Source of the DNA: Deltaproteobacteria bacterium
GTDB lineage: Bacteria; Desulfobacterota; GWC2-55-46; UBA9637; GWC2-42-11
Direction: 5' to 3'
Length of the DNA stretch: 53,573 nucleotides
Assembly (NCBI GenBank): GCA_016234925.1
Contig: JACRNI010000033.1
Location: forward strand, 1 to 53,573
The number at the start of each line of letters is the position of its first letter. Within the stretch, counting starts at the first letter, position 1. This document shows positions 1-53,573 of this stretch, piece after piece. A program made the position numbers and the translations under genes. The notes under the pieces were generated by a model. The model was given only the letters and a program-made list of their open reading frames with translations. It had not been told where the DNA came from and made no database searches.

Positions 1-29
1 GAGTGTTTGATTTTGCAGGGGATTCTTTT

Positions 30-265
30 GTAGGGGCTTGATTTATCAAGCCCATTATTGCGGGTGTCATAAATGCCACCCCTACATTTTTTGGTTCAAT
101 GAATTGAACCCCTACATCACTCACTGCTATTTTTGGCTTCCATGCCAAAAATTTTATTGTAATCAAACCTAAAGGTTTGAGTTACTGTAACTCAAGGCTT
201 TAGCCTTGAGGTTTTTTCAAGGTATCAGCACAGTCATTATTACGCAGGCTAAAGCCTGCGGCTAC
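30..265. repeat. Cluster of GTAG/GTAA-headed REP-like palindromes
   Basis: gtaggggcttgatttatcaagccc 30-53, gggtgtcataaatgccacccctac 62-85, ggttcaatgaattgaacccctac 93-115, tcaaacctaaaggtttgagttac 163-185, gtaactcaaggctttagccttgag 187-210, cgcaggctaaagcctgcggctac 243-265; 30-85 recurs almost exactly at 31567-31622. Confidence 0.85.
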
Positions 266-311
266 CCCCATCACCTCCTTTCCGACCATATTACCTTTAC
301 CTTTGATAAGT

Positions 312-338
312 ATATCGGATTGGGGAATAAAAACTTTA
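312..338 (-). promoter_or_regulatory. Sigma28 (FliA)-type promoter
   Basis: Minus strand reads TAAAGTTT-N11-TCCGATAT versus consensus TAAAGTTT-N11-GCCGATAA; lies downstream of maf genes; IHF-like TATCAAGATGTTA at 356-368. Confidence 0.7.
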
Positions 339-377
339 GGGAAATTTTTTGAGCGTAACATCTTGATACTATTAAAT

Positions 378-441
378 AATTTACAATAACTAAATCCTAA
401 TGTCTAATTTCTAATAAAATGACCAATGACTAAATTCCCAA
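378..441. repeat. Degenerate heptamer-repeat flank (3' side) of four-helix-bundle gene
   Basis: ctaatttctaataaaatg 404-421 is the exact reverse complement of 808-825; ctaaatcctaat 390-401 pairs with 821-832. Confidence 0.8.
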
Positions 442-810
442 TTTGTTTTTTTGACGCGATTTATTAACAATTGAAGAAAAAATTAAGTTTAATTCATTTG
501 CTTCTCGCCAAAGAATTCTGGCGTCATCTTTGAGTTCAGGCACAGATACAGAAATCATCCTTAACCAATGTTTAGTTTCCTTAGATTCTTTTTTGCAAAT
601 ACCTAATTTGTGTTCAAAATCTTTTTTAGATTCAGCGCAATCGGCTTCACAATAATTTGCGCCAACACTTGTGCCGGCTTTAACCAATTGACTTATTAAA
701 GGAACCGTTATTGTGGTTTTGGGTATCTTTTTTGCGAATTCAATAATATCTTCACCGAACTTTGCTGTCCTATCTTCCAAATCATATTTTGTTTTTTTGA
801 CATTTGACAT
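430..810 (-). CDS. Four-helix-bundle protein (23S rRNA IVS protein / Avd-like family)
   Basis: 126 aa; QLVKAGTSVGANYCEA..AESKKDF.HKL.I..KE.KET..WL motif. Confidence 0.9.
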   Translation of the reverse strand: MSNVKKTKYDLEDRTAKFGEDIIEFAKKIPKTTITVPLISQLVKAGTSVGANYCEADCAESKKDFEHKLGICKKESKETKHWLRMISVSVPELKDDARILWREANELNLIFSSIVNKSRQKNKLGI

Positions 811-841
811 TTTATTAGAAATTAGGATTTAGAAATTGTTT

Positions 842-1447
842 TTATGAATTCTCCTCCCCAAACATCTCTTTTTCAATCTCTTCAAATAACGGCATTACCT
901 CATATTCCAGCAAATCCCCTAAAAGGACCATGTCCTGATTTTCCTGAGCCTTTTTCATCTCTTCCATATTTTTAAGGATACGGCTGTGGTATTTAGAAGG
1001 GTCTTGTTTAAACAGGGTTATGTTGTCAGACATTGCGCCTTTGTTAATGACATCAACTGTCTTTATCCACTGCCTTATGTCATCCAAAGTCTTTGACAGC
1101 ATAAAATGCGCATGTTCTTCATTGCCTGAACGAAGCAGTTTTACAATATTTTCAATATTTGATTTTATTGTATTCAGATATTCCTTTGAATGTTCAAGTG
1201 AAGACAGAAAAAACTCGTTCATTGCAGAGGTGAAAATCTTAATCACCTTTTTTTCTGATAAAAGCGCATCAGCAACCTCTTTAGAATGCCAGTCAGGGAC
1301 TAAACTGCCGTCCATCTCAACAGCAGCAACCAGATGTCTCTCTTTATGGAGTTCTTTCTCCAGAGAATTTATCAGGTCAAAAACAGTCGCCTTTTTATCC
1401 TCGTCAGTAAAATCCAGTTTTGTTTCATCAAGATAGATTTCGGTCAT
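842..1447 (-). CDS. Hypothetical helical protein associated with maf/flagellar loci
   Basis: 201 aa ORF with RBS; C-terminal DMVLLGDLLEYE motif; operon position next to maf genes. Confidence 0.6.
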   Translation of the reverse strand: MTEIYLDETKLDFTDEDKKATVFDLINSLEKELHKERHLVAAVEMDGSLVPDWHSKEVADALLSEKKVIKIFTSAMNEFFLSSLEHSKEYLNTIKSNIENIVKLLRSGNEEHAHFMLSKTLDDIRQWIKTVDVINKGAMSDNITLFKQDPSKYHSRILKNMEEMKKAQENQDMVLLGDLLEYEVMPLFEEIEKEMFGEENS

Positions 1448-1458
1448 GTTTACCTCAT

Positions 1459-1637
1459 GATTACACAGATTTTTTAAACACAGATTACACAGATTAAAAG
1501 TTTGTTGAAAAACTCAACAAACTCTGATTGCACAGATAAAAGATTAGATTTCACAGATTAAAACCCATTGAAATATCTGTGTAATCGCTTTTCCTAATCT
1601 GTGTAATCAAGGCTGTTGATGCCTTTTTCAACAGCCT
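1459..1637. repeat. GATTACACAGATT repeat array, 3' flank of GxxExxY gene, with a nested complete gene-less copy between IS-like ends
   Basis: Direct units at 1459, 1483, 1526, 1547; inverted units at 1575, 1596; gtttgttgaaaaa (1500) and tttttcaacagcc (1624) bracket the inner set. Confidence 0.85.
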
Positions 1638-1638
1638 A

Positions 1639-2007
1639 TTAAAACACTAGTCTTTTCACTTGACAACTCTTATTGCCAAAATTAACCAATAAACCAACTT
1701 TTAGATTAGATGCCTTTAGATAAGAAAGCACCTGATATTCAAAAATTTGTGGAATATTGCCATTCAATGCTTTAAGTTCAACTATAACTTTATTTTCAAT
1801 AATTAAGTCTACAATAAGATTGCCTACTTTTTTGTCTTGATAATAAACATCAAACCGCTTTTCTGTTCTATATTCTAAACCTTCTTGTTCTAAAGTCAGT
1901 TTGAGCGCATTGTGATATACCTTCTCATTAAATCCAGGTCCCAATTCAGAATGAACTTTATAACAACAGGCTATTATTCGTTCTGTAAGAGGGTCTCTAT
2001 CTTTCAT
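1639..2007 (-). CDS. GxxExxY protein (PD-(D/E)XK-like)
   Basis: VHSELGPGFNEKVY..DLIIENKVIVELKA..QVLSYL..GLLVNFG; likely start MKDRDPLTER at 2007 (the ORF extension to 2106 runs through repeats and the maf 3' end). Confidence 0.9.
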   Translation of the reverse strand: MKDRDPLTERIIACCYKVHSELGPGFNEKVYHNALKLTLEQEGLEYRTEKRFDVYYQDKKVGNLIVDLIIENKVIVELKALNGNIPQIFEYQVLSYLKASNLKVGLLVNFGNKSCQVKRLVF

Positions 2008-2038
2008 CTGTGTAATCTGCCTTTTAATCTGTGTAATC
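2006..2038. repeat. Inverted AATCTGTGTAATC units, 5' flank of GxxExxY gene
   Basis: Two units (2006-2017, 2026-2038) complementary to 1459-1495. Confidence 0.85.
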
Positions 2039-2047
2039 AAGACATCA

Positions 2048-3325
2048 TCAGATGTCTGCGCCTCTAATCTCCGCCCCATTGCTTGTGGCATTGAGCCATT
2101 TGACATCTTTGTGTTCCGCTATATACCTTTCTAATTCCCTTAAATATGCTATTAGATTTTTGGAACTCCACAGCATTTTGCCGTCTTTGCCTTTTATCTG
2201 TCTGTAAAGGGGCAGTGTCTTTATCTCCCGCCTGTATAAAACCCCTTCTGAATGGCTGTATCCATTAGAATATGAAAAGTCCGCGCCAATAAAGGTAATG
2301 GGATTGCACCCCATTTTATACGCAAGGTCAACTGCTGCGTGAATTACAGAGCCTCCGGAATATAAAATACCCTTTTCAACCTGCTCATCTGTTAATGGAT
2401 TATCCAAAGTTAAAAATGCCATATATCTCTTGCCTTTCCATGCCTCTAATACACCCGGATCTACCATAGGTCTGTATATAAGGCTTCCTTTTGCTGGCAG
2501 TCCTTTGAAAAACTCAGGCATATCTGACAGCGGGTCTATGGAAACAACATAGTCTATGTCAATGCCTGCTGCAACTAAAGGCTTGTATGCAGCATCAACT
2601 GTGATGATTATAGGAAAATAGGGTTCAAGGGTTCGAGGGTTCGAGTAGCCGCAGGCTTTAGCCTGCGTTAACGCACCCATAAAGGGTGCGGCTGCCAATA
2701 TATTCTCTATATCTTTAGCAAGCGACGGCCCCGCGCCTGCGACAATGCACGGTTTATTTTTATAAATCCCAAAAAGTTCCTTAACGGCTTTGTCATTTCT
2801 GCCGGTCTCCCAGTTTGCAGCAAGATTGCCTTTCAGCAAACCGTCCATCTTTTCCCAATGTTCCTCTATAAACCCTTTGTAAAGCCCTTCTTCAAGCATA
2901 TCCCGCAAAGGGGCAAAATCAGGGGATGCAATCTTTAATGAAGGAGGATGAGAGATGACCAGTATATCTTTCACCTCTCCTTGTTTCATAATATCCGTAA
3001 GTCTTCTTAAATCAAGGAGCAGTTCTATGCGCTCATCTTGAAATATCGGTTCATAGTCAAAATACTTGAACGTTTCCTTAAATAAAGACAGGTTTGTCGG
3101 GAATATATAAAGTTTTTTTATTGCAGGCAGTTCCTTTAATATCTCATTTATAAAATAATCCGCGCCCCATCCGAACAGGATTGCCTTTGGTTTAACCTTG
3201 TCCTTATAGTTTGAAAGAAAATCCCTTATGTCCTTTATTGGGTCGTATTTGCTGTGTATGTAAAGGTTGTTGAATTTAAGCGTCAGAAGACCTGTTCGGG
3301 TCTTTTCAATTTCTACCTGTTTCAC
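2048..3325 (-). CDS. Motility-associated factor (Maf, DUF115) glycosyltransferase-like protein
   Basis: IHSKYDP N-terminus, IVAGAGPSL, GGSV...AVDLAYKMGCNPITFIGADFSY, NAT..GA.I.G; carries an in-frame REP insertion. Confidence 0.85.
   Translation of the reverse strand: MKQVEIEKTRTGLLTLKFNNLYIHSKYDPIKDIRDFLSNYKDKVKPKAILFGWGADYFINEILKELPAIKKLYIFPTNLSLFKETFKYFDYEPIFQDERIELLLDLRRLTDIMKQGEVKDILVISHPPSLKIASPDFAPLRDMLEEGLYKGFIEEHWEKMDGLLKGNLAANWETGRNDKAVKELFGIYKNKPCIVAGAGPSLAKDIENILAAAPFMGALTQAKACGYSNPRTLEPYFPIIITVDAAYKPLVAAGIDIDYVVSIDPLSDMPEFFKGLPAKGSLIYRPMVDPGVLEAWKGKRYMAFLTLDNPLTDEQVEKGILYSGGSVIHAAVDLAYKMGCNPITFIGADFSYSNGYSHSEGVLYRREIKTLPLYRQIKGKDGKMLWSSKNLIAYLRELERYIAEHKDVKWLNATSNGAEIRGADI
2620..2695. 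repeat. In-frame insertion: 8-mer repeats (agggttcg) plus REP doublet
   Basis: gtagccgcaggctttagcctgcg 2645-2667 and cgcacccataaagggtgcggctgc 2672-2695, nearly identical to intergenic 18368-18420; translated as AAAPFMGALTQAKACGYSNPRTLEP. Confidence 0.85.
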
Positions 3326-5228
3326 TCTTTACCTCTGCCTGCATCTCCTCTATCTCCTCAATCGCCTTATCCAGTTTTGGCAGATACATATCGCATGCCT
3401 CAATTACACATTTATATGACTCTGCAACTATATTCAGGTCTTTTTCAAACTGTTTCTCCATATCCTCGTCAAGTTCCTTTCTTAAATATTCCTTTAACTG
3501 ATATGTGGGGTTTGTTACAATCTCCCACAGAAATGCGGCGTCTTCTGATTTATCAAAGAGTTTCTTTTCCAGTTTTTTAATCCTGTCTGTATGTTTTTTA
3601 AATTCATGCGTCATGCCCTTTGCCTTAAAAATCTTGTCTATAATCTTTGTCTCTTTATTTATCGCCTTTGCCGATATGCGGATGCCCTTAACCGCATCTT
3701 TCACCTTTGTAAAAGAATCTATGAGTCCCGCAAAATCAACTTTTGGCTTGTCTTTTTCAACATCAGATATGACATCCTCTATGGATGTTTCTTTATTTAT
3801 GCTGTATTTTTCTATGGCTTCAATAAGTTTAATATGCTCCATGCCCTCTATATATGCCCCGCCCTCTGTCGCATTCACAACAATTTCGGAAGGATGCTCC
3901 TTTTTAAGCCATGCCATATAGTTTTCAAACCACTGATGAAATGTAACCCAGTCATACTTACTGGCAACCCATTCTTCGTTAAGACCTTTCAGCCAGAGGA
4001 CACTGTGTTCCTGAACATATTTTACATCCCCTGAGAGATACATATAATCATAATCAACTTTTACTAAACCTTTTTCCTTATCTATCACTATACTTTTCTC
4101 TTTATACACAGTGCCGTCTGTATAACCCTTGCCTTCACTGAATGAGAGGTCCTGTCCAATAAATACAATGGGATTGCACCCGAACATAAGACCCATATCA
4201 AGCGCAGTGGTTGTAACGCTGCCCCCGCTTGACGGGAAATAACAACTCCCCCATAATTTCATCTGCTCAGCGCTTAAATTTACATATTGGTCATAAAATA
4301 CAAATTTGCCCTTAACATCACTTTTAAACACATTTGGATGAGACAGGTCTCCGAGTATAAGCCTTATCTCCTTATCCTCTTTCCCATTTGTAAAATATTC
4401 AGCAAGGTCTATCTTTTCCGACGCTATAAGAAAATGGGGGATGACGCCGAAATTAAGAAGGGGTTTATAAGCAGTTATGGCGGCGATGATTACTGCCTTG
4501 TCTTTTATATCCTTTAAAAGACGGGCGTTCTTTTTAAGGGAAGGGCCTGCGCCAACAATCACAAGGGGTGTGTCCTTGAACCTGCCATGCAATGCATCTA
4601 TTGCCCTGTATTTTGCAAAGTATTTTAGATTTGCAAGATAATTGTCATTCCACATAACCCTTGATGTTATCTCTGTCTTGATCAGCACCTTATTTGTTAT
4701 ATAGGCGTTCTGCACCCTGTTTGTAAATGCCCTCAATTCTTCAGAAAATGCCTGCTTGTAAGGAGGGGTGTAATAGACAAGCAAATCTTCCATGCCTTCA
4801 GTATGATTTCTTACAGTATCGCCCAGATTATTAAGCGTGTGGCAGAGATGAAAGGAATCTTTTGAAAGCACATCTTTCAGGTCAACTGTTGAAAGCACAG
4901 ATTTTAATATCTCAAGGCGCGGCTCATAAACAATAATCTTTTCTTTCCCTTTTTCCATGAGGAGTCTTGGGATATATGAGCAACCCATGCCGAATAAAAA
5001 CACCCAGTCAAATTTTGATTTGATTATGGCTTCAACCTGCTGATTCGCCTCTTTCCACGGGTCATAGGAACTGTGAAAGTATTTGCCGTTGTATTTGAAT
5101 GTGTCGTCTCCTGTTTTTGTCTTTTCAATCTGGACAGGTTCAACGGCTGGCGATAATTCAAGGGCATCAGCAAGCGCCTTGTTTTTTTTCCTTAATGCCT
5201 CAATGTTTGTATTGAATGTTTGGTTCAT
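3306..5228 (-). CDS. Motility-associated factor (Maf, DUF115) flagellin glycosyltransferase-like protein
   Basis: FHSSYDP, IVGAGPSL, GGSVTT..LD.....GCNPIVFIGQDLSF, NATEGGAYIEG; helical C-terminus. Confidence 0.9.
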   Translation of the reverse strand: MNQTFNTNIEALRKKNKALADALELSPAVEPVQIEKTKTGDDTFKYNGKYFHSSYDPWKEANQQVEAIIKSKFDWVFLFGMGCSYIPRLLMEKGKEKIIVYEPRLEILKSVLSTVDLKDVLSKDSFHLCHTLNNLGDTVRNHTEGMEDLLVYYTPPYKQAFSEELRAFTNRVQNAYITNKVLIKTEITSRVMWNDNYLANLKYFAKYRAIDALHGRFKDTPLVIVGAGPSLKKNARLLKDIKDKAVIIAAITAYKPLLNFGVIPHFLIASEKIDLAEYFTNGKEDKEIRLILGDLSHPNVFKSDVKGKFVFYDQYVNLSAEQMKLWGSCYFPSSGGSVTTTALDMGLMFGCNPIVFIGQDLSFSEGKGYTDGTVYKEKSIVIDKEKGLVKVDYDYMYLSGDVKYVQEHSVLWLKGLNEEWVASKYDWVTFHQWFENYMAWLKKEHPSEIVVNATEGGAYIEGMEHIKLIEAIEKYSINKETSIEDVISDVEKDKPKVDFAGLIDSFTKVKDAVKGIRISAKAINKETKIIDKIFKAKGMTHEFKKHTDRIKKLEKKLFDKSEDAAFLWEIVTNPTYQLKEYLRKELDEDMEKQFEKDLNIVAESYKCVIEACDMYLPKLDKAIEEIEEMQAEVKSETGRN

Positions 5229-5235
5229 AGTTAAA

Positions 5236-5357
5236 TACAGGTAGAGAAAACTACAGGTAGAGTGTAATACAGGTAGAGAGTAATACAGGTAGAGTATTTT
5301 TTACTTTATCTTTACCTGCCTCACCCTTTGCCTGCCTCACCCTTTACCTGCCTCTCT
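5236..5357. repeat. 16-bp-period repeat arrays, 3' flank of second four-helix-bundle gene
   Basis: tacaggtagag x4 at 5236, 5252, 5268, 5284; ctttacctgcctcacc-like x3 at 5310, 5326, 5342; 5277-5291 is the exact reverse complement of 5758-5772. Confidence 0.85.
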
Positions 5358-5742
5358 ATCTGTCTTTACTCCTTTTGAGGGATATTATAACTTTATTTAT
5401 CTCATTATCTTTATTTATCTCATTATATACTTTGGATAATCTTTTATTAAGTTTTTCAGAAATGTTTTTATTAAAATACCCCACCCTGATCCCGTATTCC
5501 AAATGACTTTGTGTTTCAGTAACCGAACCTCTGGCAAAGTAGTAAAAGTTGATTTTATCAAGTATATGATTTCGGCCATATGCCTCAGCAATATTAGCAG
5601 AAATACTTAAAGCAGCCCTTCTAATTTGTGAAGTAAAACCATAATCTTCTTTCTTTGGAAGATTCTCTGTAAATTTAAAAAGTTCCTCTGCAACATCCAT
5701 TGCTTCTTGTCAAATAGACATATCTTTAAAAGATTTATACAT
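5356..5742 (-). pseudogene. Four-helix-bundle protein with premature TGA
   Basis: Frame from ATG 5742 reads MYKSFKDMSI*QEAMDVAE..LPKKEDYGFTSQIRRAALSISANIAEAYGR; TGA (5710-5712) replaces the Trp of the FxDLxVWQ motif; 18-bp tandem duplication 5391-5426. Confidence 0.8.
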
Positions 5743-5776
5743 CTCTTCCTCTACCTTTACCTGTATTACTCTTTAC

Positions 5777-7789
5777 CTATCTTTTTTCTCCTGTAACCGA
5801 AAACCTTATCGTATTATGCCCCCTCCAGACCCAGTATGCTGTGTCGTCTATCTCGCCTATTGAATGATAGACCCTTAAAAAAAACTTGTCATCTACTCCT
5901 TGGTAATGCAGAAGCGGGACTGAAAATAATTGCGCCTTGTCAGTATCAATGCGGATTGACTTTTCCTTGTCGCCGATTGCAAGCCAGCCCTCTGTTGCGC
6001 CAAGACAACTTGATGCAGATACTGTCGGACTCACTGATTCATCGTGTTTCACAACATGCCCGTTCAGATGAAATTTTTCAGGATATAAGCCGCCGTTCAC
6101 TGTCTCAAACCAGAGGCTTTCTTTGTCAAAAACATCGGGCATGATGGTAAATATCCCAAGCCTCAAACACGAGGCAGAAAGTCCGTTGACCTTTAATCTA
6201 TATGTAATATCCACCTGCGGCTTTGATTTGTAAATATCATACTCTTTTAAAACCGTCCCTATTTCAATTGGGATTAAACATGAAACATTAAACCTGTCTT
6301 CGAATTCATTTACCTTTGGCTCAACCTTTTTAAGGTCTGTTATCTTTTTGCCGTCCTTTGCCACATTTATTAAATGACCGGTGAAAAAATCAGCGCCGTA
6401 ATGGACATCGTCATAATAGCCGTGTTCAAGCGTGCCGATAAACGGCTCTTTGCATACTTCGGGAAATGCAAGGGATTTTATTGCCAGCCCCTTGTCGCAG
6501 AGAAATTCAATAGATGTCTTTTCTGTGTTAATCTTTAAGATATTGTCTTTTAGTTGAAACTTTTTAGTTTTGACTTTTGACTTTTGACTTTTGACTTTTG
6601 ACTTTTGACTTTTGACCTCTGTCTCATACTGCAGCCAGCCCATCTTATTCTGAAAATCCAAAAATTTCTCATCTGTTGTGGATGTCCTGAAATCGCTTGC
6701 CCAGAGAAAGCAGAGGGTCTCTTTAAATTCATTAAGTCTATCCTTTGAAACATTTTTTGAAATCTCTAAAATATTTTTATATGCCTGCTCGCACTGGGTA
6801 TTTATATGAACATTGTCCCTGCCTGCAGCCGCCCATCTTGTTGGATTATATTTTTCCTGCTTTTTGCATGGCAGCGGTGTTTCAGGAGATTCAAGATTTA
6901 TCTTATTAAAAGATAATGCTTCCTTACTTTTGCCTTTTGCCTTTTGCCTTTTGCCTTCTTTTATTATCTCGCTTGGCAAAATAAATGCCATCTCTTTATC
7001 TTCAGAAAGTTTCTCAAACAATTCCCTGATTCTATCGTATTCACCTTTCACATCCTTATATTCCCCGGGCCTGTAATCAAATATTTCAGCGTCATTCCCG
7101 TAGATGGGGAAAAAACAGTCGCGGGCCGCAGATTGCGTAGGGGCTTGATTCATCAAGCCCGATTGCTGCTGGTCAAAATGTGAATATAAAAATTTCAAAT
7201 ACTCATCTTGAGACAATTCGCCGTGAACGCATCTTTGAAATTTTTGAAACGCAATGGAGTGGCTCCAGACAACAGTTATATCGTTTTTAATGCCAGCGGC
7301 TGTCTGCGGGAAATAAAGATATTCCTTTGGATAATGGTTATACTGACAGCAGTTATTCCAGTCCATTATAATTGCCTCGTAACCTGCGTCTTTGTATAAA
7401 TCTACAAGCCCTTTTGAATAGACTTGCTCATTTACAAGCGCAATTGCCGGATACCTTCCCAAAAGTTTATTATAATACTTATTGCCGATTTCAAGATTCC
7501 ATTTGTTCACTTGAGCAGGCATAAGAGGCATGATCGCCTGCGAATAGCCTGAGCCTATAAACTCGCATTTGCCTTCGTTCCAGAGTTCTTTTAGCCTCTG
7601 CCTGAATTCAGGACTAATCCTGCTTACCTCTTTAAGCGTCCATGCGGACATCTCAATTGCAGCAGGAAACCCGTGCTCGCACAGTTTCAAGATAGGCCAA
7701 TAGCATCTCTCAACAACTTGCGGAAAATGCTCCTTTGGTATTGCGGAAAATGCAAGGTTGCAGTGAAATATGGTATAAAGATAAAACAT
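5777..7789 (-). CDS. GH57-like / carbohydrate-active (beta/alpha)7 protein
   Basis: 670 aa; FHCNLAFS..Y.P, EFIGSGYSQAIMPL, NEQ, DAE motifs typical of GH57-like N-terminal domains; three in-frame repeat insertions. Confidence 0.65.
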   Translation of the reverse strand: MFYLYTIFHCNLAFSAIPKEHFPQVVERCYWPILKLCEHGFPAAIEMSAWTLKEVSRISPEFRQRLKELWNEGKCEFIGSGYSQAIMPLMPAQVNKWNLEIGNKYYNKLLGRYPAIALVNEQVYSKGLVDLYKDAGYEAIIMDWNNCCQYNHYPKEYLYFPQTAAGIKNDITVVWSHSIAFQKFQRCVHGELSQDEYLKFLYSHFDQQQSGLMNQAPTQSAARDCFFPIYGNDAEIFDYRPGEYKDVKGEYDRIRELFEKLSEDKEMAFILPSEIIKEGKRQKAKGKSKEALSFNKINLESPETPLPCKKQEKYNPTRWAAAGRDNVHINTQCEQAYKNILEISKNVSKDRLNEFKETLCFLWASDFRTSTTDEKFLDFQNKMGWLQYETEVKSQKSKVKSQKSKVKTKKFQLKDNILKINTEKTSIEFLCDKGLAIKSLAFPEVCKEPFIGTLEHGYYDDVHYGADFFTGHLINVAKDGKKITDLKKVEPKVNEFEDRFNVSCLIPIEIGTVLKEYDIYKSKPQVDITYRLKVNGLSASCLRLGIFTIMPDVFDKESLWFETVNGGLYPEKFHLNGHVVKHDESVSPTVSASSCLGATEGWLAIGDKEKSIRIDTDKAQLFSVPLLHYQGVDDKFFLRVYHSIGEIDDTAYWVWRGHNTIRFSVTGEKR
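6568..6616. repeat. Perfect heptanucleotide tandem repeat (ttttgac)7 in CDS
   Basis: Seven exact units; translated VKSQKSKVKSQKSKVK. Confidence 0.95.
6927..6954. repeat. Heptanucleotide tandem repeat (cttttgc)4 in CDS
   Basis: Four exact units; translated GKRQKAKGK. Confidence 0.9.
7137..7160. repeat. Single GTAG REP inserted in frame, flanked by gattgc direct repeats
   Basis: gattgc-gtaggggcttgattcatcaagccc-gattgc; same family as 30-53 and 8125-8148. Confidence 0.85.
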
Positions 7790-7792
7790 GGC

Positions 7793-8016
7793 TTAACCCT
7801 TAATCCAATCCTCCCATGCGCCGATAACACTCAAAAGACCTTTCTTTTTTTCAGGCATTATAGTTCCTTCTATGCTCTCCAACTCCTTTATATTAACCAA
7901 TGCCGCCATTGGCTTGCCTTTTTTTCTATTATAAAATGCTTGCCCTCTCGGGCAACCTCAATCATAACCTCAGAGAAATGCCTTTTAACCTCTGCAACCC
8001 CGATAACCTTTGACAT
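7793..8016 (-). pseudogene. Phd/YefM-family antitoxin, frameshifted, no cognate toxin
   Basis: MSKVIGVAEVKRHFSEVMIEVAREGKHFIIEK then KGKPMAALV in another frame; A7 run at 7919-7925 is one base short; strong RBS. Confidence 0.75.
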
Positions 8017-8080
8017 ATCCAGCCCCTCCTTTATAATATAAATACCATAATGACATTATGGTGAAAATAGGGACACCAAG

Positions 8081-8194
8081 CTGTCCCAAAATGTAGGGGT
8101 TCAATTTATTGAACCCGATATATTGGGCTTGATAAATCAAGCCCCTACAATATTTTGGGGTAGAATTGATTTTTATGAGAATTTTGGGACAACC
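8081..8194. repeat. REP doublet enclosed by IS-like terminal inverted repeats
   Basis: ctgtcccaaaat ... attttgggacaa enclosing gtaggggttcaatttattgaaccc (8093-8116) and gggcttgataaatcaagcccctac (8125-8148). Confidence 0.75.
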
Positions 8195-8209
8195 TGACAC
8201 TCCCATTTT

Positions 8210-8671
8210 TCAGTTCTCCTCAAACCAGTTTCTTTCTTCAACAAACGTCTTTGTTCTTTCAATAATTTCTAACAGATTATCGCTGTATTCAAGAACAGCC
8301 TGAAATATCTCTGATATGTCATTCATCTTGTATTCATGAGATATTTCATTTCTTAAGTCCCTTATCAATTTCAGATCGTCAGCGTCGGCTATGTTTAATT
8401 TTTCAAATAAATTTGCCCTATCTAAAAATGTTTTGGCATCTTCCCTTAAAATCAATGTTATCCCTTTCATTATTTTCTGTGTATAAATGTCGCTTGCTCT
8501 TGCAAATCTTGATGTGAGATTTTCAAAGATGTCAAGTTCTTCTAATGAATACGCTGCTTTAATGCCTGTTTCGCTGCATTTCCTTAATGAGTATTTCATT
8601 ATCTCTACAGTGCGATTCAGACTGTTAAAGCTTTCCTTTAACTCGGCTATCATTAATTTTTCTGCCTTCAT
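8210..8671 (-). CDS. HEPN / nucleotidyltransferase substrate-binding protein (HepT-like toxin)
   Basis: RF..ASD, RDLRNEISHEY (Rx4H HEPN motif); 4-bp overlap with upstream MNT gene. Confidence 0.8.
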   Translation of the reverse strand: MKAEKLMIAELKESFNSLNRTVEIMKYSLRKCSETGIKAAYSLEELDIFENLTSRFARASDIYTQKIMKGITLILREDAKTFLDRANLFEKLNIADADDLKLIRDLRNEISHEYKMNDISEIFQAVLEYSDNLLEIIERTKTFVEERNWFEEN

Positions 8672-8955
8672 AGCCTTATACCTCCCTCTAAAACTATTTG
8701 TTTAAAATGGCTGTCATCTTTAAACGAAAAGGTTATTATATCAATCTTTTGCTCGCCGTATTTCTGAAAATAACTCCATTTTATCACAGCCTTTTCCTTC
8801 CATGTCAGCCTTCTATCAGAAAGAACCATTATGTCTATATCGCCTCCTTTTTTGCTGTCATCCACACGAGAGCCAAAAAGATAAATCAGGGCGTCAGGCA
8901 ACAGGGCTAAAATCTCTTTTTTAAGTAAATTTTTTTGTTCAGTTGAAATTCTCAT
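8668..8955 (-). CDS. Minimal nucleotidyltransferase (MntA-like antitoxin)
   Basis: YLFGSRVDDSKKGGDIDI (GSx10DxD) motif, 95 aa. Confidence 0.85.
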   Translation of the reverse strand: MRISTEQKNLLKKEILALLPDALIYLFGSRVDDSKKGGDIDIMVLSDRRLTWKEKAVIKWSYFQKYGEQKIDIITFSFKDDSHFKQIVLEGGIRL

Positions 8956-9039
8956 TTGTCTTCGAAAAAGGGGACAGGCTGCTTTTCATTGGACAACTCT
9001 AAACCCCGTATAAAAATTAGGTTCTTTCGTAAAAAAGTA

Positions 9040-9104
9040 GCAGGGTGGGCTTTGCCCACCGATTCATCGCCGTCATTTTTTTTGGCGGGCACAGCCCGCC
9101 CTAC
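9040..9104. repeat. REP doublet
   Basis: gcagggtgggctttgcccacc ... ggcgggcacagcccgccctac. Confidence 0.75.
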
Positions 9105-9149
9105 TTGCTATTGTGTCAAGTTGTTAAAAATAGTGCTTTTTTTGCAACT

Positions 9150-9221
9150 TCAAGAGAAACTCTCCCTTGGTATTGCAGAAAATGCAAGGTTGCAGTGAAA
9201 AACAGAATAAAGATAAAACAA
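9150..9221 (-). pseudogene. Duplicated 5' end of the GH57-like gene
   Basis: RBS + TTG; MFYLYSVFHCNLAFSAIPRESFS* versus MFYLYTIFHCNLAFSAIPKEHFP at 7789. Confidence 0.85.
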
Positions 9222-9230
9222 ATTATCTCC

Positions 9231-10748
9231 TTATGGATAAATTTCTTTGATTTTAAGAAAATCGTATTTAACAAACATCTTCAAGGTTTCCCAGAGAACC
9301 TTGAAAAAGAGCGGTGGCTTCCTTTTCCAGACCCCTTTTATGTATCTTAAAATATGCTTTGGGTTAGCCTTTATCAAGTGGTGTGTGCGGTCAGCCTCAA
9401 GGATTACTTCAATATCCTCAGGCGTAAAGTCCTTTGTCGTTATATTTGGTTTTACAACCTCAACCCTGCTGTATGAAAAATTATCAACAAAAAGGTTATT
9501 TTTTTTGCATATATCAAACATCTCGGAACCGGGCAATGGCGTTGCAATGTAGATTTCGCGGCTGTCAAATAGTCCGCTGTAGTTAGCCATGTAAAGCGAC
9601 CTCTGTATATCTTTTTTCGTCTCGCCGGGGAACCCAATGACAAAGGTGCCTGTAAGATGTATGCCCTTTTGTTTTGCATATCTTAATAGTTCCATTGCCC
9701 TGTCCAGTTTGAGCGGTTTTTTTACAATATTTGTAAGCACCTCCTGAACGCCTGATTCCAATGCAAAACCCATGTGCGTGCATCCTATGTCATAGAGTTT
9801 GTCTATCAGTTCCTCATCCATACACCAAAGGGCAAGCACCTGAAAATATATCTCTATGCCGAAGTTATATTTTTTGAATTCATCGCAGAACTGTTTTGTC
9901 CTTTTTCTGTCATGCGTGAAGTTGTCATCTACAATCATAAGTTTACTTATATGATACTTATCCACGAGAAACCTTATCTCCTCAAACACCTTGTCAAGAT
10001 TTCTTGCCCTGAATTTCCTGCCCATAGTTTTATGCACAGAGCAGAATATGCATGTGCCTGCACACCCCCTGCTTGTAAGTATTGAAGGCATGGCCTCAGG
10101 TTTGCCCCATGTAACTGTGTGGGGTTTATATGTGCGGCTGTATTTCTCGTATGGGAACAGGTGCCATGCAGGCATAGGAAGGCTGTCTAAATCTTTTATA
10201 TACCCACCGGGCGGGTTTTTTATTAAACCGCTGTCTTTTCTCCAGACAAGGCCCGGCACAGACTCAAAACCAATGCCTTGGTCTATTTTATTTAGAAGCA
10301 TTGGAAATGTAAGTTCAGATTCGCCGACCATGACATAATCAACACATGGGTTTTCCATAACCTCCTCAGGCATTGAAGACGCATGGTTTCCTCCTACAAT
10401 AACCGCTGTCTTGGGGAAGAGTTCTTTTACAAGTTTTGCGGTCTCATTCATGCTTGCAACCATTACTGAGAAATTGCAGCTTATGCCAACACAGTCAGGA
10501 CGAAATTCTTGAATCCTTTTGCGAACATCATCCATCGGTATCCCAACATCCACATAGCCGTCTATCATATCAACATCCCTGTCAAGCCCCTCTGCATGGC
10601 AGTCTAATATCCTAACCTTGTAGCCTTTTTGTTCAAGCACAGAAGCAATATACATAATCCCAAGAGGCGGATATACTATCCTCTGTCCTGATGTCGCCAC
10701 CTTCATATTAGGCTGAATTAAAAGTATCCTTTCCATATTAACCCCCAA
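9231..10748 (-). CDS. Cobalamin-binding radical SAM protein (class B methyltransferase-like)
   Basis: PPLGIMYIAS B12-binding N-domain, IVGGNHAS, TSRGCAGTCIFC (CxxxCxxC), GFPGET; start may be 10736. Confidence 0.9.
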   Translation of the reverse strand: MGVNMERILLIQPNMKVATSGQRIVYPPLGIMYIASVLEQKGYKVRILDCHAEGLDRDVDMIDGYVDVGIPMDDVRKRIQEFRPDCVGISCNFSVMVASMNETAKLVKELFPKTAVIVGGNHASSMPEEVMENPCVDYVMVGESELTFPMLLNKIDQGIGFESVPGLVWRKDSGLIKNPPGGYIKDLDSLPMPAWHLFPYEKYSRTYKPHTVTWGKPEAMPSILTSRGCAGTCIFCSVHKTMGRKFRARNLDKVFEEIRFLVDKYHISKLMIVDDNFTHDRKRTKQFCDEFKKYNFGIEIYFQVLALWCMDEELIDKLYDIGCTHMGFALESGVQEVLTNIVKKPLKLDRAMELLRYAKQKGIHLTGTFVIGFPGETKKDIQRSLYMANYSGLFDSREIYIATPLPGSEMFDICKKNNLFVDNFSYSRVEVVKPNITTKDFTPEDIEVILEADRTHHLIKANPKHILRYIKGVWKRKPPLFFKVLWETLKMFVKYDFLKIKEIYP

Positions 10749-11964
10749 AATCCGACTTGATTGAAATGCTGCTCAATATCCTCTGCGCATTATCTATCGC
10801 CTCTTTCCTTGTCTTGCCTGTTGTCACAATCGTTCCTGCGCGGCATGGATGACTCACAATCTTTGGTATTGCATCCCCTGCCTTAACATATATATTTAAC
10901 ATCTCAAGATTTTTATCATTATATATTCTGGGGTCTGCCTTAACCTCTGTTAAAACCCCCGGTTCAGGAAAGATAAACCTCTGGCATACATGCTGTTTGA
11001 AACACGGGGCATATTTCTTAATATCAATCTTCTCGCCGAGCGCCATAAGTATTGCTGCCTCAACTATGTTTGAACCTGTGGAAAGCGGTATGGTGTGGGA
11101 GCAGAAGTAGCCGCCGCTCAATCTTAACGCAGCCTCTATAACAAGAGGACCGTTTGCCCCTATAACTATATCGCCTTTTATTGTCCAATTCTTCACAGAT
11201 AGACATCTCGCTACATTGGAAATCACCCTGTCAATAGCGTCTTTTTCATCTTGAGAAAGTTCAGCAGGAAGGTCTCCGCCATCTTCAATTACAAAAGGGG
11301 CAAACCTCTCAAGATACTGATAATTCCTGTCTGATAGACCGGGGGTAGTAACGTCATCTTCCGTAACAATAGATTCTGTGCTGATTTGCCTGCCCTCAAT
11401 CCACTGCTCAACCATGAGCCTTTTTGACGGCGAATGTTTTAATGACTCATTATATGCCCAGTCAGGGTCAATATTTTTAAGCAGCCTTATTACCCCCCTT
11501 GCCCCTCTGCTGTCAACAGGCTTTACAATAAGGTTTTTCTCTGTTTCTCTCAAAAGTTTATTTAGATGCTCTTCGTTGGAAATATTGGAAAACCACGGCA
11601 CAGGGATGCCGTGAGTTTTGAAAAACTCCTTCATTGCAAGTTTGTCTGTTGTAATGCGTGCGGATTCTAATGGTATGCCCGTAAGTCCCAATCCATTGCT
11701 TACATAAGAAACTGTATAAGGCACATCAGCAGCAGCAGCCATAACGCCGTGTATGGGATTTTTCTTATTGGACTCTATCGCCAGTTCAATTGTCCTTTCG
11801 TGGTCATATGTGCTTGCAATTATCCTTTCATCAGCAATCTCAAAACCCGGGGCAGAAGGGTTTCCATCTGAAACAACAACGCGAAGCCCCATATCCCTTG
11901 CCTGTTTTATTATTGGGACTGCCTCTATGCCGCCTGATATTATCAGCAGAGTCTTTTTACTCAC
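10738..11964 (-). CDS. ATP-grasp domain protein (amide ligase-like)
   Basis: DKLAMK, IVKPVDSRGARGV, MVEQWIEG, VIEAALRLSGG. Confidence 0.85.
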   Translation of the reverse strand: MSKKTLLIISGGIEAVPIIKQARDMGLRVVVSDGNPSAPGFEIADERIIASTYDHERTIELAIESNKKNPIHGVMAAAADVPYTVSYVSNGLGLTGIPLESARITTDKLAMKEFFKTHGIPVPWFSNISNEEHLNKLLRETEKNLIVKPVDSRGARGVIRLLKNIDPDWAYNESLKHSPSKRLMVEQWIEGRQISTESIVTEDDVTTPGLSDRNYQYLERFAPFVIEDGGDLPAELSQDEKDAIDRVISNVARCLSVKNWTIKGDIVIGANGPLVIEAALRLSGGYFCSHTIPLSTGSNIVEAAILMALGEKIDIKKYAPCFKQHVCQRFIFPEPGVLTEVKADPRIYNDKNLEMLNIYVKAGDAIPKIVSHPCRAGTIVTTGKTRKEAIDNAQRILSSISIKSDFGG

Positions 11965-12972
11965 GGATTTACCACAACCTTGACAGCGCCTGTCTTGCCT
12001 TTATTAAACCCAATCTCATAGCCTTTGTTTATGTCCTTTAGTTTTACCCTGTGCGTAATCAATTTATCAAACCCAATGTCTTTGCCGCTTAAAAATTTAA
12101 CAGCCTTTGCAAAGTCCTTTTTATTATACCTCTGAGAGCCTTTTACCTGTATCTCCCTTTCAGTTAGATATTTTAGGTTCATCTGAGGGGTTTTATAATG
12201 AACTCCTGTCAGGACAATAACCCCGCCCGGTTTTAGAATATCAATGGACTGGATTATTGAAGGACTTTCATATCCGCCGACTGTCTCAAAGACAATATCT
12301 GCCTTCTTGCCATTAAACATAGAAAGTATCTTCTGAACAATATCCGTTTCACCGCTGTTTAAAACATCCGCGCCCAATTCCTTTGCCAGCCTTTCCTGAT
12401 GCGGATATTTTGCTATAGCGACAATATATTCCGCGCCAATAGCATTTAAGGCGGCAACGGTCAAAAGTCCAATGGTTCCGCATCCGAACACTACAACCCT
12501 TTTCCCTCTGACCTCCCCGCCTATGTCAATGGCGTGAAGAACATCAGCAAGGGGTTCAATAAGCACTGCTGTGTCAAGGTCAACTGACGCAGGGAGTTCA
12601 AACACATTCTCTTTTGGCGCAATAACATATTCTGCAAAACCGCCGGGCAGATTAAAACTTATAAAGAGGCAGTTTGCGCAGATATTCTCAAGACCGCTTC
12701 TGCACTGCTCGCATTCGCCGCATGGTATAAGCGGCGCAACAGAAACACGCGTTCCTTTTTTTAAAACACCTTCTTCAACAATACCGCTTATCTCATGCCC
12801 CGGCCAGAACTTCGGTATGGGCGGATTTCTGCGGTAGATATTAAGGTCGCTTCCGCATATGCCGCATGCCTTAACCTTAACAAGAATATCGTTATCTTTA
12901 AGTTCCGGCTGCGGCACCTCTCTAATCTCAAGCCTGCCCGGTTCTGTAAAGACCGCTGCTTTCATCATCATC
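11961..12972 (-). CDS. Zn-dependent alcohol/sugar dehydrogenase (MDR)
   Basis: CGICGSD, GHE, CGECEQC...C, GCGTIG; start at MMMKAAV. Confidence 0.9.
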
Positions 12973-13651
12973 TGCCCTTTGTAAAACAAGTTCTTACTTT
13001 TTCCGGCATCTTTGCCCATTCATCCAAAAACCCTTTTAAGCCCAGTTCCGTGAGTTCGCTCCTCATCATCTGGTTCAATACATCAGGCGGGATTGTGGCG
13101 ATATCAGCGCCTGAAAGCGCTGCCTTTTTTACATAGATCGGGTTCCTCATGCTCGCTGCAATAATCTTTGTCTTATATCCGTAGTTTTTGTATATCCTCA
13201 CAATCTCGTCAATCAACCCTATCCCGTCTGTTGAAGTCGCATCCAGACGGCCTATGAACGGGCTGACATATGTCGCTCCTACCTTTGCAGCAACAAGAGC
13301 CTGATTTGCAGTATAAAGTATTGTAACATTTGTTTTGATGCCTTCCCTGCTCAAAACATCAGCAGCAGCGAAACCATCAGGCACTGCAGGGATCTTGACC
13401 ACAATATTTTTATGGAGTTTTGAAAGCATCCTTGCCTCTTTAACCATACCTTTTGTGTCTGTGCTTATTACCTCTGCGCTTATAGGCCCATTGACTATGC
13501 TGCATATCTCTTTTATAACACCTTTTAAATCTGCGCATCCTGTGCAATCCTTTGCAATAAGCGCAGGATTTGTTGTTACGCCCTGTATTATGCCCATACG
13601 TGCATATTTTTTTATTTCCTCAATATTTGCTGTATCAATAAAAAACTGCAT
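12968..13651 (-). CDS. Transaldolase / fructose-6-phosphate aldolase (TalC/Fsa type)
   Basis: [35 protein letters not shown]. Confidence 0.92.
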
Positions 13652-13671
13652 ATATTCCTCCTATTTGTTAG

Positions 13672-13798
13672 AGTTCACGCTCAAAAATCGCCCAGATGCA
13701 AGGCGGAGCAAGGCTTCAAGCGGAGGCATACTCTTTAGTATGTTGAGCGCAGAAGCCGCAGCGACAACGCCGCAGATGGGTATTTTTCAGCGTGAACT
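13672..13798. mobile_element. ~125-bp MITE-like palindromic element
   Basis: 17-bp terminal inverted repeats agttcacgctcaaaaat / atttttcagcgtgaact; core caaggcg..ggcatac-N-agtatgttgag..caacgc shared with 23278, 24204, 42831 and more loosely 45227; supplies the stop codon of the upstream ADH. Confidence 0.75.
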
Positions 13799-14896
13799 AA
13801 AAGTTATATAATATTTGCCGCCCTTTGCTGCTAATTCATTTATTGCTGTATTGACCTCATCCAATGGAAATGAACCTGAAGACATGCCTTCAAGGTTCAA
13901 TTCCCCTTTTCTGTAATAATCTAATATTTTCGGTATATCCCTCTGCGGATTTGATGAACCATAGAGAGAGCCAATGAGCCTCTTTTCCTGATGAAAATCT
14001 ATTGCCGGGACTTCAAATTTTGAGAGCGGGTGCGGTGAGCCTACCACAACCACAGTCCCACCCCTCCTTGTCATTTCAAAAGAATCCTTAACAGTATCCT
14101 GAACAGCAACGCAGTCAAATGTATAGTCAACGCCGAAATCATCAGTAAGTTTTTTGACTTCTTCAATGGGCATTTTTTCTTTGTTTGAAATAGTGTGCAT
14201 TGCCCCGCATTTTTTAGCAGCATTCCATTTTGCTTCATCAGGTTCAACAAGTATTATATTTGAGGCATTTCTAATCCGCAGAGCCTGTATTATAGACATA
14301 CCTATTGCGCCGCCTCCAATTACAAGGGCAGTCCCGCCCTCAGTAAATCCTGCTGTATTAAAGACAGCGCCCATCCCGCTTACAACAGAGCAGCCAAGTA
14401 TTGATGCAATTTGAGCAGGTATATCCCTGCCAATTGGCACACAGCCTGTTTCATACACAATTGTATATTCGCTGAATGATGAAACCAGATTAAAGTGATA
14501 GACCTCTTTATCGCCGTCTCTAAACCTTGTTGTCCAGTCAGGCAAAAGTCCCTTGCCCCTTGGCCATGCTATTGTATGGCACTGATGCGTAAGCCCTTTA
14601 TTGCAGAAAAAACAATTCCCGCAGTATGATGCCCAGCTGAGTATAACCCTGTCCCCTTTTTTTACTGTGGTCACACCCTGCCCAACATCTTCAATAATCC
14701 CTATGCCCTCGTGTCCAAGCACAAGCGGCATATTATATCTTGTATGCCCGTTTATGGCATTAAGGTCGCTCCTGCAAAGTCCTGCTGCCTCCATCTTAAT
14801 CAAGACCTCCCTCTCTTTTGGAGGCATGAGGGTTAATTCCTTTATCTTTAAAGGCGAATCCTTTGCCTCAAGCACAGCAGCCTTTGTCCTTATCAT
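13787..14896 (-). CDS. Zn-dependent alcohol dehydrogenase (class III-like MDR)
   Basis: GLCRSD, LGHEG, CGNCFFC...C, GCSVVSGMGAV, GGGAIG. Confidence 0.9.
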   Translation of the reverse strand: MIRTKAAVLEAKDSPLKIKELTLMPPKEREVLIKMEAAGLCRSDLNAINGHTRYNMPLVLGHEGIGIIEDVGQGVTTVKKGDRVILSWASYCGNCFFCNKGLTHQCHTIAWPRGKGLLPDWTTRFRDGDKEVYHFNLVSSFSEYTIVYETGCVPIGRDIPAQIASILGCSVVSGMGAVFNTAGFTEGGTALVIGGGAIGMSIIQALRIRNASNIILVEPDEAKWNAAKKCGAMHTISNKEKMPIEEVKKLTDDFGVDYTFDCVAVQDTVKDSFEMTRRGGTVVVVGSPHPLSKFEVPAIDFHQEKRLIGSLYGSSNPQRDIPKILDYYRKGELNLEGMSSGSFPLDEVNTAINELAAKGGKYYITFSSR

Positions 14897-16149
14897 AAAT
14901 CCTTCCTAACAATGATGTTATACGATGCGGCTGAAAAATATATATCTCTTTCTCTGGTCAGGCTGAAGTCCTCTATGCCCCACCTTGCCGCATTGTTAAG
15001 GACTTCTGCAACAGATTCAGCGCCCTTTTTTACAGCATTTTTAAGTTCTCTTTTTAACTCATAGCCCTTTGTATAAGTTGTATAACTCTTTTCTTCAAGT
15101 TTAAATCCTGTTTTTTTCAAAAGCGGAAGCATTGTCTTTTCGCCAAGCGCCTGAATATGCCACGGCCATATTGCCTCGCTCAAGAGTTTGTCTTCAGGCT
15201 CTCCCCATTTGTATTTCGGACACACAGTGTATGGATAATAATCCTGTTCAGGCGTTGTTATTATGAGAACTCCGTCGTCCTTTAAAAGCCTTTTAATCTC
15301 AAGAAGGATTTTTTCCGGCTCTTCAATATGCTCTATTACATCCATAAGAATAACTACATCCAAACTCTTATCTTCAAAATCCTGTTTATCAAGGTCTCCG
15401 GATAATACCTCAAGGTTTGGTCTTAAACTGCCCCAGAGTTTTTTGACAATCTCAACAACCTCCGGAGATTTATCTAAAAAAAACATTTTATCAGCGTATC
15501 TTGATACAAGAAAAGAACCGTAGCCCATGCCGCCGCCTATATCAAGAACTTTCTTTCCTTTTGAATACATTGAAGCAAGCGCATATTTGCAGAATATCTC
15601 TAGGTCGTGGCCAAAGCCTTCAATTATGCCTAGTGTAGGCCTTTCGCCTGAAACAGTAACTTCATCTGCCTTTGCCAAAAGCACTGGAACTATTTCATCC
15701 CTGGTCTTTATTACATCACTGAGTATGGGCTTCCACGGCAGGTATGAACTCTTATCATCTGTATCCAGATTAAATGTTTCCACTAACACATCTTCTTTTT
15801 TGTAAAGGGATGAGTTTATCCTCGTTGTCTTTTTTGCAACTGCTGAACCAAAGAGAAAGGCATTGGCGCCAAATGTATTCAAAGGGAAGTAAACCACATC
15901 ATAGGGGTCTTTCATCTTTTTATTTAGGAAATCCTTGGATTTAGGGTCTCTTATGCTTCCGTAATATTTTTCATCCAGTTCATATATGCGGTCAAAGGGG
16001 TAACTTTTAATAATTTTATCAAAACCATTTCTCTGCTTTTTAAGGATGAGGAGATCCGGCTTATCTACCAAACCTTTATCAAACAAATACTCGCAGAGAA
16101 GTCGCGCCACTGGATATGCCTCTGGAAGCATAATAAGTTTGCTGCTCAT
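14893..16149 (-). CDS. Class I SAM-dependent methyltransferase with N-terminal extension
   Basis: VLDIGGGMGYG, DVIEHI..P....EIKRLLKDDGVLIITTP. Confidence 0.85.
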   Translation of the reverse strand: MSSKLIMLPEAYPVARLLCEYLFDKGLVDKPDLLILKKQRNGFDKIIKSYPFDRIYELDEKYYGSIRDPKSKDFLNKKMKDPYDVVYFPLNTFGANAFLFGSAVAKKTTRINSSLYKKEDVLVETFNLDTDDKSSYLPWKPILSDVIKTRDEIVPVLLAKADEVTVSGERPTLGIIEGFGHDLEIFCKYALASMYSKGKKVLDIGGGMGYGSFLVSRYADKMFFLDKSPEVVEIVKKLWGSLRPNLEVLSGDLDKQDFEDKSLDVVILMDVIEHIEEPEKILLEIKRLLKDDGVLIITTPEQDYYPYTVCPKYKWGEPEDKLLSEAIWPWHIQALGEKTMLPLLKKTGFKLEEKSYTTYTKGYELKRELKNAVKKGAESVAEVLNNAARWGIEDFSLTRERDIYFSAASYNIIVRKDL

Positions 16150-16152
16150 TTT

Positions 16153-16332
16153 TTATCTTTCTCCCTTCTTTATACCGTATATAACCATTTCCCTGCCAAT
16201 GTCGTGTTTTGCCATAGTTTTATACATATCCATTTTAAAATCATTTAATATCGGCTCATTCAGTAATATATCCAGCCTCTTTCTCTTTGCATGGCACTCC
16301 CTGCCGAGTTTATCATTCCCAACATAGTTGTC
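16153..16332 (-). pseudogene. Duplicated 3' end of methyltransferase 18462-19430
   Basis: 16186-16332 matches 18549-18695 over 147 bp (DNYVGNDKLGRECHAKRKRLDI..NEPILNDFK.DMYKTMA). Confidence 0.9.
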
Positions 16333-16419
16333 TTGTTTCTGCATCACAAACCTATTTTTTCCCTTATCTTACCCAAAAAATCCTCTATATCGTTTAATCC
16401 TTTTTGCAGCAATCTCCTG

Positions 16420-16530
16420 CATGGCTCCCGCCTGCAAATAGCCATATCGCCTGTCCTAGACCGCTCCCGCCGCCTACGACCATAGCTATTTTTTTATCAA
16501 GATTGAATAATTCCTCCTGTATAAATACCA
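16420..16530 (-). pseudogene. N-terminal remnant of short-chain dehydrogenase (SDR)
   Basis: Reads ELFNLDKKIAMVVGGGSGLGQAI then GYLQAGA after a frameshift. Confidence 0.6.
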
Positions 16531-16546
16531 AACATATTATTGAAAG

Positions 16547-17743
16547 TTATACGCACAAAATCTCTTTCAGCAGCCGGTTGGCGCAAATAAGTTCTATATT
16601 GGGAAATTCAGGTTTCAGGTTATTATAGATTTCATCTTCAAATGCTTTGCTGGAGATTAAAACAGCATCCGGTTTCATTACCTTCAATTTAGACGACGGC
16701 AGGACATCCCGGTCAAATAAGGTTTTCCCATATTTCCTGACGTCATTATCAACAAAAGCCAGACAATTTTTAAAGTTATAGCCGAAAAACGAAGGCAGGA
16801 CAACAGTAGTATAAGTTCCAGCGCAATAAACAACTACCCGCTTATACTTATTAATCAGCGAACTAAAAACATTATTCAGTTTAAGTTTCATCTGCCTGTA
16901 TGAATCAATTGCCTCTTTTAATTGGTTAAGTCCTATTAAATCATCCAGCACATTGCCTCCTTCACGAGGCTGTTTAAATGCCAGCACCTTTATCACGGGG
17001 GCCGGCGGTTCAGTATCTATATATAAATCCCTCAAATGCAAACCCTCGGATTTTAAAAAACGTTGAAGCGTCAAAGGAACAAAATGATTGCAGTGATCTT
17101 CCGCAAGTATGTCAGACACATCCATATTCTTCAGGCGGGTATAAGATTCGGGGACTGAAACAGCCAAACATCCGCTATTATTCAACAAGGATGTTATCCT
17201 GCTCAAGACATAAACAGGATTTGGAATATGATCTAAAGTTACTTCAAGAAGGATCGCATCAAATTTCAAATCTCCAAAGTCAATGTCCTGAAATGAACCG
17301 CACCATATATGATGGCCTCTTTCCATGCCAATTTGCGGGCTGAGCGGCGAGATATCAACCCCGTAAGTTTTCCAGCCTCTTTTTTTAAAACTATCCAATG
17401 TTTCACATTTTCTACATCCTATATCAAGAATACTTTTGGGGGTTCTTGAAAAGATTTCATTTAACGAGTTAATAAAAAAATCATGGCGGGCTGGAAAATC
17501 TGGCACATCTGACAGTTCTGCAGGGGTCATGCCAAATGAGGCATACATTTTACTTAAATATTCTGGATTAAGATAACGAGACGCATAAATCAGTCCGCAA
17601 TCGGGACACAACACTTTTTTAATATCCACCTTGAAAAAATCATTTTCAAGAAACAGCGCTGCGCCTGAAAAATCTTCAACAATCTCCTGCCTTGAACTCC
17701 CGCATAAAAAACACTTCCTGTCAATTGATTGAACATCTTGCAT
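16547..17743 (-). CDS. SAM-dependent methyltransferase with N-terminal CxxC..CxxC (sugar C/O-methyltransferase-like)
   Basis: CFLCG..CPDCG, ILDIGC, LDHIPNP, EDHCNHF, C-terminal Rossmann-like VVYCAG..FVDND. Confidence 0.8.
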   Translation of the reverse strand: MQDVQSIDRKCFLCGSSRQEIVEDFSGAALFLENDFFKVDIKKVLCPDCGLIYASRYLNPEYLSKMYASFGMTPAELSDVPDFPARHDFFINSLNEIFSRTPKSILDIGCRKCETLDSFKKRGWKTYGVDISPLSPQIGMERGHHIWCGSFQDIDFGDLKFDAILLEVTLDHIPNPVYVLSRITSLLNNSGCLAVSVPESYTRLKNMDVSDILAEDHCNHFVPLTLQRFLKSEGLHLRDLYIDTEPPAPVIKVLAFKQPREGGNVLDDLIGLNQLKEAIDSYRQMKLKLNNVFSSLINKYKRVVVYCAGTYTTVVLPSFFGYNFKNCLAFVDNDVRKYGKTLFDRDVLPSSKLKVMKPDAVLISSKAFEDEIYNNLKPEFPNIELICANRLLKEILCV

Positions 17744-17760
17744 TGTTTTACACCTCCCAA

Positions 17761-17934
17761 TTATTTATATTTTATCTTTCTTCGCTGCGCAAGGTAAAAT
17801 ATCTCAGCCAGAACAATGGTGGGGATAATAAGTCTTGAACTTTTTGAATCAAGCATATTTAGAGCATTTCTGCCAAGTTCATTGCTCTCTTCAAAAAACC
17901 AGACAATTGCATGTGTATCAACGACATATACCAT
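17761..17934 (-). pseudogene. Truncated PIN-domain (VapC) toxin
   Basis: MVYVVDTHAIVWFF...LIIPTIVLAEIFYL then stop after 57 aa. Confidence 0.75.
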
Positions 17935-18129
17935 TTAGAATACCTTAATTTGTATTTCTGCCTCTTTAATTTCATCCATCGTAAAATGAACTTTACCCTT
18001 CCAGATGCCCTTCAAAGATGCAAATGTCTTTTCCACTTTTGCAGGATATTTAATTAATGTCCTTAACGCCTTTAATTCCTCCTCAAGACTTCTAACCTGC
18101 GCATTTATATTTTTAACATTTATGATCAT
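17935..18129 (-). CDS. Putative antitoxin
   Basis: 64 aa, GGAGGTG RBS, SLKGIWKG motif, abuts the PIN remnant. Confidence 0.65.
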   Translation of the reverse strand: MIINVKNINAQVRSLEEELKALRTLIKYPAKVEKTFASLKGIWKGKVHFTMDEIKEAEIQIKVF

Positions 18130-18221
18130 GCAACACCTCCCTATTATTTTAAGTTTAGTATAAATTAACGGGTATGGCAAATGGAAATTTTTATAGAAAC
18201 GAGATTGCTTCGCTTCGCTCT

Positions 18222-18340
18222 ATAACTCCTGCAGCGCCTGAATTTGAAAGTTTATTGGCGACTGTTACTGCGAGCTTTGGGTCATGCTGGTCATCTTCAA
18301 CAAAGAGTTCAATCTTTTTCCCAAGCACATCGCCCTTTTG
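18222..18340 (-). pseudogene. Fragment of branched-chain amino-acid ABC substrate-binding protein
   Basis: VLGKKIELFVEDDQHDPKLAVTVANKL...GAAGVI, bounded by REP-like sequence on both sides. Confidence 0.65.
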
Positions 18341-18367
18341 CTCCGAAAATATATCATTAACGGGGAG

Positions 18368-18473
18368 GTAGCCGCAGGCTTTATGCCTGCGCCAATCGCA
18401 CCCATAAAGGGTGCGGCTACCGATTTTCATCCCCCTTTGTGAGCCAAGGCTCGTGAGGGTTTCACCTGAAAAT
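18368..18473. repeat. REP doublet plus ~50-bp dispersed element
   Basis: gtagccgcaggctttatgcctgcg..cgcacccataaagggtgcggctac (18368-18420); attttcat.cccctttgtgag.caaggctcgtgagggttt...gaaaat (18423-18473) recurs at 31502-31552. Confidence 0.8.
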
Positions 18474-19430
18474 ACCCTTTGTGTCTCTTTGTGGCATGAA
18501 TGTTTCAGATTTACCATTATTTTCCTCCCCCCTCTCCCCATAGATTATCATTTCCCTGCCTATGTTATGCCTTGCCATAGTTTTATACATATCCTTTTTA
18601 AAATCATTTAATATCGGCTCATTCAACATAATATCCAGCCTCTTTCTCTTTGCATGGCACTCCCTGCCGAGTTTATCATTCCCAACATAATTGTCGCCCA
18701 TGAGCAAAAACATATCAATTGGAAACATCGCTGCCCTTTCAATAATCTTAAAGCCAGCCTTTTTTAATAAATTTTCAAGGCTATCGTAGTCAAAATAATT
18801 TATATGATGCGGCGGCGCAAGCCAGTATGGTTTGAAACCAAGTTTTTCTCTCAAGACCTTTTGAAAAGGGTTATAGTCATTCGGAACAACAACACAGATA
18901 ATGCCTTTATCATCCAATAGACTGTAAGCCTTTTTGCAAAGGTTTATCGGGTCAGGGATGTGTTCTAAAACCTCTGAAAGATGGATAACATCAAACCTTT
19001 TTTTGCCAAAATCCATCTCATTTAAAAAGACGTTCTCTATATCAAGTCCAAGTGATTTTGCATATTTTGCAGCCTGTTTTGACGGCTCAACTCCGAAACA
19101 TTTCCACCCCCTTTCTTTGCCTCTCTTTAGAAAAAACCCAGACCCGCAGCCTATATCAAGAATGTTTCTTCTGTTTTTCGCAAGGTGTTCTTCAAAAAAA
19201 TCATACCTGTCATCATAGACAGTATTCCACGATTCGATGTCTTCCACAGTGCGCTCAATGTATAAAGGTTTTTCCTCTGTGTAATATTCATCTCTATAAA
19301 CCTTGTCTAATTCCGCCTGTGTTGGAACAGGGTCAATATGCGCAAAACCGCACTGTGTGCAGTTGATGATGCTGTAGTCCTTTACCCTGTCTAATGTTTT
19401 GCCAATGTGTTTCATAAAAATTGGGTTCAT
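18462..19430 (-). CDS. Class I SAM-dependent methyltransferase
   Basis: CTQCG, ILDIGCGSG, EVLEHIPDP, PPHHINYF; upstream ORF extension is REP-derived. Confidence 0.85.
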   Translation of the reverse strand: MNPIFMKHIGKTLDRVKDYSIINCTQCGFAHIDPVPTQAELDKVYRDEYYTEEKPLYIERTVEDIESWNTVYDDRYDFFEEHLAKNRRNILDIGCGSGFFLKRGKERGWKCFGVEPSKQAAKYAKSLGLDIENVFLNEMDFGKKRFDVIHLSEVLEHIPDPINLCKKAYSLLDDKGIICVVVPNDYNPFQKVLREKLGFKPYWLAPPHHINYFDYDSLENLLKKAGFKIIERAAMFPIDMFLLMGDNYVGNDKLGRECHAKRKRLDIMLNEPILNDFKKDMYKTMARHNIGREMIIYGERGEENNGKSETFMPQRDTKGIFR

Positions 19431-19439
19431 GGATCCAAG

Positions 19440-19493
19440 GTAGCCGCAGGCTTTATGCCTGCGATAAAACGCAACCGTAAAGGTTGCGGCTAC
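19440..19493. repeat. REP doublet whose GTAG head supplies the TAG stop of the PseG-like gene
   Basis: gtagccgcaggctttatgcctgcg..cgcaaccgtaaaggttgcggctac; stop at 19490-19492. Confidence 0.8.
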
Positions 19494-20587
19494 CAGACCC
19501 CTTCGACCACTTTTGCTATCCTTTCCGCGCCTTTGCCGCTTATCAAATCCCAACCCTTCTGCCTCATCTTAAGCCACAAGTCTTTATTTTTTATAAAATC
19601 ATTGACTGCGCTGCATATATCCTTTTCAGTTACATCCTTATAATAACCAAGCGGGAGGTTCATTCCCAATTCTTTATATGTATCCATGTCCTTTTTATCC
19701 TCTAAATAATTGGCAACAATTATTGCAGGCACGCCTACTAAAGCCAGTTCATAAAGCGTAGTTCCAAGCGCGGTTATTGCAATATGTGAATCTGCCATAA
19801 TATCTGACAAATCATCTTGACCTCTGAAAAATAAAATCCCCGCATCATTCTCTTTTTCTATCTTATCAAGGACTTCATCTTTGGATGAAGCAGGGCCAAT
19901 AACAACCCTGATTTCAATCGGTTCTTTTATCTTTTTTAATACCGAAACAACCATGCCTGTAAGCCTGTTTGGGTCAGCCCCGCCCATTGTTACAAGTATC
20001 TTAAACGGCAGGGAATGATTCAAAGCCTTTTTTCTTGCATTTATAAATGCCTCATCAATGGGGATGTAATCTCCGCCTGAATAGTTTTTGCCTTTAAACT
20101 TGTCCCCGCAATCTTTAAGCAGGGAACCGTTCCAATCTATATCATCTATAGGAATTAGTGAAGGAAATATATTTACATCTGCCTCAAGCCTTGCATCCGT
20201 TGTATTGTCCATTAGTATCACTTTGCATCCTGCATTTTTTAGTTTCTGTAAAACCTTTGAGACATCCTTCTTTGTGTCAATAAATACGGTTTTGAGTTCC
20301 AAAATAACATCAGGGATATTTTTGAAATCCCCCATGTGCCATTTAAAACCATTCTTCTTAACCCTTTCAATAACAGCGCTGTCATTGTTTATTATAAAAA
20401 CAGGCTCGCAACCCTTTTTTCTCAAAGCCTTTGCAATTACAATGCATCTGCATACATGCCCCATGCCTATGCCAAAACCGCCTTCTGTCCAGATAAAAAT
20501 CCCCCCCCTCACCCTTCCCTCTCCCCTATGGGGAGAGGATTTAGGTGAGGGGCATTTTCTACCAAATACATCCGAAGGTTGCTTCAT
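19490..20587 (-). CDS. PseG/SpsG-like GT-B fold nucleotide-sugar hydrolase/glycosyltransferase
   Basis: GIGMGHVCRC, LVTMGGADP, AITALGTTLYELALVGVP, GAERIA; N-terminus includes a palindrome (20501-20552). Confidence 0.85.
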   Translation of the reverse strand: MKQPSDVFGRKCPSPKSSPHRGEGRVRGGIFIWTEGGFGIGMGHVCRCIVIAKALRKKGCEPVFIINNDSAVIERVKKNGFKWHMGDFKNIPDVILELKTVFIDTKKDVSKVLQKLKNAGCKVILMDNTTDARLEADVNIFPSLIPIDDIDWNGSLLKDCGDKFKGKNYSGGDYIPIDEAFINARKKALNHSLPFKILVTMGGADPNRLTGMVVSVLKKIKEPIEIRVVIGPASSKDEVLDKIEKENDAGILFFRGQDDLSDIMADSHIAITALGTTLYELALVGVPAIIVANYLEDKKDMDTYKELGMNLPLGYYKDVTEKDICSAVNDFIKNKDLWLKMRQKGWDLISGKGAERIAKVVEGVW

Positions 20588-21615
20588 GTTAAATTTACAA
20601 ACCTTCTCTTTTCTGACGACTCTTTAATTGCAAGGGCAAGTTTAAGCGTCCTCTTGCCTTCATCTAAATCTATTAACGGCTGTTTTTTATTTTTAAGGCA
20701 GTCTAAAAAATATTTTGTTTCTTTCACATACATCGCATTGATTTCAAAATTTACCTTTTCCTGAATCCAGTTCTTTTTTTTAACATCATATCTTTCAATA
20801 AGCCCTGTTGAAAAATCGCATCTTATAGTCCCCTTCTCGCCTGCAATAACCATCCTGTGCTGTCCTGCCCTTTGTAGAAAATCAGTGGATGCAGAGACAT
20901 AAAAACCTTTTTTCATCTTGAATATGCCGGCAACTATATCATCCGCATCAATCTCAAGACTGCTTATCTTATCAACAAATGCTGCAACTTCCTTGACATC
21001 GCCAAAAAGCCATCTTATATTGTCAAACCCGTGGATGCTTGTAAGCAAAACCCCGCCCCCGAGTTTTTTATGCGCAGCATATTCCTTTCTGTAATCCATG
21101 TTCGGATGCCAGTCAGGGAGATAATGACCGCCATAATAATTCACATGATATATTTTGCCAATAGCCTTTTTATCCAGCATTGACTTTATTTTCAAAAACA
21201 CAGGATGAAACCTGTAGCACATTGCCATCATTGCAATGAGTTTTTTCTTTTTTGCAATTTTAATAAGTTCATCAACACCATCCATCTTGTGAGATAATGG
21301 CTTTTCTATAAAAAGATTTATGCCTGCCTTTGCGCAATCCATAGCCATTGGCACATGCAAACTGGACGGGGTTGCAATGACAGCAGCAGTTATGTCTTTG
21401 TTTTCTTTTATAGCCTTTTTATAATCAATATAAATATTTTCTATGCTGAATTCTTTTTTTATTTTTTCAAGCCTTTCTGCAGATGTATCACAAAGGATAA
21501 AATCCCTAACACCAAGCGCCAGAAGATTTTTTAAATGCCTCTGCCCAATAGAGCCGCAGCCGATGATGATAAACCTTTTTTTTGAATTTTGCATTTTGAG
21601 TTTTGACTGTTGCAT
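20584..21615 (-). CDS. Gfo/Idh/MocA oxidoreductase
   Basis: IIGCGSIG, IATPSSLH, FIEKP, GGGVLL..IH; N-terminus built from heptamer repeats (SKLKMQNSK). Confidence 0.9.
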   Translation of the reverse strand: MQQSKLKMQNSKKRFIIIGCGSIGQRHLKNLLALGVRDFILCDTSAERLEKIKKEFSIENIYIDYKKAIKENKDITAAVIATPSSLHVPMAMDCAKAGINLFIEKPLSHKMDGVDELIKIAKKKKLIAMMAMCYRFHPVFLKIKSMLDKKAIGKIYHVNYYGGHYLPDWHPNMDYRKEYAAHKKLGGGVLLTSIHGFDNIRWLFGDVKEVAAFVDKISSLEIDADDIVAGIFKMKKGFYVSASTDFLQRAGQHRMVIAGEKGTIRCDFSTGLIERYDVKKKNWIQEKVNFEINAMYVKETKYFLDCLKNKKQPLIDLDEGKRTLKLALAIKESSEKRRFVNLT

Positions 21616-22914
21616 TTAATTTCTCTGCCTGAACACCACACCAACCTTCTCCCCCTCCATAAACGGGTCAACACTGCCTGCATCAATCGCCTTTTTCATA
21701 ATCTTCAATGCCTCATATGATGCGTCAATGGTTTTTTTTATGTCTTCTTCTGAATGGGAATAACTTATGAAAACAGGGCCGCCAAATAGTATCCCCCTCT
21801 TAACAGTCTCCTGCAAAAACAAACTCTTGAATTCAAGGGAATCCCTGCCCTCGCTGTCCTTTGCGGCAATATGCCCTCTTACATACTGTCCGCCTATTTC
21901 AAAGGGAACATTCAAGTCTTTGGCAATCTTATTCACACCTTCATGCAGTTTTCTGCCAATATCCCAGATATGCTTTAAAACAGGCTTTGTCCGCAGTTCA
22001 TTTATAGTCGCCTTTGCAGCAGCAAGCCCCAATGTGTCGCCTGAATATGTCATTGAAAAAAACACCTCTTTTAACTCATTCATATATTCTTTTTTGCCGA
22101 CTACTGCTGATATTGGAATGCCGTTTGCCATACCCTTTCCAAAACACGCCAGATCAGGCGTTACATTATAATATTCCTGCGCGCCGCCTAATGCAAATCT
22201 AAAGCCAGTAACAATCTCATCCATTATAAACAATGCGCCGTTTTTATGGGCAGCATCCTTTATCTGCTGCAAAAAGTTTTTTCCATTAGTAACAGCAGGC
22301 TCTTTGCCCGGCACCTCCATTATTACACAGGCTATTTTATCTGGATATTCGCTGAATAGTTTTTCAAGGCTGGAGATATTGTTGTATTCAAAGGCATGCA
22401 TGAATTCTGCGTAAACCTTTGGTATGCCTTTGTTTCTGGGTGTTGTAACAGCAAACCAGTCCTGACACCCGTGGTAGCCGCAGTATGCAATGTGGTCTCT
22501 GCCTGTTGCCGCCCTTGCAATCTTTACGCTCGCAGATGTTGCATCTGCGCCATTCTTTGCAAACCTGACCATCTCTGCGCAGGGAATCATATCAACAAGG
22601 AGTTCGGCAACCTCTACCTCAAGCGTGTGCATGAGCGTAAATGTCGTGCCTTCTCTGAGTTGCTTAATAACAGCATCAACAACCGGAGGATAATCGTAGC
22701 CAAGCAGGATTGGGCCAAGCGCTAATGGATAATCAATATATTCATTGCCGTCAACATCCCAAACATGAGAGCCTTTGCCTTTTTGCAGATACTTCGGCGT
22801 AACGCCTCTTACAAACTGGTCAGGGCCCTTGCTCAAGGTCTGTGTGCCGCATGGTATAATCTTCTCTGCCCTCTGCCAAAGGTCTTCTGATAATGGAAAT
22901 TTTACCCTCATCAA
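21616..22914 (-). CDS. Class III PLP aminotransferase (GSA-aminomutase-like, glycan-cluster type)
   Basis: WDVDGNEYID, VRFAKNGADA, YHG, DEIVTGFR, PDLACFGKGMANG. Confidence 0.9.
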   Translation of the reverse strand: MMRVKFPLSEDLWQRAEKIIPCGTQTLSKGPDQFVRGVTPKYLQKGKGSHVWDVDGNEYIDYPLALGPILLGYDYPPVVDAVIKQLREGTTFTLMHTLEVEVAELLVDMIPCAEMVRFAKNGADATSASVKIARAATGRDHIAYCGYHGCQDWFAVTTPRNKGIPKVYAEFMHAFEYNNISSLEKLFSEYPDKIACVIMEVPGKEPAVTNGKNFLQQIKDAAHKNGALFIMDEIVTGFRFALGGAQEYYNVTPDLACFGKGMANGIPISAVVGKKEYMNELKEVFFSMTYSGDTLGLAAAKATINELRTKPVLKHIWDIGRKLHEGVNKIAKDLNVPFEIGGQYVRGHIAAKDSEGRDSLEFKSLFLQETVKRGILFGGPVFISYSHSEEDIKKTIDASYEALKIMKKAIDAGSVDPFMEGEKVGVVFRQRN

Positions 22915-23015
22915 GCCTCCTGATAGATGATTACACAGATTTTTTAAAAAAAGCGATTACACAGATTTAAAAAAGTAATCGTGTTGCCTGAATCTGTGTA
23001 ATCATAGTATCTCCT
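22915..23015. repeat. Gene-less GATTACACAGATT element with RBS sequences at both ends
   Basis: Near-identical to 40918-41039 including gcctcctgatag and tcatagtatctcct. Confidence 0.85.
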
Positions 23016-23041
23016 GTTTATCAATCTCCATGTCTGATATT

Positions 23042-23057
23042 TGCAACTATTATGCCA
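23042..23057 (-). promoter_or_regulatory. Sigma54 -24/-12 promoter
   Basis: TGGCAT-AATAG-TTGCA on the minus strand upstream of the glycosylation operon. Confidence 0.75.
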
Positions 23058-23085
23058 CAAAACATTGACATTAAAACTAGAGAAC

Positions 23086-23191
23086 TAACTTATTGATATT
23101 GCTTGATAATTATGAGATTTGCAGGATTTCAAATGGAAAAGATAATTTAAATTTAGAAAAAATTCTAGGTAAAGGCTGTCAAATATATGAC
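23086..23191 (-). promoter_or_regulatory. IHF site and candidate enhancer-binding-protein box
   Basis: TATCAATAAGTTA (23086-23098) fits WATCAANNNNTTR; gtcaaatatatgac (23178-23191) resembles a FleQ/FlrA-type box. Confidence 0.55.
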
Positions 23192-23277
23192 TTCATTAGA
23201 AAAGTTTGGGGCAAAAAATGCTCGCCAGTATAACTATTATACCGAATCTGCATAATTTACAAAACTACCGCCATCGC

Positions 23278-23403
23278 ACGAAAGCAAGAAATGGCTTTAG
23301 ACAAGGCGGACGACGAGGAAAACCGCAGGCATACTTTTATAGTATGTTGAGGATTTTTCGAGGAGTCCAACACAGTATAAAGGCATTTATTGCTTTCGTA
23401 TTA
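23278..23403. mobile_element. ~125-bp MITE-like element
   Basis: acgaaagcaa / ttgctttcgt ends; highly similar inverted copy at 42824-42972. Confidence 0.8.
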
Positions 23404-24168
23404 CATCCCCACAATATTATACCCTGCATCCACATATATAACCTCGCCTGTTACGCCGCTTGACAGGCTGCTTGAAAGATAAAGCGCGGTGTTTGCAACA
23501 TCCTCTGTAGTAATATTTCTTTTTAGAGGCGCCTTGTTTTCAACAGCATGGAGCATGTCTTTAAAACCGCTTATGCCCATTGCAGCAAGGGTCTTTATAG
23601 GCCCTGCTGATATTGCATTTACCCTGATATTTTTCTGCCCCAGGTCTGCTGCAAGATATTTCACGCTCGCCTCAAGCGCAGCCTTTGCAACGCCCATTAC
23701 ATTGTAATTCGGCACAACCTTTTCGCTTCCGTAGTATGTCATTGTTATAATACTCCCGTTGTTTGTCATAAGGGGATACGCCCTCTTTGCAAGCGCAACC
23801 AATGAATATGCGCTTACATCCATTGCAAGTTTAAAGCCTTCTCTTGATGTGTCAACAAACATGCCTTTTAATTCTTCCTTGTTTGCAAATGCAATTGAAT
23901 GGATAAGTATGTCAAGACTTCCCCACTGCTGTTTTATGTTTTCAAACACAGCATCTATCTCGCTGTCATTTGTTACATCGCATGGCAGAATAACCTTTGA
24001 ACTCACTGACTCTGCAAGGGGTCTTACCCTGCTTTCAAGCGCAGCGCCTGCATATGTAAATGCAAGTTCACAGCCTTCTTTATGCAAGGCCTGCGCGATT
24101 GCCCACGCAATGCTCCTTTCATTCGCAACGCCGAATATCACTGCCTTTTTATTATCAAGCATGCCCAT
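23401..24168 (-). CDS. fabI: Enoyl-ACP reductase
   Basis: [45 protein letters not shown]. Confidence 0.97.
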
Positions 24169-24203
24169 TAAAAAAACCTCCGTATTAGAATTTCCAGCAA
24201 TTT

Positions 24204-24357
24204 ATACAGAGCGTCATAACTTTACATACCTGCGTTGCTCCTCGGCTCGTCGCTGCGGCGTATACTGGAAATACGCCTCACTCCTCGCCTTCGTCGCGCC
24301 TTGGTCTGTTTTGTTCTAACGCTCTGTATGCTGTTCTGCTTATAACGCTGTGTATAG
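24204..24357. mobile_element. MITE-like element of the same family
   Basis: atacagagcgt / acgctctgtat inverted ends; reverse-strand core caaggcg..gaggcgta-N-agtatac..caacgcag. Confidence 0.7.
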
Positions 24358-24413
24358 CATTCCCCGCATATTTTTTCAATTGATTTATTGCAAAATTTTG
24401 CTATCATTCTATC

Positions 24414-25409
24414 ATGCCTGAATTAAGACTAAATCTAGTAACAAGGGAATGGGTGGTTATTGCCCGTGAAAGGGCAAAAAAGCCGGAGGATTTTAAAAAG
24501 GCAGGCTATATAAAAAAAGAAATAGAGCCTTTTATTGATACATGCCCTTTCTGCCCGGGAAACGAATCAAAAACCCTTGGCGAGATATTCAGGATTTCTG
24601 CTGGGAAAGACTGGAAGGTCAGGGTTGTGCCGAATAGATTCCCTGTGTTTTCCGCCGCAGGCGAAAGGCTCAGAAAAACAGACGGGCTTAAACGAATGGT
24701 AAGCGGAGTAGGCGCGCATGAGGTTATAATAGAAACCCCGCTTCACAATATGACAACTGCGCTCCTTCCTGTTGAACAAACAACTGACATTATCAGGACA
24801 TACAAAAACCGTTTTATTTCGCTGCATCAGGATCCAAGGATTGAGCATGTTATAATCTTTAAAAATCACGGAGAAGGCGCAGGCGTATCTGTTGAACATC
24901 CGCACTCTCAGGTAATTGCAGTGCCAATAATACCTATTCAATTCAGAGACAGGTTTGAGTCTGCCGCTCATTTTTTCGATGACACGGGCGAGTGCCTTAT
25001 GTGCATGACAATAAGAAAGGAAAAAGAGGAAGGGACAAGGGTTATTCTGGACACCGAACACTTTCTGACATTCATTCCATATGCCGCCTTATCGCCGTTT
25101 CACACATGGATATTTCCAAAAAGGCATTCAGCATCATTCTCTGACATAACAGATTTAGAAATCAAAGACCTTGCCAACACATTAAAAACAATACTTTCAA
25201 AACTTTACTATGGTCTTGACAACCCTGATTTTAATTATGTATTACGCTCTCACAGGCCAAGAGACTGCGATATGGAATATTTTCACTGGTATATAAGCAT
25301 TGTTCCGAGGCTGTCAAAAGAGGCAGGCTTTGAACTGGGCAGCGGCATGTACATCAACCCCAGCATCCCTGAAGAAAATGCAAGATTTTTGAGAGAAGTG
25401 AAGGTTTAG
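24414..25409 (+). CDS. galT: Galactose-1-phosphate uridylyltransferase
   Basis: CPFCPGNE, VPNRFP, HEVIIE, FKNHG..AG.S.EHPHSQ, AGFELGSG. Confidence 0.93.
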   Translation: MPELRLNLVTREWVVIARERAKKPEDFKKAGYIKKEIEPFIDTCPFCPGNESKTLGEIFRISAGKDWKVRVVPNRFPVFSAAGERLRKTDGLKRMVSGVGAHEVIIETPLHNMTTALLPVEQTTDIIRTYKNRFISLHQDPRIEHVIIFKNHGEGAGVSVEHPHSQVIAVPIIPIQFRDRFESAAHFFDDTGECLMCMTIRKEKEEGTRVILDTEHFLTFIPYAALSPFHTWIFPKRHSASFSDITDLEIKDLANTLKTILSKLYYGLDNPDFNYVLRSHRPRDCDMEYFHWYISIVPRLSKEAGFELGSGMYINPSIPEENARFLREVKV

Positions 25410-26626
25410 TCGGTTGTCAAAAAATGCAACTGCATTTTTTTGGGTTTACACTGAAATATTCTCACCAGAAAATCATTGACCAGTTCAATCAGATTTTTCG
25501 TTGATTGTTTTATTTTCAAAACCGCGTCTTTCGCGGAATCGGGCAATTGGCCGAAAGAACCGCCGTAAAGCAATTCGCTGAAACCTTTTATAATCGCCAT
25601 CGGCGCCTTGATTTGATGCGAAGCGAATGAAAGAAATTCCGATTTGAATCTGTTTAATTCATCAAGCTGTTTATTAACGGCTTGAAACATTTTAGCCAAA
25701 ATCATTAATTCCTCGCGCTGTTGGTCTTGTTTTCTGATGCTGTGGACGAGAAAATAACTGAAAATACTGACCAAAACCAAAGTGATTCCCGCCACCGGCC
25801 GCATTGTGGCGGTATCGCTGATAAAAAGAAGCGAAGCAACCAAAAGCCACAAAGCGACAATCAAAACATTCGCGCCAATGAGTTTAATGTTGAAGGTTTT
25901 GAATTTGACAATAGAATAAGCAAGAAAACCGATAAAAATTGACATTCCGAAATAACCATATTGTTCAAGTCGCCAATTTTGAGTGAAACTCTGAGTAATA
26001 TTCCCCCATTCCAATCCTATTAAAAATAGCAATATACCGATTGTAATATATAAAATCTGTTTCCTTAAAGCAGCATCTTTTTTGACTTGTGTATATCTTA
26101 AAATTGATAAAATAATAATCCAAGAAATAAAAATGAATTCTATTATAATACTATAATAAATAATTGAACCTTCTCCCACTGCTCTATCACAATTTGTAAA
26201 ATCAAAAAATTCTAATGTGAATATGGTTGACAGCCTTATTATCATTGGTAATAATAATCCACTAATAACTAATTTCCCAAAAAAACTTAAATCTTTCTTT
26301 TCTATAAATATATATATTAAATAAAAACCAAGTGCGTAAATTATAGGATCTAATAATATAAGTACAGACCAAAAAAACATTGTATAGTACGATTTTTCAG
26401 TTGCCCATAAAATCAAATCAAAAAATAGCCATAATGAAAAAGAGAGAACAATAGAAATCAATATCTTATTGATTAAAAGTTTCCTACTTTTTAAGAAAAT
26501 CAATAAACCCAGCGCTAATGAAACTAAAATAGGTACTAAATGAGAATAATAAACTAAATGGTTAAAAACATTGCCTGAAAATATCAAAAATTTCGCCGTA
26601 TCCCAATTACAAATTGATGTGTCCAT
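25406..26626 (-). pseudogene. Multi-TM sensor histidine kinase truncated after HisKA (no HATPase domain)
   Basis: KSEFLSFASHQIKAPMAIIKG..LVNDFL, then a tail encoded by a repeat (25418-25450) matching 45387-45418. Confidence 0.8.
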
Positions 26627-26629
26627 ATT

Positions 26630-27122
26630 TTATAAATTTTTATGATATTTCTTTAAGTATACTTTTTTAAAGTAAGTTGGTATATACGGCAAATACTTTT
26701 TAAAAGTTTTTATTGGTAAAAACTGGATTGAACTAATTATTTTTCTGCAACCTCTTTGCTCACAACAACATTTCATCTTCCAAAAAACATCATGCTCAGA
26801 AATAGAATAATCAAAGGTTATTTCTTTGTCTTTCCTGATATTTTTTAATGCCACAAAAGTGATATTACCTTTAATACCGGCGTTTGGATTGCAAGAAATG
26901 GTTTATAAAACCAAAAGGGGTTCCGGCTATATCTATCCATACATTCTCGCCTATTCCAATCCAATTCGGCCCCATTTGAGATTCTTCAGCGTTTTTAGCA
27001 TCTGTTGTAAATTTTTTAATCAATCCCTTTGCAGTAAAAATTGTTTCTCCTTTTTTAATATCTTTTTCCGCAAAAATTCCTTTTCCTTGTGTTTTACTTT
27101 TTTTAATATAAATTTTTGCCAT
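26630..27122 (-). pseudogene. SET-domain protein-lysine methyltransferase with post-SET, +1 frameshift
   Basis: GKGIFA..I.KGE; FINH + extra T (26896-26898) + SCNPN; EITFDYS, CCCEQRGCRK. Confidence 0.85.
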
Positions 27123-27125
27123 AAT

Positions 27126-27809
27126 TTATTTAACAATAATCGGAGATATCATTGTTTTTGCTTTCCAATATTCACAATTTCTCGGTGGATTAACTCTTAC
27201 AATTGCTTTTTTAATATTTTTTAATTTAAATCCCGCTTCTTGCAACTTTTTTAAATGGGTTCTGCTGAAATTATTCACTTCATCGGAATAATAAGTAAAA
27301 ATTCCGCCTGATTTTAATTTTCTGTAAGCAAAAGGAAAAAAGATAAAATGAATTTTATCAAATTCTTTTTCAGTTAAAGGAAAAGTGTCAAATAAAATTC
27401 CGTCAATACTCTCATCGGGAATTTTATCTATCACTTCTTCCCAAAATCCCTCTAAAATTTCGGTTTTATATTTTGCTTTCTTTGCGAATTGTCTCGCCTT
27501 TTTAGCCACTTCTTTATTTGCCTCAATAATAATGTGTTTTTTAATGTTATGCCGTTGAATAAATCCCGCTGAAATTCCCATTCCAAAACCCAATTCTAAA
27601 ACAGTCCCGCCTTTTAAAGTGGATATTCTTGCCAACTCTTTCATATACGGAGTTTCCCAATCTTCCATAACCGCTTGATCAAAAATTTTTAATTCGTGGT
27701 CGGAATAATCCGCTTTAGCCGTTTTCCAATCAGACTTTTTATTTATCTTGTCCATTTTCTCTTTCAATCCTCTCTCCCATTTTGTTTTAAGCGCATTTTT
27801 ATTTTTCAT
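27126..27809 (-). CDS. Guanidinoacetate N-methyltransferase (GAMT/RMT2)-like methyltransferase
   Basis: VMEDWETPYM, GGTVLELGFGMGI, HIIIEAN, GFWEEV, DGILFDTFPL, PPRNCEYW..TMISP: colinear with animal GAMT motifs as recalled; start MKNKN at 27809. Confidence 0.85.
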   Translation of the reverse strand: MKNKNALKTKWERGLKEKMDKINKKSDWKTAKADYSDHELKIFDQAVMEDWETPYMKELARISTLKGGTVLELGFGMGISAGFIQRHNIKKHIIIEANKEVAKKARQFAKKAKYKTEILEGFWEEVIDKIPDESIDGILFDTFPLTEKEFDKIHFIFFPFAYRKLKSGGIFTYYSDEVNNFSRTHLKKLQEAGFKLKNIKKAIVRVNPPRNCEYWKAKTMISPIIVK

Positions 27810-27813
27810 AAAT

Positions 27814-28053
27814 TTATTTCTTTTTTTCTTTTGCGTTTTTTGCCACATATTCGTCAAATTCAATGGCTATAACTTTTTTTGCCCCTGCTCGTGCCGCAAA
27901 AAGGGCGAGGATTCCGGAGCCAGTCCCCATATCCAAAACAATATGACTCGGCTTAACCGCCCTTTTTATCGCCACTTCAAAACCCCTTGTCCTTTTTTCA
28001 TCTACAAGACATTCATTCACTAAATCTATTTCACTGAAAGCTTGTTCAGGCAT
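27814..28053 (-). pseudogene. N-terminal fragment of PRMT-like class I methyltransferase
   Basis: LVDEKRTRGFEVAI....IVLDMGTGSGILALFAARAGAKKVIAIE then ends. Confidence 0.8.
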
Positions 28054-28072
28054 AAATGTTTAACCTTATTAT

Positions 28073-28183
28073 TCCCTCTCCCCTTGTGGGAGAGGCGGGT
28101 ACCCATACAAAGTATGGGTGGGGTGAGGGGGATTAAAATAATTTTCACCCTCCCCTTAATCCCCTCCCGTCAAGGGAGGGGAG
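28073..28183. repeat. CCCTCTCCC/GGGAGAGG palindrome doublet with nested mini-element
   Basis: ccctctccccttgtgggagagg[cgggtacccatacaaagtatgggtg]gggtgagggg ... caccctccccttaatcccctcccgtcaagggagggga; relative at 20501-20552. Confidence 0.8.
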
Positions 28184-28269
28184 ATATTCTGCGCTCTCTG
28201 CTGCATATAATTCCTATGTTGTTTTTTTGGTGGGCGCAGCACATCCTGCTTACTATTCAATTTTTAAGT

Positions 28270-28299
28270 TTGACACCTTTGCAGCCTATTTGATAAGAT
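28270..28299 (+). promoter_or_regulatory. Sigma70-like promoter of vapBC
   Basis: TTGACA-N18-TAAGAT with extended TG. Confidence 0.5.
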
Positions 28300-28327
28300 T
28301 GCCATGTATCTAAACATTGGAGATGAT

Positions 28328-28567
28328 ATGATTACCGTTAAATCAAGCAAAAAAGACCTGATTGCCTTTCCCGAAAACCTCCTGAATAAACTTGGTATAA
28401 AAGAAGGGGAAAAGATTGATGTAAGGGCAAAAAAGGGCTCACTTGTTATCATTAAAGAGGCAGAAGAATTTTTTGCCCTGGAGGGTTCACTTAAAGATGT
28501 TGACATTGAAACCCCCATTAATGAACTTCGCAAGGATTGGGAAAAGTGGAAACCAGAATTATTGTAG
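28328..28567 (+). CDS. AbrB/MazE-like antitoxin
   Basis: IAFPENLLNKLGIKEGEKIDV; overlaps downstream PIN gene. Confidence 0.8.
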   Translation: MITVKSSKKDLIAFPENLLNKLGIKEGEKIDVRAKKGSLVIIKEAEEFFALEGSLKDVDIETPINELRKDWEKWKPELL

Positions 28568-28938
28568 ACACGGACATTATTATTGACTACCTCAAAAAGA
28601 GGCAGCCGGGAGCCGAACTTCTTAAAAAGGCTTATCTCAAATACAGCATCCATGTAACCTCTATAACAGTCTATGAACTTCTTTACGGCGTCCAGAAAAA
28701 CGGCAGAGTAGACCTTATAAACAGGCTTCTCAGATATGTAACTATTATCCCTTTTGATGATGCAGCAGCAAGGAAAGCCGCGGCTATCCATTATGCCCTC
28801 AAAAGCAAAGGGATGGATATTGGAATCAAAGATTCTTTTATCGCAGGTATCTGCGAGGCTCATAACATGTCGCTCCTTACTGGAAATTTAAAGCACTTTA
28901 ATCGCATACCGAGTTTAAAACTCCTTTCATTTGAATAA
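28537..28938 (+). CDS. vapC: VapC PIN-domain toxin
   Basis: IIVDTDIIIDYL, SITVYEL, DSFIAGI, LLTGNLKHF. Confidence 0.9.
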   Translation: MGKVETRIIVDTDIIIDYLKKRQPGAELLKKAYLKYSIHVTSITVYELLYGVQKNGRVDLINRLLRYVTIIPFDDAAARKAAAIHYALKSKGMDIGIKDSFIAGICEAHNMSLLTGNLKHFNRIPSLKLLSFE

Positions 28939-28998
28939 AAAGGGGTTAAAAATTTCGGGCATAAGATGTTTAACTTACCTATCTGTTTTCAATTTTTA

Positions 28999-29101
28999 GT
29001 AGGGGTTTGATTCATCAAACCCGCATATCGGGTCGGATAAATCCGACCCCTACTCCTTATATTCAATTTTCCAAGCGGGTTCAATTTTGCAAATTGAACC
29101 C
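28999..29101. repeat. REP doublet plus hairpin
   Basis: gtaggggtttgattcatcaaaccc..gggtcggataaatccgacccctac; gggttcaattttgcaaattgaaccc. Confidence 0.8.
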
Positions 29102-29168
29102 GAATAGTTTGTATCAAGGTAATCACGAAATTTAGGGAGCAGGTTGCAAAATCTTATCTTTAAATCCG

Positions 29169-30305
29169 TTATCTAAAATATTTCTTTCTTGCGATTTCTG
29201 CCACATATTCGTCAAATTTAATGACTCTGCCTCTTTTTTTCACATCTAGCCACTCTTCAAAGAGTCCATTGAGAACCTTTTTTTTATAATGGTAACGAAA
29301 TACTTCTATTGAGATTATAAATAGGACAGATAAAAAATAAATGAGATATTGGTTCAAAAAATGCCAGAAATTTGCAAAACTAAAACTGTATGGCGGTCCT
29401 ACAAACCTAGAGATCAATACTATAACAAAAACAATAGCACCAGAGTAATCATATAATATATTATTACATTTAGATTTATCCTTCACAATTTTTTTAAGTT
29501 TATCATCCCCAAATTTAGGGTATGAATCAGATTGACTTATTTGCTGCGCTAGAAAGACATTTTTATAATAGTGCCAAAAAGCCCTTTCTGGCAGTGAAAA
29601 TGGGTACACTAATAATAGCAATATCCAAACAAGTGAATTTAACATTGCATTATAAAAATAAGGTTGTGTATATGGTGTAATGCCATTATTTAATATCTCT
29701 GTTAATATCGCATTATTATTGGTTTTCCAAATACTGTGCCTTGAAAGTTCAAAAAATATGTAAAAATAAAAGAACAAAACAACAAAAAATAAAAAATTAA
29801 AGAATGCCCATGCTATTCCACTATCTTTCTCTCCTCCTGAAAAATTAGGTCTACTTTTATTAGTATCATCAGTATCTCCTACAGGTAACAATAAGTAGTG
29901 CTTTATTTCTGGCAAGACATCGCAAAGTATTTTACGAAGGTGTTGTATAGACTTCCAATATCTTATCTTGTGATTTTTAGACTTACTATATTGTCGTTGT
30001 CCCATGTGTAGTAAAAAATACACAAAAATAGATATAAATATGCCGAATCCACCGTATAGTAACCCTACAATGCTTTCAGGATGGGCTAGAACAAGTTTTA
30101 ATCCTAAAATAGTATAAGCAATATATGAAGACAATATTGTTAAAAATACTTTTATGTAAGAAGATATTTTATCATTGATAAATCTAATTTCAGCGAATAA
30201 TTGATTATATTCATTGATTAGATAGTTCGTGGGGAAAGTCCCCTTATATTCTTTATATGGACTTAATCCTTTTTTGATTCCTTTTGTAATTTTATTCTCA
30301 TCCAT
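29169..30305 (-). CDS. Hypothetical multi-pass membrane protein (very AT-rich) with PRMT-derived C-terminal residues
   Basis: 378 aa, about 6 hydrophobic segments; 29199-29218 identical to 27841-27860. Confidence 0.6.
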   Translation of the reverse strand: MDENKITKGIKKGLSPYKEYKGTFPTNYLINEYNQLFAEIRFINDKISSYIKVFLTILSSYIAYTILGLKLVLAHPESIVGLLYGGFGIFISIFVYFLLHMGQRQYSKSKNHKIRYWKSIQHLRKILCDVLPEIKHYLLLPVGDTDDTNKSRPNFSGGEKDSGIAWAFFNFLFFVVLFFYFYIFFELSRHSIWKTNNNAILTEILNNGITPYTQPYFYNAMLNSLVWILLLLVYPFSLPERAFWHYYKNVFLAQQISQSDSYPKFGDDKLKKIVKDKSKCNNILYDYSGAIVFVIVLISRFVGPPYSFSFANFWHFLNQYLIYFLSVLFIISIEVFRYHYKKKVLNGLFEEWLDVKKRGRVIKFDEYVAEIARKKYFR

Positions 30306-30313
30306 TTTAATCT

Positions 30314-31399
30314 CTAGTATTTATCCCATGATAAAAATAACCCTTTAAACCTCTCAAAAAACCAAGATAGATTAGGTTTATGCCTGCGTTTTATTTTTGA
30401 ATCAACAAATCCTTGAGCGATGAAGTCCAAGGCGATTGTGGCATCGCAAAAAACCTGATCATTATATCCGCTGCTCACCTCTTTGCCCCAAGAAATCGGC
30501 TCGGTCATAACTCCGCAGCCGGACAATCCTCCCCATTGCGGAGAATCGGTTGTAATTTGAAAGGCGTATTTAAAAGGATAAACCTTTTCGCTCCAATCTT
30601 TTAATGCCTGAGATACGGCAACGAGTTGGATGAAATCCTTTGGCACTCCTCCGCCGATGTAGCCCGCTGATTTTTCATATTTGTTTTTTCTGCCCCATTC
30701 CGCTATTTCCAGAATTTCTTCTTGGTCAAAAAACTGCTCTATAATAAGATTGCGTTTTGTTCTTGAATCTCCATTAAACGCCCTGATATACGCTTCACCG
30801 AAACCGCTGTCAACCAATGCCGGAGAAAACACCGGAACTTTGTGATGAGCCGCGTATGTCAGAATGCTCCAGATGTTTTTCTTTTTAAGCCATAGCCCAA
30901 ATTGATAAAGAAATTGCGAAGTGGAAAATACGGTCGGTTCTTTGAGTTTAGCGTTTAATTCCCTGAAAAACGCGGCAATGAGGTCTTCTAATTTTCTATA
31001 ATCGTATTCGTCCGCCGCATGGTCGTAAAACCTGTCCAGTTTTTGCTTTAATAATTTTTTATCGTCAACAAACCACGGGTCAACTTTGTAATATTTATGC
31101 CCCATTGCCTCGTAAATATCTTCTGATATATTCGCGCCAGTGCTTACTAAAACATCAATAAAGCGGTTTTTTATAAGATAACAGACAAGCGGCCAATATC
31201 CGGCGCTGGAAAGCGAGCCGCTCAATCCCAGAAAAATCATATTGCGGGGCGATAGAATCATCTCTCTCCAAACTTCATAGACTTCTCCCAAAGCCCTTGA
31301 TTGAAAAGACTGATTTTTTATTTCCAGAAGTTTTTTATGGAAATCTTTTTTGGAGATTTCTATGGGCTGACGAATGTTGTTTTTGATGTTGTTTTCCAT
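30314..31399 (-). CDS. Deoxyhypusine synthase-like (DHS / homospermidine-forming) protein
   Basis: FLGLSGSL, LVSTGAN, PALVDSGFG, IGGGVPKDF, WGGLSG....EPISWGK, DATIA; start MENNIK (ORF extension is repeat-derived). Confidence 0.9.
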   Translation of the reverse strand: MENNIKNNIRQPIEISKKDFHKKLLEIKNQSFQSRALGEVYEVWREMILSPRNMIFLGLSGSLSSAGYWPLVCYLIKNRFIDVLVSTGANISEDIYEAMGHKYYKVDPWFVDDKKLLKQKLDRFYDHAADEYDYRKLEDLIAAFFRELNAKLKEPTVFSTSQFLYQFGLWLKKKNIWSILTYAAHHKVPVFSPALVDSGFGEAYIRAFNGDSRTKRNLIIEQFFDQEEILEIAEWGRKNKYEKSAGYIGGGVPKDFIQLVAVSQALKDWSEKVYPFKYAFQITTDSPQWGGLSGCGVMTEPISWGKEVSSGYNDQVFCDATIALDFIAQGFVDSKIKRRHKPNLSWFFERFKGLFLSWDKY

Positions 31400-31422
31400 A
31401 TTGAACCTGAAAATACCTTCTT

Positions 31423-31622
31423 TTAATCCCCCTGTATCCCCCTTTAGAAAAGGGGGGAAAGTTTTGTCCCCCTCTTTCATAAAGAGGGGTTAGGGGAGAT
31501 TATTTTCATGCCCCTTTGTGAGACAAGGCTCGTGAGGGTTTGTCCCGAAAATGCCCCATATGTCCTGTAGGGGCTTGATTTATCAAGCCTGCTTATTCGG
31601 GTGTCATAAATGCCACCCCTAC
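31423..31622. repeat. Mosaic of three repeat families
   Basis: CCCCCTTT..AAAGGGGG doublet 31423-31502 (inverted relative inside queA), 50-bp element 31502-31552, REP doublet 31567-31622. Confidence 0.8.
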
Positions 31623-31653
31623 ATTATTTTAGATGTTTTGGTATTTATCCTAA

Positions 31654-31995
31654 TCATGCAAACCTTGAAAGTAAGATTATTGATGTTATTGCCATGATGA
31701 CCCCGGCAACTTCATAATGGTTTAAGGTTTCATTAAACACAAAGACGCCAAGGAGTGTTAAAAGTATGACTGTAGTAAGGGAATAAACGACTGCAATGGT
31801 AGCCAGTTTTAGATACTTCATAATATATACCCATGGAAATACAGTTAAAGAATAAACCAATAAGGCTATTAAAAACTCTTTGTTTTTAACAGGCTTATCG
31901 TGAAGACTTGCAACCTTGAGAAAATAGTCTGCGATTATGGTTGGAAAGGCTTCAATGATAATTATTGCTGCAATCGCTAGTATTGGTCTGGTCAT
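31654..31995 (-). CDS. SMR/DMT-family small membrane transporter
   Basis: 113 aa, 4 TM segments, acidic residue in TM1, LATIAVVYS..LGVFVFNE.L. Confidence 0.75.
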   Translation of the reverse strand: MTRPILAIAAIIIIEAFPTIIADYFLKVASLHDKPVKNKEFLIALLVYSLTVFPWVYIMKYLKLATIAVVYSLTTVILLTLLGVFVFNETLNHYEVAGVIMAITSIILLSRFA

Positions 31996-32035
31996 AAGAG
32001 ATAATAAGTGTCAGTGTTTAGTGTTTGCGTCAGAA

Positions 32036-32093
32036 GTAGCCGCGGACATTTATGTCCGCAATTAAAAAATCCGACCTCAAGGTCGGCAACTAC
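32036..32093. repeat. REP doublet preceded by heptamer-like repeats
   Basis: gtagccgcggacatttatgtccgc..ccgacctcaaggtcggcaactac. Confidence 0.7.
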
Positions 32094-32103
32094 AGCATTT
32101 GCA

Positions 32104-32529
32104 TCAACATACATTCTTTGTCGGATACCTTGTGCCCCGTTTAATGAAGTTTGTTTCTACATCTTTAAGTTCAAACCTTTTCTTGAAATAACTTATTATA
32201 AAGTCAATACCCATATTGTCCTTGCATGTATAAATATCTGCGCTCAAAAAACCTCTGCACGGAAATGTGTGGATGCTTATATGGCTCTCTGCAATCACAA
32301 CAAACCCGCTCCATCCACCGCAGTCTTTGATAGAGTTATCTGGCGCATAATATACATGGGGCTTGCAGAGTTTTTTCATGCCAAGTAATTCTGGTAATTC
32401 ATTCAGGCACTTAACAACCAGCCTCTTGTTGTTCAGTTTTTCAAAACTGCCTTTATATCCGTCTATGCACAGATGTTCGCCAAAGGTGGATGAAGGGGTG
32501 TATGCGGTTTTCGGCTTTTTTACTTTCAT
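32104..32529 (-). CDS. speD: Pyruvoyl-dependent S-adenosylmethionine decarboxylase family proenzyme (SpeD/SpeH-like)
   Basis: FGEHLCIDGY, GGWSGFVVIAESHISIHTFP (ES cleavage site), DIYTC, RG; substrate not certain. Confidence 0.85.
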   Translation of the reverse strand: MKVKKPKTAYTPSSTFGEHLCIDGYKGSFEKLNNKRLVVKCLNELPELLGMKKLCKPHVYYAPDNSIKDCGGWSGFVVIAESHISIHTFPCRGFLSADIYTCKDNMGIDFIISYFKKRFELKDVETNFIKRGTRYPTKNVC

Positions 32530-32662
32530 GTCAGTTGTATCAATTAGATGATTGCAAAATTTCCCAAAGATTACAAGTTTCAATAGAATTTGTCAATAAC
32601 TTTCGCCTCTTGATTTGTAGATATTTAGAACCTGCGGTTGTATGATTTGCCAAAGAGGTATT

Positions 32663-33067
32663 ATGGATATGGCTAATCGGGAAAATAAGGAGATTGGTTT
32701 AAGGATTAAAAAGGTGAGGACAGCGCTCGGTATTTCTCAGATGAAATTGGCAGATGCGGTTGGCGTATCATTTCAACAGATACAGAAATACGAGAGCGGC
32801 GCAAACAAGGTGTCAATTGAAAAACTTAAAAGGATCGCAGCGATTTTGAATGCACCCCTCTTATATTTAATTGGGGTAGAGAAGAAGCGAGGTAAAGAGG
32901 ATATTATAGCGGAAAAAGGCGCAAGATATGGTCAGATTGGGCTAGAAGACTTGTCAGCAGAGGAAATACACTTGTTGCTACAGTTTCGTTCAATTAAGAA
33001 TGATAGTGCAAAAGAAGGAATTGTTTTGTTATTAAAGGGGTTGGAGCAGAGTGAAAAGCGTAAATAA
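32663..33067 (+). CDS. XRE-family HTH regulator
   Basis: IGLRIKKVR...GISQ.KLA..VGVSFQQIQKYESG.N; divergent from speD; start uncertain. Confidence 0.85.
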   Translation: MDMANRENKEIGLRIKKVRTALGISQMKLADAVGVSFQQIQKYESGANKVSIEKLKRIAAILNAPLLYLIGVEKKRGKEDIIAEKGARYGQIGLEDLSAEEIHLLLQFRSIKNDSAKEGIVLLLKGLEQSEKRK

Positions 33068-33075
33068 ATTTAACA

Positions 33076-35307
33076 TCACCCTTCTCTCTTATATCCGCAC
33101 CCTTCATTCGGGCATTTGATTGCATTGCCTTCTTTAGAATGTTTCTCAATAAGGATTTTAAAGCCGCATTCAGGGCATTTTTCATTTATTGGCTTATCCC
33201 ACAGCGCATATTTGCATTTAGGATAGTTTGAGCAGCTGTAAAAGATTTTCCTTTTCTTTGACTGCCTTTCAACCATATTGCCGTCGCAGCCTTCTTGAGG
33301 ACATTTTACGCCAATGGACAACGGCTTTGCAGTCTTGCACTGCGGATAGTCTGAACATGCCAGAAACCTGCCAAACCTGCCTGTTTTAACAAGCATTGAC
33401 TTTCCGCAGTTAGGGCATTTTTCTCCTGTATCTTCCTGCACAATCTCAACTACACTAACCTTGCCGTTTTCATCTGTAGAAAATTCCTTTGTGTTTTTAC
33501 ATTCAGGATAAGCGGGGCACGCAAGGAATTTGCCGTTCCTGCCCCATTTTATATTCATGAACTTTCCGCACTTATCGCACTGTATATCAGTTGGAATTTC
33601 CTGCTTCTTGACATCCTTCATCTCAACCTTTGCCTTTTCTAAACTCTGTTTAAAAGGGGCGTAAAATCCCCTCATTGCGTCAAGCCATTTGAGTTTTCCA
33701 TCCTCTATCTTGTCAAGGTCTTCTTCCATATGCGCTGTAAATTCCACATTTAAAATATCAGGGAAACTCTTTACAAGAAGGTCTGTAACCATAAAACCAA
33801 GTTCAGTCGGGATAAACTGGTTTTTTTCTTTTACAGCATATTCCCTGTCCTGAATAGTTGAAATGATCGCGGCATAGGTCGACGGTCTGCCAATGCCGTT
33901 TTCCTCAAGTTCCTTTACAAGCGTGGCCTCTGTAAACCTTGGCTGAGGCTGTGTAAAGTGCTGCTTTGGCAAAAGGTTTAAGAGTTTCAAAACATCTCCT
34001 TTTGCAAGAGAAGGAAGCGCTGCCTCTTCTTCTTCTTCATCCCTTGCCTCTGCATATACTGCTGTGAAACCTGCAAATTTAACAATAGAGCCGTTTGCCT
34101 GAAACAGATATTTTCCAGCATCTATCAAAACCGCTGTCTGGTCAAGGATTTGAGGCATCATCTGGCTTGCAACAAATCTATTCCAGATGAGTTGATAAAG
34201 CGCGAAATGGTCTTTTGAAAGGAATTTTTTTACTGCCTCAGGCGGATGTTGAAAATATGTGGGTCTTATTGCCTCGTGCGCATCTTGAGCGCCTTTTTTG
34301 CTTTGATAGGCATTTGGTTTTGCAGGCAGATATGCGCTGCTGAATCTTTCTTGAATATATGCCCTTGCATCCCTGACTGCATCAGATGAGACCCTTGTTG
34401 AATCTGTTCTCATATATGTTATAAGCCCGACAGAGCCTTTTTCGCCGAGTGGGATGCCTTCATACAACTGCTGCGCAATCATCATTGTCTTTTTTGCTGT
34501 AAAACCCAATTTCCTTGCCGCATCCTGCTGGAGTTTGCTTGTTATAAAAGGCGGCAAAGGATTTCTCTTTCTTTCTTTTTTTTCAACATCCCTTACTGCA
34601 AAATCTTTTCCCTCAACCTCTTTTAATATTTTATTTGCATCCTGCTCATTTTTTATCTCTAATTTCTTGTCATCTTTTTTGGTTAACTTTGCCTTAAAAC
34701 CTGTGCCTGTCTTTTCAAGTTCCGCTGTTATGCTCCAGTATTCCTGCGGCACAAATGCCTTGATTTCCCTTTCCCTCTCGCATATAAGTCTTACAGCAAC
34801 AGACTGAACCCTGCCGGCGCTTAAGCCATATCTCACCTTTTTCCAAAGGATCGGGCTTATCTCGTAGCCGACCAATCTATCAAGGATGCGTCTTGCCTGC
34901 TGCGCCTCAAACTTGCTCCTGTCAAGCCTTGAGGGCGATTTTATTGCCTCAATAACGCCCTTTTCAGTTATTTCGTTAAATAGAACCCGATATATATTAT
35001 CTTTTTTTCCGTCGACCTCTTCTGCAATATGCCATGCAATCGCCTCGCCCTCCCTGTCAGGGTCAGGCGCAAGATATATTTTATCAGCAGACTTGGCAGC
35101 CTTTTTAAGTTCAGCAATCACCTTTGTCTTGCCCTTGATTGTTTCATAATGCGGGGCAAAATCATTTTCTACATCAACGCCGAGTTTGCTCTTTGGCAAA
35201 TCCTTTACATGGCCTATAGACGCCTTGACAGTAAAATCCTTTCCCAGAAACTTATTTATTGTCTTTGCCTTTGCAGGCGATTCAACTATTACCAATGATT
35301 TTGGCAT
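33076..35307 (-). CDS. topA: DNA topoisomerase I
   Basis: IVESPAKAKTI, DPDREGE, SAGRVQS, ITYMRTDS, C-terminal Zn ribbons. Confidence 0.98.
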   Translation of the reverse strand: MPKSLVIVESPAKAKTINKFLGKDFTVKASIGHVKDLPKSKLGVDVENDFAPHYETIKGKTKVIAELKKAAKSADKIYLAPDPDREGEAIAWHIAEEVDGKKDNIYRVLFNEITEKGVIEAIKSPSRLDRSKFEAQQARRILDRLVGYEISPILWKKVRYGLSAGRVQSVAVRLICEREREIKAFVPQEYWSITAELEKTGTGFKAKLTKKDDKKLEIKNEQDANKILKEVEGKDFAVRDVEKKERKRNPLPPFITSKLQQDAARKLGFTAKKTMMIAQQLYEGIPLGEKGSVGLITYMRTDSTRVSSDAVRDARAYIQERFSSAYLPAKPNAYQSKKGAQDAHEAIRPTYFQHPPEAVKKFLSKDHFALYQLIWNRFVASQMMPQILDQTAVLIDAGKYLFQANGSIVKFAGFTAVYAEARDEEEEEAALPSLAKGDVLKLLNLLPKQHFTQPQPRFTEATLVKELEENGIGRPSTYAAIISTIQDREYAVKEKNQFIPTELGFMVTDLLVKSFPDILNVEFTAHMEEDLDKIEDGKLKWLDAMRGFYAPFKQSLEKAKVEMKDVKKQEIPTDIQCDKCGKFMNIKWGRNGKFLACPAYPECKNTKEFSTDENGKVSVVEIVQEDTGEKCPNCGKSMLVKTGRFGRFLACSDYPQCKTAKPLSIGVKCPQEGCDGNMVERQSKKRKIFYSCSNYPKCKYALWDKPINEKCPECGFKILIEKHSKEGNAIKCPNEGCGYKREG

Positions 35308-35326
35308 ATAACCCCTTTACCTTATA

Positions 35327-35386
35327 AAATTCCAAATCTCAAATTTCAAATTACAAATAAATTCCAATTGCCAAAACTCCAATGAC
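35327..35386. repeat. Degenerate heptamer array without gene
   Basis: aaattcc aaatctc aaatttc aaattac aaat aaattcc aattgcc aaaactcc aatgac; same style as flanks of 430-810. Confidence 0.7.
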
Positions 35387-35411
35387 AGAAAGAACTTGAA
35401 ATTTACTGCCT

Positions 35412-35867
35412 TTAATGGCTCATCTCTTTCCAGTCTTCTTCTATAATCTTTATTGCCTTTTCCTTCCAGTTTTTTTTAGAACTTGCGGAAAGCATCATTG
35501 CGGAGATTACCTTTATATCATCTTTTTTGATTTGCGGTATATCAAGCATAAGCGCCCTTTCTATGATTTCTTCCTGCAGTTTAGAGTCAATAAAACCCAT
35601 CTCCTTTAGTTTCAGCAAAAATCCCTGCGCCTCATTGGAAAATCTTGCCTTTTCAAATGAAGCAAAAACCCTCATAGACTTATCCATCATAACAGCCCCT
35701 TTGTCAATCATCACGGCTTTAATCCATGCAATTGCGGCATTTACCTCTTTAGGCGAATAACCCTGAAGATTAAGCGATGCCTTCCACATCCTTTCATCGC
35801 CTATTTCACCTTCTTCTATTACATATTGGATAAGCACAGCGATAATTTCCCAAATCTTCTTTTGCAT
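35412..35867 (-). CDS. smg: Smg / DUF494 protein
   Basis: GYSPKEVNAAIAW, MRVF...E, GFLLKL..G, EEIIERA; between dprA and topA. Confidence 0.8.
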   Translation of the reverse strand: MQKKIWEIIAVLIQYVIEEGEIGDERMWKASLNLQGYSPKEVNAAIAWIKAVMIDKGAVMMDKSMRVFASFEKARFSNEAQGFLLKLKEMGFIDSKLQEEIIERALMLDIPQIKKDDIKVISAMMLSASSKKNWKEKAIKIIEEDWKEMSH

Positions 35868-35882
35868 CTTGCCTCCTTAAAT

Positions 35883-35963
35883 CAGGTAAAGTAAAAACAG
35901 GAATAGGTAAAGGGTAAAGATTTTTCTCTACCTATACCTCTACCTGTATCTATCCTATACCTG
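35883..35963. repeat. Gene-less copy of the CAGGTA(G/A)AG inverted array
   Basis: caggtaaag/aggtaaag units followed by ctctacctgtat, the exact reverse complement of 5235-5246. Confidence 0.7.
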
Positions 35964-37073
35964 TTTCTTATAAAATATCTTGCCGGGCCCTTGTCCTATA
36001 AAACCCTTTATCTCCATATCCAGAAGGATTGCATTTATCTTTGAGACAGACAGTCCTGTCTCCTGTATTATTGTGTCTATTAAAAGAGGTGAACCCTCTA
36101 AAAGATTCAATATATTTTCTTCTTCTGGCAGTAAATCCCGATTTTCAGCAATATTTTCTTTTCTAACCCCTCTCTGGACAGGGAGTTCATCAAGTATATC
36201 TTCGGTGCATTCTATTAGTTTGGCGCCGTCCTTTATGAGTTTGTTTGTCCCTTTGCTTCTCTCAGATGTTATCGCGCCGGGCAGGGCAAACACATCTCTG
36301 CCGTAATCAAGCGCAAGCCTCGCAGTAATAAGGGAGCCGCTTTTTAAAGACGCCTCCACAACCAAAACGCCGTGCGACAATCCGCTTATTATCCTGTTTC
36401 TCATAGGAAAGTTTTGCGGTATAGGCGGCATACCCATTGGATACTCTGAAATAACCGCGCCATTTTCAGTAATCTCTCCAAATAGTTTCTTATTCTCCTG
36501 CGGATAAATAATATCTATGCCGCAGCCCAAAACAGCAATCGTCCTTCCCTTGCCAGATAATGCGCCTCTATGTGCGGCTGAATCAATGCCCCTTGCAAGA
36601 CCGCTTACAACCGTAAGCCCTGCCTCTGCCAGTTCCCTTGCGAGCCTTTCCGCTGTTGTAATGCCGTAATGGCTCGGCGTCCTTGTGCCAACAACCGCTA
36701 CTGCAAGATTATCTTGCTCAAGGATATTTCCCTTTACATAAAGATATGGAGGGGGGTCGTTGATGGTCAATAGATTTTTTGGAAAGTTATTATCTTTGAT
36801 TGTTACAATTGATACATTATGTTTTTGAATCAGGCTTATCTCTTTTTCTATTTCTTCCCATTCCTTAAATCTCTTTACTGCAAGCGCTGATTCTTTTTTT
36901 AATCCCTCTACTTCCAAAAGTTCTTCAATGGATGCTTTAAATACATTTTCCGGGCTGTGAAACCTATTTATAAGGGATTTATAAACTGCCTTGCCAATCT
37001 TTGGAATGCAGTTCAATCCAAGCCAGTATCTCAAGTCCTTTGGATTTGATATGTGAACTTTGGCATTTGACAT
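35955..37073 (-). CDS. dprA: DNA-processing protein DprA
   Basis: VAVVGTR, VVSGLARGID..AH, FPMRNRIISG, VVEA...SGSLITA. Confidence 0.96.
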   Translation of the reverse strand: MSNAKVHISNPKDLRYWLGLNCIPKIGKAVYKSLINRFHSPENVFKASIEELLEVEGLKKESALAVKRFKEWEEIEKEISLIQKHNVSIVTIKDNNFPKNLLTINDPPPYLYVKGNILEQDNLAVAVVGTRTPSHYGITTAERLARELAEAGLTVVSGLARGIDSAAHRGALSGKGRTIAVLGCGIDIIYPQENKKLFGEITENGAVISEYPMGMPPIPQNFPMRNRIISGLSHGVLVVEASLKSGSLITARLALDYGRDVFALPGAITSERSKGTNKLIKDGAKLIECTEDILDELPVQRGVRKENIAENRDLLPEEENILNLLEGSPLLIDTIIQETGLSVSKINAILLDMEIKGFIGQGPGKIFYKKQV

Positions 37074-37077
37074 TTCC

Positions 37078-37824
37078 CTATTCTGCTGTCATTACCCAAT
37101 CGCCGGCCACTATAGATTCTATGCTCTGAGTAATTATGGCTGAAGATGTATCATCCTGCGCATTGATTATAATAACCCTTCCTATCTCCTTTTCAGGAAG
37201 AGGAACATCCTTTTCTGTGACAGGATGAGACGCATCTTTTCTTGGCCTAAAAACACTCAATACATTGCCGGCATCAATGCCGTGCTTTTTGCCCTTATCT
37301 ATATAGACTATATCGCCTTTTGCAGAATCAACCCTCTTTTCAAGCCCTGTAATGACAACGCCGTAAACGATTTTCCCTGCCTTTTTTATTTCAACCTCTG
37401 TTATTGGCGGCTCAAAGGATTTCAGTCTGTCTCCTACATTTATCTCCTTATATGTCTTGTTAATCCTTCCAACAGCAGCATCTCGTCTTATCTCAATAAC
37501 TTCAAGACTTCCCAGAATGTCAATTATAACCCCTGCCTTCTTGTCAGTTACAGGGTGTTTTATCTCATCAACCACTCTGAATACATTAAATCTGTCGCCT
37601 ATCTTTGCCGTTACATCGCGAAATAAAACAAACACGACATCGCCCTTGTTAAAAATCGTTTTATCATCTGCGCCCTTAACAATAATGCCTGTGTTTAAGG
37701 CATCATTTGACGATAAAAAACCGCCTCTCTGGAGCATGGTTGATGTTATCTTTTCAGCAGAATCCGCTCTGTTAAACAAAACCAATAAAAAAAATATTGC
37801 CAGTAAAAATTTTGTTTTGTTCAT
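37078..37824 (-). CDS. Exported beta-rich protein resembling the C-terminal part of dprA-adjacent LysM proteins (no LysM evident)
   Basis: Signal peptide; two repeats of GD.V.I....G..GD....R....HP.T; position upstream of dprA. Confidence 0.6.
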   Translation of the reverse strand: MNKTKFLLAIFFLLVLFNRADSAEKITSTMLQRGGFLSSNDALNTGIIVKGADDKTIFNKGDVVFVLFRDVTAKIGDRFNVFRVVDEIKHPVTDKKAGVIIDILGSLEVIEIRRDAAVGRINKTYKEINVGDRLKSFEPPITEVEIKKAGKIVYGVVITGLEKRVDSAKGDIVYIDKGKKHGIDAGNVLSVFRPRKDASHPVTEKDVPLPEKEIGRVIIINAQDDTSSAIITQSIESIVAGDWVMTAE

Positions 37825-37846
37825 AGTATCTCCTTTTACTTTTTAA

Positions 37847-39556
37847 TTATTTTTGCAAAAATTTCTTCACTTCTTTGCAAGAAACTTCATCTCCTAGCTC
37901 ACATGCCCTTTGTAAATCATAAAATATCCGAGGGTAAGATTTGGAGATTGTTTTTCCATTTTCTCTTTCTACCTCTTTTAAAGCCTTGCACCCACCTTCA
38001 TCTCCCATGTTACAAGCCTTTTGTAAATCAGAGATTGCATTGCCTGTCTTTTTTAACATAGCATAAGCAAGCCCACGATTGTAGTAGTTAAGGGCATAAG
38101 TCGGGTCTAATTCAATTGCCTTATTAAAATCCTCAATCGCCCTGTCCTGTTGTCCTTTATTAGCATAAGCAATTCCACGATTGTAATAGACTAAGGCATC
38201 ATTCGGGTTTAATGCAATTGCCTTATTATAATCCTCAATTGCCCTGTCCTGTTGACTTTTATAAGCATAGGCAAAACCACGACCAATATAGGAAGCAGCA
38301 GAATTAGGGTTTAATGCAATTGCCTTATTAAAGTCCTCAATTGCCCTGTCATGTTGTCCTTTGTAACCATAGGTAAGCCCCCGACTGTAGTAGGCTTCGG
38401 CATCATTTGGGTTTAATGCAATTGCCTTATTAAAATCTTCAATAGCCTTGTCCTGTTGTCCTTTGTTAAGATAAGCAAGCCCACGATTGTAGTAGTCAAG
38501 GGTATAAGTTGGATCTAATGCAATTGCCTTATTATAATCATCAATTGCATTGTCAAGTTGTCTTTTATAAGCATAGGTAATACCACGAGCGCTATAAACA
38601 GCAGCATAATTTGGATCTAATGCAATTGCCTTATTAAAGTCCTCAATTGCCCTGTCATATTGGCCTTTGTAACCATATGCATATCCGCGACTTAAATAAG
38701 GAATGGCATTTTTAGGATTTAATGTTATTGCTTTATTATAAAGTTCAATTGCTATATCATATTGACCTTTTCCAATATATGCAATTCCCATATTGCTATA
38801 GGCTTCGGCATAACTCGGATCTATTGCAATTGCCTTATTAAAGTCCTCAATTGCCTTGTCATGTTGCCCTTTGTTATGATAAGCAAGCCCACGATTGTTA
38901 TAAGCGAAGACATCATCCGGGATTAAGGCAATTACATTTGTATATGCCTCTATTGCCTTATCACGTTCTTTATTTAGGCTGTAAGTATATCCTTTTTCAA
39001 ACCACTCATTAGCCTGAAGTAACTTTTCTTCCTCTGCAATCTTTGCTTTTACCTCTTTTCTTTCTTTTTCACCCTTTGCCTGTGCCAATTGTTTCTTTAA
39101 TTCCTCATTCTCCCTCTGGCTCCTTGTATAATCTTCCTGTATCTTTTTGTAATCGTCAACAAATAATTTATCTTTAACCTTAATCTTATTTGCCATCTCC
39201 TCTGTTTTATCAAGATTGACCTTTGCGTTGATTTTTACCCAAAAGTTAATGCCGTCTCCGACAATAGTCCTTTTCTTGTCTAATACAGTAACCTCCATCA
39301 AGCCCGATGCAATGACCTTGATTTCATCTTCTGTCAGTTGGAAGTTTTTTACCTTTGAATAACTCTCAACATAAGTTCCTGCCTCTTCCAATGCAGTCCG
39401 TTTTGCCTGTAATAATGCCCTGCTCTCCGCAACAGTCGGCGTTTCGCCGTCGCCCATGTTGTAAGTTCCTTCTGCAACAATCTCTTTAACTTGCGCAAAA
39501 CTAAGGGATGAATAGAACAAGGAAAAGACAACAATGACTGCAAGGATGTATCTCAT
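37847..39556 (-). CDS. Exported TPR-repeat protein
   Basis: About ten 34-aa repeats (YYNRG.AY..KGQ.D.AIEDFNKAIAL.P), 102-bp DNA periodicity; signal peptide. Confidence 0.9.
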   Translation of the reverse strand: MRYILAVIVVFSLFYSSLSFAQVKEIVAEGTYNMGDGETPTVAESRALLQAKRTALEEAGTYVESYSKVKNFQLTEDEIKVIASGLMEVTVLDKKRTIVGDGINFWVKINAKVNLDKTEEMANKIKVKDKLFVDDYKKIQEDYTRSQRENEELKKQLAQAKGEKERKEVKAKIAEEEKLLQANEWFEKGYTYSLNKERDKAIEAYTNVIALIPDDVFAYNNRGLAYHNKGQHDKAIEDFNKAIAIDPSYAEAYSNMGIAYIGKGQYDIAIELYNKAITLNPKNAIPYLSRGYAYGYKGQYDRAIEDFNKAIALDPNYAAVYSARGITYAYKRQLDNAIDDYNKAIALDPTYTLDYYNRGLAYLNKGQQDKAIEDFNKAIALNPNDAEAYYSRGLTYGYKGQHDRAIEDFNKAIALNPNSAASYIGRGFAYAYKSQQDRAIEDYNKAIALNPNDALVYYNRGIAYANKGQQDRAIEDFNKAIELDPTYALNYYNRGLAYAMLKKTGNAISDLQKACNMGDEGGCKALKEVERENGKTISKSYPRIFYDLQRACELGDEVSCKEVKKFLQK

Positions 39557-39581
39557 AATCTCCTTTTAAGGCACAGCCTGC

Positions 39582-39691
39582 TTACTTTATTTTTAGAAAC
39601 TCTTCCGCTGAAATTCCTGCCTGTTTTAATATTGCCCTCAAAGTTCCTTCGGGCATATCTCCAGATACTTAAATCCCGCAAGATTTCCCAC
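39582..39691 (-). pseudogene. HicA toxin with internal deletion
   Basis: MGNLAGFKY joined out of frame to GDMPEGTLRAILKQAGISAEEFL; the GSH catalytic region is missing. Confidence 0.75.
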
Positions 39692-39693
39692 AA

Positions 39694-39933
39694 TCACATG
39701 CCTACTACAATTTCAATATCAATCTCTTTATCAGGTATTACAATCCCCGGCGGCAACGGGTCTCCATGTTCTTCAAATGACTCTATAAGTTTTCTTGCCA
39801 CATCCTGATATATCTCTATTGTTTCAGCAATCGTTCTTCCTTGAGCAACTAAACCGGGTAAAACTGGACTGGTAGCAAGATAACCCCCTTGTTCAAGGGC
39901 AGTGATGTGCAACTTCACAAATATCTCAGACAT
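39694..39933 (-). CDS. HicB-like antitoxin
   Basis: GGYLATSPVLPGLVAQGRTIAE..E...DV...LIE....GDPLP. Confidence 0.85.
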   Translation of the reverse strand: MSEIFVKLHITALEQGGYLATSPVLPGLVAQGRTIAETIEIYQDVARKLIESFEEHGDPLPPGIVIPDKEIDIEIVVGM

Positions 39934-39999
39934 AACGCGCCTCCTGTTTTAAAAAATATCCAAGGCAATTCACTTTTTTTGGGCGCAGCCCAATCCCAT

Positions 40000-40129
40000 A
40001 TCTGTGCAATCTCATTTTATTTCTCTTTTGAAGAAATTGATTACACAGATTTTGGGAATACGATTACACAGATTAAAGACTACTATTTTGTTTTAATCTG
40101 TGCAATCTGCCTTTATAATCAGTGTAATC
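40000..40129. repeat. Gene-less GATTACACAGATT element
   Basis: Direct units 40039, 40062; inverted units 40095, 40117; extra unit at 40000. Confidence 0.85.
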
Positions 40130-40131
40130 TT

Positions 40132-40914
40132 TCATATCTTCTCTTTTAATTTTTCCTTTGCCTTTTCAGCAGCATCGCTTTTTGGATATTTATCAATCAA
40201 TTTTTTTAAGGACTCCACTGCCTTATCTTTGTCGCCCATCTCAAGATAAGAAAGACCGACCTTTAAAAAGGCATCGGGGGCTTTATTTTCATCGGGATAA
40301 TTATCTACCACCTTCTTGAACTCAACAACCGCCTTTGCAAAATCCTTGTTTGAGTAATAGACCTCGCCTATCCAGTACTGCGCATTATCAGCAAGGGGAT
40401 TTTTAGGATAATGTTTTATAAACCTCTTGAAACCATTAACAGCCTCTTCAAGTTTCCCTGCCGCATAAAGCTCCTGCGCCTCGCGATAAAGCGTTTCAGG
40501 CTCTTGTATCTTTTCTTCTTTTTTCGCCTGCGCCGATGGCTTTACTTCTTTGCTTTTTTGTTCTTCCTTTGCCGGTTCTATTTTTTTAGGCTCTTCTTTT
40601 TTAGGTTCCTGCTTTACAACATCTTCAGGGGTAATCTTTACAGTCTTTAATTCATCAGGCGGCTTAACAGGGATTGCCATTGTCTTGATTTCATCAACAT
40701 CTTTGTTGACATTATTCAATCTCTCCTGCAGCAAGAAAATCTTGTTGTTTAACTCCTCTGTCCTTACAATATTTTCAGACTGCGCCTTTTTAATATCTGC
40801 AATACTGCCCTGCATATCCTTCATCATCATCTCGTGCCTCTGCGTTTCAGCGCATCCTGAAAATGCAAAGACAATCAATGCGGCAAAAATGATTTTGATT
40901 TTAACGGATTTCAT
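40132..40914 (-). CDS. cpoB: Tol-Pal system protein CpoB/YbgF
   Basis: Lipoprotein signal (FSGC), coiled coil, YP...LADNAQYWIGE, KAPDAFLK. Confidence 0.9.
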   Translation of the reverse strand: MKSVKIKIIFAALIVFAFSGCAETQRHEMMMKDMQGSIADIKKAQSENIVRTEELNNKIFLLQERLNNVNKDVDEIKTMAIPVKPPDELKTVKITPEDVVKQEPKKEEPKKIEPAKEEQKSKEVKPSAQAKKEEKIQEPETLYREAQELYAAGKLEEAVNGFKRFIKHYPKNPLADNAQYWIGEVYYSNKDFAKAVVEFKKVVDNYPDENKAPDAFLKVGLSYLEMGDKDKAVESLKKLIDKYPKSDAAEKAKEKLKEKI

Positions 40915-40917
40915 AAT

Positions 40918-41039
40918 GCCTCCTGATAGATGATTACACAGATTTTTAAAAAAAACGATTACACAGATTTAAAAAAGTAATCGTGTTGCCTGAATCTGTG
41001 TAATCTGCCTTTATAATCTGTGTAATCATAGTATCTCCT
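40918..41039. repeat. Gene-less GATTACACAGATT element with RBS at both ends
   Basis: Near-identical to 22915-23015 with one more inverted unit. Confidence 0.85.
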
Positions 41040-41204
41040 TTTAACGCAATCAACCCAAAAATATTTTAAAAGTTAATCCCCTTTCTCATATTTTGTCAAG
41101 AGAAAAACTTTTGTAAGAACCATGTTTGCTATTGACAACATCTCATTTATTGTTTTAATATTACCGCAGAATTTTATTAAATCAAAAACAAAGGGAGGCT
41201 GAAA

Positions 41205-41609
41205 ATGAATGCAATAAGGAAATGGTTTTTTACACGGCCGCTGGCAATATATCTTGCATTTGCGTGTTTTATTATTGCAAGTGTTCCGTCAAACTCATTA
41301 GCCTTTATAATCCCATCCCAGACAGCACAAACAGCATTTGACAGGTCTAGTGACATGTCAACTGTGCAAAGGGCGCTGGAATCAAAGGCTGTAAGCCAGA
41401 GGCTCTCTGAATTAGGGCTTACAATGGATGAGATAAACAAGAGGATAAATAATTTGACTGATTCTGATCTGCATCAGTTTGCAAGCCGACTTGACAGCAT
41501 ACATGCCGGCGGCGACGGCGGGATTGGTGTTGTTATAGGCGTCCTTTTAGTTGTCGTCCTTGTGCTTGTCATCCTAAACCTGACAGGACACAAGATTATA
41601 GTAAAATAG
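41205..41609 (+). CDS. PA2779-family protein
   Basis: Signal peptide, V.QRL.ELGL...E...RI..LTD..L, AGG then a hydrophobic tail; upstream of a C39 peptidase. Confidence 0.75.
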   Translation: MNAIRKWFFTRPLAIYLAFACFIIASVPSNSLAFIIPSQTAQTAFDRSSDMSTVQRALESKAVSQRLSELGLTMDEINKRINNLTDSDLHQFASRLDSIHAGGDGGIGVVIGVLLVVVLVLVILNLTGHKIIVK

Positions 41610-41611
41610 CA

Positions 41612-42208
41612 TTGAAAAACATAATAAATATATCAAAAAGGATGGCGGTTTTTGCCATCCTTTTTTTTATCTTTGAATGTGCAGGAGGGTGCGCAGGCAG
41701 TATAGACAGTTCTGCTCTAAAACAGGATATTGCAAAAAACCCGTCAAAAGGACATTATATAAATGATGTCCCTTTTATCGCGCAGGAAGAATTCTTTTGC
41801 GGCCCTGCCTCGCTTGCAATGGTCTTAAATTTTTACGGAATAACGATTACGCAGGAAGAGATTGCAAAAGATATATATAAAAAAAAACTTAAAGGCGCAT
41901 TAAACATAGACCTTTTGATATATGCAAGGCAAAAGGGCTTTCAAGCAAGATACTACAGCGGCAGTATTGATGATTTAAAGGCAAATATATCTAACAATGC
42001 GCCGCTGATACTTCTTTTAAATCTAGGCTATGAAATCTATCCTGTGTATCATTATATAGTCGCCGCAGGGTTTCACGATGAAAAGAATTTTATAATTGCG
42101 CACTCTGGAAAAGAAAGAGACAAGACATTTTCTTACAAAGAACTGCTAAAGGCATGGGAAAAAACATCCTTCGGAACTCTGCTTATAACCCCTTTTGAAA
42201 AGAAATGA
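41612..42208 (+). CDS. C39-family cysteine peptidase (PA2778-like)
   Basis: VPF..Q..FCGPASLAMVL, HYIV..G, HSG, W. Confidence 0.85.
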   Translation: MKNIINISKRMAVFAILFFIFECAGGCAGSIDSSALKQDIAKNPSKGHYINDVPFIAQEEFFCGPASLAMVLNFYGITITQEEIAKDIYKKKLKGALNIDLLIYARQKGFQARYYSGSIDDLKANISNNAPLILLLNLGYEIYPVYHYIVAAGFHDEKNFIIAHSGKERDKTFSYKELLKAWEKTSFGTLLITPFEKK

Positions 42209-42840
42209 GAAACTCACGACTCACGACTCGCATCGCACGATTTTATTTGCAACTTGCAGCATGCGTCTTGCAGATTTTCTTATACGGCTGCGCCAACTTG
42301 CCGCAGTTTGTAATTACAAAAGATGTTTTAACCGCAGAGGAGCATACAAATCTTGGTGTGGCATATGAATCAAAGGGAGAACTTGACCTTGCAGTAAAGG
42401 AATACAAAAAGGCTGTAGAAAAATACAGCGGCTATGCAATTGCATATTTCAATCTTGGGAATATCTATCTTGAAAAAGGTCTGTATGATGAGGCAGAGGA
42501 ATATTATCTGTCTGCAATAGAAAAATCCCCTTCAAACGCTATATTTTACAACAACCTCGCATGGCTTTACATCTATGGCAAATATGATTTGGAAAAGGCA
42601 GAAAGATATGCAGGAGATGCCCTTAAACTTGACCCTTCAAAAAAACATATATACCTTGATACGCTTGGGGTAATATATACCTATCAAAAGGAATTTAAAA
42701 AGGCGGAAGAAATACTCATGGATGCCCTAAAGTCTGCGCCAAATGGAGATGCTTCATCGCTTGACCACATATACAAACATCTGTCTGATGTGTATGATAA
42801 AATCGGGGACAGAGAGAATTATCTAATACAAACGCAATAA
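42205..42840 (+). CDS. TPR lipoprotein, C-terminus supplied by MITE
   Basis: LYGC lipobox, NLG.AY, YFNLG, YNNLAW, DTLG; N-terminus with (actcacg) heptamers. Confidence 0.8.
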   Translation: MRNSRLTTRIARFYLQLAACVLQIFLYGCANLPQFVITKDVLTAEEHTNLGVAYESKGELDLAVKEYKKAVEKYSGYAIAYFNLGNIYLEKGLYDEAEEYYLSAIEKSPSNAIFYNNLAWLYIYGKYDLEKAERYAGDALKLDPSKKHIYLDTLGVIYTYQKEFKKAEEILMDALKSAPNGDASSLDHIYKHLSDVYDKIGDRENYLIQTQ

Positions 42841-43049
42841 ATGTCTTTATACTGCGTTGGACTCCTCGGAAAATCCTCAACATACCAATTAGTATGCCTG
42901 CGGTTTTCCTCGTCGTCCGCCCCCCGATTAAAACATTCGAGGGCAGGCTTGTCTAAAACCATTTCTTGCGTTCATAATGGCTTAAGGTTTAAAAAGCTTT
43001 TTCATCTATGCCATCGTATGATGTAACTTTATTTAATGCGTTTGTATTA
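42824..43049. mobile_element. MITE-like element (inverted copy of 23278-23403) carrying a nested 27-bp insert
   Basis: Colinear with the reverse complement of 23278-23403 except cccccgattaaaacattcgagggcagg at 42921-42947; outer taatacaaacgca / tgcgtttgtatta. Confidence 0.8.
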
Positions 43050-43091
43050 AATATAAAGAGGAAATTGGAAGGATTAAATCATAAATAATTG

Positions 43092-43342
43092 AAGAACCCC
43101 GCAGCAAGATGCAGGGATTCTCTGGATGGGTAAGGGAAAAGTTATTTATCCGTCCCATCACGGCAAGGGATTTAATTATTTATAGGGTAGGAGCCCTCTC
43201 CTGACGGCGATAACACAATCGCAAACAGGAGTTTGCCCTACCCAGCCTTTTGACCCCGCTCCAACCTGCCTGTGCCTGTCTGCTGTCGCACAGGCAGGCA
43301 CGCAGACAGGGGAGCGGGGATTGCGGCGAGCATCCCGTTCAA
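43092..43342. repeat. REP doublet and nested palindromes
   Basis: gtaggagccc..gccctac 43187-43241; ccccgctcc[..cctgcctgtgc..gcacaggcagg..]ggagcgggg 43254-43319. Confidence 0.65.
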
Positions 43343-43351
43343 ACGGACTGT

Positions 43352-45166
43352 TTAATAACTCTCATACCTGTTTGTAATCGGCATCCTTCTGTCTTTTCCA
43401 AGGGCTCGGGGGGTGATTTTTATTCCCGGCGGAGACTGCCTTCGTTTGTATTCAGATGCATCAACCATCTTTATTACCTTTTTTACAATCTTTTCATCAA
43501 ACCCCATTGCAATTATTTCTTCAAAACTCTTATCATCTTCAACATAAGCCTTTAATATCGGGTCAAGGATTTCATATGGAGGAAGCGTGTCTTGGTCAGT
43601 TTGGTTTGGGCGAAGTTCCGCAGTAGGGGCTTTTTCCAAAACCCTTTCAGGGATTAGCGCCCCTTGCCCCCACCCATCCCGACCCATCCTTCGGATGGGT
43701 GCCCCGATGGGTACCCGCCTTGCCCCTTCTCTTTTGCCATTTCTATAATCAGCCAATTTATAGACAAGGGTCTTTGGCACATCTTTTATAACAGCAAAAC
43801 CTCCTGCCATATCCCCATAAAGCGTTGCATAGCCTACGCTCATCTCGCTTTTATTGCCTGTAGTCAGCACAAGCCATCCAAATTTGTTTGAAAGCGCCAT
43901 GAGGATATTTCCCCGTATCCTCGCCTGAATATTTTCCTCTGCAGTATCCGGTTTTTTATTTTTAAATGGTTTAGAGAGGATGCTTAAATATTTTTTGAAT
44001 GTTTCTTGAATCGGGATTATTATAAATTCAATGCCCAGATTTTTTGCAAGACTTCCCGCATCTTCTAAACTTGCCTTTGATGAATATCTGGATGGCATAA
44101 ATATGCCTGTAACATTTTTTTTGCCAAGCGCATCAACTGCAATGCTTGCGACAACTGCAGAATCAATGCCTCCGCTCAAGCCTATAACTGCATGATTAAA
44201 GCCGTTCTTTTTTACATAATCGTGTGTGCCTAGAACAAGGGCATTATAGACCTCTTCAATTTGCGAAAAGGGATTGCCGACTTTCGGAACGAGAGGTTTA
44301 AATCTATTTCTATTTTTTGGTTTTGCATGAAGGACTATCTTTTGCACCCTTTTCATTTCTGCTTCAAGAGCGATCTTTTCCTTTCTCCTTCTTGGGTCAT
44401 GGAGCCTGCTGCTGAATATTCCCTCTACATCAAGTTCAGCGATAATCAGGTCTTCTTCAAATGCCTTCCCATTGGCAATAACATTTCCTTTTTCATCTAT
44501 TATCATGCCCTGACCGTCAAACACAAGTTCGTCCTGACCGCCGACCATATTGTTGTAAGCGATAATTACGCCGTTATCAGACGCCCTTGCCGCAAGCATC
44601 TCTTGCCTGAACCTTGCTTTGCCCATGTGATACGGAGAGGCGTTTATATTCACAACAACCTCCGCCCCTGCAATTGCCTGAATCCTTGCAGGACCTTCCG
44701 GATACCAGATGTCCTCGCATATGCCTATGCCGATTGTAATTCCGTTTAAGACTATATTTAACGGCGCTGCACCAGCCTGAAAATATCTCTCCTCGTCAAA
44801 CACGCCGTAGTTCGGAAGGAACATCTTGTGGTAAACCCCTGCAATTTCGCCATCGTGGATTACAGCAGCGGCATTATAGATGTCTTCATAGATGTCTTCG
44901 GGGCTGTCAACAAAACCAACAATTGCAGTTATGCCCTTTGTCTTTGCGGCTATCTTTTTTAAAAATGCAGCATTGTCCTTTACAAACTGCGGTTTTAAAA
45001 GAAGGTCTTCCGGAGGATAGCCTGTAACTGCAAGTTCGGGAAATGCAATGAGGTCTATATCAAGTTCCTTTGCCTTGCTAATAAAGTCAAGTATCTTTTT
45101 AGTATTGCCAGAAAGGTCTCCGACTGTGGGATTTATCTGTGCCATTGCTATACGCAGGGTATCCAT
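43352..45166 (-). CDS. nadE: Glutamine-dependent NAD+ synthetase
   Basis: Nitrilase domain (FPEL..TGYPPEDL, K..LPNYGVFDE.RYF, ICED) plus GLSGGIDS, ENIQAR.R, TGNKSE, EYKRRQ; in-frame nested repeat 43660-43727. Confidence 0.97.
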   Translation of the reverse strand: MDTLRIAMAQINPTVGDLSGNTKKILDFISKAKELDIDLIAFPELAVTGYPPEDLLLKPQFVKDNAAFLKKIAAKTKGITAIVGFVDSPEDIYEDIYNAAAVIHDGEIAGVYHKMFLPNYGVFDEERYFQAGAAPLNIVLNGITIGIGICEDIWYPEGPARIQAIAGAEVVVNINASPYHMGKARFRQEMLAARASDNGVIIAYNNMVGGQDELVFDGQGMIIDEKGNVIANGKAFEEDLIIAELDVEGIFSSRLHDPRRRKEKIALEAEMKRVQKIVLHAKPKNRNRFKPLVPKVGNPFSQIEEVYNALVLGTHDYVKKNGFNHAVIGLSGGIDSAVVASIAVDALGKKNVTGIFMPSRYSSKASLEDAGSLAKNLGIEFIIIPIQETFKKYLSILSKPFKNKKPDTAEENIQARIRGNILMALSNKFGWLVLTTGNKSEMSVGYATLYGDMAGGFAVIKDVPKTLVYKLADYRNGKREGARRVPIGAPIRRMGRDGWGQGALIPERVLEKAPTAELRPNQTDQDTLPPYEILDPILKAYVEDDKSFEEIIAMGFDEKIVKKVIKMVDASEYKRRQSPPGIKITPRALGKDRRMPITNRYESY

Positions 45167-45196
45167 ATTTTCAGCCTATCAAAAGGTGTTAAGGTT

Positions 45197-45420
45197 GTAA
45201 AGTATCAAAACAAGACTTCGTGCTTTACCCGAAAAATGCACTTGGTTTTTATTTTTCGGGGCAAACGCAAGGTTTGAGCCAAAGACAAGGAAAAGATGGC
45301 TGGACAAAACGGAGCATATTGTTTTAAGTATGTGAGTATTTGGACAGCCAGATTTGACGCAGTATTTGGCCAAAGATTGCGTTTGCCAAAAAATGCAACT
45401 GCATTTTTTGGGTTTACAAA
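45197..45420. mobile_element. Longer MITE-like element
   Basis: acccgaaaaatgca / tgcattttttgggt and ggcaaacgcaa / ttgcgtttgcc nested inverted repeats; core gcata..agtatgtgag. Confidence 0.65.
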
Positions 45421-45448
45421 TTTTCTCCATTTGCTAGAATAGGTATTT

Positions 45449-46018
45449 ATGAGCAATCTTAAAGAAGATCTGGACATACTTGACGCAAAACTGAATAAAC
45501 TCAAGGTTGATTATGACCAGTATTTCATGAAGATTTTAAAGAAAGAGCCATTTCTACTCAGGGAAGAGATTGACCGCATTGTTTTAAGATACAGCAATCA
45601 GCCTATTCAAAATACTCTCTTACAGTTTCGTTACGGAACATTAACTGCGAAATATACATCTCTCAAGCATCACTGGGATAGGATATTGAGAATGATAGAA
45701 GAAGGGACTTATGAGAGGAATGCCCCGGTAAATAATAAACCTGCTGCACAAAAAAAACAGGTTATCCAGCCTGTTCAGCAAGAGGCGCCGACTGCGGCTA
45801 TTCCCAATAATGATAAATTAGCAGCGCTGTATCAATACTACATTGAGAAAAGAAAGCAGACTAATGAATCTGTAAACGGACTGACATTTGATAAATTCGA
45901 AAAGGCATTGTCATCGCAGACTGAAAAGATTAAAACCGATTACAAGTGTAATGATGTTGAATACAAGGTAAGCGTCAAAGACGGAAAGACAAAGATAATC
46001 ATAGCGCCTAAAAAGTAA
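45449..46018 (+). CDS. Conserved deltaproteobacterial hypothetical protein (MXAN_5187 C-terminal-like)
   Basis: LKVDYDQYF.....P; W.RILR.IEEGTY.R; C-terminal V.VKDGK..I. Confidence 0.6.
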   Translation: MSNLKEDLDILDAKLNKLKVDYDQYFMKILKKEPFLLREEIDRIVLRYSNQPIQNTLLQFRYGTLTAKYTSLKHHWDRILRMIEEGTYERNAPVNNKPAAQKKQVIQPVQQEAPTAAIPNNDKLAALYQYYIEKRKQTNESVNGLTFDKFEKALSSQTEKIKTDYKCNDVEYKVSVKDGKTKIIIAPKK

Positions 46019-46046
46019 AAACGCTGATTTTCAAATCAGCGTTTTT
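46017..46046. terminator. Bidirectional intrinsic terminator
   Basis: aaaaacgctgattt-tc-aaatcagcgttttt between convergent genes. Confidence 0.7.
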
Positions 46047-46098
46047 ATTAGAACCAACACCATCAAACACCCTGCTTTAAAAAACAGGGCTGCGCACA

Positions 46099-47286
46099 CT
46101 ACGCAGGCTCAAAATACTCAAATATCTTGCCCTCGTAGTTTCTTAAAGTTACTTTCCCCTTTGCCTGCGAGATTAAATATGTCGGGCTAACCGGTATCTT
46201 TCCCCCGCCGCCCGGCGCATCAACAACAAATGTCGGAACAGCATAGCCTGTTGTGTGTCCCCTCAATTTTTCAATGATATTTATCCCGACAGACACAGGC
46301 GTTCTGAAATGGCCCGTGCCTACAGCCAAATCGCATTGATATATGTAATATGGCCTTACCCTGATGGACAAGAGTTTCTGCATCAGTCTTTTCATAATAG
46401 AGGGCTTATCATTTATGCCTTTTAATAAAACTGTCTGGCTGCCAAGGGGGATGCCTGCGTCGGCAAGCATACTACAGGCATTTTTTACATCGGGTGTTAT
46501 TTCTTTAGGATGAGAAAAATGTACGCTCATATAAACAGGGTGATATTTTTTGAGCATATTGACAAGTTCCTCATCCACCCTCATTGGAAGCGTAACAGGA
46601 ACCCTTGTTCCAATCCTTATAATATCAATATGGGATATTGAACTGAGTTTTTTAAGATAATATTCAAGATGCTCTGTCTTGAGCATTAAAGGGTCTCCGC
46701 CTGATATAAGAATATCCCTTATGCTGCGCTTTGACTTTATATATTTAAATGCCTCTTCAAACCTTTCAATAGACATCGGAGGCTGTTCATCACCAACCAT
46801 CCTCCGTCTTGTGCAGTAACGGCAGTACATTGCGCATGAATCAGTTACAAGGAGCAAAGCCCTGTCAGGATAACGATGCACAAGCCCTGACACAGGCGAA
46901 TGATTATCCTCGCCGCATGGGTCAATCAAATCGCAGTTTTCTATGCTGAACTCGTTAATCCGCGGGACAGATTGTTTTCTTATTGGACAGTCCGGGTCTG
47001 TCTTGTCTATGAGTGAAAAGAAATAAGGCGTGATTGCCATTGCGAGTCTGCCGCCTGACCTTTTTATGCCTTCTTCTTCTTCAGGGGTTAATGATAAGAG
47101 GGATTTAATTTCATCCAGAGTTGTGATTCGGTTTTTAACCTGCCATTTCCAATCATTCCAGTGCGGCAGGTCTGCATCTTCTTGCTCGTTCGGGGCTATT
47201 ATCAGACCCCCGATAAAAGCACTCGAGGGCAGGTTTCTGGCAAGATTACTGCTTGGGGGTTCTGAACTCAGCGATGGTTCTATCAT
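46099..47286 (-). CDS. KamA-family radical SAM (lysine 2,3-aminomutase-like)
   Basis: WNDWKWQ, HRYPDR, CAMYCRYCTR, SGGDP, QTVLLKGIND, DAPGGGGK; 27-bp in-frame insert at 47207-47233. Confidence 0.92.
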   Translation of the reverse strand: MIEPSLSSEPPSSNLARNLPSSAFIGGLIIAPNEQEDADLPHWNDWKWQVKNRITTLDEIKSLLSLTPEEEEGIKRSGGRLAMAITPYFFSLIDKTDPDCPIRKQSVPRINEFSIENCDLIDPCGEDNHSPVSGLVHRYPDRALLLVTDSCAMYCRYCTRRRMVGDEQPPMSIERFEEAFKYIKSKRSIRDILISGGDPLMLKTEHLEYYLKKLSSISHIDIIRIGTRVPVTLPMRVDEELVNMLKKYHPVYMSVHFSHPKEITPDVKNACSMLADAGIPLGSQTVLLKGINDKPSIMKRLMQKLLSIRVRPYYIYQCDLAVGTGHFRTPVSVGINIIEKLRGHTTGYAVPTFVVDAPGGGGKIPVSPTYLISQAKGKVTLRNYEGKIFEYFEPA

Positions 47287-47312
47287 AATTTATCATCTCC
47301 TATGAAAGAATT

Positions 47313-47395
47313 GATTACACAGATTTTGAAAAATGATTACACTGATTTTAAAGCAAGTTTTAATCTGTGCAATCTGCTTTGTAATCTGTGTAATC
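47313..47395. repeat. Gene-less GATTACACAGATT element
   Basis: Direct units 47313, 47335; inverted units 47362, 47383. Confidence 0.85.
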
Positions 47396-47403
47396 AAACG
47401 TCT

Positions 47404-47670
47404 TTACCTGTTTTCTGTTTTAATCAGATTCATTTGAGGATTGCTTAATTCCTCAATTGCCTTTTCATATGCAATCTTGTATTTAAAACCTTTTTTAAGA
47501 TACTTCCATATGCACTCAATCCTTTTTACATCATCTTCGCTGTATTCCCTGAATTCCTTTTCGCCTATTACGATTTTTTGAGGCGATATATAGCCCTTTT
47601 GTTCAAGGTAATAGAGTTTCTGTCTGGGTATATCAATGAGTTTTAATAGTTCTGGGGTTTTTATGCCCAT
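47404..47670 (-). CDS. MerR-like HTH protein
   Basis: IPRQKLYYLEQKGYI.P.......REYSEDDV; start MGIKTPELL. Confidence 0.75.
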   Translation of the reverse strand: MGIKTPELLKLIDIPRQKLYYLEQKGYISPQKIVIGEKEFREYSEDDVKRIECIWKYLKKGFKYKIAYEKAIEELSNPQMNLIKTENR

Positions 47671-47869
47671 TGCAGCCTCTTTTAGCCGTGAACTGTTGCT
47701 TTTATTTATAATACCTTGATTTAATTGCATGTATAAATTTAAACTTAATTTTAAAATTAGTTTAAGTATAACATTATTTTTAAACTTGTCAAGCAAAAAC
47801 TTTCCAAATTTTTAAAAATTTTGTATTGACTTATAATGGGTTAGTGTGTTTTAAATTTTTCTGCTCCAA

Positions 47870-48988
47870 ATGAAAATCAACATCCTAAAACATATCCTTT
47901 TTTTATTTACCATTATCCTTGCGTCCTGCGCAAAGACTATACCAAGCAACGCGCTTTCCCCTGAAAACATAAAGGTTTTAATATTTAAGGATTTAAAAGA
48001 GGTAACAATAGATGGTATTGATGATATAACCTCTGCTGAAAAACTAACCGCAAAAAACACCTCCATATTAGTTACAACAAATGACTTAAAGATAAATTCT
48101 CAGCCAATAAGATTTTCCTCTCAAAATGGAATTTTATATGTAAACAACCGCCCGTTCAGAGGAGAGATTGAGATAACAAGAAATGAAAAAGGTCTCCTTG
48201 TCATAAATAACCTTGATATTGAAATCTATCTTGTCGGGCTTATAAACCATGAAATATCATCAAAATGGAATGTAGAGGCTGTAAAGGCGCAGGCAGTTAT
48301 TGCAAGGACATATGCGCTGCATCAGAAGAAAAAGAATGCAGGCAATCTCTACCACCTTGAAGGCACTGTCATTGGGCAGGTCTATTCAGGAAGCATAACA
48401 GAAGATGAGGCGGCGTTAGAGGCTGTAAAACAAACAATGGGCGAGGTCTTGACATATAATAGCGAATTGGCGCTTGCAGTCTATCATTCCAATGCAGGTG
48501 GTTATACAGAGGCGTCAAAAAATGTATGGGCAAAAGACTATCCATATTTGAGAACAGTTGAAAGCCCGTATGATATATTATCCCCAAACTTTGAATGGGG
48601 CATGTCTATTGCGCCTATTGACCTTTTCAATGCCTTAAATAATACGGGCTATAAAACAGGCGAGATAGAACAAATAATCCCCCTTGAAAAAACATCCACA
48701 GGCAGGATAACAAAAATAAGAATAATCCATAAAAATGGAAAACTTGAAATAACAGGAGAGGATTTGAGAAAGGTTCTCGGCTACGACAAACTAAAAAGCA
48801 CAAGGTTTGAGATAAAACCTGTTTTAGAAGACGGGGCTGTTAAATTATTTGTATTTTCAGGCAAGGGTTCCGGACACGGCGTTGGGCTTTCCCAATGGGG
48901 CGCTAAAGGCATGGCAGAAAACGGATATACATACAAAGAGATTTTGAAACATTATTATAAGGGTATAGAAATTACTAAAATCTACTAA
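47870..48988 (+). CDS. SpoIID/LytB-domain protein
   Basis: YL.G....E......EAVKAQAVIARTYA, QVY.G, GSGHGVGLSQWGA..MA, IL.HYY. Confidence 0.92.
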   Translation: MKINILKHILFLFTIILASCAKTIPSNALSPENIKVLIFKDLKEVTIDGIDDITSAEKLTAKNTSILVTTNDLKINSQPIRFSSQNGILYVNNRPFRGEIEITRNEKGLLVINNLDIEIYLVGLINHEISSKWNVEAVKAQAVIARTYALHQKKKNAGNLYHLEGTVIGQVYSGSITEDEAALEAVKQTMGEVLTYNSELALAVYHSNAGGYTEASKNVWAKDYPYLRTVESPYDILSPNFEWGMSIAPIDLFNALNNTGYKTGEIEQIIPLEKTSTGRITKIRIIHKNGKLEITGEDLRKVLGYDKLKSTRFEIKPVLEDGAVKLFVFSGKGSGHGVGLSQWGAKGMAENGYTYKEILKHYYKGIEITKIY

Positions 48989-50163
48989 TGAAATTATCAG
49001 AATTTGACTACAACCTTCCCAAAGATTTGATTGCCCAGTTTCCTGCTGATAAAAGGGATGAATCAAGGCTGATGGTTCTCTCACGGACTACAGGGACAAT
49101 AGAGCATAAAAGGTTCTTTGAAATAACAGAATATCTAAAAAACGGTGATGTCCTTGTTTTAAATGATACCCGTGTCATCCCTGCAAGACTTTATGGGAAA
49201 AAATCTACTAGCGGAGAAGTAGAGGTTTTTTTATTAAATGTAGCCGCAGGCTTTAGCCTGCGAGAATCTACAAGGCAAGTATGGAAATGTCTTATAGGTA
49301 ATTCAAAGGGCATAAAACCTGAAAGTGAAATTCATTTTGAACATGGTCTAAATGCAAAGGTTATTAAAAAAAACGCGGATGAAAGTTGGCTTATAGAATT
49401 ATCAGTAGGACAGGCGTCTCGCTTGTCAGTAATAGAGGCAATAGATAAAATCGGCATAATGCCTCTGCCTCCGTATATAAAAAGGGGCAAAGGGAATAAT
49501 CCCCTAATCTCCCCCGCCCATCATTCGGATGGGCACCCGCCCTCTTTAGGAAAGAGGGGAACCCCTTTTCTTCCCCCTTTAGTAAAGGGGGACATAGGGG
49601 GATTAAATGCACTTGACAGAGAACGATACCAGACAGTATTTGCAAAAAAAGAAGGCGCTGTTGCCGCGCCGACAGCAGGACTGCACTTTACAAACGAACT
49701 GCTTGCAAACATAAAATCCATTGGAGTTGAAATCCAATATATAACCCTGCACACAGGCTGGGGCACATTCAAGCCTGTCAAAGTTGATGATATAACAAAA
49801 CACAAGATGCCTAAAGAGTATTATGAGATTTCCAATAAAGTTTTTGAGTCAATAAAAAATGCAAAAAAAGAAAACAGGAGAATCATTGCAGTCGGCACAA
49901 CAGCAACAAGAACCCTTGAGACATGCGTAAAAAATGGCTGGGACAACCCGATTTTAGAAGGCTGCACAGATTTATTTGTATATCCGGGTTTTAACTTCAA
50001 GGTGGTTGATGCAATCGTTACAAACTTCCATTTGCCAAAATCAACGCTTTTGATGTTAGTCTCTGCCTTTGCAGGCAGGGACTTTATTATGAAGGCATAC
50101 AAAACCGCAATTGAAAATAACTACAGATTTTTCAGTTACGGCGATGCGATGCTCATTGTGTGA
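48988..50163 (+). CDS. queA: S-adenosylmethionine:tRNA ribosyltransferase-isomerase
   Basis: FDY.LP..LIAQ.P, LPPYI, RYQTVFA, AAPTAGLHF, TNFHLP.STL, YRFFSYGD; three in-frame repeat insertions. Confidence 0.97.
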   Translation: MKLSEFDYNLPKDLIAQFPADKRDESRLMVLSRTTGTIEHKRFFEITEYLKNGDVLVLNDTRVIPARLYGKKSTSGEVEVFLLNVAAGFSLRESTRQVWKCLIGNSKGIKPESEIHFEHGLNAKVIKKNADESWLIELSVGQASRLSVIEAIDKIGIMPLPPYIKRGKGNNPLISPAHHSDGHPPSLGKRGTPFLPPLVKGDIGGLNALDRERYQTVFAKKEGAVAAPTAGLHFTNELLANIKSIGVEIQYITLHTGWGTFKPVKVDDITKHKMPKEYYEISNKVFESIKNAKKENRRIIAVGTTATRTLETCVKNGWDNPILEGCTDLFVYPGFNFKVVDAIVTNFHLPKSTLLMLVSAFAGRDFIMKAYKTAIENNYRFFSYGDAMLIV

Positions 50164-50179
50164 GGAAAGACGACAGGTT

Positions 50180-50944
50180 TCATCTGACAAGGCTTTCAAT
50201 AAGTTTTTTCAGTGATTTCATCTCTTCATATATAATGCTCGCAACAAAAGCCCGCAGGGTGTTCAAATTGCCTTTATTTGATTTCTGCACTGCATCTATA
50301 TATTCCGCCCGTCTTATCAGAGGAATAATCACAGGGCAGCAGCCGTTCTTCATAGTGATTATGCTCAACAAAAGCCTTCCTATCCTTCCGTTGCCATCTA
50401 TAAAAGGATGAATCGACTCAAATTCAGCGTGCATGTCGCTTGCCCATTCAATGATGTGCTGGTTTCCTGCGCCGCTGTTCAAGTTTTCAATATGTCTTTT
50501 CATTAACCTGCTGACTTCTCTGTAATCCGGCGGAAGATAATCCGCTCCAGTAATGATAACATTCTTCTGCCTGTATCTGCCTGCATTCCCTGCATCTATC
50601 TGTTCAAAAAATAGTTTGTGCAGAAATAAAACATCATCTTCTGATATTGGTTTATCCAGCAACGAGTAGATATGGTCGTAAGCCTTTGCATGTCCAATAG
50701 CCTCATAATGCTCCTTTAAAGACTTCCCGCCTATTGTTATCCCATCCTCAATAACAACCTTTGTCTCCGACTCTGTAAGGGTATTTCCTTCTATTGCATT
50801 GGATGTATATGTAAGTCCAATGCGGTAATAATCCCTGAGTTGTTTGACAACATGGTCAGAAAACGGCCGATAGCCGTCAAGGGCGGATTTGAGGGAGGCG
50901 AGTTTTGAAAGGATGTCTTTGGTTTCTGTAGGCATATCAGACAA
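50180..50944 (-). CDS. Fic-family protein
   Basis: TYTSNAIEGNTL, HPFIDGNGRIGR. Confidence 0.92.
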   Translation of the reverse strand: MSDMPTETKDILSKLASLKSALDGYRPFSDHVVKQLRDYYRIGLTYTSNAIEGNTLTESETKVVIEDGITIGGKSLKEHYEAIGHAKAYDHIYSLLDKPISEDDVLFLHKLFFEQIDAGNAGRYRQKNVIITGADYLPPDYREVSRLMKRHIENLNSGAGNQHIIEWASDMHAEFESIHPFIDGNGRIGRLLLSIITMKNGCCPVIIPLIRRAEYIDAVQKSNKGNLNTLRAFVASIIYEEMKSLKKLIESLVR

Positions 50945-51021
50945 AAAGGGGAGGGAATAAATCCGTTTCCTTTTTATATGTCTTAATGGGAAGTAGAAAA
51001 TTCAATTCTCTAAATAGATAC

Positions 51022-51849
51022 TCAAGTTGCATGATGAGGTATGACAAGTGACTGCTTCCACCTTCTATTAAAGTTTTCAATTAAAGCCTCTACAATATTT
51101 TTATTAGAGTTTTTGTTAAGGATAATAGCGAAGGATTCTTTAGATCCCAAATCTTTAATGCTATGCCCCAAAATAACTACATGCTCAGATGAGACGGCAT
51201 ATCTATCATGTATATCTGTATAAGGATAGCTTTTAAACTCTATAGTTGGATGCTCTGTTTTAAAATCTTTTAATTCACGCAAGAATTGTTCTTTCTCTTT
51301 ATCTCTTATATTTTCAATCTTAGTCAGTAACTTAACATCTTCTTTCCTTTTAAGATTACTCAAAATATCTAAAGTTCTTTCACTGCAATAAGGATCAACA
51401 ATCCTTAACTCGCCATGGAGATTATCTAAAACATTTTTTGATAAAAGTCTTTTGCTTGTGTAATGTTTATCTGGTTCAAAATACAATACTTCTATGGAAC
51501 CCCCTCTAACCTGAGAGGCTAAATAATCTTTTCCTGATTTCATAATCTCAAAACAGACTCTTCCATTTTCTTGATAAGGATGAATTTTGTCTCCCGCTCT
51601 GTTTAAGGAATTAGTAATGACTCTCTCATCAATACTGATTTCCTTTATATCCCTCATTATTGAGGCTATTTCCTCCGCAGATAGTCTTTTTATTCCTAAT
51701 TTTTCCTTTACAACCCATAGAATCCATAGGCTTCTTTCGAAGGGCTTGTTATAACTATAAAAATCAGGAAAATCGGATATATCAACATCCCTGAATTTCT
51801 TTAAAAATTCTATTATGCTCTTATTTTGATCCGAAACCATCTTCAACAT
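51022..51849 (-). CDS. Hypothetical: N-terminal wHTH-like plus C-terminal PLD-like nuclease-type domain
   Basis: LRIVDPY ... IHDRYAV ... ILGHSIKDLG motifs in the C-terminal half. Confidence 0.55.
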   Translation of the reverse strand: MLKMVSDQNKSIIEFLKKFRDVDISDFPDFYSYNKPFERSLWILWVVKEKLGIKRLSAEEIASIMRDIKEISIDERVITNSLNRAGDKIHPYQENGRVCFEIMKSGKDYLASQVRGGSIEVLYFEPDKHYTSKRLLSKNVLDNLHGELRIVDPYCSERTLDILSNLKRKEDVKLLTKIENIRDKEKEQFLRELKDFKTEHPTIEFKSYPYTDIHDRYAVSSEHVVILGHSIKDLGSKESFAIILNKNSNKNIVEALIENFNRRWKQSLVIPHHAT

Positions 51850-52228
51850 GCCCTTCCCCAGAATTAGTTAAATACCATGCTTTTAAATTATCTTTCTTCT
51901 CCTTTGCTTCCGCCATGTAGCCTTTCTCTATATTCTTAATTACTTTATAGTTTATGTTTCCTGGGATTGACTCCTTCGCTGTCCCAAAGCAAGATTCTAA
52001 GTCCTTTGCATTAAAAGAAGAAAACCCTTCATATTTTTCAAGGTAATAACCTATGACTAGAGTTTTTTGAATGTCACCTTTAGGTCTTTTTGAAATAATA
52101 AATTCTTTAACAGAAATTTTCTTTTTAACAGTTTCTGGTTTATCATTAAATAAGCTCTCCAACTGCAATATTCTTTTTTCATGTTCCTCCAATTTTTTCT
52201 TTATTTCAACAATTTCAGTATCAGACAT
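51821..52228 (-). CDS. Hypothetical coiled-coil plus winged-helix protein
   Basis: LEEHEKRI..LE; IGYYLEKY; P.NIN.....IEKGY; WYLTNSGE wing. Confidence 0.6.
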   Translation of the reverse strand: MSDTEIVEIKKKLEEHEKRILQLESLFNDKPETVKKKISVKEFIISKRPKGDIQKTLVIGYYLEKYEGFSSFNAKDLESCFGTAKESIPGNINYKVIKNIEKGYMAEAKEKKDNLKAWYLTNSGEGHVEDGFGSK

Positions 52229-52248
52229 TGCTATACCCTCCTTCTTCT

Positions 52249-52674
52249 TTAAGCATGCTTCTTCAGTTTCTTCTCTATGTGATTTAAAATCTTTTCAACC
52301 AAATTTACAGAGATACTATGATGTACATACTTTCCTTTCTTAATTTGTCTTATTTTGTTCTCCTCCCGAAGTTCCTTTAACCAAGGCAACAGAGAACCTG
52401 AAGGAATCCCAAGTTCGTTTAATAATTCATTATTCCCAGCATCATCAGTGGATGCAAACTCAGCCTCCTTTGCATACAATTTCCCTATAAGATACAACAT
52501 GATTTGTTCCTTGCCATTCAACCTATCCTTATGAAGCACCTCTACCTTTCCATCCTTAGTTATGCGAATAAATTGCTTTGCCAAATTAAAATTTTTTTCC
52601 AGAGCATTGGAATAATCAACGGTCATTTCCTCAATTATTTTTTCTTTTAGGCTACCATCTTTCTTGGTGTCCAT
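52249..52674 (-). CDS. Hypothetical winged-helix protein
   Basis: IMLYLIGKLYA; ELLNELGIPSGSLLPWLKELREENKI HTH-like; AGGAGG RBS. Confidence 0.6.
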   Translation of the reverse strand: MDTKKDGSLKEKIIEEMTVDYSNALEKNFNLAKQFIRITKDGKVEVLHKDRLNGKEQIMLYLIGKLYAKEAEFASTDDAGNNELLNELGIPSGSLLPWLKELREENKIRQIKKGKYVHHSISVNLVEKILNHIEKKLKKHA

Positions 52675-52702
52675 CCTTAACCTCCTCTTATAATAAGAGT
52701 AA

Positions 52703-52732
52703 TATATATAATATAATAAATGTTAATGTCAA
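52703..52732 (-). promoter_or_regulatory. Sigma70-like promoter of the three-gene operon
   Basis: TTGACA-N18-TATATT on the minus strand in AT-rich DNA. Confidence 0.45.
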
Positions 52733-53000
52733 GTGTAATTTTAGTTTTGCTTAATATAGATGGTATGGCAATACAGTGATAACGAAAAAGAGGTTGGGTT
52801 TAAAATAGTATCACAATATTATAGTTATTATATTGGTTTTAAGTTGTTTTAAAAATTATGTTTAATTCATCATGATATGAATAGAGTAGAAAGTAACAAA
52901 ATTTACAAATCGAGCACAAGATATTCCTTGCATAGCAACATGGAGCGCAAAAGAGGACAAAGAAACAACTCTTTTTCTTGTATTGCTAAATTTCAAATAA

Positions 53001-53573
<573 letters not shown>

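Follow-up and report, generated by a model that had tools for sequence, protein, structure and literature searches.

Gene organization

The window analysed here is a 53,573-nt stretch of contig JACRNI010000033.1 from a groundwater Deltaproteobacteria bacterium, a non-CPR host with a 96%-complete genome. An island of low GC content (27-32%, against about 39-44% in the flanks) lies at 25406-33067. As an earlier note on this DNA had claimed, the named genes are all present and co-oriented, on the minus strand within 25406-32583, and an XRE-family HTH regulator (32642-33067, plus strand; Pfam HTH_3, E 5.8e-14) diverges from them. A tblastn search of the genome with this regulator returned only the self-match, so that it is unrelated to those XRE genes that go with the two further SMR-SET cassettes discussed below.

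Nearest the regulator, a gene at 32104-32583 (minus strand, probable ATG start at 32529) encodes a SpeD-like pyruvoyl decarboxylase of the class 1b AdoMetDC family (PF02675, E 8.5e-23), which with 74.6 bits falls just below the TIGR03330 cut-off of 75.65. It is 56-60% identical to the SpeD-like genes of the GAMT-like loci L123, L125 and L128, and its ES/H/C processing residues align with those of Thermotoga maritima AdoMetDC. It is the sole AdoMet_dc gene of the genome, from which the spermidine synthase profile PF01564 (SpeE) is absent, as the note had also said. Where SpeE is missing, SpeD homologues have proved to be arginine or ornithine decarboxylases, according to the work that also names the AdoMetDC processing residues S63/H68/C83 (Li et al., 2023, PMC10407285); by analogy the window protein is a candidate arginine decarboxylase, a label that does not separate the ADC from the ODC class.

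The next gene, at 31654-31995 (minus strand), encodes a 113-aa protein that the note had called an SMR transporter. A small SMR/DMT-like membrane protein it is, but it lies under every curated cut-off (EamA E 1e-5, 26.3 bits against 28.2; EbrA, QacJ, MdtJ and ArnF matches weak and far under theirs). In its size and weak profile similarity it resembles the SMR exporters EmrE/Qac, Gdx/SugE and MdtJI, of about 110 aa; it differs in that their membrane-embedded TM1 Glu is not conserved in its four paralogues, where Asp23 of a GDYFLK motif is invariant instead (4 of 4 copies), and in that a search for a guanidine riboswitch at the locus found none. Two of these paralogues are elsewhere in the genome (contigs C103 and C86) and a third belongs to G051, all three with a SET gene next to them; SMR plus SET makes up a cassette of which the host genome has three copies, and of 96 genomes of the host's class two have the SMR-like gene.

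A repeat element at 31401-31687 (bin depth 12102, against about 45 in the neighbouring bins, with many loose ends) separates this gene from a deoxyhypusine synthase (DHS)-like gene at 30314-31399 (minus strand; PF01916, E 8.4e-69; NF002006 346 bits, below the cut-off of 434). The repeat supplies a false N-terminus of 27 codons to the long DHS reading frame, and the database gene call (P0001, 361 aa) begins at residue 28. Lys333, in an EPISWGK motif, is invariant among 26 aligned sequences. The protein belongs to a CPR clade of 12 rows (SH-aLRT 100) that branches within the archaeal DHS, and it has 56-66% identity to Patescibacterial relatives versus at most 39% in 40 kin genomes of the host. 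It is nearer to archaeal true DHS (46-51%) than to either bacterial SpeY type, which counts against the SpeY-like role considered below. In one member of the clade, L037, the DHS gene is flanked by genes for a PLP decarboxylase and an agmatinase homologue, and a SET gene adjoins this clade in two of the five close loci (L037 and L038). The DHS-like gene may be redundant, for a different contig of the host genome already carries a complete PdaD-agmatinase-SpeY operon. Beyond it lies an orphan membrane protein of 378 aa (29169-30305, minus strand) without Pfam or NCBIfam match and with no homologue in 85 related loci; a weak pointer (0.84) to the RipA/8xMP family is all that the ESM Atlas yields for it.

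Interruptions and gene decay

A VapBC toxin-antitoxin pair (28304-28938, plus strand; VapB 28304-28567, weak AbrB match, E 0.0017; VapC 28537-28938, NF047863, E 1.3e-21) and three repeat elements, all overlooked by the earlier note, interrupt the gene row. Two of the repeats, at 27957-28243 (depth 17518) and 28818-29104 (depth 766), lie beside VapBC. A direct repeat, D1, whose copies at 27823-27880 and 29181-29238 are 81% identical in pairwise alignment, is a recombination scar bracketing VapBC and the PRMT-like stub; its second copy makes the last 19 or so codons of the 378-aa gene a copy of a 58-nt segment of the PRMT-like gene.

Where several PRMT-like fragments had been reported there is a single one, a 79-aa stub at 27814-28053 (minus strand; PrmA, E 1.6e-10) that stops before the double-E loop, retains SAM motif I only and is dead; no C-terminal remnant is left in the window. 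The stub is 53-62% identical to residues 2-72 of the full-length, 286-aa PRMT-like proteins encoded beside GAMT-like genes in L131 and L145, and that of L131 matches PRMT6, CARM1 and PRMT1 (E 5e-18), the double-E loop included. Nor is the SET gene (26630-27122, minus strand) intact: a +1 frameshift, one surplus T in a run at about 26896-26898, shifts the reading frame within the NHSCxPN motif and splits the gene into ORFs of 83 and 74 aa, both with SET Pfam matches. An independent assembly of reads (run X1, depth 30) lists no indel at this frameshift. The sensor kinase at 25406-26626 (minus strand), a multi-pass membrane protein, does have its HisKA domain (E 2.3e-10), but is cut immediately after it and has no HATPase_c; it aligns at 36.8% identity with residues 1-412 of the L121 kinase, a 589-aa protein that carries HisKA_7TM, HisKA and HATPase_c. 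The island had been described as partly decaying; so it is, and to a greater extent than was first read. Because three of the nine genes in the row are broken and the row is split by VapBC and the repeats, joint expression is doubtful.

The GAMT-family methyltransferase

The gene at 27126-27809 (minus strand, 227 aa) is intact and encodes a true GAMT homologue, as reported (phmmer E 9e-43 to rat and human GAMT). Its AlphaFold model (pLDDT 89.9) matches 3orh by Foldseek with TM 0.85 and 39% identity; the next-best structures are spermidine synthases, with TM about 0.6 and 12-18% identity, and there is a weak NCBIfam match to polyamine aminopropyltransferase (E 0.006). It shares with vertebrate GAMT (EC 2.1.1.2; PDB 1xcj, 3orh, 1khh) 39-40% identity, the fold and a Glu/Asp pair, Glu52 and Asp141, which is invariant in 32 homologues and which we take to be the guanidino-binding residues. 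Unlike the vertebrate enzyme it lacks a 13-residue loop opposite rat residues 168-180, which in rat GAMT presumably holds the substrate carboxylate, and its partner is a decarboxylase rather than an amidinotransferase. A guanidino substrate fits, since the pair is conserved and the carboxylate loop is missing. The homologues, 564 in number, are mostly Patescibacterial where named; among 301 genomes of the host's phylum the gene is found in the host alone.

Recurrence in other loci

In a census of 72 non-redundant metagenome GAMT-like loci (neighbours within 6 kb; short contigs are frequent among the 80 loci, and loci related to one another do not count as independent), a basic-amino-acid decarboxylase is found in 26, comprising 14 SpeD-like, 11 of the PLP Orn/Arg type and one PdaD (in L137), and a membrane histidine kinase in 27. 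Where at least 1.5 kb is available on both sides (25 loci), the numbers are 13 with the decarboxylase, 15 with the kinase and 18 with either. Homologues of the membrane domain of the window's kinase lie beside GAMT-like genes in 18 of 80 loci, and L130 has an agmatinase homologue. Both SET and PRMT-like genes turn up again in a few GAMT-like loci each, SET adjoining or fused to GAMT-like in L120, L121, L145 and L150. Fusions include GAMT with AdoMet_dc (L190, 389 aa), SET with GAMT (L150, 434 aa) and GAMT with a PLP decarboxylase (P0243, 604 aa), and GAMT-like domains are also embedded in NRPS modules. The gene order of L123 (SpeD, LPG_synthase_C, PRMT-like, GAMT-like, kinase) matches that of the window. 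A PurD-like ATP-grasp gene is common to the DHS locus L037 and to GAMT-like loci. DHS lies near GAMT-like in only one of the 72 loci, as a C173-type SpeY and not the window type, and the SMR-like and 378-aa proteins accompany GAMT-like in none of the 72.

The neighbourhood search that had been proposed for speD, DHS, GAMT and SET together thus recovers recurring pairings but not the full set, which is absent from all 72 GAMT-like loci and from all five close DHS-like loci. Since the same pairings recur in other loci, the arrangement is not due to chance. A lack of co-occurrence elsewhere combined with unrelated origins had been named as speaking against a shared function; co-occurrence is found, and both the DHS-like and the GAMT-like protein have their nearest relatives in Patescibacteria. 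The enzymes, then, are not so much eukaryote-like, as they had been called, as drawn from the CPR and archaeal gene pool. The right-hand half of the island (PRMT-like, GAMT-like, SET and kinase genes), taken with the SpeD-like gene, copies an undescribed CPR neighbourhood that is met repeatedly, with the same GAMT branch, partners and fusions. It differs from the CPR cassettes in being truncated, in lacking a response regulator and an acyl/amide-forming gene, and in being joined to DHS-like, SMR-like and SET genes; what is new here is a GAMT-decarboxylase-kinase cassette in a non-CPR host, joined to a DHS-like gene and decayed.

Proposed pathway and alternatives

The closest known systems are the published SpeDA-SpeY(-SpeB) homospermidine clusters (Li et al., 2023, PMC10407285), whose logic leads from arginine through agmatine to N1,N9-bis(guanidino)homospermidine, the conversion of agmatine to the bis-guanidino product by SpeY being described by Li et al., 2026 (PMC13625781), whose main text does not contain the word "methyl". 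In the window, too, a DHS homologue follows a SpeD homologue; the host genome lacks SpeE, and its ureohydrolase is encoded elsewhere, as described for Gimesia maris. Unlike those clusters, it has a DHS-like enzyme of a CPR clade nearer to archaeal DHS, a transporter gene between the two enzymes, and three N-methyltransferase genes and a kinase following; the island also lacks a ureohydrolase, which counts against the pathway proposed next.

We give about an even chance to the combined reading that the island is real, horizontally acquired and partly decayed, its enzymes coming from the Patescibacteria/archaeal gene pool, and that it would represent a reduced guanidino-polyamine pathway, the product of which, judged from sequence, is likely an undescribed methylated arginine-derived amine. 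The SpeD-like enzyme would decarboxylate arginine to agmatine; the DHS-like enzyme may couple agmatine, SpeY-style, into N1,N9-bis(guanidino)homospermidine, and/or the GAMT-like enzyme may methylate a guanidino nitrogen of agmatine or of the DHS-like product, rather than of guanidinoacetate; and the small SMR-like protein would export the resulting cation. The recurrent CPR unit would link a GAMT-family enzyme, through neighbouring or fused genes, with a decarboxylase of basic amino acids and with a membrane histidine kinase. In intact CPR versions the PRMT-like and SET enzymes may add further N-methyl groups and the kinase may sense the product or a related cue, while in the host genome at most the decarboxylase, DHS-like, GAMT-like and transporter functions would survive. 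The earlier note had likewise proposed an undescribed methylated guanidino-polyamine pathway: the recurrent pairings and the Glu/Asp pair favour it, but the full gene set does not recur, nor does the SMR-like gene beside GAMT-like genes.

One possibility, tentative and on balance unlikely, is that unrelated modules (a SpeDA-SpeY homospermidine pair, a dead CPR GAMT-kinase remnant, an SMR-SET cassette and a VapBC element) have been juxtaposed in one recombination hotspot and share no pathway. The three broken genes are in keeping with this, as are the VapBC pair, three repeats and 58-nt scar in mid-island, the separate existence of SMR-SET on C103, C86 and in G051, and the single GAMT-like locus with a DHS, of another type. 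Against it, the genes share an orientation, SET is found beside both the DHS clade and GAMT-like genes, or fused to the latter, the PurD-like ATP-grasp gene ties L037 to GAMT-like loci, and the enzymes all appear to converge on arginine/agmatine-type substrates.

The note's second suggestion, a protein Arg/Lys modification kit, appears improbable. The classical substrates of the SET and PRMT methyltransferase families are proteins, and the DHS-like enzyme, nested among archaeal true DHS, might aminobutylate a lysine of EF-P or another protein, with SET, PRMT-like and GAMT-like enzymes methylating protein Lys/Arg. This is disfavoured by the fusion of GAMT-like proteins to decarboxylases, which are of two folds; their embedding in NRPS modules and the placing of the L037 DHS-clade gene between a decarboxylase and an agmatinase homologue also argue against it. 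EF-P genes are found in none of 85 DHS-like or GAMT-like loci, and the tip of the host EF-P loop (PGNWRG) has no lysine when compared by eye with what we take to be the E. coli motif, KPGKGQ. Nor need a SET enzyme act on protein: PMC12542666 describes BurB of Burkholderia (PDB 9l4t) as a SET-domain methionine S-methyltransferase that converts a free small molecule, an amino acid, into an onium compound. BurB too is a small bacterial SET protein, and the intact SET paralogue on C103 matches 9l4t (E 1.2e-5), but KMT2-type SET domains are better matches for the host SET proteins (E 5e-11), and the copy in the window carries a frameshift.

It is very improbable that the SpeD-like protein is a genuine AdoMetDC and the GAMT-like protein a non-canonical dcSAM aminopropyl/alkyl transferase replacing SpeE. 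The absence of SpeE, the rank of spermidine synthases directly after GAMT among structural matches and the weak aminopropyltransferase match would suit it, but identity to spermidine synthases is far lower than to GAMT, and PLP-type and PdaD decarboxylases, not known to make dcSAM, replace SpeD in the slot or are fused to GAMT. With three non-homologous decarboxylase folds in one slot, the link points to an amine product and not to dcSAM.

An assembly or binning chimera, with CPR DNA misjoined into the host contig, is scarcely credible in spite of the Patescibacterial nearest relatives of several genes, the low GC and the high-copy repeats that could mislead an assembler, for depth is even (30-57) over island and flanks, contigs assembled independently in run X1 cross both junctions, from GalT to the kinase (25098-25446) and from SpeD-XRE to TopA (32384-33366), and paralogous SMR-SET cassettes stand on two other contigs of the genome.

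Layout and condition of the island

Nine co-oriented genes are counted on the minus strand at 25406-32583. In reading order they encode a SpeD-like protein, a 113-aa SMR/DMT-like protein, a DHS-like protein, a 378-aa membrane protein, a 79-aa PRMT/PrmA-like stub, a GAMT-like protein, a SET protein and a HisKA membrane protein, and an XRE regulator lies divergent from them at 32642-33067. Domain searches of the window have confirmed the coordinates and gene names that an earlier note had assigned from the sequence. The gene identities proposed there also hold, but the SET, PRMT-like and kinase genes are damaged, and a VapB/VapC pair at 28304-28938, on the opposite strand to the island, has to be added. 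No family has been assigned to the 378-aa membrane protein; a RipA/8xMP identity was considered and dropped, the ESM Atlas lead being weak (0.84) and without a family. No riboswitch was detected in the 24.5-34 kb region with Rfam at a permissive threshold, which returned three chance-level matches.

An extra T at about 26896-26898 breaks the SET gene in two, a +1 frameshift inside the NHSCxPN motif; no indel is listed at this site in the contigs assembled independently from the reads of sequencing run X1. Its N-terminal part scores 19.6 bits against Pfam, below the cut-off of 22.4, and its C-terminal part 23.5 bits, above it. What is left of the PRMT-like gene encodes 79 aa with SAM motif I only, and no C-terminal remnant is found in the window; a full-length relative in locus L131 has both SAM motif I and the double-E substrate loop. 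The kinase has HisKA without HATPase_c. Its match to a 589-aa relative comprising HisKA_7TM, HisKA and HATPase_c covers residues 1-412 of that protein and stops there, so the ATPase domain is gone. As judged from their sequences, the PRMT-like, SET and kinase genes are dead in the host genome.

Three GC-rich hairpin-type repeats lie at 27957-28243, 28818-29104 and 31401-31687, with contig depths in the source metagenome of 17518, 766 and 12102, respectively, versus about 45 in their neighbours; these short repeats are common to many organisms of the groundwater metagenome. Short high-depth repeats flank VapBC, and the 27 codons with which the long DHS ORF opens are spurious, being supplied by the repeat at 31401-31687. 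There is also a 58-nt direct repeat (27823-27880 versus 29181-29238; 81% identity, exact over a 20-nt core), through which the 378-aa gene finishes in ~19 codons that duplicate the terminal part of the PRMT-like stub. This repeat is a recombination scar. The order of its pieces does not agree with a simple insertion plus target duplication.

The X1 contigs span all 30 bins across the island and its flanks at a depth of 30-57 and bridge both borders of the island, on the left from GalT into the kinase (25098-25446) and on the right from SpeD-XRE into TopA (32384-33366). As X1 may be the genome's own source sample, these contigs check the assembly rather than independent occurrence. The four sequencing runs listed for this sequence include no RNA run. 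Across the DHS-like gene, at 30689-31064, X1 holds a second contig population with many substitutions, at a depth of about 18-20 of 44-52, which points to a related strain or species with a diverged DHS-like copy in the same sample. The FabI-GalT order is kept in the same-order genomes; none of the TopA-side genes follows GalT in the four regions compared, so that the extent of the insertion is not delimited by this comparison.

The GAMT-like enzyme and its neighbourhoods

By sequence and predicted fold, the GAMT-like protein is genuinely homologous to animal GAMT: phmmer matches the two at E 9e-43, and the predicted model (pLDDT 89.9) superposes on 3orh in Foldseek with a TM of 0.85 and 39% identity. 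Its MEDWE and FDT motifs align with rat E45 and D134, which we take to be the acidic pair holding the guanidino group, and its E52 and D141 do not vary across 32 homologues. A 13-residue gap faces rat residues 168-180, presumably the loop (L170/T171) that makes backbone contacts to the guanidinoacetate carboxylate. The 564 homologues found at E<=1e-10 are, where named, mostly from Patescibacteria (CPR), a group of ultra-small bacteria.

A scan of metagenome contigs gave 215 stretches encoding GAMT-like proteins, of which the best 80 were kept as loci and searched with the island proteins by tblastn. Homologues of the kinase membrane domain adjoin the GAMT-like gene in 18 of these 80, with HisKA-only matches in 2 more, and a SpeD-like gene is present in 16, full-length in 14. 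PRMT-like genes were found in 4 loci, SET genes in 4 and a PurD-like ATP-grasp gene in 6, while an agmatinase homologue, PdaD and a SpeY of the type encoded on contig C173 of the host genome were seen once each; SMR-like and 378-aa homologues were found in none of the 80. ORF clustering and collapse at 95% GAMT identity reduced the 80 loci to 72 groups. A decarboxylase is present in 26 of these (14 SpeD-like, 11 of the PLP Orn/Arg type and 1 PdaD), and 27 have a kinase of the cluster, a count into which single-linkage clustering may have let generic kinases. In the 25 groups that extend 1.5 kb or more to each side, a decarboxylase is present in 13, a kinase in 15 and at least one of the two in 18.

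Three layouts can be distinguished. The first runs regulator, GAMT, SpeD, 240-aa protein, kinase; the second EamA transporter, PLP decarboxylase, GAMT, 271-aa membrane protein, 94-aa protein; and the third SpeD, amide-forming enzyme, PRMT-like, GAMT, kinase. The window fits the third, and its closest example is locus L123. Fusions are also found: GAMT-like with AdoMet_dc (L190, 5171-6340), SET with GAMT-like (L150, 4119-5423) and GAMT-like with a PLP Orn/Arg decarboxylase (database protein P0243), and in proteins P0244-P0249 a GAMT-like domain is embedded in NRPS condensation-adenylation modules. The earlier note had looked to co-occurrence elsewhere as the test of a joint pathway. The pairings with decarboxylase and kinase do recur, as do fusions, but the full combination of the window has been seen nowhere. 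Three unrelated decarboxylase folds occupy the same slot, so what they share is the decarboxylated basic amino acid and not dcSAM. This speaks against both a hidden aminopropyltransferase and protein substrates.

Three candidate amide-/acyl-forming enzymes alternate beside the GAMT-like gene in CPR loci, a hint that the methylated amine goes on to be conjugated. LPG_synthase_C is found beside GAMT-like in L123, L130, L145 and L150; the PurD-like ATP-grasp in L125, L127, L128, L132, L133 and L187; and the 240-aa protein in L154, L155, L157, L160, L179, L190 and L194. The PurD-like gene also bridges GAMT and DHS neighbourhoods, as it occurs in the DHS locus L037. LPG_synthase_C, the PurD-like ATP-grasp, the 240-, 271- and 94-aa proteins and the response regulator, all CPR accessory genes, are absent from the window.

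The SpeD-like and DHS-like enzymes

The SpeD-like protein matches Pfam AdoMet_dc (PF02675, E 8.5e-23) and, aligned with the T. maritima enzyme (ESH..H..C), keeps the processing Ser and the catalytic His and Cys; S63, H68 and C83 have been named as AdoMetDC residues (PMC10407285). It is encoded by the sole AdoMet_dc gene of the 96%-complete host genome. That genome has no match to PF01564, which bears out the earlier observation that spermidine synthase is missing. By the published criterion, a SpeD whose genome lacks spermidine synthase is "anomalous", one that decarboxylates arginine or ornithine (PMC10407285). Gln/Thr/Phe/Tyr positions diagnostic of ornithine decarboxylases, and the loss of the AdoMetDC Pro, are set out in Figure 8 of the same paper. 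Phage SpeD homologues were tried as a guide to the arginine versus ornithine class and, at no more than 39% identity to the SpeD-like protein, were uninformative.

The DHS-like protein has a DS domain (PF01916, E 8.4e-69) and a lysine, K333, that is invariant in 26 sequences and presumably catalytic. It falls below every NCBIfam equivalog cut-off, reaching 346 versus 434 bits for NF002006, the best, and 180 versus 500 for NF002699. The SpeD-like gene is located two genes upstream. There is no ureohydrolase in the island and one on contig C173, where the host genome already has a canonical PdaD-agmatinase-SpeY operon.

The scan of DHS neighbourhoods on genome contigs, for which the best 80 of 465 relatives were kept, yielded only five close bacterial loci (L034-L038). 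In L037, a member of the same clade, positions 6464-12026 hold a row of SET, PurD-like ATP-grasp, PLP decarboxylase, DHS and agmatinase homologue, so that both SpeY-type partners, decarboxylase and agmatinase homologue, are present. L038 has SET, SET and DHS at 8526-10470, followed by the contig end; SET is therefore linked to the DHS-like clade in two of the five close loci. No polyamine genes were found near DHS in L034-L036.

The SMR-SET cassette

The host genome has three SMR-like paralogues with 56-61% identity, each associated with a SET gene. One, at 5611-7472 of contig C103, has two SET genes; another, at 10046-11197 of contig C86, has a truncated one; both have a divergent XRE gene. 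In the window the SMR-like gene (31654-31995) and the SET gene (26630-27122) are 4.5 kb apart, and in locus L118, contig C5 of the related genome G051, the two genes overlap (393-2878). The cassette can thus be described as an SMR/DMT-like transporter with four TM segments, then one or two SET genes of ~170 aa, sometimes overlapping, usually with a divergent XRE gene. It occurs three times in the host genome and once among 95 other genomes of the class; all four SET genes of the host genome sit in such cassettes, and two of them are damaged. SMR-like genes are found in 2 of 301 genomes of the phylum and 2 of 96 of the class. No SET gene appears in the 3.3 kb shown around a fifth SMR-like gene, in genome G234 of the phylum.

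All profile matches of the SMR-like protein in the window lie below cut-offs; as to the membrane-embedded Glu that SMR transporters conserve in TM1, Glu15 is found in the window copy only, and Asp23 is invariant in 4 of 4 copies. A small bacterial SET enzyme, BurB, methylates free methionine (PMC12542666). The intact SET of C103 matches the BurB structure at E 1.2e-5, whereas KMT2-type SET domains score better.

Possible product of the cluster

A reduced agmatine pathway, in which we infer every step, is the best-supported reading. Agmatine would be made by the SpeD-like enzyme and coupled by the DHS-like enzyme in the manner published for SpeY (PMC13625781). The GAMT-like enzyme would then methylate a guanidino nitrogen, either on agmatine itself or on the product of the coupling, and the resulting cation would be exported by the small transporter.

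The main rival, that the island is a juxtaposition of modules without a joint product, is plausible, and the VapBC insertion, the repeats, the recombination scar and the rarity of DHS beside GAMT-like genes all speak for it. A kit for modifying Arg and Lys in proteins, also put forward in the earlier note, is unlikely in view of the GAMT-decarboxylase fusions, the lack of an EF-P gene in any of 85 DHS-like or GAMT-like loci, and the host EF-P itself (contig C172, 27699-28259), whose loop tip, PGNWRG, compared by eye with the E. coli motif KPGKGQ, has no lysine at the position of E. coli Lys34. The host EF-P is probably not lysine-modified, judging from this loop.

Beyond the reduced agmatine pathway one might imagine, as a speculation that we think will probably prove wrong, that the product of this family of clusters is an agmatine-type "onium" with its nitrogens exhaustively methylated -- SET acting on the lysine-like primary amine, the GAMT-like enzyme on the inner guanidino nitrogen and the PRMT-like enzyme on the outer ones -- which would be exported by the SMR/DMT protein and sensed by the kinase, a self-made signal or antimicrobial of ultra-small bacteria, and that the window represents a transfer from a CPR episymbiont into its probable host, followed by decay.

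SpeDA-SpeY clusters have already been published (PMC10407285, PMC13625781). The main text of those papers describes no methylation step in agmatine-dependent polyamine pathways, and no GAMT-family enzyme coupled to decarboxylases, SET or PRMT-like proteins was found in searches of the literature on guanidinoacetate N-methyltransferase in Patescibacteria or on methylagmatine. Three things are new in the window: the GAMT cassette is carried by a non-CPR genome, it has been joined there to a DHS-like gene of the CPR clade and to an SMR-SET cassette, and it has decayed. If the link holds, the coupling of a GAMT-family enzyme to decarboxylases would open a new branch in the chemistry of arginine and polyamines, and bacterial relatives of the creatine enzyme would gain a function. 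That SET- and PRMT-type enzymes are found beside small-molecule enzymes, or fused to them, also suggests that "protein" methyltransferases are able to act on metabolites. For experiments, the decayed copy in the window is inferior to the intact CPR clusters.

Origin of the island

Several signs point to transfer: among 301 sampled genomes of the phylum, the host alone has a GAMT-like gene, SMR-like genes are confined to 2 of 96 genomes of the class, and GC falls to 27-32% within the island. As an example of CPR-type genes carried by a non-CPR genome the island is clear-cut, and it bears on the exchange of genes between ultra-small bacteria and the organisms around them, perhaps also on their physical association.

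The nearest relatives of the DHS-like protein are metagenome proteins without names (83-85% identity), followed by Patescibacteria, including Kerfeldbacteria (56-66%), and then by archaeal deoxyhypusine synthases (46-51%). A quick ML tree built from 47 rows, for which the tree tool flagged long-branch joins at the outgroup, places the DHS-like protein in a 12-row CPR clade (SH-aLRT 100) nested within the archaeal DHS. A second DHS type, which the host's class has in PdaD-agmatinase clusters, also springs from the archaeal-like group, so that archaeal-like sequence does not exclude a SpeY role.

In Desulfurococcales-type archaea (L055, L098, L095, L085, L092, L065, L079 and L043) the gene immediately downstream of deoxyhypusine synthase encodes a SpeD homologue, so the presumed donor domain also has SpeD next to DHS. 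Large genes of ~1390, 600 and 550 aa are common to the Kerfeldbacteria locus L036 and the DHS neighbourhood of L035, which is titled uncultured Gammaproteobacteria and has a GC content of 59%; the taxonomic label of L035 may be wrong.
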